From a virus (taxonomy: Duplodnaviria > Caudoviricetes), in the IMG/VR virus record IMGVR_UViG_3300032278_000008, positions 1-55,548 of that record: a stretch of DNA of 55,548 nucleotides, one strand, 5' to 3'. Position numbers and translations under genes: made by a program. This document shows, one piece after another, positions 1 to 55,548 of the stretch; the first letter of the stretch is position 1; every line of letters starts with the position of its first letter. Below the pieces are notes generated by a model. The model was given only the letters and a program-made list of their open reading frames with translations. It did not search any database and had not been told where the DNA came from.

Positions 1-181
1 TCTTGTCAATGTATTCTTTCGTATAACGCTTAACCTCTTTATCCATAATAGCACCAGGGTATAGGCGACCATTTCTATTCTTGAGGTCTGCTTGTAAAAA
101 CACACCCTCAATATAGAGGTCTTTGCCATTAGACTCTGAGATGTATTCTACTTTTTCTGTTACTTCTGAGATTAGTCTCAT
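1..181 (-). CDS. gp21: Prohead core protease gp21 (N-terminal part; runs off the window)
   Basis: Manual translation MRLISEVTEKVEYISESNGKDLYIEGVFLQADLKNRNGRLYP matches the T4-like gp21 N-terminus (IEGxFLQ...NRNGRxYP). AGGAGA RBS upstream and expected position after gp67/gp68. Confidence 0.92.
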   Translation of the reverse strand, partial: MRLISEVTEKVEYISESNGKDLYIEGVFLQADLKNRNGRLYPGAIMDKEVKRYTKEYIDK

Positions 182-197
182 TATACTTTCTCCTACG

Positions 198-359
198 TTA
201 CAGTTCCTTCTTTATGAGTGTCCAAACACCATAAACAATCGCGGCATATGCCACGTATGTCATCCAGGGTGAGAACAACAAACTAACTACGCCGACGCCT
301 ATTAAGACTCCGCCATCCCAAGAAGTTCTCTCTGCCCATCTTTCTCTCAACCATTCCAT
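198..359 (-). CDS. Small two-helix membrane protein (53 aa), not in the ORF track
   Basis: Manual translation MEWLRERWAERTSWDGGVLIGVGVVSLLFSPWMTYVAYAAIVYGVWTLIKKEL. AGGAGA RBS upstream; fills the gap between flanking genes. Confidence 0.75.
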   Translation of the reverse strand: MEWLRERWAERTSWDGGVLIGVGVVSLLFSPWMTYVAYAAIVYGVWTLIKKEL

Positions 360-370
360 TGTATCATCTC

Positions 371-1201
371 CTATCGTTTTGTGAATTTAGACTTTACTTT
401 GCCACCAAAAACCTTTTGAGCGTTTTTGATTTTGGCTTTATTTTTACGCATCCATTTCTTTCTCATCTTGATACGCTTGACTTTATTACCACCTTTTTTA
501 CGTTCAATCTTGGCCTTAATTTTCTGTGCCCGATTGCGAAACTTCATTCTATCTTTATTCTTCTGAGTCTTACGGCGTTGCATCGTATTACGTGCCTTGT
601 AAGCCTCATCTTGCTCATCTTCATCTAATTCGGGAACTTCATCAGTTTCCGTAAATAGGTCTAAAAAGCATTTTTCTGCTATAGCATCTACATTTTCAGG
701 AATAGTGAGTCCACCAACTAAGGGGCCTTCTTCTTTGGCCAACTTCGTAGCGGTTGCATACATTACTTCTTTCCACTGGTCGCCATACTTTTTCCTAAAA
801 TCTTGTTCCTTTTTCTTGAGCGATAGAACAATCGCTTCTAACTTTTTTCGCTCGTCATCCGTTAGTTCTCTTGATTCATCTGTTTCAGTTGCTTCACTAA
901 AGGGCTGTTTTTCCTCTTCATCTAAAGCATCAAGATACTCATTAATAGCCTCTTCGCCTTCATAAATTCCGCTTGCATCTGCAGGAACTGGCTTGCCATC
1001 TTCATCTTCACCATCGATACTGCCTATTTGCCACATTGCCCATCCGTTGACTGCTTCTGCTTCTAGTTCGGCTCGTTCTGCAACAGTGTGACTAAACCAA
1101 GCCTCTTCAGACCATTCAACGATAGCACAATCTTCTTCATCAATGAGCGTTGGGACTGCCATCGCTTCAGTAATGTAATCTTTGAATTTAATTAAACTCA
1201 T
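371..1201 (-). CDS. Probable prohead core protein (gp68-like), acidic N-terminus and very basic C-terminus
   Basis: Lies between gp67 and gp21. Lys/Arg-rich tail (KIKAKIERKKGGNKVKRIKMRKKWMRK). ATG at 1201 preferred to GTG at 1210, which lies inside the upstream mini-ORF. Confidence 0.55.
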   Translation of the reverse strand: MSLIKFKDYITEAMAVPTLIDEEDCAIVEWSEEAWFSHTVAERAELEAEAVNGWAMWQIGSIDGEDEDGKPVPADASGIYEGEEAINEYLDALDEEEKQPFSEATETDESRELTDDERKKLEAIVLSLKKKEQDFRKKYGDQWKEVMYATATKLAKEEGPLVGGLTIPENVDAIAEKCFLDLFTETDEVPELDEDEQDEAYKARNTMQRRKTQKNKDRMKFRNRAQKIKAKIERKKGGNKVKRIKMRKKWMRKNKAKIKNAQKVFGGKVKSKFTKR

Positions 1202-1203
1202 AA

Positions 1204-1272
1204 CTAACACTCACACGGGTTACACGTACAAGGGTCACATTTGCAATTTGGATTGTCGCATTTGCTTTCCAT
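1204..1272 (-). CDS. 22-aa Cys-rich metallothionein-like peptide, not in the ORF track
   Basis: MESKCDNPNCKCDPCTCNPCEC* has 7 Cys with three CxC motifs. GAGGAG RBS upstream; stop is 2 nt from the next ATG. Confidence 0.7.
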   Translation of the reverse strand: MESKCDNPNCKCDPCTCNPCEC

Positions 1273-1284
1273 TACTTTTCTCCT

Positions 1285-1785
1285 CTACGCTTTCATTAAT
1301 TTTTTGTCTTGCAACGCTCGACCTAGAACAACTGCTTCTGCAACTGGCAATTGAATAAACTTTCTATTTTTGTCAGTCAGTTGAATTACCATTCCTGCAT
1401 CGCCGCCACTGCTTCTTGTTATTGTGACAGATTTACTGCCTTTAAAGTCTGTGCCTTCAGTAAGTTTTTTATCGGTCGTATTAATAAAGTTAACGGCCTC
1501 TCTCTGAAGTTTAAATTTTTTCTCTTTCATTTCAACCGCCTCCTTTGACAATATTTTAGGCTTATATACACCGACAACTTTATTATGATAGTCATCCATA
1601 TATTTCTCGCCTGTAGTAGATGAATCTACTTCAACAGAAAGTTTACCAGAACCTTCGTCTTTACACCAGAACGTCATTTTCTTTTGAGATTCAAAATACT
1701 TCTTGGCTTTCTGGGCATCTCCCTTACTTTTGAATTGATAGACAACGTGTTCGATGCCTTTCGCTTCTTGAACGACTTCTTTCAT
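1285..1785 (-). CDS. Hypothetical protein (head-assembly region)
   Basis: 166-aa Lys-rich ORF, co-oriented and tightly packed, AAGGA upstream. Confidence 0.7.
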   Translation of the reverse strand: MKEVVQEAKGIEHVVYQFKSKGDAQKAKKYFESQKKMTFWCKDEGSGKLSVEVDSSTTGEKYMDDYHNKVVGVYKPKILSKEAVEMKEKKFKLQREAVNFINTTDKKLTEGTDFKGSKSVTITRSSGGDAGMVIQLTDKNRKFIQLPVAEAVVLGRALQDKKLMKA

Positions 1786-1796
1786 TAGATTAATCC

Positions 1797-2105
1797 TTAT
1801 ATACTTTCAAAAACGTCATCAATATAGTCTTTGTCATAAGGGGCAGCCTTCATCCAAGCCCTAATATCTTTTTCTGTACCTTTAACAGTTGCTTGATAAG
1901 AACCGTGGTCCCACCACGACTTTGAAACTTTTACTTTATATTTCTTCAACAGTTTTGCGTGTTTCTTTGGGTCTTCCCGGTCAATATCATAATCTACTTG
2001 TACAGTTTCAACTTTCTCGCCAAGAGGCCTCATAGAAGATGGAGCAAAAGGATTCAAAAATTGATGTTCTTTTGTTTTCATTAGTTCAGCATCAGTCGTT
2101 TTCAT
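1797..2105 (-). CDS. Hypothetical protein
   Basis: The track start (2189) overlaps gp67 heavily. ATG at 2105 (GGAAGG upstream) or 2081 is more plausible. Confidence 0.6.
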   Translation of the reverse strand: MKTTDAELMKTKEHQFLNPFAPSSMRPLGEKVETVQVDYDIDREDPKKHAKLLKKYKVKVSKSWWDHGSYQATVKGTEKDIRAWMKAAPYDKDYIDDVFESI

Positions 2106-2670
2106 TGTCGCCCTTCCATCCGGCGTCAACTTCGTCATAAAACTTTTTCTTCTTATCACCAGATAATTCTGACGGGTCTTTAACGCCATACTTCTTTAGC
2201 ATTCCTTGAAAGTATTTCTGATAGGCTGCTTTGTCGCCTTCGCCACCATCTTTACCTTCATCTACTTCATCATCGTCATCTTTTTTGCCCTTCTTCTTTT
2301 TATCAATTGCTTTTTGAAGTGCAGGTGGTAGAGTACCTTCGTGAGTGTGTTCGGCATCGCCAGCAATGTGGGAATGTTTCGTACCATCATCGTGTGTATG
2401 CTCTACTGATTTGTGTGTATGTTCTTTATCACCATCAGCGTGGGAATGAGTTACATCGCCGTGTTTATGTTCTACATCGGAATCTTCAGTAATTTCTCTT
2501 GATAAATCCCCTTCTTTCTTTGCGAACATAGATTTGGCAAGACTTTGTTTCATATCAGCAATTTTTGTTGCTAATCGGCCGTCAACTTCAGATGTAAAGA
2601 TATCTTTAAAAGCACTCGCTTTTTTGTCTCGTGCCAGTGACACTAATTTTTCTAGATTTTCGTTAATCAT
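2092..2670 (-). CDS. gp67: Prohead core protein gp67-like with His-rich insertion
   Basis: Immediately after the portal gene. The N-terminal helical segment (LVSLARDKKASAFKDIF...MKQSLAKSMF) resembles gp67. Internal HKHGDVTHSH...HTHDDGTKHSH tract. Confidence 0.65.
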   Translation of the reverse strand: MINENLEKLVSLARDKKASAFKDIFTSEVDGRLATKIADMKQSLAKSMFAKKEGDLSREITEDSDVEHKHGDVTHSHADGDKEHTHKSVEHTHDDGTKHSHIAGDAEHTHEGTLPPALQKAIDKKKKGKKDDDDEVDEGKDGGEGDKAAYQKYFQGMLKKYGVKDPSELSGDKKKKFYDEVDAGWKGDNEND

Positions 2671-2683
2671 AATTAATTATCTC

Positions 2684-4192
2684 CTAATAATAATCGTCAG
2701 ATTTGCCATCTTCATCAGAAGATTTGGCGGCTTTCTCTGTTTCCATTTGTTTGTCTAATGTATCTATATCTTCTTCAGACTGCATCAGAACATTTTTTCG
2801 TACCCACTCGATTGAGTAATAACGACCAATCATCTCTCCACTTGATATAGTGTCAAGCATCTCGATTCGTTCTTTCATCATCTCAAGTTTCTTGAGTTCT
2901 GTGAAATAACCATCATCTTCAAAGATGAAATTAATATTCTCTTTGTAGACGTTCCACTCACCTTTATCAATAACCCCCTTTGCAAGTAATTGAGTTCTTA
3001 ATAGCGAATACAATAAATCAGAAAAACGCTTTCGTAGTTTCGTTACATATTTAGTAAATTTTAATTCATCTCTTGTAATTTCGCCTACTCTAGAGAAAGT
3101 CCAACTACTGTCTGTTTCCATTCTACTAGACGGAACGTGAAGTGCCTGATATACTTTCTTCTGAAAATATGTTACATCATCCATATCACCTAGATTTTGT
3201 CCACCTGGCAATGTCTCTACTTCTGTTCCTCTGCCTCCCTCTTTTCGTGGGAGCCAGAAATCTTCCATCATTGACATTGTATCTTTACCATCAGCAACGG
3301 TACCAGTACTCGCATCATAAACCATCTTATTCTTGAACTTGTTCATAATGTTACGGAGATACTGTTCCGCTTTTGATTTTGGTAAGTTACCAACATCAAT
3401 ATAGAACACCCTTCTTTCAGGCGCTCTAGTAATTCTGTAAATAACCATTGCATCTTCTAACATACGCAATTGGTTAATTGGTTTCATTGCTTTATGCAGA
3501 TATGAAAGAGTAACCTCTTTCTCTTTATCAAACAAACCAGAGTCAGCAGTCGCTACTGCCTCTAGAGCAACTTTAAGGGTTTGAGTTATACCTCTACTCT
3601 CTTTTGAATATAACCAATATTCATCTACCCCAGTAACAACTTCGACTCCATCTTTGTTTCTTTCTTTAAGAATTTCTTTAACTTTCTTAATATTAGTCGA
3701 GTCGATATATCTTAATTCTTTGATACCCTTTTTGATGTTATCATTGTCAAAAATAATATGATAATGAATTGCTCCATCTTCATACCATCGTCTGAAGATA
3801 TCAGGTCCAGAACTATTAAACTCTAATTTCTTAGAGATAATTCCGAATTCTTCAGTAATCATATCTTTGATATTCTTGGGCACCTCAATAGTGTCCAATT
3901 TATCAAGATAAATTGATACTGGTTCCTTATAGGGGTCCAGTACAACTGCCTCATTGACTATATCATCGATTGCAGATTCGGCTTCAGGATGCCTCGCTAT
4001 CTTTCGATATTTGTCAATTAGGTCTTGCTGTGTCGTAAACGCGGTATCGAAATTGACGGCGAAGGCGTTTATACCTCCACCGTCAATTACAGTAGAACCA
4101 TCGTCTAGATTTGGAGCAACAAAGGATTTAGTACCCTTGTCCACCACAGACGAGCCAATTTTCTTCTCTATCTTATAACCAAATAGTTCCAT
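2684..4192 (-). CDS. gp20: Portal vertex protein gp20
   Basis: Motifs YRITRAPERRVFYIDVGNLPK, MEDFWLPRKEGGRGTEV, GEITRDELKF. Confidence 0.98.
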   Translation of the reverse strand: MELFGYKIEKKIGSSVVDKGTKSFVAPNLDDGSTVIDGGGINAFAVNFDTAFTTQQDLIDKYRKIARHPEAESAIDDIVNEAVVLDPYKEPVSIYLDKLDTIEVPKNIKDMITEEFGIISKKLEFNSSGPDIFRRWYEDGAIHYHIIFDNDNIKKGIKELRYIDSTNIKKVKEILKERNKDGVEVVTGVDEYWLYSKESRGITQTLKVALEAVATADSGLFDKEKEVTLSYLHKAMKPINQLRMLEDAMVIYRITRAPERRVFYIDVGNLPKSKAEQYLRNIMNKFKNKMVYDASTGTVADGKDTMSMMEDFWLPRKEGGRGTEVETLPGGQNLGDMDDVTYFQKKVYQALHVPSSRMETDSSWTFSRVGEITRDELKFTKYVTKLRKRFSDLLYSLLRTQLLAKGVIDKGEWNVYKENINFIFEDDGYFTELKKLEMMKERIEMLDTISSGEMIGRYYSIEWVRKNVLMQSEEDIDTLDKQMETEKAAKSSDEDGKSDDYY

Positions 4193-4229
4193 ATCACGTT
4201 TCTTTTGTTAGTTAAGTAATTAATACTAA

Positions 4230-4237
4230 TATTTATA
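4230..4237 (-). promoter_or_regulatory. T4-type late promoter TATAAATA
   Basis: Exact consensus in the intergenic gap upstream of gp20. Confidence 0.75.
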
Positions 4238-4265
4238 CTCAAATAACAAGTGTATTTTTCAACTA

Positions 4266-4811
4266 CTAATTAGTGAGTTTGTCGATTTCTCCACCAACTC
4301 CACCGTTATCCCAAGAAATAGCGAATGTCACTGTATATTCTTGAATAGCATCAGTAGTTTCCCAAGAGAGGTCAATTGCTCCGACTTCAGAAGGCCATCC
4401 ATATAAAAGATGTTCAAACCCAGATGTAGACCCGCCATCTCTATCATACGGAGTAACCGTAATCAATCGATGTGACGTTCCGACACCAATAGTTGATTTG
4501 AAATCTTGGAATCCAGCTATCTGGGCTTGCCAAGCAAGTAAGTCTGCACGAACTTGATAACTCTCGTCATTAATGACGGTCGCTGTCCAGTCCACGAAAG
4601 TTCTGTCGCCAGGCACTTTCAACTTACGATTCTGATAAGGTACTTCAACCGGCGTAACACTTGCGGCCGGTATAGAGGCTGCCTTTACCATCATCTTCGT
4701 GCCCCCTCGGGCACCATTTCCTACATTGCTAATATCTACTTCAAAGATATTAGGACGTGCGTAGTCACCGTCATATTGATTATTAAAGTCTGCAATATTA
4801 AATTGAGCCAT
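4266..4811 (-). CDS. gp19: Tail tube protein gp19
   Basis: ARPNIFEV, RKLKVPGDRTFVDWTATVINDE; lies between sheath and portal. Confidence 0.95.
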   Translation of the reverse strand: MAQFNIADFNNQYDGDYARPNIFEVDISNVGNGARGGTKMMVKAASIPAASVTPVEVPYQNRKLKVPGDRTFVDWTATVINDESYQVRADLLAWQAQIAGFQDFKSTIGVGTSHRLITVTPYDRDGGSTSGFEHLLYGWPSEVGAIDLSWETTDAIQEYTVTFAISWDNGGVGGEIDKLTN

Positions 4812-4823
4812 TTTTCATTCTCC

Positions 4824-6536
4824 TTATACTTGGCCGATGACTTCAGCAAAATCAACACCAGTCTTTGTAGCGACAAAGTTAAGCGTGATAAAGTTGATAG
4901 ACCGGCTTGGTTTAATGAAAATACTCGCAATAAATTGATTAGCATCAATAACTTCTGGTGTGTTGTTTGTAGCATCACACTGAACATAGAAATCATACAT
5001 TCCCTGTCTTGCTTGAATTCCGTGTAGATATGGATTAACCATATTCAAGAAATTCTTGCGAGTGAATTCATTGTTGAACTCGAACAAGAAGTATTTTGCG
5101 GATATTGAAATCGCTTTCTCAAGAATAATGAACAATCTACGTACATTGATTCTATCAAAGGCACTCGGTTTGACTAGCAAAGTTCGGTCTCCCCAGAGTA
5201 CAGTTCCCTGCCCCGGAAAAGTTACAATTGGATTGATTCCGTTAGGAAGCATATACAATTGGTCACGATGAGCCAATGAAGGCTGATACGCTAACTTTAC
5301 TACGCCCTTAATCTGACCACGATTAAGACCACCTGGACTCCACCAAGCATCTCTCACATTATCAGTATGAGCCATCAATCCTGCTATATCACCACTGAAT
5401 CCAATCCAGCGATAAGTGTCAGAATAAACGTCATAAACGTATTTGTAGTTACCATCAAGAGTACCGTATGAAGATGCAGAGTTAAACGCAACATCTGTCC
5501 TCCAACCGATTACATTGTTAACAGCGTTTGTGGCGCCACCAACATTGACAACTTTCTCTTTCGGAGGCGAAACTACAGCAATGCAGTCTAGTCTCTTCTC
5601 AGCAACTTGCTCTATCATATACTTAGATACGATAGCAACTTGGGCTTCGTTCTCATTTGAAAGTCCGCCAGCAATTAATATACTAACATTAATTTCATCA
5701 GCGTTCTCAAACTTGTCCCACCCAGCCATATACTCGTTAGAGCCTACAGTACCTGCGGCTACTTCTAGCACCCAAGTATTACCGTTTCCTTCACAAGTTG
5801 CTTGGTCGTCATTTCCGCCATCATCACAATGAGCGGGAACGCCAGCCGAGACTGCGATTCCACCAGTAAATGTAGTAGAAACAGCGCCTGTGTTAGATAC
5901 TTGTGGAGTATTAACCCAAACTAATTTGGAAGCATTGTTAATCTTCTCTTGCGCCCAAATATTTCCGCCGTCAACATTCTTAGTGCCTTCTACGGGAGAT
6001 ACTAGATAACTCTCAACAACTTCGCTGTCTACTATAACAGCAACTGCCATTTCGTCATTACCAGTATCGGGCTGTACATCGAATGCACCGGCATATTGCC
6101 AAGCAGACCAAGTAGCAGACCCATCGTGTGTTTCCACACTAATGCCATTTCCATAAGTACCAGGATATCGGGCATACCAGCCTTCTGTCAAGGTACCAGA
6201 GTCCATCTGTGTTTCAAAATCTTCTGCGCCTGTGATTTGAGTTACATTTCCAGATGGCGCGGCATTCATCGCCCCGGAATCTACAACTCGTACTACTTGA
6301 AGGCTATTTGCATAACTCAAGAATGCGGCAGAAGAAAGAAACGCTGGATACGTGTCGTTGGTTGGTTGTCCAAAAACGCTAACCAGGTCGGCTTCTGAGG
6401 TACATAAGTATGGCTCGAAAGCCGGACCCCAAGTAAAACGACCTACTGTAGCACCTAAAGAGGTAGCAACCGCGGGAATAGACGTTGATAAGTCAATCTC
6501 TTTGACTTGGACGCCTGGGCTTAATTGAAATCCCAT
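4824..6536 (-). CDS. gp18: Tail sheath protein gp18
   Basis: LSPGVQVKEIDLS, WWSPGG.NRGQI, SAFDRINVRRLF, FEFNNEFTR, IKPSRSINFITLNFVA. Confidence 0.98.
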   Translation of the reverse strand: MGFQLSPGVQVKEIDLSTSIPAVATSLGATVGRFTWGPAFEPYLCTSEADLVSVFGQPTNDTYPAFLSSAAFLSYANSLQVVRVVDSGAMNAAPSGNVTQITGAEDFETQMDSGTLTEGWYARYPGTYGNGISVETHDGSATWSAWQYAGAFDVQPDTGNDEMAVAVIVDSEVVESYLVSPVEGTKNVDGGNIWAQEKINNASKLVWVNTPQVSNTGAVSTTFTGGIAVSAGVPAHCDDGGNDDQATCEGNGNTWVLEVAAGTVGSNEYMAGWDKFENADEINVSILIAGGLSNENEAQVAIVSKYMIEQVAEKRLDCIAVVSPPKEKVVNVGGATNAVNNVIGWRTDVAFNSASSYGTLDGNYKYVYDVYSDTYRWIGFSGDIAGLMAHTDNVRDAWWSPGGLNRGQIKGVVKLAYQPSLAHRDQLYMLPNGINPIVTFPGQGTVLWGDRTLLVKPSAFDRINVRRLFIILEKAISISAKYFLFEFNNEFTRKNFLNMVNPYLHGIQARQGMYDFYVQCDATNNTPEVIDANQFIASIFIKPSRSINFITLNFVATKTGVDFAEVIGQV

Positions 6537-6634
6537 CGTTTTTCTCCTATTAATAAATAATTATTCGTAATGATTTGATTCCCCTATCGATTATCCCTAC
6601 AATAGAGAGTCGATGAGTCCTCACTCATTGCAAC

Positions 6635-6642
6635 TATTTATA
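6635..6642 (-). promoter_or_regulatory. T4-type late promoter TATAAATA
   Basis: Exact consensus about 100 nt upstream of the gp18 start. Confidence 0.75.
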
Positions 6643-6658
6643 AAATCATCGACTTCGA

Positions 6659-8233
6659 CTAACTATATGTTTGCCAAACTTCTCCGCCCTCTACAACGTA
6701 TTTATCCTCTTCATTATTGCCATCATCAATAAATCCGAACGGAGTTAGGTCATCCTCGATTTCTTGCATCTTTCCATCATATAATTTGAGTCTTAAATCG
6801 ATATCATTCAATTCTTTAAACAATTCTTGAGATGAAAACCACGCAAATAGTACCAGGCTCATTACAAGGTCATCGGTACCACCTGGTTCTGCTTGCCAAG
6901 ACTTGCCTCTGATAATGAATTGAGATAGTTCGCTAATTGTTTCTAAGTCATTAATTATGAGTTTATTGTTCTCTATTAAATCTTTAAGATTGGAGCACCC
7001 AATAGCCTTGACTCTCTTAGTCATTTTATGACCAAGTTTATTGTGTACCCCCGATTCGTTAATTGTATTATCATATTCCAATTCATAATGGAGTATGTTA
7101 GCGACTTCGGCACCAGGGCCATTTGATTCAATCAAAACAGTTGCCCTATTATATGCGTTTGCTACTTGTTGAATAACAGTAGGAAATAGTAAAGGAGAGA
7201 TTGTGTTTGACCTATACTTTGCTACTTGTCGGAACGGTAATTGCGTAATGTCAACTACGTTCATCGTAGAGTAATCTTGGCCTCGCCCCTCTGCTACATC
7301 CACTGCTATAAAATAATTATGTCCAGTTTCTGTCTCTCTGTGTACATCTAATTGTTCTTTTCGACTAAGCGGGTCTATTATAGCCAACTCAGCCAGTTTG
7401 CTGGGAGAAATAAGAGTGCCAGCACTACCAAGAAACTCACACTCAAACTCTTGCCTAAATTGTTCTTCACTCGTATTTTCAATCGTTTGTTTCTTCCATT
7501 CATCATCTCTACCTGGCACATCTGACCAATGTACTTCATAATGTTCATAATTTGAGCGACCTTCTACAGCATCAGTCCACATCTTGTAAAAATGATTCAT
7601 ACCATTTGGTGTTGATACAATAATAACTTTTGACGTATTACCAGATGATATAGTTGGATATACAGAATAAAAGAATTCTTCTGCTAGCCCTTGACTAATA
7701 AATGCGAACTCGTCAAGAAAAATTAAATTGAAAGCATATCCACGAATAGATGATGAAGATGTTGAGCCCGCTAGAATTCGAGAACCATTCTCAAGATGTA
7801 TTGAACCTTTATTCCATTCAGAGACTCCTTGCTGAAGAAACATTGGAAGTCTTTCGTATGCCATTTGTAGGCGACCCAACAACTCTCTTGCTGTTGCGCC
7901 TTTATTGGCAAGAACCGCTACGTTCTTCTGGTCGTGAAATAATACATAATGTAGCATAAATGCCAGACTTGTCTGAGATTTACCAGACTGTCTAGGACAC
8001 TTAATTATTGAAAAACGATTTTTGTATAGACCTGTAATTATTTTTTCTTGAAAAGGCCATAAGTCAAATTTCATCAAACCCTTATCTATATTGACAATAG
8101 TCATATAGGTCTTGATGAAATAGATTGGATTATCCCTACACTTTACATATTCTAAAATTTCATCTTGCGTGTATTCGTGGGGTACATTTACACGCTTGAG
8201 TAGTGGATTACCTAAATAGGTACTAATTGTCAT
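6659..8233 (-). CDS. gp17: Terminase large subunit gp17
   Basis: YLGNPLLK, Walker A PRQSGKS, Walker B LIFLDEFAF, IIVSTPNG, nuclease DVAEGRGQDYS and DDLVM. Confidence 0.98.
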   Translation of the reverse strand: MTISTYLGNPLLKRVNVPHEYTQDEILEYVKCRDNPIYFIKTYMTIVNIDKGLMKFDLWPFQEKIITGLYKNRFSIIKCPRQSGKSQTSLAFMLHYVLFHDQKNVAVLANKGATARELLGRLQMAYERLPMFLQQGVSEWNKGSIHLENGSRILAGSTSSSSIRGYAFNLIFLDEFAFISQGLAEEFFYSVYPTISSGNTSKVIIVSTPNGMNHFYKMWTDAVEGRSNYEHYEVHWSDVPGRDDEWKKQTIENTSEEQFRQEFECEFLGSAGTLISPSKLAELAIIDPLSRKEQLDVHRETETGHNYFIAVDVAEGRGQDYSTMNVVDITQLPFRQVAKYRSNTISPLLFPTVIQQVANAYNRATVLIESNGPGAEVANILHYELEYDNTINESGVHNKLGHKMTKRVKAIGCSNLKDLIENNKLIINDLETISELSQFIIRGKSWQAEPGGTDDLVMSLVLFAWFSSQELFKELNDIDLRLKLYDGKMQEIEDDLTPFGFIDDGNNEEDKYVVEGGEVWQTYS

Positions 8234-8256
8234 AATATAATCCCCCGAGGACTCAA

Positions 8257-8433
8257 TTAATGGCCATTATTGTGATTCTTTACCAAATTATCAACGCTAT
8301 CCTGTAGTACAGTTATTTGCTCGACAAGTCCATCGACATCTCGTACCATATCCATTATTACTGTTATTCCGTACATCATCCCGACTACTAATACTACCAG
8401 TCCGATGTTTTGGATTATGTGGTCTCTGCTCAT
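8257..8433 (-). CDS. Small membrane-anchored coiled-coil protein (58 aa), not in the ORF track
   Basis: MSRDHIIQNIGLVVLVVGMMYGITVIMDMVRDVDGLVEQITVLQDSVDNLVKNHNNGH. ATGA overlap with the gp16 stop; fills the gp16-gp17 gap. Confidence 0.7.
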   Translation of the reverse strand: MSRDHIIQNIGLVVLVVGMMYGITVIMDMVRDVDGLVEQITVLQDSVDNLVKNHNNGH

Positions 8434-8972
8434 TTGATTTCTTTCCCCTTTAACATTTCTTGTAATTCAGCAGTAGAACCTACATAAAGATTATTGACAT
8501 TCGTCTTAGGACTGTCGCCATCTTTCATTTGTTTCAACTCTTTCTGCATCTTTAATAATTCCATTGTCGTATCCGACACATTTTTTATCAGCCCACTAGC
8601 AACTTCATATGCTCGTGGGTGTTCCATTTCTTTTGCTAATTCAAGTATACCCTCAAGTGCTTCGTTTCCTCTTTCTATAAGATTATAAAGATTATCTCTT
8701 GCATATGAATAATCTTCAGGCAAGTCTCCTTGGTCTGGGTTTGAACTAACAGTAGCCCTCGGTGCAAGACCACGTTCTCTTCGTGTGCTTACAATCCGTT
8801 TATCTACATCAATTTTTGGAGGCAAAAAGTCTGGGCTTTCACTTTCATACTCATTGATGATATCTGTAGCCATATCTAACTCGGCATCTAATCTTTCGTT
8901 GACTGTCTTTTTCCTCGGTTGTCTTTTTCTTGTTGTCTTTCTTCTTGGTTTAGAATCTTTTCGTTCTGCCAT
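8430..8972 (-). CDS. gp16: Terminase small subunit gp16
   Basis: DYSYARDNLYNLIERG, HPRAYEVA, NNLYVGSTAELQ. Confidence 0.93.
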   Translation of the reverse strand: MAERKDSKPRRKTTRKRQPRKKTVNERLDAELDMATDIINEYESESPDFLPPKIDVDKRIVSTRRERGLAPRATVSSNPDQGDLPEDYSYARDNLYNLIERGNEALEGILELAKEMEHPRAYEVASGLIKNVSDTTMELLKMQKELKQMKDGDSPKTNVNNLYVGSTAELQEMLKGKEIK

Positions 8973-8995
8973 AATATAATTTCCTTGTCATCATT

Positions 8996-9811
8996 TTAAT
9001 CATTACCGAGCGGCCAATTAACTTCGTGCATTGTGTCTACGTCAGTATCATCATCAGGGTTATCCGGATGTCCCGCTTCTATTTTAACTGTCCAATTGTC
9101 AGTGACATCAGCAGTAAATGGGTCGATTGTTAAATTTACTTGTTCGTCTGGATGTTCATCAAGACTACCAGTAAAGAAATTAACCATATAATTTGTTTGT
9201 ACTGTCTTGATAACACCTTGTTCTCTAATTGGTGGATAAATCCATCCCTTCACAACAAAATCGAGAGCCCAATTAACAACTCTGTGGTCGCCGAAATCGC
9301 CTTCAAATTCATCTGTTAGTGCGATACCCGTCAACTCAATAGGAATGTCTCTCTTCATATCTAATTCAGGTATCTCTTCAATGACACAATTAAAGTCTGG
9401 CTGAAAATATGGTAAAATTTGTTCTACAATCTGTAGTCCATCATCCATATAGTCAACATAAATGTCGAGAGTGAAAGTCCAATTATACGGAATAGGGGAG
9501 TATAATTTGTATGCTTTGTCGGCATCATTATGACTAAATCTATACTCGTTCATTTGATTGCCTGCTCGACTAAAGTCTGCTTCCATACCACTCATAATAA
9601 AACCCATTCGTGGAACTTCTTTATTCTTTCTACTGTCTTGGATTAATCGTGCTAGATATTTCTTTCTAGACTCATATGCTAGTGGTATCTTAATATCTTT
9701 AATGAGTGTGCCATCCGCTTCTCTTCGCATAACGTGGAGATTATTGAACACTGACCCAAAAGCGATAATCAGTTTCTTTGTAGTTCCGTGATAAAAAGTT
9801 GTGCCAAACAT
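8996..9811 (-). CDS. gp15: Tail sheath stabilizer / tail completion protein gp15
   Basis: FYHGTTKKLIIAFGSVFNN, IKIPLAY, DGLQIVEQILPYFQPDF. Confidence 0.95.
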   Translation of the reverse strand: MFGTTFYHGTTKKLIIAFGSVFNNLHVMRREADGTLIKDIKIPLAYESRKKYLARLIQDSRKNKEVPRMGFIMSGMEADFSRAGNQMNEYRFSHNDADKAYKLYSPIPYNWTFTLDIYVDYMDDGLQIVEQILPYFQPDFNCVIEEIPELDMKRDIPIELTGIALTDEFEGDFGDHRVVNWALDFVVKGWIYPPIREQGVIKTVQTNYMVNFFTGSLDEHPDEQVNLTIDPFTADVTDNWTVKIEAGHPDNPDDDTDVDTMHEVNWPLGND

Positions 9812-10425
9812 TATTGTGTACTCCCAAATGGATTCATTTCAGATAAGTCAAAGATATCGTCATCTAAACTATCCCAATCTGGAGTATCTAGTGCTTTATC
9901 TATAGTAGCGTCCAGGTCATCAGTAATAGCAGTAATTTCTGGGTCAACAACAGTAATTTCTTCACTACCGTATTCCCAAGGTTTGAGCGTTAATGTCCAT
10001 ATGTGTTGTGAGCCTTCAGGTTCTGGATAAAATGAAGAGTTGTGACCAACAAATGTCACTTCAAATAATGCTTCTGCATCTGTGAAATATAACAAATCTC
10101 CAGCAATTGGAGTATCATCATCTGTGGCTACTGTTTGCTCTGCAAAGTCTTTCTTCGTGAAAGACACTTTCATTTCATCAGTTACAGTTACACCGAACTT
10201 AGAATAGAAATCTCCTACATCACCATATTCTTGATAGTCATCAATTAGTATGTTAAATGTCCATATCGTATCAAAGAACGATGAGGGGTCCTCACCGAAA
10301 ATCGGGTCAATGGCAGTACCGTATTTTCTCGGAAGATATTTTGCTGAAAATCCAATAACAGCAACAACTTCTTCTGCGATATCCTTGACCATTGGGGATT
10401 TGGACATACTATCGAACATACCCAT
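9811..10425 (-). CDS. gp14: Neck protein gp14
   Basis: YLPR, IFGEDP, SKFG, P.AGDLLYF, LFEVTFV; lies between gp13 and gp15. Confidence 0.9.
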   Translation of the reverse strand: MGMFDSMSKSPMVKDIAEEVVAVIGFSAKYLPRKYGTAIDPIFGEDPSSFFDTIWTFNILIDDYQEYGDVGDFYSKFGVTVTDEMKVSFTKKDFAEQTVATDDDTPIAGDLLYFTDAEALFEVTFVGHNSSFYPEPEGSQHIWTLTLKPWEYGSEEITVVDPEITAITDDLDATIDKALDTPDWDSLDDDIFDLSEMNPFGSTQ

Positions 10426-10429
10426 AATG

Positions 10430-11308
10430 TTACCCTACTATAAAGTTGACCGGAAGTTCATAATTCATCGAAAATTCTTCTTGGAGTTTTTCAATCTCCT
10501 CTTTCGCTTCATCCCAAACCTGTTGGCCATTAATTGTAATACCTCCAGGTAATGGCATTCCGTCAAACTGTTTCAAATTTGCACCCCACTGCTGTTTAAT
10601 TTGTGCAGTGGCGTACTTCTTAACCCATTCGTCATTGAATACATCAAGAGCATAACTGCTTGATTCATCTGGTATAACTGCTTGCCAAGCCCTAAGAAGT
10701 ATAGAATTACCGACTGTCCACGTACCAGATGCAGTTTCACAAGCCGATTGGTCTGCGTATGCTGTCCACGTTTCAAGTGCAGTAGTACAGTCTGTTTCTG
10801 TTGTATGAGCCACATCAGAACAAGTTCCTAATGGATTACAACTTGGGCCAACAATATTGCCAGAATGAGAATAAAGTCGATTAGTTGCTTTGTTGAAAGT
10901 GAATGTTCTGTCTAGATTAAAATAACCTTGAATCATCTCCAGATGTTCCATTGTTATCTCGAAATATGCCATATTAACTTTGGTCATATCGAACATCTCA
11001 TCAAACATAATTCTGTAACGTACATCACTCATCGCCTCAGAAGAATATTTTCCAGGCTGATATATCCTGGTTACCGCGACAATATTATCATCGAGGGTTA
11101 TGTATTGATTTGCTTCATCGGTGGGGGTGAATACGTAAGTAACGAACTTCTCCTCTGCCCCATCAAAATGGCGCTCAACGAATAATTGGAGAGCATCATC
11201 TATCCTGTCATATGCTTGAGTATCATCTACTTGGATTTCTATCTTTGGAGCACCAAGTTTCCTATAAGCATAATCTCTTAAATTATCTACTGATTGTAGT
11301 TTAGCCAT
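10430..11308 (-). CDS. gp13: Neck protein gp13 with Cys/Trp insertion
   Basis: RKLGAPKIEIQVD, HFDG, NDEWVKKYATAQIKQQWGANL, LPGGITING. Confidence 0.95.
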   Translation of the reverse strand: MAKLQSVDNLRDYAYRKLGAPKIEIQVDDTQAYDRIDDALQLFVERHFDGAEEKFVTYVFTPTDEANQYITLDDNIVAVTRIYQPGKYSSEAMSDVRYRIMFDEMFDMTKVNMAYFEITMEHLEMIQGYFNLDRTFTFNKATNRLYSHSGNIVGPSCNPLGTCSDVAHTTETDCTTALETWTAYADQSACETASGTWTVGNSILLRAWQAVIPDESSSYALDVFNDEWVKKYATAQIKQQWGANLKQFDGMPLPGGITINGQQVWDEAKEEIEKLQEEFSMNYELPVNFIVG

Positions 11309-11326
11309 AATATTTCCTCGTCATTT

Positions 11327-11704
11327 CTATTTATGTTTCCCATTATATTCTCTACACTTCACCGCCATTATGGCCTTGTATTGTCTGGTTATAGACCACT
11401 TAAATCTTAGAATTGTATACACGAACATTGCCACTGATAATTGATATCCAATATGTATCCCAGCGGATATCATATGTTGTTTTCTATCAGCAATAACAGA
11501 TACAAGGAGTGCGGCATCAGGACTGCAAAGGAAACAATTGAATAGGTGGTATACACTGATTACCGAACCGAGCAAAATAGAAGAGCGTGCCCAACAGGAA
11601 TAATATTTTCGGTGCTTTAGTGTGAAGAAAAAGGCTCCTATGGCGCCTGCCGATACGATTATCGATAGGTATTTTTCAATTTCAAATAATAATTCAATCG
11701 CCAT
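11327..11704 (-). CDS. Multi-pass membrane protein, unknown function
   Basis: Three to four hydrophobic segments; GAGG RBS. Confidence 0.65.
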   Translation of the reverse strand: MAIELLFEIEKYLSIIVSAGAIGAFFFTLKHRKYYSCWARSSILLGSVISVYHLFNCFLCSPDAALLVSVIADRKQHMISAGIHIGYQLSVAMFVYTILRFKWSITRQYKAIMAVKCREYNGKHK

Positions 11705-11710
11705 AGCCTC

Positions 11711-11983
11711 TTATCCACTCTTTATCCAGTATATAACAAGCCCTATGCCTGCAGAGACCATCACCCAGAAGAATCTCTCTCCTGCGCCTATACGGATTTT
11801 ATTTGTAGCAACATCTACATCGTGGTCACCGGCCTGTTCAATTAATTTGTCCAACTTCTTCTCAACTCTATCTACTGAGTTGTAGATAGTTTTCATTTGT
11901 TCTTCTAGTCGGGTAATCCTTTCTTTCATAGTATCAACGGCCACACCAAGATTATCTAATGCTTTTTCTGTTTGGTCTGCCAT
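11711..11983 (-). CDS. Coiled-coil protein with C-terminal TM helix (XhlA/holin-like architecture)
   Basis: Heptad region ERITRLEEQMKTIYNSVDRVEKKLDKL followed by FFWVMVSAGIGLVIYWI. Confidence 0.55.
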   Translation of the reverse strand: MADQTEKALDNLGVAVDTMKERITRLEEQMKTIYNSVDRVEKKLDKLIEQAGDHDVDVATNKIRIGAGERFFWVMVSAGIGLVIYWIKSG

Positions 11984-12026
11984 ATTTTTCCTTACGTATA
12001 TATAAGTGTATAGTTTACTCAGTAAG

Positions 12027-12034
12027 TATTTATA
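12027..12034 (-). promoter_or_regulatory. T4-type late promoter TATAAATA
   Basis: Exact consensus in the divergent gap upstream of the operon leading into gp13. Confidence 0.75.
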
Positions 12035-12060
12035 TAATAAGATGATTTGGAGATAATATT

Positions 12061-13335
12061 ATGAATAAGCGTATTTTTGTGATTGGTGACGTGATGTTGG
12101 ATGAATACTGGGCTGGGACAACTACCCGCCTGTCACCAGAAAGCCCCGTTCCCGTAGTGGATAATGTAATGATAGAGACTCGGCTTGGTGGAGCAGGTAA
12201 TGTCTGTCAGACGTTAAAGGTTTTTACAGACGAGGTTATGCTTTTTTCTACGGTAGGTTTAGATGAATCTGGTGGTATTATATCTGGTCTCTTAGCAGAA
12301 CAAGACATCTCTAATGACCTCAAAATCGGTAAAAATTCAGAAACTATCACAAAGACACGCATCCTCACGAATGACCAACAACTCTGTAGAATCGATAGCG
12401 GGCATATAAAAGACTCTCCTCCGTCATTTGGTGCATCACCAGATGCTATTATCGTGTCAGATTATGGTAAAGGTACTATAACTACAGAACTGTTGGATGA
12501 CCTTATTAACAATAAATCGACATCTTACAAAGGAATCGACTGTCCAATTTTAATCGACCCTAAGGGAACAGATTGGGAAAAATATTCTGGCGCTTACGCA
12601 ATCACACCAAATAAAAAAGAATTTGAAGATGCTTATGGGGAATTTACTTATGAGAAAGCCCTGCAAGTTTGTGAAGATTTAAACGTACAAGGAATTTTAG
12701 TGACTCTTGGTGCAGATGGTATGCACTGGATTGGAAGAGATGGAGCATCTATTCTTAGACAACCTAAACGAAAACAAATTAGAGATGTATCAGGTGCTGG
12801 TGATACCGTTATTGCGACATTCACCTATTTTCTTCCATCAGGCATTAAGAATGCAATGGACTATGCAAATAGAGCCGCTGGTGATGTTGTGAGTAAACTC
12901 GGTACCGCCCCACCAGATAAAGGTGCTGTAATAGAGACTATCGTGTTTACAAACGGATGCTTTGATATTATACACTCTGGACATATTGAGTTGCTTAATA
13001 AAGCCGCGGCATTTGGTAATAAATTGATTGTTGGATTAAATAGTGATGATTCAATGAAGAGAATAAAGCGAGAACCAGTTAATGATGAAGAAGAACGTAA
13101 GAAAGTGTTAGAGTCAATCGCAGGAGTAGATGGTGTAATCTTATTTGATGAGGATACTCCATACGAACTCATCAAACGCCTCATGCCCGATTGCCTGGTC
13201 AAGGGTGGAGACTATACAATTGACACTGTAGTTGGCAATGATTTAGTCAAACAAGTAAAAATAATTCCTATTGTTGAAGGAAAGAGTACAACAAAGACTA
13301 TTGATAAAATATTCAAATTGGATACACCATTATGA
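12061..13335 (+). CDS. hldE: Bifunctional heptose-7-phosphate kinase / heptose-1-phosphate adenylyltransferase
   Basis: PfkB domain (GDVMLDEY, RLSPESPVPV, GGAGNV, SDYGKG, DVSGAGDT) fused to a nucleotidyltransferase (VFTNGCFDIIHSGH, VGLNSD, LVKGGDY, GKSTT). Confidence 0.93.
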   Translation: MNKRIFVIGDVMLDEYWAGTTTRLSPESPVPVVDNVMIETRLGGAGNVCQTLKVFTDEVMLFSTVGLDESGGIISGLLAEQDISNDLKIGKNSETITKTRILTNDQQLCRIDSGHIKDSPPSFGASPDAIIVSDYGKGTITTELLDDLINNKSTSYKGIDCPILIDPKGTDWEKYSGAYAITPNKKEFEDAYGEFTYEKALQVCEDLNVQGILVTLGADGMHWIGRDGASILRQPKRKQIRDVSGAGDTVIATFTYFLPSGIKNAMDYANRAAGDVVSKLGTAPPDKGAVIETIVFTNGCFDIIHSGHIELLNKAAAFGNKLIVGLNSDDSMKRIKREPVNDEEERKKVLESIAGVDGVILFDEDTPYELIKRLMPDCLVKGGDYTIDTVVGNDLVKQVKIIPIVEGKSTTKTIDKIFKLDTPL

Positions 13336-13736
13336 GAAACAAAAAAATTGAAAAGGGGTGGGGTCACGAATTAATCATTGAAAGCAATGACCAATATTGT
13401 ATGAAAGAATTGCATTTTGATAAAATGGGTCACAAATCTTCAATGCACTTCCATAAAGATAAGACTGAGACTTGGTTATGTACGAGAGGGTCAGTTATGG
13501 TTGAATTGATGGATATGAAAGATGCGACAACAAGCAAAATTTACATAGACGAGGGCGGAACTTTTCATATTGAGCCTATGACTCCACATCAAGTGACTTG
13601 TATGAAAGATAATACGGTTATTCTTGAAGCATCAAGCAAGGATATGCCTGAAGATAATTATCGGATTAGACCAGGTGATTCTCAAGATGAAAGACAGGGA
13701 TGGCCAAGTAAATCAACCGCATCCAATAGTGCATAG
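13332..13736 (+). CDS. Cupin-fold protein (mannose-6-phosphate isomerase-like)
   Basis: KGWGHE, SMHFHKDKTETW, P.TPHQ, EASS...DNYR; ATGA overlap with hldE. Confidence 0.8.
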   Translation: MRNKKIEKGWGHELIIESNDQYCMKELHFDKMGHKSSMHFHKDKTETWLCTRGSVMVELMDMKDATTSKIYIDEGGTFHIEPMTPHQVTCMKDNTVILEASSKDMPEDNYRIRPGDSQDERQGWPSKSTASNSA

Positions 13737-13832
13737 CCAACAAGGGCATCCACCAAATAACATCATTGGTATTACTAACAACATAACTAAAATTATGTGA
13801 TGTTTTTTAATTAGAGTTATAAGGTCATTCAT
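13713..13832 (-). CDS. 39-aa peptide: hydrophobic leader + GG + Cys-rich tail, not in the ORF track
   Basis: MNDLITLIKKHHIILVMLLVIPMMLFGGCPCWLCTIGCG*. ATGA overlap with the carbamoyltransferase stop; 24-nt antisense overlap with the cupin 3' end. Confidence 0.5.
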   Translation of the reverse strand: MNDLITLIKKHHIILVMLLVIPMMLFGGCPCWLCTIGCG

Positions 13833-15628
13833 TTCACATTCTCCAAATGTATTAAACTACCTAATTCTGGCATATAACAATATTCCAGTTCAGAGGCCTT
13901 TAAGACTTTCAGTGCATCATCAAGGGTCTCGACTAGAGGCTCACCTGCTAAATTAAATGAAGTATTAAACAATACTGGTACAGTGGTCATTCTGTAAAAC
14001 TCTTCAATGAGTTTATAGAGATATCTGTTTTGAGTTTCGGTCACGGTCTGAATTCTACAGGTATTATCTACGTGTAAAACTGACGGTATCAAATCTCTCT
14101 TATTTTCTAGAACGTCAACAGCATACATCATATTAGGAGATTCCTCTAATCCCCTCATATCAAACCAATCGTGAACCCATTCTTTTAAAATTGCACCTGC
14201 AAACGGTCTGAAATATTCTCGACCCTTCACTTTATTAACTATGTCTTTGCCATTCTCTATAGTTGGATTGAATAGTATGCTTCTATTGCCTAATGCTCTA
14301 GGGCCATTTTCGCTTCTCCCTTGAAATATAGAAATTATTTCTCCATCTTTAAGCAATTTCGCTACATCTTTTCTATCAGCAATAAGAAGTTCAGCATTAT
14401 ATTTCTCTACTGTTTTACGCACATCTTCGATATTATAGTTATATTCTGGTCCCAGAAATAAATTATCTCTTCTTTCTCTAGGCATTAGCCATTCGTTGCC
14501 CTTCTCTTTCTCTAACATATAATGATACAGTAAAGCGGCCCCAGTGGCAGTACCAGCATCACTAGAGTTTGGCTCTACATACAAATTGATGCCGAGGTCG
14601 TTTAATTTATTCAAGTAGTGATAATTAGAAACACAATTAAGTGCATACCCGCCACTCAATACAACATTCTTATTGCCACTCATTTCGGATGCTTTGATGA
14701 TTAGATTTAAAACTTGTTCTTGGGTTTCTTTCTGAACTGCATAAGCCATATCTCTTCTAAGATTGGATTTGGATAAATCATCTTTCCAATCCATATCATC
14801 TAAAAACTCAAATTCTTCTTTACCTATATTAAGACTTGTACGATACGGGTATTGAGCCTTTGTCAAATCTTTATTGGATGTATCACCACGAAACAGGTCA
14901 GGTATTTTATCATTTGAAGAGCCAAATGCAGATAATCCCATAGTCTTGCCTGCATCGTTTATGTGAAATCCACAATAATCTGTGACTGCATCCCAAACTT
15001 TTCCAATTCCAGCGCCCTCATCTGCAACTAATTCAAATTTTTCATCTAATTGTTCATCGTGCATTTCCTTAATATAATAACTTCTTCCCTTGTCGCACCC
15101 CATTTTCTTATATAGAGTCTTGATTCCTTTTGTATAGGAACAGTCGAAAATAGTTTCTATTTCAAAATATATATTTGATTCTTTATCACTTCCGAACTCT
15201 CTACTACTGCCACTACTATCTACAATGACACTCACGGCTGTTTCAAACCCAGAATTATAAAAGGCAATCGTTGAGTGGAGTCTGTGATGATTATCAAACA
15301 TATTGACAACCTGTGGTGATTGCGTATCTAACTCTCCATCTGCCTGCTCGATTAATCCTAATCGTCTTGCGAGTCCTTGATATAAAGGTTCTCTAGTATA
15401 TTCAAGAACGGTGTGTTGACGAGGGTCGTTGGGGTTAGTGGTTAGATTGGACACTACCAGATAATCAATTTTATCTGTATAGTCTAAGATTTTCATCATA
15501 CTGAGTAAAGGCCCGCCATCGTGCTTAGCCCTTGATAGTCTTTCTTCTTCAATAGAAAAAACAACTTCGCCGTTTTTTAATAGACAGACGCCAGCGTTAT
15601 GCCCTAGGGCAATTCCTGCTATCCACAT
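13829..15628 (-). CDS. Carbamoyltransferase, NodU/CmcH family (copy B)
   Basis: GHNAG, EEERLSRAKH, HHRLH, GKTMGL, SGGYALNC, DAGTA, ENGPRALGNRSIL, REYFRPFAG, NTSFNLAGEPLVE. Start at MWIAG chosen by comparison with the paralog. Confidence 0.93.
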   Translation of the reverse strand: MWIAGIALGHNAGVCLLKNGEVVFSIEEERLSRAKHDGGPLLSMMKILDYTDKIDYLVVSNLTTNPNDPRQHTVLEYTREPLYQGLARRLGLIEQADGELDTQSPQVVNMFDNHHRLHSTIAFYNSGFETAVSVIVDSSGSSREFGSDKESNIYFEIETIFDCSYTKGIKTLYKKMGCDKGRSYYIKEMHDEQLDEKFELVADEGAGIGKVWDAVTDYCGFHINDAGKTMGLSAFGSSNDKIPDLFRGDTSNKDLTKAQYPYRTSLNIGKEEFEFLDDMDWKDDLSKSNLRRDMAYAVQKETQEQVLNLIIKASEMSGNKNVVLSGGYALNCVSNYHYLNKLNDLGINLYVEPNSSDAGTATGAALLYHYMLEKEKGNEWLMPRERRDNLFLGPEYNYNIEDVRKTVEKYNAELLIADRKDVAKLLKDGEIISIFQGRSENGPRALGNRSILFNPTIENGKDIVNKVKGREYFRPFAGAILKEWVHDWFDMRGLEESPNMMYAVDVLENKRDLIPSVLHVDNTCRIQTVTETQNRYLYKLIEEFYRMTTVPVLFNTSFNLAGEPLVETLDDALKVLKASELEYCYMPELGSLIHLENVK

Positions 15629-16332
15629 ATGCTTCTTTCTCTGTCCCAATGTTTTACTCTTTTCAGTGGGAATGTAGATGCCTCTATTCCCCCTATAAAA
15701 AATGCTAATGTTAATCTAACATCACCATCATTCCAATAACTATTTGCGGCGTGCCATTCACAAGCATCATACATTATCATACGATTAAAAAAGTTCTTGA
15801 AGCAAAGTTTTTCGTCAAACTTCTTTCTATGTTCTACCCAGCCCTCTTGTTTTGACTCTTCTTCTGGTTGTATTACTGCACCAGGTTTCAAATTAAATAA
15901 TGATGTACCAGAATCTGGGTCAATATCGGGCGTTAGATATATCAATCCAGCAACTTCATCATCTGGGCCGTCTGGAGAATATACACCTACATCTTGATGT
16001 ATCCATCCTTTGTTTTTTATGTTTGATTTTGCTTCGTGAAATCGTGGAATTTCGTGAAAAGACATATTACTGAGTTTCCAAGAAATGTTTACATAGTCTA
16101 AGTCATAATAGCAACTTAAAATTTTTCTTAATATCGTATTATGCAACTCTGCATCTATTTCCCAAAACTGTTTTGACCTCTTACCAGGCTGATTACCTAC
16201 AACTTCTTTCGGCAGAGATTTTCCATACTCCATAATCACTTCAGGAGAAGTAAAGAAATCTTCAACGACAACTGGGAAAAATTTCTCAGGTCTTTGCCAT
16301 CTTGATTTTGTTGCTAGACTTTCGCCTTTCAT
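15619..16332 (-). CDS. 2OG-Fe(II) oxygenase-like protein
   Basis: VVEDFF..P, PGKRS, GWIHQD, AGLIYLTP, GTSLF, FNRMIMYD...WHAA, RLTL (HxD...H...R pattern). Confidence 0.75.
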   Translation of the reverse strand: MKGESLATKSRWQRPEKFFPVVVEDFFTSPEVIMEYGKSLPKEVVGNQPGKRSKQFWEIDAELHNTILRKILSCYYDLDYVNISWKLSNMSFHEIPRFHEAKSNIKNKGWIHQDVGVYSPDGPDDEVAGLIYLTPDIDPDSGTSLFNLKPGAVIQPEEESKQEGWVEHRKKFDEKLCFKNFFNRMIMYDACEWHAANSYWNDGDVRLTLAFFIGGIEASTFPLKRVKHWDRERSICG

Positions 16333-17358
16333 TTAAGGTCTCGACATTATGCCAAAACAAGCATTGTCCATATTCGCTTCGGTAAATGTTTGATATCTGT
16401 CTTGCATTTCGTATGGCATCTGAAAATATGTTATCTTACTTTCATCATCGTTAACAATCTCTAGTGCTAAGTCAAGAAAAGACCGTGATTCTCCAGAACC
16501 AATATTATATACTCCACTTCTACCTGAAGTCATAGCATTGATTGTCATATGAACGACATTTTCAACGTGGACAAAATCTCGATATATTTCGGCTGAACCA
16601 TTGAACAAACGAATCATTCCTGTTTCGTCATATTGTTCTTTCATCCAGGCCATAGCAGATTTCATATTATCTTTGTGTGTCTCTCGTTTACCTTCAGAGA
16701 CAACATTAAAATATCTTAGACCAATAATTTTAGTCCTGTCTGGTCCCTGATTCATAAATTTTCTGCTGTACTTATCTGCTTGAAGTTTCGCTAATGCGTA
16801 GTAACTATCTGGAGTATAATCATCTGATTTGTCATTAAAGGTGCCCCACTCTTTAGTTTGCTGTCCATATACCGCGGCACTTGAAGCATAAACAAGAGGA
16901 ATTCTGCCCATATGACACATATCCATAAGATTACAAGTATATTGATAGTTATTTTCCATCATATGTTTGCCGTCAGTGGAAGCGACATTGCTATCAGCAC
17001 CCATATGATAAACGGCATCGACCATTTCTTTCTCTGCCATAAACATAAACAGTTCTGGAAATTTAGATATATCGCAATAGTCTTGAAATTTGAGGTCTTT
17101 AATATTACGAATCTTGTCTGGATGTGATAAGTCATCAACAAGAAGAATTCTTTCATTCCCCCGATTGTTCAACTTCTCTATCAAGTGACTACCAATGAAG
17201 CCAGCACCACCCGTAACAACAGTTATTTTTGGAATCGGCTCAGCAGGTTTCTTCGGCATTGGCGGCACAGGCTTTTCGCCCGCTTTCAGCAAGACTTCTT
17301 CCTCTCCGACTAGGTCTTTATCTTTAGTTTCTTCTGTTAGAAACACTACGTTTGACAT
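16333..17358 (-). CDS. hldD: ADP-L-glycero-D-manno-heptose 6-epimerase
   Basis: VTGGAGFIGS, MMENNYQY, YASSAAVYG, YALAK, LRYFNV, RETHKDNMKS, RDFVHV, YQTFTEA. Confidence 0.88.
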   Translation of the reverse strand: MSNVVFLTEETKDKDLVGEEEVLLKAGEKPVPPMPKKPAEPIPKITVVTGGAGFIGSHLIEKLNNRGNERILLVDDLSHPDKIRNIKDLKFQDYCDISKFPELFMFMAEKEMVDAVYHMGADSNVASTDGKHMMENNYQYTCNLMDMCHMGRIPLVYASSAAVYGQQTKEWGTFNDKSDDYTPDSYYALAKLQADKYSRKFMNQGPDRTKIIGLRYFNVVSEGKRETHKDNMKSAMAWMKEQYDETGMIRLFNGSAEIYRDFVHVENVVHMTINAMTSGRSGVYNIGSGESRSFLDLALEIVNDDESKITYFQMPYEMQDRYQTFTEANMDNACFGIMSRP

Positions 17359-19148
17359 TATTTTTTCTCCTTATTTTTCACTTCAATTATTAGATTATTG
17401 TCTGGAAGATATAGATACTCAATATCACTTTCTGAGAGTGTCCTAACAGCATCATCAATTGATTCTACTAATGGTTCACCACCAAGATTAAAAGAAGTAT
17501 TAAAAAGAACTGGTACTCCAGTTTGTTCATAAAATTTTCGTATCATTTCATAGAATATTGGATTCTGATGTTCTTTGACTGTCTGAATCCGACAAGTTCC
17601 ATCTATGTGAATAATAGCAGGAATTTGTTCTGCATATTCATCTTTTGAACAATACATCGCATACATCATATGTGGAGATTCTTCCAATCCTCTCATATCA
17701 AACCATTCGTGTGCGTGTTCGTGAAGAATTGACCCAGCGAACGGTCGGAAATATTCTCTATGCTTTACGTTGTTTACATAGTCTTTCCCTTCTACCGTTC
17801 GTGGGTCATATAGGATAGAACGATTGCCCAAAGCCCTTGGGCCATTCTCACTGTTACCTTGAAATAGTGTAACAATGTTCCCCTTCAAAATTAAGTTAAC
17901 TGCATCTTCTGGATATTGTGCATCAAATACACCAGTCGCTTTATATTTTTTTGCGATATCTGTAATCTCTTCTGTAGACCTGCCTTGTCTCGGACCGTGA
18001 AATAGAGACTCGCCATACTCACGTACTTTTGAGTCTTTAGTTAGTGCGTAGTGACAAAGCAGTGCGGCGCCCATTGCGGTACCAGCATCATTAGAAACTG
18101 GCTCAACAAATAGATTTATGCCTTCGTCTTTTAGTTGTCCAAGATACCAATAGTTAGCGACACAATTGAGAGCATAACCGCCAGAAAGAACGACATTCTT
18201 ATTGCCAGACATTTTGACTGCTTTGCGTATCAAATCAAGGACCATTTGCTGTGATTCAGTCTGAACTAGATATGCCATATCTCTACGATTCTGGAGTCTA
18301 GTTACGTCTCCCTTAGATTCTTTTTCCGTGGTCTTTAACTCATCATAACGAAATTGATTGACAACAGACCCATTAGGGTATGTTGGAATAATAACATTTC
18401 TGTCTGTAGTTTTCCAATCGCCACCATTTCCATCAGTGTAAATCGATGGTATCTTATCGTTTGGTTTACCATATGGAAATAATCCCATAGTCTTACCCGC
18501 TTCAATAGGCTCCCATCCACAATATTGAGTCACGGCTTCGTATGCTTTCACAATACCAGCCGAATCATCAAGTATCAATTCGTGTTCGCCCTCTTCTCCT
18601 TCACGTTCTGAGCCCATAATTTGTTTCATTGCGGGCCAAGGTCCTCTACCACCTTGATGTTTGTAGAGTGTTTTGAAGTTATCTGGATATGAACAATCTA
18701 AAATAGTCTCAAGTTCCCAAGTCATTATTTTTTCGCCGTTAACATTCATATCAATAAATGTGCCAGCGCCGTCAACAATGACTGCCACGGCAGTCTCAAA
18801 TCCAGAACGATAGAAGGCACACCCGGCGTGCATCTTATGATGCCATCGGTGCATATCTAATACTTGTTTACTAGGGTCGTCAATCAAACGAAGTTTTCTG
18901 GCTAGACTTGGATAAACATTTTCACCACTAAAGTCTACTCGACTTTCATCTGATTGTGTATGTGCGATTACTAGATAATCCAACTTATCTGTATACTCAA
19001 GAATCTTGACCATAGAAGCATAAGGCCCACCGTCATATTTTTTTCTTGTAAGTCGCTCTTCTTCAACAATAAAAACAATTTCACCATCTTTTAGTAAACA
19101 AACACCAGCGTTGTGGCCTCTGGCTATACCTGCAATCCACTGACTCAT
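17358..19148 (-). CDS. Carbamoyltransferase, NodU/CmcH family (copy A)
   Basis: GHNAG, EEERLTRKK, HHKMH, VDGAG, GKTMGL, GPRALGNRSIL, NTSFNLGGEPLVE. Confidence 0.93.
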   Translation of the reverse strand: MSQWIAGIARGHNAGVCLLKDGEIVFIVEEERLTRKKYDGGPYASMVKILEYTDKLDYLVIAHTQSDESRVDFSGENVYPSLARKLRLIDDPSKQVLDMHRWHHKMHAGCAFYRSGFETAVAVIVDGAGTFIDMNVNGEKIMTWELETILDCSYPDNFKTLYKHQGGRGPWPAMKQIMGSEREGEEGEHELILDDSAGIVKAYEAVTQYCGWEPIEAGKTMGLFPYGKPNDKIPSIYTDGNGGDWKTTDRNVIIPTYPNGSVVNQFRYDELKTTEKESKGDVTRLQNRRDMAYLVQTESQQMVLDLIRKAVKMSGNKNVVLSGGYALNCVANYWYLGQLKDEGINLFVEPVSNDAGTAMGAALLCHYALTKDSKVREYGESLFHGPRQGRSTEEITDIAKKYKATGVFDAQYPEDAVNLILKGNIVTLFQGNSENGPRALGNRSILYDPRTVEGKDYVNNVKHREYFRPFAGSILHEHAHEWFDMRGLEESPHMMYAMYCSKDEYAEQIPAIIHIDGTCRIQTVKEHQNPIFYEMIRKFYEQTGVPVLFNTSFNLGGEPLVESIDDAVRTLSESDIEYLYLPDNNLIIEVKNKEKK

Positions 19149-19151
19149 AAT

Positions 19152-20249
19152 TTATCCATCCTCTAGTAAATTCTTTGTGCTGAAATCAGGCGTTTTTGGT
19201 TCTATCTTTGGTACATCTGGTTGTTCACCGACTGCTTGACTGGGTGTGCTAGGTGGAACACCACAACCCCCACTTGGTTGCGTTGGAATAAACGTGCCTT
19301 TAAACGGTCCGCCATCGCCTAAATATCCTATACAAGAATCAACAACTCTTTGTTCCTGAGACTCATCTAACATCATCACCTCATCATTCTGTCTATCTTT
19401 CTCGTCATCAAACGAAACTCTAATAGGTGAATAAGTTCTTCCCTTCTCTTCTCCCATATCAAGAATATCAAAATTATCATCATCGAGATAAGTGATATTA
19501 ATTGGTATGGTAGAACCAATAACGACTGTCGCCGTTTTGCCTAATGCTTTAGCCATATGTTGTCCGATAGAATCGCATCCCAAGAAATGGTCTGCTGAAT
19601 TAATCATTGACGCCCATAATCGTAAATTGGGTTCTTTAGGAACTGCTACTGGGTGGTCTTTCATTTCTGGAAGAGGGAGGGGAAATTCTGTCATTACTAT
19701 AACAGCATATTCTTTTCGGAGTTTCTGAATAATACTAATTATATTCTGAACTTCAAAAGAGCGAGAAGTACCATCAATCAAATATTGGCCCATCATTTGA
19801 ACTGAACGTCCAAAGGGCTGAATTATAATTGCTTTTTCTTTTCTGACACCCGCTTTAATTTCCTGGACAGTCTGATATCCAGTAATCTTTTCCATCTTAT
19901 TGAGTTTAATAGACGGATGGGATAACTCTCTTGCAGTCTCAAGACTATTGATTTCGATATCAAATGCTTGAGCCATACTACATTGTTGGTTGAAATATTC
20001 GTTGATACGATATGGTTCGGGGGTAACCAAATCTTTGTCTTTAAGATGTTCATCAAAAAGACCTTTGTGCCACACTTCGTAAGCGTGTTTTTGGAGAACT
20101 GGGTGTCCTCTATAGAAATCCATACCTGCTTCGCAGACTATAATAAAATCAGCATCACCTGAATCTTCGGCATATCGCTCAAAAGCAGGAATTGAGCATA
20201 GTACCCTACCAGCACCACCATTAATAAAGAAAGCCTTTGACCGACTCAT
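19152..20249 (-). CDS. Glycosyltransferase family 9-like (heptosyltransferase-like)
   Basis: N-terminal GGAGRVLCSIPA (cf. GxGDxl..p), IIIQPFG, and ADHFLGCDSIGQHMAKALGKTATVVIG (GT9 D-S-G-x-x-H-x-A-x-A-L-G motif); clustered with hldD and hldE. Confidence 0.7.
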   Translation of the reverse strand: MSRSKAFFINGGAGRVLCSIPAFERYAEDSGDADFIIVCEAGMDFYRGHPVLQKHAYEVWHKGLFDEHLKDKDLVTPEPYRINEYFNQQCSMAQAFDIEINSLETARELSHPSIKLNKMEKITGYQTVQEIKAGVRKEKAIIIQPFGRSVQMMGQYLIDGTSRSFEVQNIISIIQKLRKEYAVIVMTEFPLPLPEMKDHPVAVPKEPNLRLWASMINSADHFLGCDSIGQHMAKALGKTATVVIGSTIPINITYLDDDNFDILDMGEEKGRTYSPIRVSFDDEKDRQNDEVMMLDESQEQRVVDSCIGYLGDGGPFKGTFIPTQPSGGCGVPPSTPSQAVGEQPDVPKIEPKTPDFSTKNLLEDG

Positions 20250-20288
20250 CACATCACCTCACTTTGTTTAATACTTAAAATTACGACT

Positions 20289-20317
20289 ATTATAACATAA
20301 TCAGTACATCTTGTCAA
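20289..20317 (-). promoter_or_regulatory. Consensus sigma70 promoter (TTGACA-17 nt-TATAAT, with TGn extended -10)
   Basis: Minus strand reads TTGACA agatgtactgattatgt TATAAT, about 40 nt upstream of the GT9-like gene. Confidence 0.85.
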
Positions 20318-20318
20318 G

Positions 20319-20326
20319 TATTTATA
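20319..20326 (-). promoter_or_regulatory. T4-type late promoter TATAAATA
   Basis: Exact consensus 1 nt upstream of the sigma70 -35 box. Confidence 0.7.
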
Positions 20327-20330
20327 TCAT

Positions 20331-20356
20331 AAAAAAAGCCCTCTTTCGAGGGCTTT
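20331..20356 (-). terminator. Rho-independent terminator
   Basis: Minus strand AAAGCCCTC-GAAA-GAGGGCTTT with a 7-T run, downstream of the chaperone gene. Confidence 0.9.
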
Positions 20357-20386
20357 GAAACTCTAAAATAAGTTGGTTTTTATAAA

Positions 20387-21160
20387 TTACTCATCAATAC
20401 CGGCAATTGGCGTTAATTGTGCTATTGCCGCGTTGTCTTTGGCCGTTCTTTTTGCGACCAATATTACTTCGTGGTCAGGTGACTCATTACGAACATATGG
20501 GTCATCATACTCTCCGTCTGGGTCAGTCGGCCATCTAATTAAATGATTTGGAACTGCGGCCCAGTCTTGAGGAATATCTCGTAATTTCTGACGATATGTT
20601 TCCCATTTCGCTTTAACTTCTTCAGGCATATCTTCAGCGATACGTCCATCAGACTGCTTCAATTTAGCATCTCTGTCTACCCGAACGGCGACATCTGAAC
20701 GTCTACGAAAATCGTTTTCTGGATTTTCGTTATCAGTATTAATACCACTCTTCATTTTGATAGGTGCAGTATAATCCTCTAGAATAGCATTTTCAGAGAA
20801 AATCATTCGAGGGTCAGTCGGGTCTACTATAACAACATTGTCATCTTCAGCAGGACCAACTCTAACTTCATATAGTTTTCTCTCAGCAAATCCACCGAAA
20901 AGAAGTCCGATTTTAATCATATTCTCGTCCGAATCTGCTTTAATCTCTTTAACTTCGCAATTTAAAGGAACAGGACGTTCTGTATAGTCGTCTTTGTCCC
21001 AAGTCTGGTCGATAACTTTTGACTCCTTATCAATCCATAGGATTAGAGTTGATGGGCCATCATAACTTTGCGTAGACGTTTTACCCAACGCAGTAGTTGG
21101 CGTAGCCTGTTCAAACTCATCAGGTAAGTCGTAAGTTACGATTTTTTTAACGTGTGCCAT
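20387..21160 (-). CDS. Tail fibre assembly chaperone-like protein (copy 2)
   Basis: C-terminal RVDRDAKLKQSD...WETYRQKLRDIPQ...WP motif of phage tail assembly chaperones. Confidence 0.7.
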   Translation of the reverse strand: MAHVKKIVTYDLPDEFEQATPTTALGKTSTQSYDGPSTLILWIDKESKVIDQTWDKDDYTERPVPLNCEVKEIKADSDENMIKIGLLFGGFAERKLYEVRVGPAEDDNVVIVDPTDPRMIFSENAILEDYTAPIKMKSGINTDNENPENDFRRRSDVAVRVDRDAKLKQSDGRIAEDMPEEVKAKWETYRQKLRDIPQDWAAVPNHLIRWPTDPDGEYDDPYVRNESPDHEVILVAKRTAKDNAAIAQLTPIAGIDE

Positions 21161-21181
21161 TTTTTAAACTCTCCTAATTAA

Positions 21182-22156
21182 TTATTGATATGTCACTTTG
21201 ACTAATCCACCGGCACCAAAACCACCGACACAAGCAGTGCCTGCGGCGTTTCCGTCACCTACTCCGCCTCCACCAGGGAAGACTGAGTGACCAGCACAAC
21301 AAGCCATATCGCCTGCACAATAATGATTCGCTGAACCACTCCAAGGGGCTGTGAATGGGCCTGAAGGACTGCCAGTACCGTTCTGAATTTCGTTACAACA
21401 ACTGTAGCCTTTGTGCATACCGCCGTTAATACCTCTGAAACACATATCTCCACCGTAAGTTGCTTCGTTACAGTTATGTGATACCCAACCTGCGTTGTAG
21501 TTACCTCTATCACACTGGAGTCCACCAATATGACAGTTATAACAAGAAGATTGAACATCCCAAGATGTTGAACCACCGTGTCCGCCTTGTGAGCAGAAAT
21601 TCGATAATCCAGGTCCGTTTACATAAGATACACAACCGTGTCTACACGCTCTGTTACAAGTTGTGCAACAAGAACATTGTGAAGTACCGCCGGCACATAA
21701 TGTATACGCTGATTCTGTGCCTGAGCCGGAACTAAATTGTCCTGACGCCTCACAAATCGTTTTTTCGTTATAATTCCCACCAGCTCCACCGTGTCCGATA
21801 TCAAAATCGTGTCCAGCAGAACCACCTGGTCCGCCACCAGATAGAATCTCAAACGTAATTATTTGAGTACCTGTTGGAACAGTCCAATGTAAGCAACACC
21901 CGCCATTAGTCACTGACCAATGATTTGTATTGTAAATGTAAAAATGTTTTTGAGGGGCAGACGATACTCCAGAATCAATCATTGCTTGAATGGCCGCCGT
22001 GCCTGTCGCAACTGCGGCATCTATTGTAGTTTCTGCTCCGTCTTGAAAATTGTGTACGCTCTGAATCTCTTCATAAACGTGATTTGCCATTAACTCTAAC
22101 GCTTGGTCAGTGTTTTTGGCCATTTGGTTCATTTTACCAAGTGTTAAAATATCCAT
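21182..22156 (-). CDS. Cys/Gly-rich fibre-tip or adhesin-like protein (copy 2)
   Basis: WTVPTG..ITFEILSGGGPGG ... GAGGLVKVTY Gly-rich domain; about 22 Cys; paralog of 22927..23838. Confidence 0.6.
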   Translation of the reverse strand: MDILTLGKMNQMAKNTDQALELMANHVYEEIQSVHNFQDGAETTIDAAVATGTAAIQAMIDSGVSSAPQKHFYIYNTNHWSVTNGGCCLHWTVPTGTQIITFEILSGGGPGGSAGHDFDIGHGGAGGNYNEKTICEASGQFSSGSGTESAYTLCAGGTSQCSCCTTCNRACRHGCVSYVNGPGLSNFCSQGGHGGSTSWDVQSSCYNCHIGGLQCDRGNYNAGWVSHNCNEATYGGDMCFRGINGGMHKGYSCCNEIQNGTGSPSGPFTAPWSGSANHYCAGDMACCAGHSVFPGGGGVGDGNAAGTACVGGFGAGGLVKVTYQ

Positions 22157-22890
22157 TAGTTGTTCTCCTCTGCGGCTTGCCTTGCCTTGTTTTCAGTATC
22201 TTCGGGAGAATCAGGATGTGGAACTGTATGTGGTTCTTTACCATCATACTTTTGTGGTAAATCCCTTAATTCCTGTCGATATGCTTCCCAGGCATCGTAT
22301 TCTTCGCCTTCGGGTAGCAATTTTTTCATATCTGTATCTTCAAGAAGTTTGTTCCTTACCGCACGAACATTTTCCCAAGAGTTCCAAGTTTCAAGTAACA
22401 CTAAGTCCCATTTCTTTGTCTTAGAATTCCACGTAGTTTCGTTTTTATTCCATATATGGTCGGGCGGAATCTTATCGTCTGCAGGTCGCTCGTAATAAAC
22501 AGTACCATCAGCAAGTTTCTCTTGAACTTGAGGTAATTTATCATAAGAACCTCTGTCATCTCCTACAGTGTGTGGGTCAGTCCAAATCGAACAAATGTGA
22601 GCATCTTTAGTACAGTCGATTTTGACACGAATTGCATCTAGAGGAACAGGAAGTGCCTCAATTGCTATCGTCATATCATCGTCAGTACCTTCGATATTAC
22701 CATCATCGTGATAATTTGTTTTGATTGGTTCGGAAGTCCATTTCCCTTTTCTGTCACCATCTTTATGTACATCAACCCAGATTGTGTCAGGCCCGAGATA
22801 AGACAACGTAGCAGTTCTGCCGGCAGCCGTACTCTGGGATAGATACTTATCCGGCACTGGGTACGTCATTTCAATATTCAGTTTAGCCAT
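22156..22890 (-). CDS. Tail fibre assembly chaperone-like protein (copy 1)
   Basis: VRAVRNKLLEDTD...WEAYRQELRDLPQ; N-terminus TYPVPD parallels TYDLPD of copy 2. Confidence 0.7.
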   Translation of the reverse strand: MAKLNIEMTYPVPDKYLSQSTAAGRTATLSYLGPDTIWVDVHKDGDRKGKWTSEPIKTNYHDDGNIEGTDDDMTIAIEALPVPLDAIRVKIDCTKDAHICSIWTDPHTVGDDRGSYDKLPQVQEKLADGTVYYERPADDKIPPDHIWNKNETTWNSKTKKWDLVLLETWNSWENVRAVRNKLLEDTDMKKLLPEGEEYDAWEAYRQELRDLPQKYDGKEPHTVPHPDSPEDTENKARQAAEENN

Positions 22891-22926
22891 TTTTAATATA
22901 TCTCCTAATTAACTTTTAATTATGCC

Positions 22927-23838
22927 TTATTTCCAATACGTGACAACTACTGCACCGCCGCCACCTGCTTTACCACAGCAACAACCACCGTGCGTAACTG
23001 CACCGTGTGAGGCTGCGCCAGGGGAGATGGGACCGCCACCGGTGTGCATATCGTTAGTACAACCACCGTGTGAGCCTGCATCACCAGTTCCTAATGGGCC
23101 TGGTGCTCCTGGGGCAATTGAGAACATAGAAGAAGCACAATGTTGAGATGATTTTCTCCAACCACTTCTGCCTGCTGTTCCATAATCTGCTCCGTAAAAT
23201 GCCGCACAACCAAAACAAGTCTGACAACAAGTGTAACAGTTCCAGTTTTGACAGTGATGTTCACCTGTATGTCCACCTAATGCACAAAAGTTTGATAAGC
23301 CTGTGCCAGTAACATAAGAGGTATGTCCTCTCTGACCGTGACTACTTGCCCAACAACATCCTGTGCCGCCGGCACATAGTGCATAAACAGTAGAACCTGC
23401 TGTAAAATCTCCATCTTCTTCGTTTAGATGCTTTACAGCATATGCACCAGAACCACCAGGAAGAGGGTTCACCATACAGCAACAAGCCCCATAACCAGAG
23501 CCACCGCCACCGTAGATTTCAAATTTAATTCCTTTTGTATCTGCTGGTACAGTCCAAGAACATTGCCATCCGTTGTAATTGACTGATTCACACCCTGTTT
23601 GACCATTGTGATGACAACCAATATAGAGTGCGTGTTGTGGGCCAGAACCTCCACCGCCGCCAGCGGCGTTAAGAGCATCTACGCCTGCTGAAACAACTGC
23701 GTTGATACAGTTAATATTTCCTTCTTGAAAATCGCATACATCTTTGAGTGCAGTGAAAGTTGAGTTGGCTAGAAATTCTAAAGTCTGGTCGACATCTTTC
23801 GCCATTGCATTCATTTTGCCAAGTGTTAGAATATCCAT
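22927..23838 (-). CDS. Cys/Gly-rich fibre-tip or adhesin-like protein (copy 1)
   Basis: WTVPAD..IKFEIYGGGGSG, two CCC motifs, GGGGAVVVTY; about 23 Cys; shares MDILTLGKMN start with its paralog. Confidence 0.6.
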   Translation of the reverse strand: MDILTLGKMNAMAKDVDQTLEFLANSTFTALKDVCDFQEGNINCINAVVSAGVDALNAAGGGGGSGPQHALYIGCHHNGQTGCESVNYNGWQCSWTVPADTKGIKFEIYGGGGSGYGACCCMVNPLPGGSGAYAVKHLNEEDGDFTAGSTVYALCAGGTGCCWASSHGQRGHTSYVTGTGLSNFCALGGHTGEHHCQNWNCYTCCQTCFGCAAFYGADYGTAGRSGWRKSSQHCASSMFSIAPGAPGPLGTGDAGSHGGCTNDMHTGGGPISPGAASHGAVTHGGCCCGKAGGGGAVVVTYWK

Positions 23839-23879
23839 TTAATTCTTCTCCAATTTAGACTTTTTAATACTCATATCTC

Positions 23880-23902
23880 TATTTATATTAAATATATTTA
23901 TA
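23880..23902 (-). promoter_or_regulatory. Two tandem T4-type late promoter motifs
   Basis: TATAAATA at 23880-23887 and 23895-23902. Confidence 0.7.
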
Positions 23903-23919
23903 TAATTAATCATTGCTTA

Positions 23920-26900
23920 TTAAGCCTCCCAAACATCTTTGAGTGTAATAATGCCTCTCATATCTTCGAGGTTACCATCATATTTATTAGATGCGTATAG
24001 CAATGATGCGGGAGTACCCAAAGTCCAAGACATCGTTTTAAATGCCCATTCGTCATTCAGTGTGTGTCCATTTGGATTCTCGAATTGTATCATAATGCCA
24101 TTTTTAAAGTTCGTTCCAGCAGTATTATTGGCTGAGAATGGGGAAGCATCGTCATTTCCCTCAGGACCATATAGTGCTAAATCTGTATTAACATTGTTGA
24201 TTGATGCGCCAACAAGTGTTACTGGGCCTGCAACCATCACAAGAGGTGTTTTATATGCTGTACCAGGATTCGTTATTGTCACTTCTGAAATGTTGCCATT
24301 AAGTCCTAGTTCAACAGTACCTTCAGCACCATAGCCAGTTGGCTCTGGATGCTCATCGACAACCATAACTCTAGTAAAGCCATCTACATAATCTTGCCAA
24401 TCTTCAACAATCGTGGCTGCCCCGATACCGTTGTTAAGAACAACACTACCAACAAAGCCACCACCAACTGATTTAGAGGCTGTTCCAACCCATCCACCAA
24501 CATCAGAAACATTAATCATCGGCTCATCATAAGATTGACCTCTTGATGTTAAGACAATATCTGTAATTACATTATTGAGGTCTACTTGAAGAGTAGCACC
24601 TGCACCAGTATTTGCTGGGTCATTGATAACAAAATTAATATCGTGATAATTAGAACCACCGTTAACTACTTGTACGCCAGTAAACATCCCCATCGGGACT
24701 GCAGGCGTCCAAGTTTCAGAAGCGCCTTCACAAGCAACTTGGTCTGTATACTGAGTATCAGAACAATATTCTGCAACTGCTTCAGTCGTTAGTAATGGTT
24801 TCAAGATTGCTCCTGAACCAAATATTCTGTCAATCTCAGTTACTCCGTCAACATCATATACTGGAGTTCCAGTCGGGTCAACCGCAATAATCTGAGTTGT
24901 AGATGAATAACCAGCTCCTGCAGTGTTTATAGTAACATTTCCGATAGAACGATTAAGTACTGGATAAGCGTAAGCCCCTTCACCAGGACCAGATACATCA
25001 ACTATTCTAACAGAGTCGCCTGAAACATAACCTTGTCCAGGTCTATCAACTGCAATATTAATAACTTCATTACTACTGTTAACAGTAGCAAGTCCTCGAA
25101 CTCCACCACCAGTTTCTGAAATCATATCGACATATACAGTATTATCACGTACCCAAAGAGTCGCTTTAATAGTTGTATCATTGTCATCATAGAGGTCGTA
25201 CTTGTCTGTAATCTCAGTCGGCTTCGTTATAACATATGTGAACGTAGCATTCTGAGGAATATCACCAGAGTCAAACATTTCATCAGCGTGAGTAACAGTG
25301 TGTGCTTGAATGTCAAGATTTGTAAAAGTAACAGTGTCTCCAACATTAGCAGAGATAATTGATGGAACAAAAGCGTTGTTCTGAATATCAACCGCAACTG
25401 TTTTAGCAGTTGTGTCAGTATATCCAGTGCCTGCACCAGTTACTGAGAATCCAGCAATACCGCCAGACGCTAAGTCCATCGTAGCAGTTGCGGCTACAGT
25501 GGGTGAACCACCGTTAATAGCAACTGTATCTGCAGGAACATAGTCTGCTCCGCCTTCAGTAATAACTACATTTTCTACTTCACCGGTTACTGTTAATTTA
25601 ACATAACCATCTGCAAGACCACCAGTTGAGGTAGTGAATGCAAGAGTAATTAATGGATTAACTGTGTGAGTAGTAACAGCAAGAGGATGAGTATGAGCAC
25701 CTGATGTTTGAGTAAATATGAAAGAATTATTAAATTCATTCCACATTACAACTTGGTCGTGCGTGTGTCCAGCATCAACAGTAGTTGAAGTGACTTGACC
25801 ACCGGCCATAATAATATCAACTTCTGTTTGTGTTAATTGAATTGTATGAGTATGTCCGTCGCCACCAATCTCAGCGGCTACATCTACTTCCCAGTATCCA
25901 GTATAACCTGAACCTGCAGTAGCAACATCAACAGAGTTAACCATACCATCTTTAAGAGTATGAGTTGCAGTGGCTTTCGTTTCACTTGAGCCAGCAACAT
26001 CAACAGCACCTAAGTCAAAGGCTCGAACTGCTGTTGCTTTAGACCATTTAGTACCACCATTTGTAATTGTTACATCAGAAACACCGTCATCATAGACAGC
26101 ATTAAGAATAGCACCAGTGCCTTGTTTTCCGTTTGCATCAACTGTGTATGCGTAAGAATCAATAAATCCTGAGTCATCATTAATATAGACTCTGTAAATC
26201 AGTCCGTCAGATAACGCACCGTCATAAGATTCGCCTGCTATATTGTATTCGTAAGAACGTGAGAAGTCATCAAGGAGGGTTACTGCACTATCAACATACT
26301 CTTCGCATTTAACTGGAGTATCGTGTAGTCCGCCTGAAGAATCGACATCACTTGCATTAAGAGATGCAGGTACGCCCCATCCAACTACGCCACTTGTTGC
26401 ATCGTGACAATAAGATTGATTGGGTTTGAATAAAATTGTATCATAGTGTTGAGCATATTGTCCGCTAACACCGCCATTATAAAGTGTAGTACCATCTAAT
26501 TCTGTAATTTTTACAAAGTCACCAACATCAATTCCGCCCCACATCATCGCGGCATCTACGCCACGTCTGAGAATAATTTCCGGATTGTCTGTGTCGGGAA
26601 CAGAAGTGTTATTAAGAATAGTTAATTCAACTGCTGGGTCACCGTTTGCTTCGTGTCCGCTTCCTCTGAATGAGTGTACTCCACCACCAGAAGTATTCTT
26701 AAACATATCATATGCTTTAATTTTTGTAACTGAAGTCGAGCCCGTCACTGCTTCGTTTTCAAGTTTCAAATGTTGTACGAATGGGCGTGGCTCACCTTCA
26801 ATTTGCATTGTTTCGCCAAATGAAGCAATTGCTCCAGTTGATGCGTCATATGAAATGTGATGAGTAGTGTTGTCGCCCTCTTCAGCAAAAGTAATATTGC

Positions 26901-27507
26901 CTTCTGAATTGTAAAGATAATCAGCAAAGCCAATCTCTCTCGTCATTGTTACATCAGCAATTAATTCGTTTGTTGCGTGAATAGAGTAACCAGAGTTGGC
27001 TGCACCAGAAGTATACTGGGCAAGATTTGCTAGTATATCTGCCAAGGCAGCGGCGATTAAAGCGTCTTGGGACGCAACGTGGCCAGAATAGTCAATCATT
27101 AATTGACTCAGTGTCGTGGTTACATTGGTCTCAAGCGTATTTGCGTGATTTGATAGAACATTACCAGAGTCGTTTGCCCAAGGGACAAAGACTGAATTGA
27201 CGAAGCCTTGAACTTCATCATTCATATATGTTTCCACGGCATTCATCGCCGTGTTAGTTCTTACAACAACTTCGTTTTTGAAGGTATTCTGTTGATTTTC
27301 TAAGGGAGCCGAGATATTGAGATTTAACCAGTCTTTAATTGAGGACGCCATAGCGTTCAATTTAGTCGGTATCATCACCGCTGGTGTGTTAGTATATATC
27401 TCTACTTCTTCGGTAAACGCCGAAACATCGATACTATCAAATGTAATATCTGGTATGTCATTGAACGGGTCAACCGCTGTAGTTATGCTTGATAGTGTGA
27501 CGGACAT
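23920..27507 (-). CDS. Large virion/fibre protein (1195 aa) with GxGY repeats, HxH module and cupredoxin-like domain
   Basis: Repeated V.....G.GY motifs typical of marine T4-like structural proteins; three HTH motifs; NAFVPSIISANVGDTVTFTNLD..AHTV. Confidence 0.75.
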   Translation of the reverse strand: MSVTLSSITTAVDPFNDIPDITFDSIDVSAFTEEVEIYTNTPAVMIPTKLNAMASSIKDWLNLNISAPLENQQNTFKNEVVVRTNTAMNAVETYMNDEVQGFVNSVFVPWANDSGNVLSNHANTLETNVTTTLSQLMIDYSGHVASQDALIAAALADILANLAQYTSGAANSGYSIHATNELIADVTMTREIGFADYLYNSEGNITFAEEGDNTTHHISYDASTGAIASFGETMQIEGEPRPFVQHLKLENEAVTGSTSVTKIKAYDMFKNTSGGGVHSFRGSGHEANGDPAVELTILNNTSVPDTDNPEIILRRGVDAAMMWGGIDVGDFVKITELDGTTLYNGGVSGQYAQHYDTILFKPNQSYCHDATSGVVGWGVPASLNASDVDSSGGLHDTPVKCEEYVDSAVTLLDDFSRSYEYNIAGESYDGALSDGLIYRVYINDDSGFIDSYAYTVDANGKQGTGAILNAVYDDGVSDVTITNGGTKWSKATAVRAFDLGAVDVAGSSETKATATHTLKDGMVNSVDVATAGSGYTGYWEVDVAAEIGGDGHTHTIQLTQTEVDIIMAGGQVTSTTVDAGHTHDQVVMWNEFNNSFIFTQTSGAHTHPLAVTTHTVNPLITLAFTTSTGGLADGYVKLTVTGEVENVVITEGGADYVPADTVAINGGSPTVAATATMDLASGGIAGFSVTGAGTGYTDTTAKTVAVDIQNNAFVPSIISANVGDTVTFTNLDIQAHTVTHADEMFDSGDIPQNATFTYVITKPTEITDKYDLYDDNDTTIKATLWVRDNTVYVDMISETGGGVRGLATVNSSNEVINIAVDRPGQGYVSGDSVRIVDVSGPGEGAYAYPVLNRSIGNVTINTAGAGYSSTTQIIAVDPTGTPVYDVDGVTEIDRIFGSGAILKPLLTTEAVAEYCSDTQYTDQVACEGASETWTPAVPMGMFTGVQVVNGGSNYHDINFVINDPANTGAGATLQVDLNNVITDIVLTSRGQSYDEPMINVSDVGGWVGTASKSVGGGFVGSVVLNNGIGAATIVEDWQDYVDGFTRVMVVDEHPEPTGYGAEGTVELGLNGNISEVTITNPGTAYKTPLVMVAGPVTLVGASINNVNTDLALYGPEGNDDASPFSANNTAGTNFKNGIMIQFENPNGHTLNDEWAFKTMSWTLGTPASLLYASNKYDGNLEDMRGIITLKDVWEA

Positions 27508-27541
27508 TTTATTTTATCTCCAAAAATTGTATTCTCTACTA

Positions 27542-27561
27542 TATTTATAATACTATTTATA
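27542..27561 (-). promoter_or_regulatory. Two tandem T4-type late promoter motifs
   Basis: TATAAATA at 27542-27549 and 27554-27561. Confidence 0.7.
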
Positions 27562-27576
27562 TATTAGTATCAGTTA

Positions 27577-30500
27577 TTATGGTATTACCACAGCATTTAG
27601 TTCTCTGAATGTGGTTCCATCTAGATTTTCAACAATTACGTCATAGTTACCAGTCGTGGTAATATCAGTAAATGTCAGATTATTAACATCGACAAACGTA
27701 ACAGTCTGTGGCCAAGAGCCGGCGGCTGGGTCATTTGTCACTTCTAGGGTGACCGTGGTATCAGCGTCTATAAAGTTCGCTCCAGTCACTCCAAATGTAG
27801 TATCTCCATTGTCAGTTACCGTGATAATTCTCAAAAAGTCTCGTACATTGATGGTTGTTCCTAGAGTTGCTGAATCTCCATCAACATTCATAATTATCAT
27901 TTCTTGGTCACCAAGAGGTGTACCAGAACCAACAGTAAAGTTGACTTGTGTCGGCAGATTCAGAGCGACAGTTGATTGAAGAACTCCGCCTAATGTTATA
28001 GTCCAATCTGGGTCAATACCATCTCCGTTCACGATAATTACATCGCCAGGCATCGCGGCAACTATTGTTGGGTCCCAAGTTCCTCTTGGGGCTTCACAAG
28101 TCACTTGCGTAGTGAAGTTATCATCAGTACAAGATTCAAATACTTCAGGAGTCCAAACGGCACGCGGTGCTTCACAAGTAATTGCTGTCGTGAATGCTAC
28201 GTCAGTACAAGTTCCTGCAGTCCAAGTATTACCAGCAGGTGTCCAAGTTCCACCTACACCAGAACAACCCCCTTGACTATTATTAAATGCTGGGTCAGAA
28301 CAAACGCCTGCGCCTTCGCACTCTGATTGATTACCCCAGTAAGTGTCAGAACAAGAACCGTATGTCCAAACTCCGTTTGGTTCAGTACAATCAACTATAT
28401 TAGTATAAATTCCGTCAGAACAAAATGCAGGAACTGTATCAGTCCAAACACCGTTATCTGCTTCACAATCAACTATATTATAGTATGCTGGGTTAGAACA
28501 AGATGGTGCAATTTGGTCAACGGCTCTTGTACCAAACTCGATACTAATACCAGATAGTGAAACTGGCGGATTCAAGATTTCGTTAGAACGCTTATTAATA
28601 TCATAGTAATCTTCAATGACAGATTCGCCGAACGATTCCATTGTACGCATTCCTGCGATTGGTTGTCCTGTGTAATCTGCATTCTCCATATCTAAATGAT
28701 TAGTTTTCCATCTTTCTTCTCCCCCGATAGGAACACCAAACACATTCAATGAACGTGCTAAGAGTAGATACTCATCGGAAGAAAGATTAGGAACAGTCTT
28801 AGTTGAAATATTATCCCAATATGTAAATCCATTTCCAGTAGTTGAAAGAGTTAAGTAAGCAACTCCCGTAACAGGTGCAGTAAAGATAAAGTCTTTATCT
28901 CCATCTGTATCGTTTTCAGCAATAATCATACTTCCGTATGTATCAGTATCAGGTGCAGGTCCAATCTTAATTACAGAATCAGTAGGTCTATCAATGCTGA
29001 AAGACACTTTATAATTCATTTCATTGGCAACTTCAAAATTGATATGTGCAATACCTCTTGCTGAACTGCCAACTCCTGCTGTATAAATTTGTTCTGTGGT
29101 TTGGTCAACATACGCTTCAGCACCTTGCTGAGGAGCAAATGTCCAACTCTCTTCGATTTCTCTAACAGAAACATCATCAATAGAACCTTCCCAACCAGTA
29201 TTAGTATAGTAAGGATTATTCTCTTCAGGTCGATTATTATCAACATCTGCAATGAATCGAATCTTATCATCATAAGAGCCCGCTCTTACGTGATGTATTA
29301 CTTCTCCACTCGGAACAAGTCCAGTAGTATTATAGTCAAGTATCGGAATCTCTTCTTCGTATAATTTAATAAAGTTAATAACACCAGTACCGTTCATTCG
29401 TAATACTAAATCAGTAGTGGCTTCACCTATAATATCAAGATGATGAATACCAGATGCGTTAACTGTAGTCTTAACTATTCCATCCATCATTACATCAATT
29501 GTCGGAGAATTCGCAACAGTTGAAGTCAAGACTATATCTTCGTGTCCTTCTGGAATAGTTTGACTAACTAAAATCCAAGCAAGTGGTGTCCAAGAAAGAG
29601 TAAATTCGTGAGTATATGTCTCAGCGTGATAAGAATCAGTTTGTGGGAATGACCTAGTATTGGCTTCATCCGACATCAAATAATCTGCATCTGATTGTGA
29701 TATCTGGAATGTATGTGAGTGAGTTCCACTTGGTCCAGGACCAACAGTGAAAGTCAAAATATTTTCATCTACGACAACACAATCTATTGTGGCTTCATAT
29801 CTCTTATTCTTAACAAGAGCATTTGCAAATGTATATGTCGCAAGTCCGTTAACAGAAGAACTGAAAGTCATTGCTTCGTTATCAAGTACAATATCAACAC
29901 CAGAAACTACCCAATTGACTAGAACTGGGTCAACAATATCAAAGTTCCAGTTGGTAATTAGATTTTCAGGATTAGAACCAAGATTAACTCTTAGTCGACC
30001 TGTCATTCCATTATCATTCGGGTCGAGGTCTGACAAGTTGTATTTGACTTCGTATAATTTTCCGGCCTCAAAAGCAACAGTCTGATTAACTTCAGTCTGT
30101 GTCGAAATAGAACCATCAATGTGGGCTGCGCCGTTAAGGGCACTCCAGCCTTCACCCATATACCAAGCATTCTGACCAGTTACTCGTTCTCTAATTGAAA
30201 CATTATCAACTTTACCTTGTCCTACGCTAGTTAATCTGAATAATGTAGAATTAACAGGAGCGACAACAGTCTCAGAGTAATGACCGGTTACAGTATTTGG
30301 TGTGCCTTCAACAACTGTATCACCAATTATGGAAGACTTGACTGTACCATTCGGAGCACCAAATTCGTCTTTGAAATCTTCTATGATATCGTATTGAATT
30401 TCATAAGTAATACCATCTAGAACTGTGCCAGTAACAATTTGTTCAATATGACCAGCAGTAGTATCATTCGTATATGCTGTGCCACCTAGAACCTGCCAAG

Positions 30501-33500
30501 AGCCTGTTTCTGTCCAGACAACTTCTTTGAAGTCAACATTATCAAGTTGAATATCTGACCGTTGATTAATGTCTACCCACATATAAACTTTAGCAGTAGC
30601 AATTGGATTATTATTTGTAACGAGGAATTGTTCTGAGGCAACACCTGGAATCATTTGTAATGAGTCGATATATGTTACAGTACCAAGTTCAATATTCATT
30701 GCAGTGATGCTTGGGATGTACCCAGGCCCAGTTGCAGTTACTAGATTGCCTGTCTGGAATATATGTGCTTGAGTTCCCGCTACTGGGAATGCGAATTCTG
30801 GTTCTGGCTGTACTTGGAAGTAATCAGGTCCAGTTCCGTTATCTACAACAATCTTATCTAAGATGTGTAGAGGCGTGTACATATTATCTTGACCGTGATG
30901 ATAATAAACGTGTATATCTTCACCAGCATTAACTGTTGGTATATCAACAATATTGAATGTTCCAACCATCGAGGCGTGCCACGCACATTGATAATACAAT
31001 GTATCTGGTGCTACTGAAGGAACAGTGAATTCCATTATTTCGTATTTTGCAACACCGGCTCCATCATCGCCAAACATTGATGAGCCAGCGAATGTTTGGT
31101 CTCCTGCACCTTCTTCTGCCCTTGAGCCAGTTACACCTAATAGATACTCACCAAAGTAAGCCCCCGGAGTAAAGTGACTTCCGTCATCAGTAGTTACATA
31201 GAATGGATGCCCAGCGGCATTAACTCTAAATCGATATGTACCACCTCGGTATAGATTGATTGTTCTATTTGTACCTTCAATCATACCTTCTTTGTCAAAT
31301 TTGTAAAGCCCTTGGTCATCAGTAACAGCATAATATCCGTTGACTGCACCTGGGGCTACGAACGGGCCGAAGCCAGATGTTCCATCTGCACCGGTTAGAC
31401 CGAAATCTTCTGGGATTTTCCAAACAAATTCTTTAGAGAAGTTACCAATCCATTGTGATGCTCTCCATTGAGCAAGCCCAACGGCTTCTGTTGGATTCAG
31501 TGCTTGACAAGTTGCGTAGTCATCAATGCCGTTGTAATACCAGCCGTCTACGTCTAACTCTTCACACCAGCCTGGAAGATTCATACATTCTGGGAATGGT
31601 TCGTTTGATACCCAAGTTCCTGGTTGTTCGTCAGTATCAACGAAATCGTTGTGAGTGCCAGAAGTAATAGTAAGACCGTGACTTGCATTTTTACTGATAC
31701 AATGTAGGCCTGCGTTCGGGTCTCCTAAACCTCTTGTCATACCCGCTTGAACTAAGTTGTCCCAACCGGCGCCTGGTATTGCTTTAATACCAGCGGCGTG
31801 TAAGTACATTGATGTAGGTGCACCCGTGAACGGGTCTAACATCACATTATAACCAGTATGATGCCAAGCATTATTCAAGAAAGTATAAGTACCCCCTCTG
31901 AATAAGTCGAATCCACCGTTGATGCCGTCATTACCACCAAAACTCGCGGCGTCTGCTTCATCTCTCTGATAAGGATAATAAGATATGTCACTCTGGTCCC
32001 ACCAAGTCCAGAACCAAGGCGAATCTTGTGCGCCTTCGACTGTCGTTGCGTTCGGGTCATTAAAGGTTAGTGACGTTTGTGTGTCTACTGTAATATGTAA
32101 GTTATCGGTTGGCCCGTAGCCATCTCCAAGAGCAACAACTGTGTGGTCTCTATATTCGCCAGGCAATTCTGTCGGCGTATATGGTTGTGGTCCTGAGGGT
32201 AACTGAACAATATCACCAACTTGTAATCCGTGAACATCTGATTTAACAGTTCTTGGGCGTGACCATAGAATTTCTAATGGCATATTCGAGGCTGTATCGC
32301 CAACGTGATTTGTTAAGTCTCTTTCGACTTCAAATCTATAAGAGGCTAAATCTGCAACAACTTCGTATGATTCGATAACATTGAATATTGTTGGAGTAGT
32401 TCCAGGAGCATTCTCTAGAGGATAAATAACTGTTTCTGTGAGTACAAAGTGGTCCCAATCAATAACGAAATCTACATAATAGTTCGTATTACCGTGATGG
32501 ATGCCATTGTAGACATTTTGATAATGTATTTTATCGCCTGCTTTGACTCCGTGAGAATCACATTCAATACCACGTTCTTTCTTCACATAGCCTACTATAT
32601 CTGTGAACGGGTCTACAATAGTTGTGGGATTGTTATCATCGCCACCTAATGCAAAGTTATATTGACCTACTGTGAATTGACTTGAACCTGGATACCAGAC
32701 TCTATCAAAATCGTGAATATGGAAGTCGATTGATATAATTAAATATTCATCATTTGCTGGGTCAAGACAACCAAACTCTACAGTATGAAAATGCTGAGGG
32801 TCTGAAGTACCATAATCAGAAGTACCGATTAGTGTGGTACCACCCGTAGCACTCCACGTTCCGTCTGGGTCTTGTGTTACTCCAGTTAATGGACTTGCTT
32901 TAAGTGTTGCTTCGTCTGTCTGGTCAATTAAAATTTCGTGATAGTGACCAAAGTTAGTTAATTCAATCTTTGTCCCGCCACTAATAACGTAGTAGTTCTC
33001 CATACCGTGAGTATGTGAACCTGTCATACCTACTACATACATTGCGCCAGCACCATTGTTCAGTGCAGGGTCCCAATCGTATGTAACAGAGTGGGCGTGT
33101 GGCGCATTTTCGCCAGAGCCGTCACCATCAGTTGAACTCATAACAACTGTAGGTGCACCAGTTTGAATTGCCGCGTATTGGGCAACTGTCAATTCAGCAG
33201 TGTGAATATGACCGATGACATTAACGTCATCAAAGAATACGTCTACACGGGCATCGCCCTTTTGTACAGCAGTAACAATATACTCTTCCCATCTACGTTC
33301 ACCTTGTGCAACTGTGCCATCGCCTGAGCCATAACCAGTACCACCTTGGAGAAGTGTTAGTGCAGTAATACTACCTGTAATTTCTCCAGTCACTAGACCA
33401 GTAACAACTGGACTACCACCTTGAAGTGTGACAGCGGGCGGGCCATTATATTCAGAACCAGCATTTGTAATTGTAAGTGTGTCAATTGCTCCACCAACCG

Positions 33501-35169
33501 TGATAGTAGCGGTCGCTTCGGCTTGTACACCAGTGCCTGTTGCAGGTGCAGAAATTACTACAGTAGGTGCAGTTTGATATCCGCTACCTATGTCAGTAAC
33601 AGTTAGTGTTTCAAGCGAGCCGTCAAAAGTTACTTCGCCGACAGCACCTGCGCCATCTCCGCCAGTGATGTACATCGTAGGTACAGCACGGTATCCAGAA
33701 CCACCAGTTAATAGTGTTAGTGCCGTTACAACGCCACCGACAACTGAAACGTCCGCTGTTGCGTCAACTGTATTTGCATCATCGCCGCCTTGGAATACAA
33801 CATCAACTGGTACTGAAGCATTTGGGTCAGTTTCAACTTCGCCTGACTGAAATGCTACTAAGTCTGCAAGACTCAGGTCGTGATAAAGTGATTCAACTAC
33901 ATTCTGATTACCTGCTCCACCAAGTGAAGTACAAGGTTGGGGCATTGTCAGATTAATGTGATATGAATTACTTAATGAGGGTAAGGCAACTTGTGCGCCA
34001 TAGTTAATTGGAATCTTAACTGTATCGCCAGGATTCAAACTATGGTCAATAGAATAAACGTATCTATGATTCGTTGTCGTTGTCATTCGACCTTCTTCAA
34101 GAGGGTGGAATGTACAGTGGAAATATAGGTCGTGATAACCGTCTACAACCCAACTCCAATCTTCGCCAGGTGATAAGTCAGGAGAAGCAAAAGAAATATT
34201 GTCATCTGAAACTGCATTATGCACCAATATAGAAGTTGAGGGATTCGTGAAAATAATTGTATCGCCTTCTCGTGCTTCTAAATGATAAGGCACAAGGTCG
34301 TGATTCTGTGTAGTCGGGTCGTTGATTGCACCGCCATCCCAATGCTGTCCTGCACTTGTACAAGCAATTTCCATTGCGGCAAGTGATGTTAAATATTCAG
34401 GTGTAACTATTGTCCAAGTTTCTCCAACGCCTTCACAAGTCGCTTGGTCAGTGATTGAAGGATTATTAGAACAACTGCTACAAGTAGGACGAATAAGAAG
34501 TGCATCTTCAATTACTGAAACAATAAATGTTCGTGGGTCCGGACCACCACCAACTTCTGAGAAGTTTATTGGGTCAGGAAGAACCATATCAACCATATTA
34601 ACAGCACCATTTGTTAGGTCCCAGTTAACATCGTTAACAGTAAGGTCATATGAAAATTTGTATTGAGTGTTTGGTTTTAATTCTGTCTCGAACCAAGTAA
34701 GAGCAACCTGTAAACCATCAGTATATGCTTCAACAATCTGAGTACCTTCAGTAAACAATCTGTCGAATTGATATGCAATACCGTTAGCCCAAGGTCGTGC
34801 CAAATCAACGGGAACATTAAAGCCACTATTCTTGAGTAATTCTGTCTCAAACGCATCAGCGGCAAAAGATGAATTAGCAACAAGATTTGCAGATTCGTAT
34901 GTTATGTCAAGCCCACCATTAGGTACTAACTCTGTCGGAGATACAAATTCTGACGAGCGTAATGCCACATTAATAAGAAAATCCTTATATTCTGGAAGAT
35001 GCTCTAAATTCTCCATTACCTCTAGAGACTTCAGCATCAATGCTAAGTCTTTAACTAGAAGGTCGGGTGAATCTAGTTTAATGTTCAAAGAGTCTAGAAA
35101 TGACCCTTTCTGTTGCTCTATTGTATTTAACTCGACTAAAGAGAATTTGTGACCTGTATAGTGTGCCAT
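27577..35169 (-). CDS. Giant multidomain virion/fibre protein (2530 aa)
   Basis: Cupredoxin-like domains, GSGY repeats, HxH modules, CBM-like beta domains (ELLKNSGF, NLITNWNFD), Cys/Trp repeats and C-terminal IPT/TIG-like domains. Confidence 0.75.
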   Translation of the reverse strand: MAHYTGHKFSLVELNTIEQQKGSFLDSLNIKLDSPDLLVKDLALMLKSLEVMENLEHLPEYKDFLINVALRSSEFVSPTELVPNGGLDITYESANLVANSSFAADAFETELLKNSGFNVPVDLARPWANGIAYQFDRLFTEGTQIVEAYTDGLQVALTWFETELKPNTQYKFSYDLTVNDVNWDLTNGAVNMVDMVLPDPINFSEVGGGPDPRTFIVSVIEDALLIRPTCSSCSNNPSITDQATCEGVGETWTIVTPEYLTSLAAMEIACTSAGQHWDGGAINDPTTQNHDLVPYHLEAREGDTIIFTNPSTSILVHNAVSDDNISFASPDLSPGEDWSWVVDGYHDLYFHCTFHPLEEGRMTTTTNHRYVYSIDHSLNPGDTVKIPINYGAQVALPSLSNSYHINLTMPQPCTSLGGAGNQNVVESLYHDLSLADLVAFQSGEVETDPNASVPVDVVFQGGDDANTVDATADVSVVGGVVTALTLLTGGSGYRAVPTMYITGGDGAGAVGEVTFDGSLETLTVTDIGSGYQTAPTVVISAPATGTGVQAEATATITVGGAIDTLTITNAGSEYNGPPAVTLQGGSPVVTGLVTGEITGSITALTLLQGGTGYGSGDGTVAQGERRWEEYIVTAVQKGDARVDVFFDDVNVIGHIHTAELTVAQYAAIQTGAPTVVMSSTDGDGSGENAPHAHSVTYDWDPALNNGAGAMYVVGMTGSHTHGMENYYVISGGTKIELTNFGHYHEILIDQTDEATLKASPLTGVTQDPDGTWSATGGTTLIGTSDYGTSDPQHFHTVEFGCLDPANDEYLIISIDFHIHDFDRVWYPGSSQFTVGQYNFALGGDDNNPTTIVDPFTDIVGYVKKERGIECDSHGVKAGDKIHYQNVYNGIHHGNTNYYVDFVIDWDHFVLTETVIYPLENAPGTTPTIFNVIESYEVVADLASYRFEVERDLTNHVGDTASNMPLEILWSRPRTVKSDVHGLQVGDIVQLPSGPQPYTPTELPGEYRDHTVVALGDGYGPTDNLHITVDTQTSLTFNDPNATTVEGAQDSPWFWTWWDQSDISYYPYQRDEADAASFGGNDGINGGFDLFRGGTYTFLNNAWHHTGYNVMLDPFTGAPTSMYLHAAGIKAIPGAGWDNLVQAGMTRGLGDPNAGLHCISKNASHGLTITSGTHNDFVDTDEQPGTWVSNEPFPECMNLPGWCEELDVDGWYYNGIDDYATCQALNPTEAVGLAQWRASQWIGNFSKEFVWKIPEDFGLTGADGTSGFGPFVAPGAVNGYYAVTDDQGLYKFDKEGMIEGTNRTINLYRGGTYRFRVNAAGHPFYVTTDDGSHFTPGAYFGEYLLGVTGSRAEEGAGDQTFAGSSMFGDDGAGVAKYEIMEFTVPSVAPDTLYYQCAWHASMVGTFNIVDIPTVNAGEDIHVYYHHGQDNMYTPLHILDKIVVDNGTGPDYFQVQPEPEFAFPVAGTQAHIFQTGNLVTATGPGYIPSITAMNIELGTVTYIDSLQMIPGVASEQFLVTNNNPIATAKVYMWVDINQRSDIQLDNVDFKEVVWTETGSWQVLGGTAYTNDTTAGHIEQIVTGTVLDGITYEIQYDIIEDFKDEFGAPNGTVKSSIIGDTVVEGTPNTVTGHYSETVVAPVNSTLFRLTSVGQGKVDNVSIRERVTGQNAWYMGEGWSALNGAAHIDGSISTQTEVNQTVAFEAGKLYEVKYNLSDLDPNDNGMTGRLRVNLGSNPENLITNWNFDIVDPVLVNWVVSGVDIVLDNEAMTFSSSVNGLATYTFANALVKNKRYEATIDCVVVDENILTFTVGPGPSGTHSHTFQISQSDADYLMSDEANTRSFPQTDSYHAETYTHEFTLSWTPLAWILVSQTIPEGHEDIVLTSTVANSPTIDVMMDGIVKTTVNASGIHHLDIIGEATTDLVLRMNGTGVINFIKLYEEEIPILDYNTTGLVPSGEVIHHVRAGSYDDKIRFIADVDNNRPEENNPYYTNTGWEGSIDDVSVREIEESWTFAPQQGAEAYVDQTTEQIYTAGVGSSARGIAHINFEVANEMNYKVSFSIDRPTDSVIKIGPAPDTDTYGSMIIAENDTDGDKDFIFTAPVTGVAYLTLSTTGNGFTYWDNISTKTVPNLSSDEYLLLARSLNVFGVPIGGEERWKTNHLDMENADYTGQPIAGMRTMESFGESVIEDYYDINKRSNEILNPPVSLSGISIEFGTRAVDQIAPSCSNPAYYNIVDCEADNGVWTDTVPAFCSDGIYTNIVDCTEPNGVWTYGSCSDTYWGNQSECEGAGVCSDPAFNNSQGGCSGVGGTWTPAGNTWTAGTCTDVAFTTAITCEAPRAVWTPEVFESCTDDNFTTQVTCEAPRGTWDPTIVAAMPGDVIIVNGDGIDPDWTITLGGVLQSTVALNLPTQVNFTVGSGTPLGDQEMIIMNVDGDSATLGTTINVRDFLRIITVTDNGDTTFGVTGANFIDADTTVTLEVTNDPAAGSWPQTVTFVDVNNLTFTDITTTGNYDVIVENLDGTTFRELNAVVIP
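28075..28500 (-). repeat. Tandem Cys/Trp peptide repeats (C-S/T-D/N-x~8-C-x~6-W)
   Basis: CSNPAYYNIVDCEADNGVW, CSDGIYTNIVDCTEPNGVW, CSDPAFNNSQGGCSGVGGTW, CTDVAFTTAITCEAPRAVW, CTDDNFTTQVTCEAPRGTW; coordinates approximate. Confidence 0.85.
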
Positions 35170-35186
35170 TTATTGATATCCTATTA

Positions 35187-35387
35187 TTATTCGGAGGCTA
35201 ATTCGCCCTCATAATTCAATTGCATAGAAGTGGTAACGTAAGGGTCACTAACTCCCAACATCGCAAATTCCTGCATCCTGACGAAATTATTCTGCTGTTG
35301 AATCATTTGGTTAGTACGCTCACGCCACGTCTTAAAGGTCTCATCCTTTCTTACGAACGGTATTTCTGTTGTTCCTACGCTTGCCAT
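35187..35387 (-). CDS. Small hypothetical virion protein
   Basis: 66 aa; DETFKTWRERTNQM resembles N-terminal motifs of T4-like fibre proteins. Confidence 0.65.
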   Translation of the reverse strand: MASVGTTEIPFVRKDETFKTWRERTNQMIQQQNNFVRMQEFAMLGVSDPYVTTSMQLNYEGELASE

Positions 35388-35392
35388 CAGTC

Positions 35393-35605
35393 TTATTTCC
35401 CAGATTCAACTAAATCGTAGACGATTTGCTTTAAACCTTTTATTTCATTCTTCATACTATTTATAACTCTTCGTGAATCCTTCACGACTGCCTTATCAAT
35501 TTTCTGCTTTTCAATTAGTTTTTTGCGTTTGGCATACTCATTTGCATCGTGAAAAACCACTGCACCAGTATAGATATCTTTCGTATAATTTGGTTCTTTG
35601 GCCAT
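35393..35605 (-). CDS. Small coiled-coil protein following the DUF4815-type gene
   Basis: KDIYTGAVV...EY...INSMKNEIKGLKQIV; AGGAGA RBS. Confidence 0.7.
   Translation of the reverse strand: MAKEPNYTKDIYTGAVVFHDANEYAKRKKLIEKQKIDKAVVKDSRRVINSMKNEIKGLKQIVYDLVESGK
35458..35465 (-). promoter_or_regulatory. Possible intragenic late promoter TATAAATA
   Basis: Exact consensus about 70 nt upstream of the 66-aa gene and the 2530-aa gene behind it. Confidence 0.45.
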
Positions 35606-35615
35606 TGTATATCTC

Positions 35616-38600
35616 CTATGTTAGTGCCATCACTCTCATCTCTCGGACTGCTGGCAGCCAGCACGGATGAGTTGTATGTAATTCAATTTTAATTCTAAAG
35701 TGGTCAAATTCATTAGGTATTTTCTTCAATGGAGTAAAGGTATGCTCAATAAATTCCATATTAGTCACAATTGCCGTATTAGTGATAGTCACACCAGAGT
35801 CTTTCATCTCTCTCCAAGTAACTGGGTCCTCTTCAATAACAGCAAGACCAATTGGATAATCTGGATGTTCTGCTGACACGATTGAGTCAATTTCTAGTAC
35901 AGGCACTTCAACTTTGGATGGCGTTCCATCACCAAGTAAGATTTTCTTATAGAATTTTCTATCTAAATCGTCATCCCAAGTACCGAACCAGATATCATCA
36001 ACTTCATAAAGACTGAGGTCAGTAACGCCTGGAAATGGATAACTTTGTCCTGTAGCATCTGCTCCAACTCCTGTTAAATCTTCTGTTGAGATGAAACAGG
36101 TTCTAATAATTGATTTCATATGAGAAATATCAACTAAGTGGGCTTGAGTAAAGTTTCCTGGATTATCATCACCATCAACATAAGCAGTAGATACTGCCGC
36201 ACTTGAACCAGTATCTTGTATAATACCAGACCAGTTCGCAATCCCTGATTGCTGAACCGTGATAACATTCTCTGGACTATTAGTTCCAGATGGATAAATC
36301 CAAGCATACTCACTTTCAAAATCGTTTACAGTATAATCACCGTGAGTAATAGTATTGATATATGCTTTAACATTGATATATCGTGGAATAACTGTACCAG
36401 TATCATAGTATACTTTAATATACGTATTAGGAACTTCTTGAACTGAAAGCCACATCGTCAAGTCTTCCGCAAAATGAGAAAGTTTAACATCTTTCGATTG
36501 ATAAATTCCCATTTGATTCTTAACAAGGGCCGCAGTATCAAACACAGGATTGTTTACAATGACTGTGCTAAGTCTCTCTTTATTAAGAACTGGAGAAACA
36601 TTTGTATTTTCTGTAGCAAAATTGGCAATATATGAAAGTGCAGTATGAGTATAGCCAGATGCGATAGTATGAGAACCATCAAGCGATATCACATTATCAA
36701 GAACGACATCTTCATTATCTAGAATCCCGCCCTTAATATTAGCAGTATCACCATTCTCAATAGCAGAGAAGTCCATACTACTTCCTGAAATAACTAATGG
36801 TTGAAAATTAGGCATATATTGAACGCAATCTTTGATTCCAGCAAACTCTTTAAAGTCAAGTTGTATTTGCCCTGCTGGTACGAATTGACATCTATTTATC
36901 TGGAACTTAACGTCTTTTAATTGTTCTGCTGTCCACGTCATATTGTTCTGAGAAGTAAACATCGAACCCAGATAAGGCTGTTCGTGTATATATTCTCCAG
37001 TCGCTACATCAACTTGACCTAGTTCAGAAATAAATACATTGTATTCTAATGAACTGGTCTCTGTAACGAAACAATACTCAGTATGATTCATTAGATAAAT
37101 TGGGTCCTCGAATTGAAATCTCGTGCTTACTGTACCGTCTGTAGAAGTAGTAATGTTTTCTGGATAGATTAATACGTCTGCTAGTGGAACAAGCGTTGTT
37201 GATGGATAACCATTTATCATTGTTCGTATTTGCATATGAACGGGCTGTTGTTCTGAATCTTTTGACCAGAAATACAAGTCAATTGAATCAATAAATGCTC
37301 CGCCCTCTTCATCTATATAAAATGATTGTGCTACTGGGTCTCCCCTATTAACTTGCCATCTCTGAATAACTGTCATCGATGTCCTATTATTTGATAGGAC
37401 TCTGCTTCTATTTACATTTCGATTATCAGTTATAATATCTTGTGTATCTTCAACTGCCAAATCTACTTGAAAGTTTGAAAGTGTTGATAGAATATCTCTC
37501 TGGCGTCTTTCGAGAGTACCAGCAGAGGTGAATATACCAACTGCTTGAGTTGTCATCTCTAGAGGATTATCAAAACTATCTTTCAAGTGAAGTAGTTTTG
37601 TACCAGTTCTAATTCTAACACCATCAGGTCCTTCTGAAGGAATCTGCAATACACAATTTCTTATTTGACCTTTTTCGTCAGATGAAACTGGGTCGCCCAT
37701 AGCGCCACCATCAGGTATCATATAAGCATCAACATTAGTTTCATCAAACTCAAAGTGCATAACTGTGTTCGGTCGTAGTTTGTCAACTTCAACTGTTACA
37801 GGTACAGACCTCATCCAAGGAATAGCAGATTGGTCAATAAATCTATCACCGATTTGTGTACGTAAGTCATTTATTTCCATCCAAGAACGTACACCAGTTC
37901 TAAGTTGTTCTTCAACCATCTGTTGATTCTGTTGCCAAACTTCTAATTGAGCAATGTTTCTCCAAACAGTTCGTTGTGCGGCAGTATTACCACCACCAAA
38001 TGTTCTTTGTCCAAGTTGAAATGCTCTAACAGAAGTTCCTGCTCCGCCCCAACCACCAAAGGTAGTTTCTGAACCAGAGCCAACTGCGAATCTTGCCCCG
38101 AAATCTCTCCAACCAGTCCAAGTTGTCTGCCAAGCATTCCAGCGAGTCTGTACGCCAAAATCTTCTACTTGCTGTAGAACGGCATTATTGTTTTCGTTTT
38201 GAATGATAACATCTGGTAAATAGAGTTGTTCAAACCAAGTATCAGATTGTGGTATTAGTCTAACGAATCCTACCCAAGACTTTCTCATAAATGGATTCAA
38301 GTTAAGAACTTGAGACCCGTGAGGCTGTCCAAGCCAGGCTTCTTCAACATTATAATCAAGCGTGTATGTCACACGATTTGATTTAATATCAGTATTGGCC
38401 CCGCCTTCCATATCAAGCCCTTCCATCTCGAATGGTACAGTACATATACCTGCTTCAGGATAGATAGAACAATAATATGCTTCGTCTACTACATCTCCGA
38501 TGCCGTGGTCAACAAATGGGTCAACTAAGATGCCATTTTTATATCTTTGTAAGCCCGCTGTGTCAAAGACTTGCATATCAGCGGTGTCTTTTTCTAGTAA

Positions 38601-41039
38601 ATTAAGTGCAGTATAGTATTCTAATTTTTCAAGTCTATTTTCTATACCACGAATGTCCTGCATCGTAAATCGTTTATTCTTTACGTGAGCGACATTAATA
38701 TTCTTGTGGTCATACGTATACGGTGGTACCATCATCGTATACAAGGTCATTTCGTTCTCTTCTTCAGATGGAAGTATTGGGTCATCTGAAGGGAATCCTT
38801 GTTTTATTTGAAATTTACCGTCATCATTAACAGTCAATCTATCTTTACGTCCTTGATAATAATCATAAGAAGCAGAGATGTTTGAATCTGGTAATGGTAA
38901 ATATGTGCCGACTGCGTAATCGTTATCGGATGCCCTAAAGTCTATATTGTCTGCTTGACTATAGATTTCATTATTAGTGAATGCTCGATATGAAGGAACA
39001 TCATCGTAAAGAATACCAGCATCAGTAAATGAGTTAACAGCAAAATAGTTTGCAGTTGTAATATTACCGAATGTGTAATGTTTGTATGTTACTGAATAAG
39101 TGCCAGGTTGTGATGCGGTTGCGTGTGTCCACTCAAGAGTAGAATCAGCAAAAGTCGTATCAGTTGTGCCACTTGTGTAAGTAAACATCGGTTTAACTTC
39201 TTGAGTATCAGGCGCAATAATAGAAATGATTTCCGTCGTGGCATGAGGTATGGTTAGTTTTTCGTCAACAAGAACATAATCGTTTGTGCTTGTACCGTGA
39301 GATAATGCCCTCCAGTTTGCATTACTCATATACATATTTGCCATAATCTTGATTCCGTGCCCACTTAGATTTGTAGAGGCACTACCAGAGACTTGGTCTA
39401 TAATAGTAATGAGTGCAGTCGTATTTCCTGATAAGTCAGCAGTCCAAGTATCGCCAGCGCCAACTGTTCCGTTCTGAGGTATAATTGATTGGGTGAAGTC
39501 ATCCCAAATATATAGAACTTTTTCCCAGTGCATATCGTTGAAAACAGCAGGCACTGAAGCAACAGCACCAGTTAAGGTTGCTGTAGAATTCTTTTGTGTT
39601 GAGAAATTTATTTGACCAAGAGTAAGTGATGCTGTGATTGGAGTAACATTATACATCCAAGGATAATGAACGCCTTTCTTGACAGTAACACCAGTTGGAC
39701 GATAAAGTTTTGCGTATGTTGCCATATCCCCTTCTGCAACAATGTATAGTGCAGGGGCAATTGCATCAAGTCCAATATCATTCTCGACATATATTCTGTA
39801 TATGTCGCCCATTTGAGTAACGTGGGTAATACGTTTTCTTACGCCAATAGTATTTGGAGTTGTGTTGCCAGAGTTATGACCAGCATCTGTCACGAATATA
39901 ACGTATTCTTTGTTTACTACATTAAAAACGCCATTAATATCGTTGATATTTTGTACTTCAAAGTATGGTCCAAAGTCAGGAACGAGATGGTCATTCGCAA
40001 TGTGATGCGTTGTTCTTGCTCGGTCCGCTTCTACTGTAACAGGAACTAGAAGTTCGTGTTCAAATCCTTTGATATATGCTTTGCCAGGTTCTACTTTAAT
40101 TGAATATTTCTCTGAAGTAGAGCCTTCTTTAAACTCAATTGGGAATGGATTTAGTGTATAGTTGCCAGATTCATCATATGTTCTTTGTGCCATCTCGTTA
40201 GATAGCATTGAATAATCTGTTGACTCGTATTTTGTGGTGATATATCCATCTTCAATATCCATCAGCCACATAAACTTATTGGCTTCAGCAGAATCAGTGT
40301 CTTTAATTAGATGTAATTTTCGTGAAAATCTATCCCCGCCGGGTGCGTTCTGATTATAGAAACCAGAGGCTGGGTCAAGAAGTCGTGGGTCAGTCGTTGA
40401 CTGAATAATTACTTCTTCAATATCGAATCCAACTCTACAAGTTGGTGTAGCACTGAGTGGGTCTAAGAAAATAGTTTGTTCGAGAACTGGAGTAAAGAAA
40501 GCATCTAGCCAGTAAACTCCGTGAAGAACTCTTGCCTCTAATGCGTCTCCCTTCCCAACAACAACGCCTTCTTTATAAATTTGAGTGGGGTCATACCAAG
40601 AGTTGTCAATACAATTTCCATTAGTGTCAAACCCACCTTCGCAGACTGTATCGTATGTTTTTAATACTTCATTTGCTTGAAATGTTCCAGAAAGAATTCT
40701 GTAGTAATAGACAGGCTGAGTTTCATCATCGTGGAGTTGTGTAATTTCAGCAACAGCAAGTGACGATTCCCCAAAAACAATACGATTCAACCACGTTGAA
40801 TCAGTAGCCGCGAGTTGTACCCATTGTCTTTTGTTGATATTAAGATGACCACCTACAACAGGCGAACCATTCTTCCAGATATGGTCTCCAGAAGCAGCCA
40901 TCTGATTCTGAAGAATCGATTGTATCTGCGTTAATTCTCTAGCCTGTACTGCTCGACCAGGATTGAAAAGTATTCTTAAAAATCTATCATCTGGGTCGTA
41001 ATCATCATAATACGGAGATGTGTTGAAATTATATGCCAT
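35616..41039 (-). CDS. Large virion structural protein, DUF4815/VrlC-like (1807 aa)
   Basis: FNTSPYYDDY...ILFNPGRAVQARELTQIQSILQNQ, APGGDR, RTYDESGNY, RFTMQDI...LEYYTALNLLE, DPVAQSF. Confidence 0.85.
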   Translation of the reverse strand: MAYNFNTSPYYDDYDPDDRFLRILFNPGRAVQARELTQIQSILQNQMAASGDHIWKNGSPVVGGHLNINKRQWVQLAATDSTWLNRIVFGESSLAVAEITQLHDDETQPVYYYRILSGTFQANEVLKTYDTVCEGGFDTNGNCIDNSWYDPTQIYKEGVVVGKGDALEARVLHGVYWLDAFFTPVLEQTIFLDPLSATPTCRVGFDIEEVIIQSTTDPRLLDPASGFYNQNAPGGDRFSRKLHLIKDTDSAEANKFMWLMDIEDGYITTKYESTDYSMLSNEMAQRTYDESGNYTLNPFPIEFKEGSTSEKYSIKVEPGKAYIKGFEHELLVPVTVEADRARTTHHIANDHLVPDFGPYFEVQNINDINGVFNVVNKEYVIFVTDAGHNSGNTTPNTIGVRKRITHVTQMGDIYRIYVENDIGLDAIAPALYIVAEGDMATYAKLYRPTGVTVKKGVHYPWMYNVTPITASLTLGQINFSTQKNSTATLTGAVASVPAVFNDMHWEKVLYIWDDFTQSIIPQNGTVGAGDTWTADLSGNTTALITIIDQVSGSASTNLSGHGIKIMANMYMSNANWRALSHGTSTNDYVLVDEKLTIPHATTEIISIIAPDTQEVKPMFTYTSGTTDTTFADSTLEWTHATASQPGTYSVTYKHYTFGNITTANYFAVNSFTDAGILYDDVPSYRAFTNNEIYSQADNIDFRASDNDYAVGTYLPLPDSNISASYDYYQGRKDRLTVNDDGKFQIKQGFPSDDPILPSEEENEMTLYTMMVPPYTYDHKNINVAHVKNKRFTMQDIRGIENRLEKLEYYTALNLLEKDTADMQVFDTAGLQRYKNGILVDPFVDHGIGDVVDEAYYCSIYPEAGICTVPFEMEGLDMEGGANTDIKSNRVTYTLDYNVEEAWLGQPHGSQVLNLNPFMRKSWVGFVRLIPQSDTWFEQLYLPDVIIQNENNNAVLQQVEDFGVQTRWNAWQTTWTGWRDFGARFAVGSGSETTFGGWGGAGTSVRAFQLGQRTFGGGNTAAQRTVWRNIAQLEVWQQNQQMVEEQLRTGVRSWMEINDLRTQIGDRFIDQSAIPWMRSVPVTVEVDKLRPNTVMHFEFDETNVDAYMIPDGGAMGDPVSSDEKGQIRNCVLQIPSEGPDGVRIRTGTKLLHLKDSFDNPLEMTTQAVGIFTSAGTLERRQRDILSTLSNFQVDLAVEDTQDIITDNRNVNRSRVLSNNRTSMTVIQRWQVNRGDPVAQSFYIDEEGGAFIDSIDLYFWSKDSEQQPVHMQIRTMINGYPSTTLVPLADVLIYPENITTSTDGTVSTRFQFEDPIYLMNHTEYCFVTETSSLEYNVFISELGQVDVATGEYIHEQPYLGSMFTSQNNMTWTAEQLKDVKFQINRCQFVPAGQIQLDFKEFAGIKDCVQYMPNFQPLVISGSSMDFSAIENGDTANIKGGILDNEDVVLDNVISLDGSHTIASGYTHTALSYIANFATENTNVSPVLNKERLSTVIVNNPVFDTAALVKNQMGIYQSKDVKLSHFAEDLTMWLSVQEVPNTYIKVYYDTGTVIPRYINVKAYINTITHGDYTVNDFESEYAWIYPSGTNSPENVITVQQSGIANWSGIIQDTGSSAAVSTAYVDGDDNPGNFTQAHLVDISHMKSIIRTCFISTEDLTGVGADATGQSYPFPGVTDLSLYEVDDIWFGTWDDDLDRKFYKKILLGDGTPSKVEVPVLEIDSIVSAEHPDYPIGLAVIEEDPVTWREMKDSGVTITNTAIVTNMEFIEHTFTPLKKIPNEFDHFRIKIELHTTHPCWLPAVREMRVMALT

Positions 41040-41123
41040 TCGCTATTTATCCTAAAAAGTCCTAATTAACATCCTTTATACCCTTCAAAATCGAAAGGAA
41101 TATTCATTAACTCTAAAACCGTC

Positions 41124-42134
41124 TTAGAATTCAACTACGAGTTTCAAATCTTCTATCTGGTCAGAAGCACGAGTAATCGCTCGGCGATTCTCAAGATAAA
41201 TTAACTGTCCAGAATCCGCTTCTAAACTTATATTTGCATCGGCATATACAGCCGCTTGGGCTTTAGTTCCACCTCCAGCAAGTTCTGGATTACGTAACAA
41301 TCCAATCTGACGAAAGTCATCGTTCTCTGGGAAACCATCTGAGGTTTCTAATCTAACGTGAATTAGTCCGTGATGAGTCTTTGCTGTAAAGATAGCGTCT
41401 GAATCACCGAAGTCGGCTTGTTCTGAACCCGCTAAAACGGCAGCGCCTTGTATAACAGGCATCCAGTCATTGGTTGTTGAGTTAATAATGTCGTTCAATT
41501 CCAATTTATATAGGAATGTCCATACATAGTTGTCAGACGTTGATATTGGTTGAGCGGTGAGTCCCGAAACATCTCCTGTATAGCCAGTAGGCTCTTCAGA
41601 AGCACCAGTTGGTAGCCATAAACCACCGATAGTACCTTCACAAGTTGCTCGTGAAACAGCAGTTCCACCGTCATAGATACCACCGACATAGCATTTGCCA
41701 GTTGATGGTTCGCCTGTACAAGAATATACACGATATTCGGAATTCATTACTGTAGAATGTTCTCCGATTTTTGATACGAATGAACGTCCAGGCTCTGCAA
41801 TTCCAACAATACCGCTAGCGGCATCGCCATCAAATGCGATAGTATCACCTTCATCCCAGTTAATACGTGGAAGAACTGGTGAAATATCATCGTTCTGAAT
41901 TCTTTTGGTACCAACGATGTCGGCCCAATACTGACTTTCATCCTCATCGAGAGGGTCAGGCAAAGTAAAGTTACCTGAAGATTCGTCATTTCCCTGTGCA
42001 TCATCTGGCCAAGCATCAGAACGTCCAAAGCCAAGATACAGGAAGTTATCGTCAACAGAACCAGTAGTTTTGAACTGGTCGATGAAAACCATCAAGTTCT
42101 GTGTTCTGAATTTACTGGTTACAATTGCACCCAT
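41124..42134 (-). CDS. gp8: Baseplate wedge subunit gp8
   Basis: YLGFGRSDAW, PRINW, VMNSEYRVY.C, DNYVWTFLY, FRQIGLLRNP, SGQLIYLENR..ITRASDQIEDLKLVVEF. Confidence 0.9.
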   Translation of the reverse strand: MGAIVTSKFRTQNLMVFIDQFKTTGSVDDNFLYLGFGRSDAWPDDAQGNDESSGNFTLPDPLDEDESQYWADIVGTKRIQNDDISPVLPRINWDEGDTIAFDGDAASGIVGIAEPGRSFVSKIGEHSTVMNSEYRVYSCTGEPSTGKCYVGGIYDGGTAVSRATCEGTIGGLWLPTGASEEPTGYTGDVSGLTAQPISTSDNYVWTFLYKLELNDIINSTTNDWMPVIQGAAVLAGSEQADFGDSDAIFTAKTHHGLIHVRLETSDGFPENDDFRQIGLLRNPELAGGGTKAQAAVYADANISLEADSGQLIYLENRRAITRASDQIEDLKLVVEF

Positions 42135-42180
42135 TTTGAATACTCCTTAAAATTATTTAGTTTGATTAATTAATCACAAC

Positions 42181-42188
42181 TATTTATA
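42181..42188 (-). promoter_or_regulatory. T4-type late promoter TATAAATA
   Basis: Exact consensus upstream of gp8. Confidence 0.75.
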
Positions 42189-42218
42189 CGTCTTATTGAT
42201 TAAAAATTAACATTGTTC

Positions 42219-45200
42219 TTATGATGGCGGAACTGGCCACACATTACTTTCATCAATGATAGTAGTATGTTCGTGGTCCCCTAATCCGCCGCCTGCAGTG
42301 CTTTGACTCCATTCACCGCCTTGTTGTACGCTACCAGTATAAGATATCAAATTGTGATTATCATAGTCACTGGTCTGTGATACTATACCGTATCCGCTTC
42401 CGTCCCACTCAAGAACTAATTCGTGCGTATATTGTGCCGCGTGAGTAGTATCTCTCTGTGGAGTAGTTATATATGCCCCACCCAATAGACTGACATAATC
42501 TGCAACACTTAACCAATAATCGTGGTCGTGATAACCACCAGATAGTAAGAATGTATGAACAATTGTTCCAGTACCTGGTATGATATCGAATTGGCTGATT
42601 CCATCTACAACAAACGCCCCATCATTACCAGTATTCGGATTGAATTTAATCGTATATCCGTGATAATGACTCTCTCCACCATTCGGTGAATCAAAGAATA
42701 TGAAGCCATAATTAGCATCTTGGGCGTTGATTAACTCATTTGCCTGTGCTAGAGTGACTGGCTCACACATTCTGCCCGCATATTGGCCTGCTGTATCAAG
42801 AGTACATCCTGTAAATAATAGATGGTCGTGACTGCCTTCGCCCTCAATGAACGATGGCTGAATCCAAACAATCGGTGGATTATTCGCTTGAAGAATTGTA
42901 TTAATCCACGTCTTTCTTTCTGCCAAATCTTCGACTGTCTCTGTCGTTACTACATCAGAAACATCATAAGTAATTACTGGGTCTCCGACAACAACATTAT
43001 TTGTACCATTAGAATAGAAGGTCGTTGTCGTTGTAGTCGTAGTGACCTGAATAGTCGTTGTTTCAGTCGTTGTGACCAAATCACTATACGTTGTTATTAT
43101 AGTCGTATCACCTGGGTCTGGCGTATCAGGATACGTGGTCGTAACTGGCGATAATTCTGTTGATGTCTGTGAAGTAGTAATATTCGGTGCAGAATTAAGA
43201 ACCTCATCACTTGTTTCTATCTTCGTTACATATATGCTACCACCTGTTTGTTGTGGTGTAACCTCGAAATTTGGATTCCATTCAATTGTTAAGTTATGCC
43301 AGTGAAGCCCTTCTGAAAGATTCTCGACTACAGATATATAATATTTTGATGGGTCTTGAAGAACATCTTCAATACCGCCTCTAATCCAAGTTATAGAAGA
43401 TTCACAATAGAATATATCGAGCGTATCATTCCATTTGATTGTATATTCGTGAAAATGGGCGCCCTCAATAGAATCGTAAATAATAACTGAGTCTACAACT
43501 CCATCAATCAATTGCATACCTTGTTCAATTGTTAATCCATCACAATAACGAATTTGATTGATAAGCGGGCCTTCAGCAAATGGCCCAACAAGTGTACCAT
43601 TATGAAAGTGAGGATGTGAACCACCAGGATATGGATAACCAGGTGAACCAAAATCAGGCACTGTCTCTAATAACTCGTTAAATCCAGGTCGTGAAGAAAG
43701 ATTTGAAACATTTGTTGGATGTGCGTGAGAACGTGGGTCAGTTTCATAGAACTGAGCACCATCATTTGATTCCCATTTCTCTACATCTAAAGCAACAAAC
43801 GACAATAAATTATCGTCATATGTAATTTGTATACCGTGATAATGGTCTCCGTTAGCGATAGATGAATACATTATTACTTCATCAACATCACCATTAATTA
43901 AGTCGGTCGCCTGATTATCATCTAATGCTAATGATTGTCTGCCAGTATTTACACCAATTGTATCTAAGTAAGTGCCATTGAATGAGTGTAAATGGTCTGG
44001 TTGAGACCCTGCTAGATTATCCCAATCGTGTGCATTTGATAGAGTAATATCAGGTGCAGTGTATAGTGGTGTACCATTCCAACCCAGATGTGTTAACACA
44101 CCATCCATTGTGAGAGTATGTTCGTGAGTACGTAGAACTGTATCTACTGGACTATATTCGCCTACGCCATTTACATCCCATAATTCTTCTACTTCATCAG
44201 CAACAAATTGTTGAGTAGAAAGATTCCACATAATTTTGTACTTGTGATAATGTAGATTTTGTCCACTATCAGTAATGGAAGAGAAAACAATAACTTCGTT
44301 AACAACACCATTTGCTAACTCTTCTGCTTGAATTCTTGTAATTGGCATTGCAAGTCTATCTGTGTTTGCACCAAATGTATCTAGTGTTGAACTATCAAAG
44401 TAATGAACGTGAGTATTTTCACCATATTCATTCGCACCTAAAATCTGTAAAATAGGAGCAGTTTCAATATAGAATGTCGTTGGTCCATCTTCTTCTTCGG
44501 GTGACCAAGGGGTATCTGCGCCAGTATCATATGGTTCCCACTCTCCGGTTTCTGAGTTATAGTGCCAGCCAGCAGATGAACCAATTTGAATTTGTTCGTC
44601 TAAAACGGCTGACCACGAAATAATTACTGGATGAATATGTGACTGAGGGTCATTCCATTCCCATATTGGGAAGAACGCATCCCATTCAGTCATCTCAATA
44701 TCTGATATTTCAAGTGCATCAAATTGTTCTAGGGCTGGGTCGTATGTTACTTGATATCCGTGAACGTGTGCCGTTTCAGATGCTGGTATTTGAGATTGTG
44801 CAGGAGTTTCAGTAGACGAATCAAATGTCTCTGTCAATTTGTATATGGCAGTATTGTTTGGTCCAGTGCCTTGATACGTGTTAATACCAACACGAGTAGA
44901 GATATAAATCTCTCCCGCAGTATCTTCACCAATCGTTAGTAATGACCTATCGTGAGTTGTTAATGTTACTATCTGTGCAACTGGGTCCCAGAATGAAAGT
45001 GCTTTTCTTTTCCAACCAATCGCACTGCTCCAAGTTGGTTCAGAGAATGTATCGTGACCTTCTGGATTCGTTTGACCAATTAAATTAAATTGATTATATG
45101 TGGCATTCCACATAATAGTAAATGTATGTGTATAAAGATTTGCGTGAACACTATCAGACTGAACGACAACTACAGTGGAACCAGGGTTCGCTTGTAGAGT

Positions 45201-48200
45201 TTCTACTTGTGCAGGTGTTAATTCGCAAGTGTGACTATGGTCAGCAATTGGAGTTCCGCTTGAGTTTGGTGTTATATCAAAAGTCGCTGTAAGTCCCTCT
45301 GGGTCCTCTTCAAGTGCATATAGATGTCCAGAAGTGCCTGCCCAGCCTGTACTCCAATCACCAAATATATACTTGTCTGTCATACCATCTAATAGAGTAC
45401 CACGATATACGTAGCCACCAGAGATACTAATGCCAGTTCCGTGACTATATTCGTGTATCGGATGTTTTAAATCATTTAAATATGCTGTAGTATTAGCATA
45501 TTGTTGGTCAAGTGCGATTTGGTCGATGATTGCTTGGTCTTCCTCGTAGAAGTGATATGCCTCCATCACTCTCCAACCATAGTTGCCACCGGCTTCTATA
45601 ATATTAATTTCTTCAAACTTATTTTGTCCAACGTCTGCACACCATAATCTATCTTCGCTATCGAAAGAGAAGCGCCAAGGATTACGTAATCCATATGCGA
45701 ATATCTCTGGTCTGAAATATACTAGACCAGTATCGCCATATAGTTTCGCATTAGCGCCTGCAAATGGATTATCTGCAGGGATTGTATACGGTATTCCCTG
45801 CACGACATCTTCAGTCGGGTCTATTCTAAGAATAGTGCCGAGAAGATTAGATGGGTTCTGAGCATTACCATAAACACCGTGACCACCGTGACCGCCTGAT
45901 GACGATGTATCACCCGCTGAACCGCCATCTCCAAGTCCAATGTATAACATTCCGTCTGGTCCAAATCTAACTTCACCACCATTATGATTCATATCTGGCT
46001 GTGGAATTTCGAGAAGAATCCTTTCAGTCGCAACGTCTACACTCGCACCTGCCACATTAGCAGTAAATTCTGAGATAACAGTAGTCGAAAGTGGATAACC
46101 GTAGGCACCAGTTGCTGGTCCTTGTTCTGTCATATAAAAGACGTATAACTTACCGTTTGTTGCGTAGTCTGGATGAAATGCTAGTCCTAAAGTACCACGT
46201 TCATCATAAGCACCAAATGGGCCTAATCCAATAACGTGTTGTATAGTCGTTAAGTCAAAGAATCCTTCTGTAACACCCGTTGTTGTGTGTAAGAGATATA
46301 CAAGTCCTGACTGGTCAACAATAGCAATTTTATCTGGGTCCATCGGATATGCTACCATTGTTGCAATATCTGTAACTTGGTCTGTTACTAGAACATCACC
46401 AAGTAAGTCGCCTGTGTCGCCAGAACCTGGAACAGATGCAATAAAGTTGCTTGAATATATTCTAACCCAGTCTACATCTGGAATTAATGTGTCGCTCCAC
46501 GTCTGAGTATGTTGGAATGTAAATGTCGCTTCACCAGTATGAGTGACAAGAGTTGCATCATCTATAGAATTAAAGACGTTTTGTGGCCAAGTGTTACCTG
46601 CGTAGTCACTTCCATCCATTATTGATGGGTCAACAATTAATTCTGGTCTGAAGTTATAACATATCCAAGTCGTAACTGGTGTATAAGTAAATCCGTGAGT
46701 TAAGTCATTGCCTTGAAAATCTGTGTGATTTTCCCAGTCAGAGTCATACGTAACTGTATATTCGTGATAGTGTGCAGTCAAACCACCGGCACTATCTATT
46801 GTGCCCCCTTGAAATACTCCGTCAACTGTATTTGGAACGCCATCAGCAAGTTTACCAATATTATCGTATAGAGTAACTGAGGCAACTACGCCATCAATTA
46901 AGTCTCTCGCCTGTTGTCTTGTAAGACAATCAGAAGTACGTCCTCTTTGTCTGTCTACTACTTGTCCATCTTCAAACCAGTGTATGTGATTCGTAGCCTC
47001 TGGAAGAAATGCTGTTGTGTGTACACTTGCGTGAAACTCTGGAATCTCAAAGGCATTGTGACTTATTAATGCTCTTGCTTGGTCATAAGAAAGACCAGAA
47101 GCAGTTTGTTCTGTTCCGTGTACAATTAAATTTGGAATTGCTTCCCCATTAAAAGCGTGGTCGTGGAATGCCGCAGTGCCGACTGTTATATCTGGCAATT
47201 CAAGTCCTTTAGTTACCATCGTATGAACTAGAGGGGCAAATCCATTCTTTCGTCCGTGAGAGTGAATCTCATCAGGTGCATTTTCAAATGCTTGAATTTC
47301 GACTGAATCAATAACATCATTAGTAATACCGTATACTTTCTGAACGATAGTATCTTCTCTGTTTTTCTCGAAAAATCCATAAGACTTTTCTGGAGCATAT
47401 TCGGCTTCGGGTAGAAACGCTTCGACCCATTCGACCATTCTCTGAAGATGTTTGAATACTCCCATTTCCCAAATACTGCAGGAAATCATACGACCGTCTG
47501 TCGCACTCTCTATGTCATCTCTAATAACTAATTCAGTTACCGATGGTGGAAACTCATCAATTGGAAGAACTTTAAGAAGATTATAGAATTCAAACAATAC
47601 TTTTTCTGGATAAGCATCAAGTCCCAACTTAGCAGTATCATTCAACCAAGAAATTGTATATAATTTTTCTTTAACAGAACTACCAATTCTCTGTGAATCG
47701 AGTTCTAAGCGTACAGATAAATGGTCGCCAGGGGCTAACCAATCACTCGCTGAAATTAGAGATGCCCTATTCTCAAGGGTACTCATCATTTCTATGACAT
47801 ATTCTTCAAATCCCTTCTCAAGATATACACCAAAACCAGTGTGAGCGTGTCCAAGTCTGCCGTGTTGTTCTGACTCTTGGTCCCAGATATCGATAGCAAC
47901 ATCAAGATAGGAGAAGATATAGATAAGTGCTTTAACATAATCTTCAGGCATCTCAACAGTCATATCAACTGTAGACTGGAATGAGAACTCAGCAAATAGT
48001 TTAAGACCAACTGGGTGAACCAGTTTCTTTAAGACTTCTCGATATGATTGAATAGGAACTTCAGATTTAACCACATAAGAGAAATCTTGATAGTAATCGT
48101 TGTCTTGTAGTTTTCTATCAGAAGATAAGAATGCGGCAGAATCTAACCAATAGCCATTTGTTTTCCAAACAGCCGTATTAACAAGTGGTTGTGTATCTGG

Positions 48201-49466
48201 ATTAACAAGAGCCTCGCAAGTCTCTCTACTATCAGGCGGTACTGAAACTCCAGTTAGAATATCATTTTCTACAGTCTGTATAACAGTATCAACATCAAGA
48301 AGTGGGTACCACGCCAAGAATGCTGATTCACCATAATAAGGCGAATCAACTATGTGACCTTCTGGGTGAAGTGCGCCCAAACAGTCAATCATATTGTTGA
48401 AAGTGTATAGAGTGGGCCAATCAACTGACGTTGTACAGAAAGATATAGTTGGATTAGGTTCCCAATATTGACCGCCCGTATTGTAAATCTTTTCTCCAAG
48501 TAAGAAATCGCCCGCAACATTCAGCAAATTCATCTTGAATGGATTAACGTCTATACCAGTTATTTCAGCAGTCGCTCCAGAAGTTAGACCTGTAATCGAA
48601 ACTCTTTCAGGTACAAAGTGTACTTCATTCGGATGACCAGAAACATACATCCATTTGTCTAACCATTGATGACCATTAACAATACATTCACCTTCAGTTC
48701 TTATGCCCTCTGAAATAACGATTGCGACATATGGAGTTACAAATTGTTGTGTTCCTATATCTTCCCAAATCGGTTCGTTTTTAACAAAGGTTCCGTTAAC
48801 TTCTGTGAGTAGTAGTCTTTCGTAATCTGTAGTAGAAATGGACTCATCCATATCTACGAATGCAGTAGCACCCGAGATTTGACCGACTATCTTTTTATTG
48901 TATATTGCTCTGACAGTTTCAGCAACGTGTACATTTTCAGTCTCGCCATAATATTCGGAGTTTGCATCTTCACTTGCGTGGTCAGTTAGAATTGTAATCC
49001 ATTGAGGTTCATACCATATAGACCCAGATGCTTTCATCATCCATTGTTTTGGATACATCGTTTCAACAGTCGTATCAAAATCTCGTCTGAAGAGAAAGTC
49101 TAGTGCAGAAGTAGTACCTTTCTGCCTATATACTGGCTGAATGTTCTTTGCTAAGAAAGATTTTGAAGTTGTTGGAACTTGGGGGTCAATAGAAGTATGA
49201 GGAGTACCGTGAAGATACTGCTTCTCAAATTCTGGGATAAATTGGTCTAGAGCGTGGTCAACATCTACGTTCTGAATTAACTCAGTTATCTGATTATATT
49301 CACCGAGTTCGCCATTAACACCCGTTTCTCGCTCTAAGTATTCAAAATACTTTCGGAGAAAGGTGATGAACATCGGATGGTCTTCCCGAACATAATCGGG
49401 GACCATACGCTCCACAAAGATTGATAGAAACTTCGCTGGAGATTTAGTAAATTTATCGTTTGCCAT
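42219..49466 (-). CDS. gp7: Baseplate wedge gp7-like protein fused to a glucose/sorbosone dehydrogenase-like propeller and HxH repeats (2415 aa)
   Basis: N-terminal PDYVREDHPMFITFLRKYFEYLE, YRQKGT, LQDNDYYQDFSYVVKS, LVHPVG; lies between gp6 and gp8; internal GSDH motifs. Confidence 0.8.
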   Translation of the reverse strand: MANDKFTKSPAKFLSIFVERMVPDYVREDHPMFITFLRKYFEYLERETGVNGELGEYNQITELIQNVDVDHALDQFIPEFEKQYLHGTPHTSIDPQVPTTSKSFLAKNIQPVYRQKGTTSALDFLFRRDFDTTVETMYPKQWMMKASGSIWYEPQWITILTDHASEDANSEYYGETENVHVAETVRAIYNKKIVGQISGATAFVDMDESISTTDYERLLLTEVNGTFVKNEPIWEDIGTQQFVTPYVAIVISEGIRTEGECIVNGHQWLDKWMYVSGHPNEVHFVPERVSITGLTSGATAEITGIDVNPFKMNLLNVAGDFLLGEKIYNTGGQYWEPNPTISFCTTSVDWPTLYTFNNMIDCLGALHPEGHIVDSPYYGESAFLAWYPLLDVDTVIQTVENDILTGVSVPPDSRETCEALVNPDTQPLVNTAVWKTNGYWLDSAAFLSSDRKLQDNDYYQDFSYVVKSEVPIQSYREVLKKLVHPVGLKLFAEFSFQSTVDMTVEMPEDYVKALIYIFSYLDVAIDIWDQESEQHGRLGHAHTGFGVYLEKGFEEYVIEMMSTLENRASLISASDWLAPGDHLSVRLELDSQRIGSSVKEKLYTISWLNDTAKLGLDAYPEKVLFEFYNLLKVLPIDEFPPSVTELVIRDDIESATDGRMISCSIWEMGVFKHLQRMVEWVEAFLPEAEYAPEKSYGFFEKNREDTIVQKVYGITNDVIDSVEIQAFENAPDEIHSHGRKNGFAPLVHTMVTKGLELPDITVGTAAFHDHAFNGEAIPNLIVHGTEQTASGLSYDQARALISHNAFEIPEFHASVHTTAFLPEATNHIHWFEDGQVVDRQRGRTSDCLTRQQARDLIDGVVASVTLYDNIGKLADGVPNTVDGVFQGGTIDSAGGLTAHYHEYTVTYDSDWENHTDFQGNDLTHGFTYTPVTTWICYNFRPELIVDPSIMDGSDYAGNTWPQNVFNSIDDATLVTHTGEATFTFQHTQTWSDTLIPDVDWVRIYSSNFIASVPGSGDTGDLLGDVLVTDQVTDIATMVAYPMDPDKIAIVDQSGLVYLLHTTTGVTEGFFDLTTIQHVIGLGPFGAYDERGTLGLAFHPDYATNGKLYVFYMTEQGPATGAYGYPLSTTVISEFTANVAGASVDVATERILLEIPQPDMNHNGGEVRFGPDGMLYIGLGDGGSAGDTSSSGGHGGHGVYGNAQNPSNLLGTILRIDPTEDVVQGIPYTIPADNPFAGANAKLYGDTGLVYFRPEIFAYGLRNPWRFSFDSEDRLWCADVGQNKFEEINIIEAGGNYGWRVMEAYHFYEEDQAIIDQIALDQQYANTTAYLNDLKHPIHEYSHGTGISISGGYVYRGTLLDGMTDKYIFGDWSTGWAGTSGHLYALEEDPEGLTATFDITPNSSGTPIADHSHTCELTPAQVETLQANPGSTVVVVQSDSVHANLYTHTFTIMWNATYNQFNLIGQTNPEGHDTFSEPTWSSAIGWKRKALSFWDPVAQIVTLTTHDRSLLTIGEDTAGEIYISTRVGINTYQGTGPNNTAIYKLTETFDSSTETPAQSQIPASETAHVHGYQVTYDPALEQFDALEISDIEMTEWDAFFPIWEWNDPQSHIHPVIISWSAVLDEQIQIGSSAGWHYNSETGEWEPYDTGADTPWSPEEEDGPTTFYIETAPILQILGANEYGENTHVHYFDSSTLDTFGANTDRLAMPITRIQAEELANGVVNEVIVFSSITDSGQNLHYHKYKIMWNLSTQQFVADEVEELWDVNGVGEYSPVDTVLRTHEHTLTMDGVLTHLGWNGTPLYTAPDITLSNAHDWDNLAGSQPDHLHSFNGTYLDTIGVNTGRQSLALDDNQATDLINGDVDEVIMYSSIANGDHYHGIQITYDDNLLSFVALDVEKWESNDGAQFYETDPRSHAHPTNVSNLSSRPGFNELLETVPDFGSPGYPYPGGSHPHFHNGTLVGPFAEGPLINQIRYCDGLTIEQGMQLIDGVVDSVIIYDSIEGAHFHEYTIKWNDTLDIFYCESSITWIRGGIEDVLQDPSKYYISVVENLSEGLHWHNLTIEWNPNFEVTPQQTGGSIYVTKIETSDEVLNSAPNITTSQTSTELSPVTTTYPDTPDPGDTTIITTYSDLVTTTETTTIQVTTTTTTTTFYSNGTNNVVVGDPVITYDVSDVVTTETVEDLAERKTWINTILQANNPPIVWIQPSFIEGEGSHDHLLFTGCTLDTAGQYAGRMCEPVTLAQANELINAQDANYGFIFFDSPNGGESHYHGYTIKFNPNTGNDGAFVVDGISQFDIIPGTGTIVHTFLLSGGYHDHDYWLSVADYVSLLGGAYITTPQRDTTHAAQYTHELVLEWDGSGYGIVSQTSDYDNHNLISYTGSVQQGGEWSQSTAGGGLGDHEHTTIIDESNVWPVPPS

Positions 49467-49481
49467 TTGTACCTATACCCA

Positions 49482-51245
49482 TCAAGATATCGCCTGCATT
49501 GTAACACTACTTTGATTTAGTACCAGCAGGTTACTTCTTATTGCAGTAATGTCGTTTGACTGTGGTATAGCGTACAAACTAATTACTGAGTTTGTGTCCA
49601 GAACTGGTCTAAATCCGAGTAACTCAATAATTCCATTTTCATAGTCAATGGTTCCTTGTTCAGTATTCAAAAATTGTTCGTTGACAATATCATACAGAAG
49701 AATATTCCCTTGACCATTGTCAAGTAATGCGTACTGTGTGCTAGTTTCTGTATTGCCAAATACTGAGGAAACAGCAGAACCCGGAGTAATTGCATTATCA
49801 TATTTGAAAATGTAGTTACCAACGGTGTTCGATGCTTGTATGAAAAATTTCTTATAAAATTTAACAGAAGTCAAGTTATTACTAATAGAAGGGTCAGCAG
49901 AATCAATAGTATTTCCAAGTTGAGAATATCTCAAGATGGATTTAAATGCACTAACTTCTGCTTCAAAGAAGGCCGCAATATCTTCAATAATTTTCGTTTG
50001 AACTTCACTAGATGACATTGCTGTTAATACTGGATTATATTTAACTGTAGTCTCGACATCAATATACGTATATTCTGGTGCAGTAATAATAGGATTGATT
50101 GCCAGCATATTATATTTTGATAGAATATCCTCTGTTAATTTTTGCTTTGTTAGAGGTGATAATTCAAGACCGTGTCTTGGTTTAATACAGATAAAGACAG
50201 CACCATATTGTGGTGGGTCATTATCTTCTCCGCCCCAAACTGCAATAGACTCAATGTTTGGATATTTTTCTATCAAAATACTTTTATAATCTTCAGCCGT
50301 TACTGCCCTATCTTGTCTTTCATAGGCTCGCGGCGCTGTTGATTTAATGTTTTCTGTACTCTCTGGAAAAGAACCAAGAGAAGAAACATCAACAGTGTTT
50401 ACTGTTACTAGACTCGCTGTATAGACACTATCAATAGTTGATTCTAATGCGAATGTTTGCTCATTAATTGTTGAAGTATAATTTCCTGTTTCTCCTAGAG
50501 TAGACAAATATGTTATTTTAATGACTTGACCATCAAGAGGTCTTTTCCCGAAAATACCATTACCAAAATAAATTTCTGTAACTCCATCGAGTCCTTCTTG
50601 TAAGAAGTATATAAGTGATTCATTATTCAATTCAGATAAAATTTCATTTTCGGCCCAAGGTTTATCATTAACAGTCATTTTGATAGTTGACCTATCACAC
50701 GTTGGGTCGTTAACTAAAAATGCTTGTGTTTCAGAAATAGCATCATAAGTCCATTCTAAGCCCTTCAATGAACCTTGACGTAATGTAATTTCTCCTGCAA
50801 AGTCTCCGCCTTCATCTTCAAAAATATTGATTGTGTCTAGATTAGTAAAAGGTAATGGTGTGCCGTTAATATTCGATACAAAATGTGTGCCCTCTTCTAT
50901 AACAATATAAGATGGGTCATAACCAGTCGTATCGAATTGTAATTTGACAATTGCTTCAGAGGCCGTCGCTGATTTTGGAACATATCCAATCGCTTTTGCG
51001 TGAGATACTACAGAATTTCTCAGGGTAGCCGTATCAAGAAATGATTCGTTGATAGCCATATTTGTATGAAAGCCCATATAATGAGTTGTGTATGCCATAA
51101 CATCTAACATAACACTCATACCAGAGCCTTCAAAGTCGTAGTCTATAAATTCATTTTGGCCTTTTAGATACTCTTTGATGTTACTCTTAATACCATCAAA
51201 CTCTAGGTTTGATAAATCTAATGCTTTTGGGTTATTTGTTGCCAT
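49482..51245 (-). CDS. gp6: Baseplate wedge subunit gp6
   Basis: LEFDGIK, DYDFEGSG, ESFLDTATLRNSVVSHAK, QDRAVTAEDY, VWGGEDNDPPQYG, GTIDYENG. Confidence 0.96.
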   Translation of the reverse strand: MATNNPKALDLSNLEFDGIKSNIKEYLKGQNEFIDYDFEGSGMSVMLDVMAYTTHYMGFHTNMAINESFLDTATLRNSVVSHAKAIGYVPKSATASEAIVKLQFDTTGYDPSYIVIEEGTHFVSNINGTPLPFTNLDTINIFEDEGGDFAGEITLRQGSLKGLEWTYDAISETQAFLVNDPTCDRSTIKMTVNDKPWAENEILSELNNESLIYFLQEGLDGVTEIYFGNGIFGKRPLDGQVIKITYLSTLGETGNYTSTINEQTFALESTIDSVYTASLVTVNTVDVSSLGSFPESTENIKSTAPRAYERQDRAVTAEDYKSILIEKYPNIESIAVWGGEDNDPPQYGAVFICIKPRHGLELSPLTKQKLTEDILSKYNMLAINPIITAPEYTYIDVETTVKYNPVLTAMSSSEVQTKIIEDIAAFFEAEVSAFKSILRYSQLGNTIDSADPSISNNLTSVKFYKKFFIQASNTVGNYIFKYDNAITPGSAVSSVFGNTETSTQYALLDNGQGNILLYDIVNEQFLNTEQGTIDYENGIIELLGFRPVLDTNSVISLYAIPQSNDITAIRSNLLVLNQSSVTMQAIS

Positions 51246-51252
51246 ATTCCTG

Positions 51253-51660
51253 CTACCTCAATCTATTTAAGAAGAAATCTAATTCTACTGGAGAGCCTTC
51301 GTTGATTGGAAAGTATACGATTGAAACTTCATATCCATTTCTATCTGGGTCTGCCGTTACCTGAACTCCTTGTAATTCAATTCTGGGCTCGAAGGAATTA
51401 ATTGCTTGTTCAATAGCCCCTTCCAATATAACACGAGTCTCAGTAACCATAGGCTCAAACAATGAATGATATATTGTTGAACCAAAATCACTTTGAAATA
51501 CTCGTTCTCCTCGCTGTGTTTTGATGATATTAATGACGGAACCGTTAATAGCATCGACATCTGAACGACCTACAATATCATTGGTCAATGGATGTACAAG
51601 AAAATCGAGGTCTAAATCTCTATACTTTCTAAGTCTTTTTGTATGAATCGGTGCCGGCAT
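51253..51660 (-). CDS. gp25: Baseplate wedge subunit gp25
   Basis: YRDLDLDF..HP.T.D, GERVFQSDFGS, LFEP, FEPRI. Confidence 0.95.
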   Translation of the reverse strand: MPAPIHTKRLRKYRDLDLDFLVHPLTNDIVGRSDVDAINGSVINIIKTQRGERVFQSDFGSTIYHSLFEPMVTETRVILEGAIEQAINSFEPRIELQGVQVTADPDRNGYEVSIVYFPINEGSPVELDFFLNRLR

Positions 51661-51685
51661 CGAATTCTTCCTCTATTGTCTACTA

Positions 51686-51693
51686 TATTTATA
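51686..51693 (-). promoter_or_regulatory. T4-type late promoter TATAAATA
   Basis: Exact consensus upstream of gp25. Confidence 0.75.
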
Positions 51694-51715
51694 CTAACCG
51701 TTCGTAATCTCGCAT

Positions 51716-52006
51716 TTAACCATTTGCAAATACGTTACCAGAACCAGTCTGATTTGAAGAACCACAATCAACTGCATCTCCAATTCTCGACCAAGGCTTA
51801 CTATTCACAAACACATTCGGAGACCCACTCGCTTGAGAAGCCCCGTGAGGCACACAAACGGGACATCCGTGTGGCTGCCAAGCATCTCCTACTCTATGCG
51901 CCGCAAGACTATTAGCAAACACATCAGGAGAAGCACTAGCATTTTCTCTAGGAGGGTAACACCCGTGTCCTGTACAAATATCTGTTAATCTATGAACTGC
52001 TGGCAT
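51716..52006 (-). CDS. gp5.4: PAAR spike-tip protein (gp5.4-like)
   Basis: MPAVHRLTDICTGHGCYPPR, AAHRVGD, GSPNVFVN, RIGDAVDCG, GSGNVFANG. Confidence 0.93.
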   Translation of the reverse strand: MPAVHRLTDICTGHGCYPPRENASASPDVFANSLAAHRVGDAWQPHGCPVCVPHGASQASGSPNVFVNSKPWSRIGDAVDCGSSNQTGSGNVFANG

Positions 52007-52007
52007 A

Positions 52008-54371
52008 TTAAGCGTTCTTCCCTAGTAATGCACTGAAAGTCAATGATGGTAATTTTTTAGCATCAAATGCCTTCGCTGATGGTACTTTCGATTTTGTGTT
52101 TACATTCTTTTTATTCGTGTATAATCCCCAAGATTCGAGTGCTTTGTTGGCAGATGTACTTCTTTCTGTTCCTTTTGCACAAACCCAAGCCCCATTTGCG
52201 TTTTCACACACCGTTTTCGACCTGGCAGTGTCAATATCATAAGAACGACTTCCACCAGAAGCACCAGTAGAACTCTCTTGTTGTTCAATCCATTTGCCAC
52301 TATATTGTTCGCAAACTGATTTTCCTGGTAGATATGGGTCGACTTTTGTTGCTCCATACTTTGCCATCACTACTACTTCAGCAGATTGATAGATATTCCC
52401 GTCATCACCCATCACATACTCACCAGAACCTGATGCCTGTGCCGCATCAACTTTTGCTTGTAAAGTCGCTGTATAGAAACTTGGTTCAATCAATTTATAT
52501 CCGTCTGGAAATGCCAAAGCAGTAAAATCACAAGACCCGACTTCTTTTGAAGAAGCAACTGCAGGTTTTGGCTTACATCGACAAGTTTCTACATTTGACC
52601 AATCACCAGTTTTCATTGCGTGTTCTATTGCTTCCATTGATTGATGATAATCAGATACGTCACCACCAAGATTAGATTTATATTCTGCGGCCGCTGTTAA
52701 AGAAGATGCTTGAGCAATCGCCGCACCGACCATAGACTTTACTGTGCCCGGCATTGCCTCTGCAACTGCAAAACTGGCTGACGCAAGAGGTAAAAATGGT
52801 GCAGGGTCATTCGCATCAGGAGATGATTTTGCAGGTGGCGATTTCTTTAATGGTTTAGATGCTACTGCAGGTGCACCAAAGAGTTTAGTGGGGTCAGCAA
52901 TAGCATCTCGAATTTTAGTCGCAATTACTGGTAGACCGCTGTCCGCAATAGCAGAAGAGGGACTCATTGGAGGTGCATCGCCTACAATATTACCGAAAAC
53001 AGCAGATAAAGTTGGTGCAATACTGCCCATCGCGGCTTCAATTGAACCTGCGATTTGTACTTCATTCTCTGTCATTTCTCTCTCGTTCCAAGTACCGCCA
53101 GTTTCACCGCATTCTGCTTGACTTCTATTTGTAGAACTGCCTCTTTCTAAATTTCTATTATCAACGCCACCAGAACACCATCCAACTTTATGTACTTTCG
53201 CAACGGCTTCTTTGTCTCGGGCGACTGCTTCATATTTTTTATCGGCCGCATTAGCAATAAAAGTTTCTTTTGTATCAGCGAAACGATTTACTCCTGCTTT
53301 AATTTCTTTTGTCAGAGTTTTAACGGCATCTTCTTTTGGTACCCAACCGACTCCGTGAATATATGTTAACGCATCTGCGGTATATTCTTCGCCTACCTCT
53401 GCTATCTCAGTGCCAGAAGGAATACTATCAGCAACAGTTGACAAACTCTTTAATCCTTCTTGAGCGGCCTGTGTGAACTTCGGTACAGTGGGTACACCAC
53501 TTGCTAGTCCACCTAAAATTCCACCTAAATCGATAATAGGGTCTGTAGGAGTTACTGATTGTCCAGTTGCTTGTTCGTATAATTTAACGATATCTGCCAT
53601 CACTGGTTCAGCAATATGAGATAACATTTGATTATTATTTACAAGGGCACAAGGGTCAGACGTTGCCAATTTAGCAAATGCGGCCCATTGTGCTAATTTA
53701 GTGAGAGCGGCCTGCATTGCATCAACATCTTTTTGTATCAGACCATTAAGGGCACCCATCATATCGCCACACATATTATTCATTCCTGATATAAGACCTT
53801 GTATGACACTGGTATTAACCAGAATATCAGCCAATTTATTTGGGTCAGTTAAATCACGTATGATGTTATCGAGTCGAGATGATATTTGTGGTATATCGCC
53901 TAAGTTTAGTGCATCATCCATTATGCCGGCAGATTCAAATAATGTAGCAAATCCTGCCACACAATCTATCATTGCATCTGCTGAACCTAGTGCATCAGAT
54001 AATTCTCTTCCTGCTTGTTGAATGCCTGAATTTTTAATGTAATCTGTTGACGCGGCTCTTAAGGCATCTTCAGCAAAGTCTCCACAGTGTGTGAACGCAT
54101 CAGATACGTCTTGAACTTCTTGCAATACTCCCAATATTTCAGAGGCATCATTAGGGAATGCCGTTTGAATAGCAACTTGGTCAATCTTATCCATAACGTG
54201 GAGTGACACTGCGGTTGACTGCATTCTGGCAACTTGGTCAAACGCAGGCGACCGTAACTCGCCGCCAACTCTTGTTAGAGCATCGTTTACGTCAGAGAAA
54301 AATGATGTTCCTCGCTCTGCTATAAGGGCAGCACTTGCTGTTGTCGATGTTGATATTCCTGGTTCTGGCAT
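52008..54371 (-). CDS. Hypothetical Ala-rich protein (787 aa) with C-terminal Cys/Trp motifs
   Basis: Long co-oriented ORF, AGGA RBS; helical N-terminal half; AECGETGGTW, VCEQYSGKW, VCENANGAW. Confidence 0.7.
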   Translation of the reverse strand: MPEPGISTSTTASAALIAERGTSFFSDVNDALTRVGGELRSPAFDQVARMQSTAVSLHVMDKIDQVAIQTAFPNDASEILGVLQEVQDVSDAFTHCGDFAEDALRAASTDYIKNSGIQQAGRELSDALGSADAMIDCVAGFATLFESAGIMDDALNLGDIPQISSRLDNIIRDLTDPNKLADILVNTSVIQGLISGMNNMCGDMMGALNGLIQKDVDAMQAALTKLAQWAAFAKLATSDPCALVNNNQMLSHIAEPVMADIVKLYEQATGQSVTPTDPIIDLGGILGGLASGVPTVPKFTQAAQEGLKSLSTVADSIPSGTEIAEVGEEYTADALTYIHGVGWVPKEDAVKTLTKEIKAGVNRFADTKETFIANAADKKYEAVARDKEAVAKVHKVGWCSGGVDNRNLERGSSTNRSQAECGETGGTWNEREMTENEVQIAGSIEAAMGSIAPTLSAVFGNIVGDAPPMSPSSAIADSGLPVIATKIRDAIADPTKLFGAPAVASKPLKKSPPAKSSPDANDPAPFLPLASASFAVAEAMPGTVKSMVGAAIAQASSLTAAAEYKSNLGGDVSDYHQSMEAIEHAMKTGDWSNVETCRCKPKPAVASSKEVGSCDFTALAFPDGYKLIEPSFYTATLQAKVDAAQASGSGEYVMGDDGNIYQSAEVVVMAKYGATKVDPYLPGKSVCEQYSGKWIEQQESSTGASGGSRSYDIDTARSKTVCENANGAWVCAKGTERSTSANKALESWGLYTNKKNVNTKSKVPSAKAFDAKKLPSLTFSALLGKNA

Positions 54372-54386
54372 TTTAATTATTCCTAA

Positions 54387-55103
54387 TTACATAAAAAGTG
54401 GTTGATTTATTCTATTATAATTGTGAAACATACCAAGGTCTACATTTTGACTATGAAGAACATCTGCTTGATATAATACCATTCTATTATATACCATTTT
54501 GGCCTCAAATTCACAAGTATATGGGTTGTTTCCATCTACTTTAGATTTAACGTACTTAACTTTTTCGATATCTTGTTCTATATGGTTTAGATGTTGAGCC
54601 CATTCTGGCTCTAAATCATATGGAATACTCATCTCGCCATTATGACTATACAAATTTGTTCCGCCTGCACACTCTTGTGGAGTGTTTAAATAAATCACAC
54701 TTCCAAATTGAAAAGATGAGGCTTCTGGGTCACTCATCCACCAATCTTGATGAGGTATTATGCCTATCGGATTCGCCTTTAAAGTCTCTTCATTTAAAAC
54801 ATTCACTAAAAAGCCTGCTTTGCCCCAATTATTCTCAAACTCTTTTTCATCAAAGGTTGGAAAGTATTTGGTACATAGATGAAAATATACATCATATAAT
54901 TTTTCTTTTACTTCGGATGTCTCATAAAAGCCTCTTACTCCAGGGAATCCATTCACCAAATCAGACGAATCATCATCTTCTAAAGACAGTGCAAGTTCCC
55001 GCACTTCATCTGGATTCTTGTAAAAATTATCAATGATGATTGCAGTTCTACCTTTAATATCTTCGGTTATCTGCGGTGTCATATTTTCGTTTGGTTCAAA
55101 CAT
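54387..55103 (-). CDS. 2OG-Fe(II) oxygenase-like protein (DUF6445-like)
   Basis: IIDNFYKNPDEVR, FPGVR, IPHQD, VIYLNTP..C.GGTNLY, YNRMVLY...LHS, RINQ. Confidence 0.78.
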   Translation of the reverse strand: MFEPNENMTPQITEDIKGRTAIIIDNFYKNPDEVRELALSLEDDDSSDLVNGFPGVRGFYETSEVKEKLYDVYFHLCTKYFPTFDEKEFENNWGKAGFLVNVLNEETLKANPIGIIPHQDWWMSDPEASSFQFGSVIYLNTPQECAGGTNLYSHNGEMSIPYDLEPEWAQHLNHIEQDIEKVKYVKSKVDGNNPYTCEFEAKMVYNRMVLYQADVLHSQNVDLGMFHNYNRINQPLFM

Positions 55104-55546
55104 TATGGATTTAAGTGTATAACACTTCCTTTAATTGTGTGTACTGAACCTGATTGGTCAAGTTTAGTTCCGGCAGTAGAAATTTGTGTATTTCCTAATA
55201 CATCTACTGTCCAATCTTTACCTACTTGTACTATCCAATTTCCTGTAACTTCCATCTTATAATCACCGCCTACTTTGAGATGAGCATTGCCATCAACTGT
55301 TATGTACATATTACCACCGTCACCAACACCCTCAAGTCCATTTACATTCGGCTTAACGTGTACAAAATCATCTCCTAATGTGATTTTATAGTTGTCTCGT
55401 TGTATCTTTGTAACTTTTGTTCCAGTCTCTCGAATCTCTTCAAACGTACCAGTTTTGTGCCATTTCATAAGTCTTTCGTGGTCTACTGTGTCGTCCCATT
55501 CTTCTACGTGACCACTTTCGCTTACTCTAGTGTGATTGAATGGATA
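55103..55546 (-). CDS. gp5: Baseplate hub/spike protein gp5, C-terminal part (start lies beyond the window)
   Basis: Frame is open to the window edge: YPFNHTRVSESGHVEEWDDT..HERL..WHKTGTFEEI, then V.G beta-helix repeats and an IHLNP end. Confidence 0.9.
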   Translation of the reverse strand, partial: YPFNHTRVSESGHVEEWDDTVDHERLMKWHKTGTFEEIRETGTKVTKIQRDNYKITLGDDFVHVKPNVNGLEGVGDGGNMYITVDGNAHLKVGGDYKMEVTGNWIVQVGKDWTVDVLGNTQISTAGTKLDQSGSVHTIKGSVIHLNP

Positions 55547-55548
55547 TG

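Follow-up and report, generated by a model that had tools for sequence, protein, structure and literature searches.

Why should a phage baseplate gene carry a propeller of the sugar dehydrogenase type, and what could such a domain do on a virion? Within the window, i.e. the whole 55,548-nucleotide stretch of viral DNA analysed here, a single uninterrupted reading frame on the minus strand (42219–49466) encodes 2415 aa followed by a stop codon. Its N-terminal region (1–520 aa; 47907–49466, minus strand) is matched by phrog_17744 ("baseplate wedge subunit") over 12–239 aa with an E-value of 1.9e-46, and the matches to profiles of that name together span 12–511 aa. PF23786 reaches 30.5 bits over this region for a cut-off of 27, although no single stretch passes alone. 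In tblastn searches, the isolate matches were confined to 14–514 aa and are annotated as baseplate wedge subunit; the first 520 aa are the only part of the ORF that is common to cultured phages, while a single-sequence phmmer search with this region found no PDB chain at E ≤ 1. The gene is flanked upstream by a gp6 homologue (49482–51245; phrog_219, E 7.7e-159) and a gp25-like baseplate wedge subunit (51253–51660; phrog_261, E 4.7e-38), and downstream by a gp8 homologue (41124–42134; PF09215 Phage-Gp8, E 1.3e-31), all on the minus strand, which reproduces the gp25-gp6-gp7-gp8 order typical of T4 gp7. Using the PHROG and Pfam profiles together with this synteny, we assign the ORF as a predicted gp7-type wedge protein of an uncultured marine T4-like myovirus, with a lineage-specific extension of ~1900 aa. 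The contigs of its relatives are ~145–153 kb long, and giant proteins of 1807, 2530 and 1195 aa are found nearby.

As proposed in a previous sequence-only reading of this DNA, a GSDH-type propeller is fused in frame inside this gp7-like protein. The six-bladed GSDH/HHIP-like domain, insert included, occupies 1025–1546 aa (44829–46394, minus strand), as delimited by Pfam, PDB sequence search, an AF2 model with Foldseek and alignment. PF07995 (GSDH) matches 1087–1369 aa (45360–46208, minus strand; profile positions 46–276 of 332) with 111.1 bits, far above the cut-off of 25 (E 9.2e-32), and with 115.4 bits in a six-frame search of the whole record. When the PDB was searched by phmmer, HHIP was the best match (E 1.6e-25) and sGDH the next (5e-13). 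The fold, which might have been absent, was recovered too: an AF2 model of moderate quality (pLDDT 64.8, pTM 0.67) retrieved HHIP 7pgm as the best Foldseek match (E 5.6e-21, TM 0.64 normalised to the target), with sGDH (1.7e-15) and 3a9g (9.6e-15) as further matches. By score, fold and motifs, the propeller belongs to the PF07995/GSDH-HHIP six-bladed superfamily. All ten motifs quoted previously are present in the translation of 44829–46409 (minus strand); the region given before, 44830–46410, is the right one, with its frame off by one base.

Joining of a phage gene to cellular DNA during assembly or gene calling would produce the same picture, and the window invites this suspicion as a single metagenomic virus record that is about 30% complete. 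Yet the same architecture occurs in at least 32 protein clusters from several sources (53–100% identity, among the 120 matches listed), 27 of which have both Pfam domains while 5 are truncated at the N terminus, and at 23 IMG/VR loci. Moreover, contigs from three other runs, X10, X14 and X17, each from a different study, cover 30 of 30 bins and run across the two domain junctions, at window positions 46410 and 44830, with an identity of at least 99%, and GC is even along the gene (0.39–0.42). The clusters, the IMG/VR loci and the bridging contigs rule out a chimeric assembly, and we give an artefact of any kind next to no chance. Literature searches returned no description of the fusion, and a GSDH/HHIP-type propeller in a phage tail or baseplate role was not found in 50,697 deposited phage records, in agreement with the earlier impression of novelty; in the BFVD library no phage protein matched the propeller strongly, the strong matches being giant-virus bins. 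Within a whole lineage of T4-like phages from the sea, the propeller is fixed. At least 87% of the sampled words of the gene were found in each of 17 marine DNA runs, where the gene is near-identical. The domain provides a handle on how a widespread uncultured phage group touches its host.

The pocket residues of the propeller can be compared with those of sGDH. His1161 of the NHNGG motif (45984–45986, minus strand) aligns with the catalytic base His144 of sGDH, and Arg1261-Asn1262 of GLRNP (45681–45686, minus strand) align with Arg228-Asn229. NHNGG, GDGG, G[LFM]RNP and GGNYGW are kept in 32/32 family clusters, so that the retention of the His, Asp and Arg-Asn positions claimed previously holds. 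All the motifs common to 17 cellular homologues are likewise retained in the phage propeller (checked for YDERG, NHNGG, GDGG, LRID, DNPF, GLRNPWR, DVGQ..EEIN, GGNYGW, GGYVYRG, FGDW and GED..GE). In contrast, the RxR of proven PQQ enzymes, "RYR" in sGDH and "RIR" in a YliI-like enzyme, gives way to "LLTIGED" in the phage, as it does in 17/17 of the nearest cellular homologues, in the region where the alignment is least certain. The last part of the propeller is HHIP-like, as had been noted, and the C-terminal basic residues of sGDH that hold the PQQ carboxylates (Lys377, Arg406 and Arg408) are not matched in the phage propeller.

These observations bear on the possibility that the propeller is an active, virion-borne quinoprotein-type dehydrogenase that, with PQQ or a related quinone plus a metal bound to it, would oxidise an envelope or capsule sugar of the host at the baseplate. 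The equivalents of the catalytic base and of the Arg-Asn pair are those to which PMC6881810 assigns the base function (His144) and the flanking of the PQQ carbonyls (Arg228/Asn229), and their presence in every cluster, along with all family motifs, speaks for such an activity, as does the company that cellular relatives keep. The nearest of these are Thermoplasmatota-type proteins (43–47% identity over the propeller), and, among the matches listed, 15 of 87 long cellular homologues also contain a fused cupredoxin or cytochrome c domain, presumably so according to the Pfam names of the accessions. The HHIP-like branch therefore includes redox proteins. Cellular homologues have N termini that look by eye like hydrophobic signal or lipoprotein sequences, and the family hence seems to work outside the cytoplasm. 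Against an enzyme on a phage, virions assemble in the cytoplasm, whereas known GSDH-family enzymes receive PQQ after export. Further against it, besides the missing RxR, TIGR03606, the sGDH-family NCBIfam model, gives the propeller 66.6 bits, far under its cut-off of 434.55; in our searches, proven activity was found for no prokaryotic protein of the HHIP-like branch; and a PqqC-type gene was found in none of five related partial records (27–69% complete). We consider an active dehydrogenase somewhat unlikely. The phage propeller is also a natural test of what the large HHIP-like prokaryotic branch does. As for its origin, a bacterial donor had been proposed; the nearest relatives are of an archaeal type instead, and the branching of the tree, in which the phage propeller has a long stem (0.81 changes per column), does not place the donor.

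The extension is further characterised by a histidine-rich repeat. Between "ALEEDPEG" and "WKRKAL", the phage propeller has ~93 extra residues when compared to 17 cellular homologues, an Acinetobacter sGDH homologue and a YliI-like protein, and these residues match a profile built from the other His modules of the ORF with an E-value of 1.4e-21. The His module before the last blade, which had been spotted earlier, is therefore confirmed as a short form of the repeat (~1392–1484 aa; 45015–45293, minus strand, by alignment and repeat profile) in the hairpin preceding that blade; its position relative to the pocket comes from predicted strand order alone. It is found inside the propeller in 16/16 aligned sequences, with invariant histidines at positions 391, 393, 422, 428 and 452 of P0002. 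The sequence-only reading had missed that this module belongs to a repeat whose copies take up a large share of the protein. The repeat is ~85 aa long with about six full copies, one of them inside the propeller, and can be described as a globular-looking unit of about 85–130 aa with roughly three HxH each. Upstream of the propeller, a region of no known family (521–1024 aa; 46395–47906, minus strand) shows HxH at 540, 735, 768, 827 and 899 aa and includes His module A (823–924 aa; 46695–47000, minus strand). Downstream lies an array (1547–2415 aa; 42222–44828, minus strand), defined like module A by the repeat profile, with full copies at 1681–1767, 1821–1902, 1946–2031 and 2209–2298 aa, partial copies at 1558–1589, 2043–2068 and 2337–2356 aa, and a Thr-rich linker at about 2085–2165 aa. 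Altogether, 521–2415 aa contain 22 HxH motifs, when about 3.1 are expected by chance, and 38 of the 43 HxH histidines are invariant across 26 relatives. Each chain has about 21 conserved pairs.

As a domain, the HxH repeat is an orphan: of 1.84 billion cluster representatives, its profile matched only 4, which all belong to this phage family, and it showed no family match and no similarity to cupredoxins or any solved fold (model pLDDT 70.6; Foldseek best E 0.05, VIA-align best Z 3.8). Most likely, the HxH modules bind metal and have a structural role, as spacers and stiffeners of the extension, and their near-invariant histidines bear on the question of metal, possibly iron, on marine virions. 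Were the propeller a dehydrogenase, a His-rich module lying directly inside it would fit, and the modules may serve as electron-accepting metal centres; their lack of resemblance to cupredoxins or any solved fold counts against this. A complete system, in which a working baseplate quinoprotein-type oxidoreductase acts on an envelope sugar and the HxH metal centres relay electrons or carry iron, strikes us as decidedly improbable; if true, a phage adsorption machine would incorporate a redox enzyme as well as a new domain for metal binding.

Conservation provides a separate view of function. Across the 26 relatives, mean identity to P0001 is 0.74 in the propeller core, 0.66 in the gp7-like N terminus and 0.56 in the His insert. 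These values fall to 0.65, 0.54 and 0.45, respectively, when only the 8 most distant relatives are considered. Rather than being a variable receptor tip, the propeller is thus the best-conserved region of the protein, which had also escaped the initial reading; the 2415 aa as a whole are evenly conserved and have no hypervariable tip. Even conservation is expected of an internal structural component, and the propeller could be protein-binding or purely architectural, docking a baseplate, fibre or host surface protein, much as HHIP binds Hedgehog through propeller loops, with the pocket residues kept only for the fold. The giant neighbours would need attachment sites, and among solved structures HHIP matches best in both sequence and fold. 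However, HHIP has lost the Arg-Asn pair (GLHDP) that the phage keeps, and conservation in the propeller exceeds that of the wedge-forming N terminus. In addition, the propeller recurs in a second, non-orthologous gp7 lineage, as an optional C-terminal add-on at 1 of 48 loci, and this is more easily reconciled with an accessory role at the surface than with a core structural one. A protein-binding or purely architectural role is, in our opinion, unlikely.

The propeller probably helps the phage to engage the host surface. More specifically, and tentatively, with a likelihood that we put a little short of even, we favour a module displayed on the baseplate that makes contact with a host-envelope sugar through its pocket. 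Recruitment of cellular domains that bind or act on carbohydrates is known for phage tail and baseplate proteins. The fusion is old: an ancestor of the phage group acquired an entire HHIP-like propeller within the lineage-specific extension, which is presumably exposed at the baseplate periphery, and the domain was then inherited vertically under strong constraint with its pocket residues intact. At adsorption, the conserved pocket may engage a conserved sugar or another small envelope ligand, while the HxH modules, one of them grafted into the propeller hairpin, would space and stiffen the extension. Since the RxR is missing and virions assemble in the cytoplasm, we lean towards binding without turnover, with an apo-enzyme possibly used as a lectin. 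The recurrence of the propeller in the second gp7 lineage is in favour of a pocket that engages the host surface, as are the apparent work of the cellular family outside the cytoplasm and the GLRNP kept by the phage when compared to the GLHDP of HHIP, a pure binder. On the other hand, an active enzyme would account at least equally well for the high conservation and for the intact residues of catalytic type, the HHIP-like branch includes redox proteins among the matches listed, and the propeller is the least variable part of the protein, whereas in phage proteins variability usually peaks in the receptor-binding modules.

Compared with known systems, the phage propeller is closest among solved structures to vertebrate HHIP (2wfx and 7pgm, the latter a complex with heparin), a binding protein that similarly lacks the RxR, but the EGF domains of HHIP and its role in binding Hedgehog have no counterpart in the phage protein, and the phage and the prokaryotic proteins have GLRNP in place of the GLHDP of HHIP. 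With sGDH of A. calcoaceticus (1c9u), YliI of E. coli (2g8s) and the P. aerophilum protein 3a9g it shares the six-bladed fold, and with sGDH the equivalents of His144 and Arg228/Asn229; identity to sGDH and aldose sugar dehydrogenases is nevertheless only about 14–16% in structural alignment, and the RxR is missing. The prokaryotic HHIP-like "PQQ-dependent sugar dehydrogenase" proteins (PF07995), either Thermoplasmatota-type (P0125, P0128 and P0133) or Bacteroidota lipoprotein-like (P0143 and P0145), have all family motifs in common with the phage propeller, and a "WSTGFFVPNG"-type indel is shared by the phage, the Thermoplasmatota-type proteins and a Phycisphaerae protein. These cellular proteins are free-standing, 400–530 aa long and apparently exported, while the phage copy forms part of a virion protein and differs by its ~93-aa His module, an extra Gly/His-rich loop and a longer helical insert. 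T4 gp7 (~1030 aa) resembles the phage ORF in its place between gp6 and gp8 and in the baseplate wedge profile, but has neither the propeller nor the HxH repeats. For the latter, the nearest parallel is the tip of T4 gp37 ("Ferrojan horse" hypothesis), another phage tail protein with conserved paired histidines, in which HxH pairs coordinate iron according to PMC11705849 (citing Bartual 2010 and Bonnain 2016). Each of the three chains of the gp37 trimer contributes one HxH, whereas the phage ORF protein, expected once per wedge and built on a repeat without a fold match, has about three HxH in each 130-aa unit, which would suffice for six-His sites formed by a single chain.

The open reading frame 42219-49466 (minus strand) encodes a 2415 aa protein with no internal stop and is flanked by homologues of gp6 and gp8. 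Its N-terminal 520 residues resemble 'baseplate wedge subunit' profiles (phrog_17744, E 1.9e-46; PF23786, barely above the cut-off) and, since a direct phmmer search of aa 1-520 against solved structures gave no match, the gp7 label comes from profiles and synteny only. A megablast search of the gene against phage records found no match. The sequence-only reading had proposed that a GSDH propeller is fused inside this gp7-like protein; the motifs that it named are all found in the translation of 44829-46409 (minus strand), and a Pfam scan places PF07995 over aa 1087-1369 with 111.1 bits (cut-off 25).

In order to define the distribution of this architecture, we used a protein search limited to 1328-4227 aa and scored on the propeller region. 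Among the 120 proteins listed, 32 clusters (53-100% identity) belong to the same family; 27 of them have both Pfam domains, five are truncated N-terminally and some come from 145-153 kb contigs. Domain mapping gave an identical order of parts in all family clusters, namely the gp7-like N-terminus, a His module, the propeller with its His insert and four to five His modules. IMG/VR contains 23 related loci (58-94% identity), and 17 marine DNA sequencing runs, some of which may be the source sample, contain at least 87% of the sampled words of the gene. The junctions were checked on contigs of three runs not flagged as possible source and drawn from three different coded studies (X10, X14 and X17), which together cover 30 of 30 bins of the gene. 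The upstream junction near 46410 is bridged in X10 (record 4), X14 (record 13) and X17 (record 21), and the downstream junction near 44830 in X10 (record 2) and X14 (record 11). With both junctions bridged in other runs and the same architecture in 32 clusters, the assembly is confirmed and an artefact is excluded. Identical contigs in the RNA library X18 are restricted to 44751-45641 and are no proof of transcription.

The propeller was modelled with AlphaFold2 from the window sequence and 15 of the 23 related loci, leaving out near-duplicates (L008, L009, L011, L016, L019, L021) and fragments (L023, L024). The expected GSDH fold was recovered: the model (pLDDT 64.8, pTM 0.67) is matched by Foldseek to Hedgehog-interacting protein, HHIP (E 5.6e-21, target-normalised TM 0.64), to soluble PQQ glucose dehydrogenase, sGDH (1.7e-15), and to the remaining solved six-bladed PQQ enzymes. 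By sequence, the closest solved relatives are HHIP (E 1.6e-25), then sGDH (5e-13), then other aldose sugar dehydrogenases. Extra Cys-rich and Trp/Thr-rich insertions of about 60-120 aa are seen in propeller loops of some relatives, after the His module in loci L012-L014 and after the first blade in L015, L020 and L022; the propeller thus tolerates further grafts.

The phage domain was aligned with 17 cellular homologues, an Acinetobacter sGDH homologue, near-identical to 1c9u and used for residue numbering, and a YliI-like protein. As anticipated from the sequence, the His and Arg-Asn positions are retained, with NHNGG aligned to the catalytic base His144 of sGDH and GLRNP to Arg228/Asn229, and the remaining motifs common to the cellular homologues are all kept. 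An excerpt of PMC6881810 describes His144 of sGDH as the base and Arg228/Asn229 as flanking the PQQ carbonyls. NHNGG, GDGG (the predicted Asp position), G[LFM]RNP and GGNYGW each occur in all 32 family clusters. Vertebrate HHIP also keeps the His, but has GLHDP where the phage has GLRNP; a protein-docking or architectural role of the phage propeller, as in HHIP, is the third explanation that we weigh, and we think it improbable. The C-terminal RxR motif of proven PQQ enzymes, RYR in sGDH and RIR in the YliI-like protein, is missing from the phage domain as well as the 17 HHIP-like cellular homologues, in the part where the alignment is least secure, and the NCBIfam sGDH-family model scores the phage domain at 66.6 bits (cut-off 434.55). 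Taken with the retained motifs, this indicates that the phage domain belongs fully to the GSDH/HHIP superfamily, outside the characterised sGDH family. The main rival explanation, an active quinoprotein-type dehydrogenase, can draw on the catalytic-type residues, but the missing RxR motif, the cytoplasmic assembly of virions and the fact that no characterised member of the HHIP-like branch was found in searches speak against it, and we regard it as rather unlikely.

Conservation was expressed as mean identity to P0001 over 26 full-length relatives, with the five truncated ones omitted. The propeller core has the highest value among the regions, 0.74 (0.65 in the 8 most distant relatives), compared to 0.66 (0.54) for the gp7-like N-terminus and 0.56 (0.45) for the His insert. 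The pattern is unlike that of a hypervariable receptor tip and points to a conserved pocket function, which would be either conserved-ligand binding or catalysis. The high conservation of the propeller also counts in favour of the dehydrogenase. We lean, tentatively, towards binding: the propeller would be displayed on the baseplate, its retained pocket engaging a conserved sugar, or a small ligand, of the host envelope, with substrate binding more likely than turnover.

The nearest free-standing relatives of the phage propeller show 43-47% identity, and the best-scoring group (519-532 aa) maps to Thermoplasmatales/Thermoplasmatota MAGs. This group has an indel after FGDW (WSTGFFVPNG) in common with the phage, which most bacterial homologues lack. 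In a quick maximum-likelihood tree (113 rows), built with a cellular sample picked for closeness to protein P0128 (79 of 80 loci kept and 12 picked proteins), the 16 phage propellers group in a single clade (SH-aLRT 99-100), from which we conclude that there was a single acquisition at the base of the main phage family. The phage clade adjoins the Thermoplasmatota-type clade on a stem of 0.81 changes per column that carries a long-branch warning and, given this branch and the selection of the cellular sample, the tree does not point to a particular donor. The sequence-only reading had assumed a captured bacterial domain; capture of a cellular domain holds, while a bacterial donor is not supported, the nearest relatives being Thermoplasmatota-type. 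The N-termini of the cellular homologues appear signal- or lipoprotein-like when the alignment is judged by eye, and 15 of the 87 long cellular homologues listed carry fused domains that we take, from the Pfam names of their accessions, to be cupredoxin (9) or cytochrome c (6); the term 'plastocyanin' itself appears in a single JGI name and a single plasmid annotation. These fusions suggest that at least part of the HHIP-like cellular branch is redox-active, a further point for the dehydrogenase. Two tandem GSDH propellers are found in several long cellular homologues (P0035, P0036, P0124, P0037), combined in P0036 with BACON, DUF11 and fn3 domains.

A second fusion is found in P0102, a separate, non-orthologous giant gp7-like protein of 2821 aa, with the propeller at the extreme C-terminus and, in domain mapping, no His modules. 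Only one of 48 IMG/VR loci related to P0102 has the propeller (L107:5974-14556, 87% identity); the remaining loci are complete ORFs that stop at about residue 2390 without it. The P0102 propeller retains both the His (AVHNGG) and GFRNP, has a long helical insert in common with the main phage family and groups with the main phage clade at a weak SH-aLRT of 86 (not starred, long-branch warning). From this grouping and the common insert, one origin followed by phage-to-phage exchange seems as likely as two captures. The propeller module thus appears to have entered gp7 extensions at least twice, or to have passed between phages, and both scenarios speak for an accessory baseplate function on which selection can act.

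The IMG/VR record (55,548 bases, linear, about 30% complete) contains the structural module of a T4-like myovirus, nearly all on the minus strand: portal, tail tube, tail sheath, large and small terminase, neck proteins, a gp5-like fragment, a gp25-like protein, gp6, the ORF studied here, gp8 and three more giant proteins. The best matches of the gp6 homologue in 50,697 phage records (Desulfovibrio phage 7757, Pelagibacter phage HTVC008M, Methylophilales phage Melnitz and cyanophages) are only 34-36% identical, which indicates a phage of an uncultured lineage. No tRNA genes were found in the 55,548-base window, and neither PqqC (PF03070) nor psbA (PF00124) was found in any of five related partial virus records, which are 27-69% complete, so that absence is no proof. 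A sugar-modification island lies within the structural module (12061-19148), with an HldE-like fusion of a PfkB kinase and a cytidylyltransferase-like domain and a small WxcM/cupin-like protein on the plus strand, where the local GC skew reverses, together with two NodU/CmcH-like carbamoyltransferases and a nucleotide-sugar epimerase; interposed among these genes is a paralogue of the phrog_1644 'minor coat protein'. Downstream of gp8 (23920-41039) are giant ORFs of 1807 aa (DUF4815), 2530 aa and 1195 aa, the last two with no Pfam match. A 787-aa ORF with no PHROG or Pfam match (52008-54371) sits between gp25 and a phrog_1644 'minor coat protein' ORF (54387-55103), itself next to the gp5-like fragment.

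Similarity to cultured or deposited phage records does not extend beyond the N-terminal 500 residues of the protein. GSDH matches in the phage collection are limited to four contigs, from records labelled Acinetobacter phage MD-2021a, in which the GSDH genes adjoin genes annotated as ordinary cellular ones. Records L025 and L026 under this label (CAKLQH020000008.1, 133 kb; CAKLQH020000031.1, 44 kb) carry sGDH (gdhB-type), yliI-type and rarA genes and look like bacterial chromosome rather than phage. Strong matches in BFVD are confined to giant-virus bins. In line with the earlier impression that the fusion is undescribed, a full-text literature search, as judged from listings and abstracts, found no description. 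Some family members were auto-named 'glucose/arabinose dehydrogenase' by source pipelines; the sequences are thus public but uninterpreted. What we find is a phage adsorption protein that has captured a cellular domain and also bears an orphan domain of histidine repeats.

A His-module profile built from six seeds detects six full copies (aa 823-924, 1410-1478, 1681-1767, 1821-1902, 1946-2031 and 2209-2298) and four partial ones; the module is absent from the other ORFs of the window, among them all three giant ORFs at 23920-41039. The copy at aa 1410-1478 bears out the proposed insertion in the propeller and occurs in 16 of 16 aligned sequences with five invariant histidines. Predicted strand order puts it in the hairpin joining strands three and four of blade five, a loop that would lie on the face opposite the pocket in standard propeller topology. 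A Thr-rich low-complexity stretch between His modules (42972-43214, aa ~2085-2165), which includes an eight-Thr run, may be a flexible or glycosylated linker.

Over aa 521-2415 there are 22 HxH motifs, compared to about 3.1 expected from the histidine content, and 38 of their 43 histidines do not vary among 26 relatives; mean conservation is 0.98 for the HxH histidines and 0.67 for all residues. The 12 histidines of six HxH motifs are all invariant when two units are aligned across 16 sequences with identities down to 42%. Searches with the His module gave chance-level matches only in Pfam (E <= 5), no match in NCBIfam, only a His-tag artefact in a PDB profile search (E 0.45) and no usable match in ESM Atlas; its model (pLDDT 70.6) has no convincing structural neighbour by Foldseek (best E 0.05) or VIA-align (best Z 3.8). 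Among 1.84 billion cluster representatives, the module profile matched four proteins, all from the main phage family. Complex prediction for Fe with the two-unit His segment A2 in three copies scored 0.00 and speaks neither for nor against trimerisation. We propose that the HxH modules would act as metal-stabilised spacers. PMC11705849, citing Bartual 2010 and Bonnain 2016, states that iron is coordinated by conserved HxH pairs in the T4 gp37 fibre tip and notes the proposal that such pairs turn marine phages into carriers of iron. In the phage extension, the HxH motifs are spaced at roughly three per 130-aa unit, which would allow six-His sites within a single chain.
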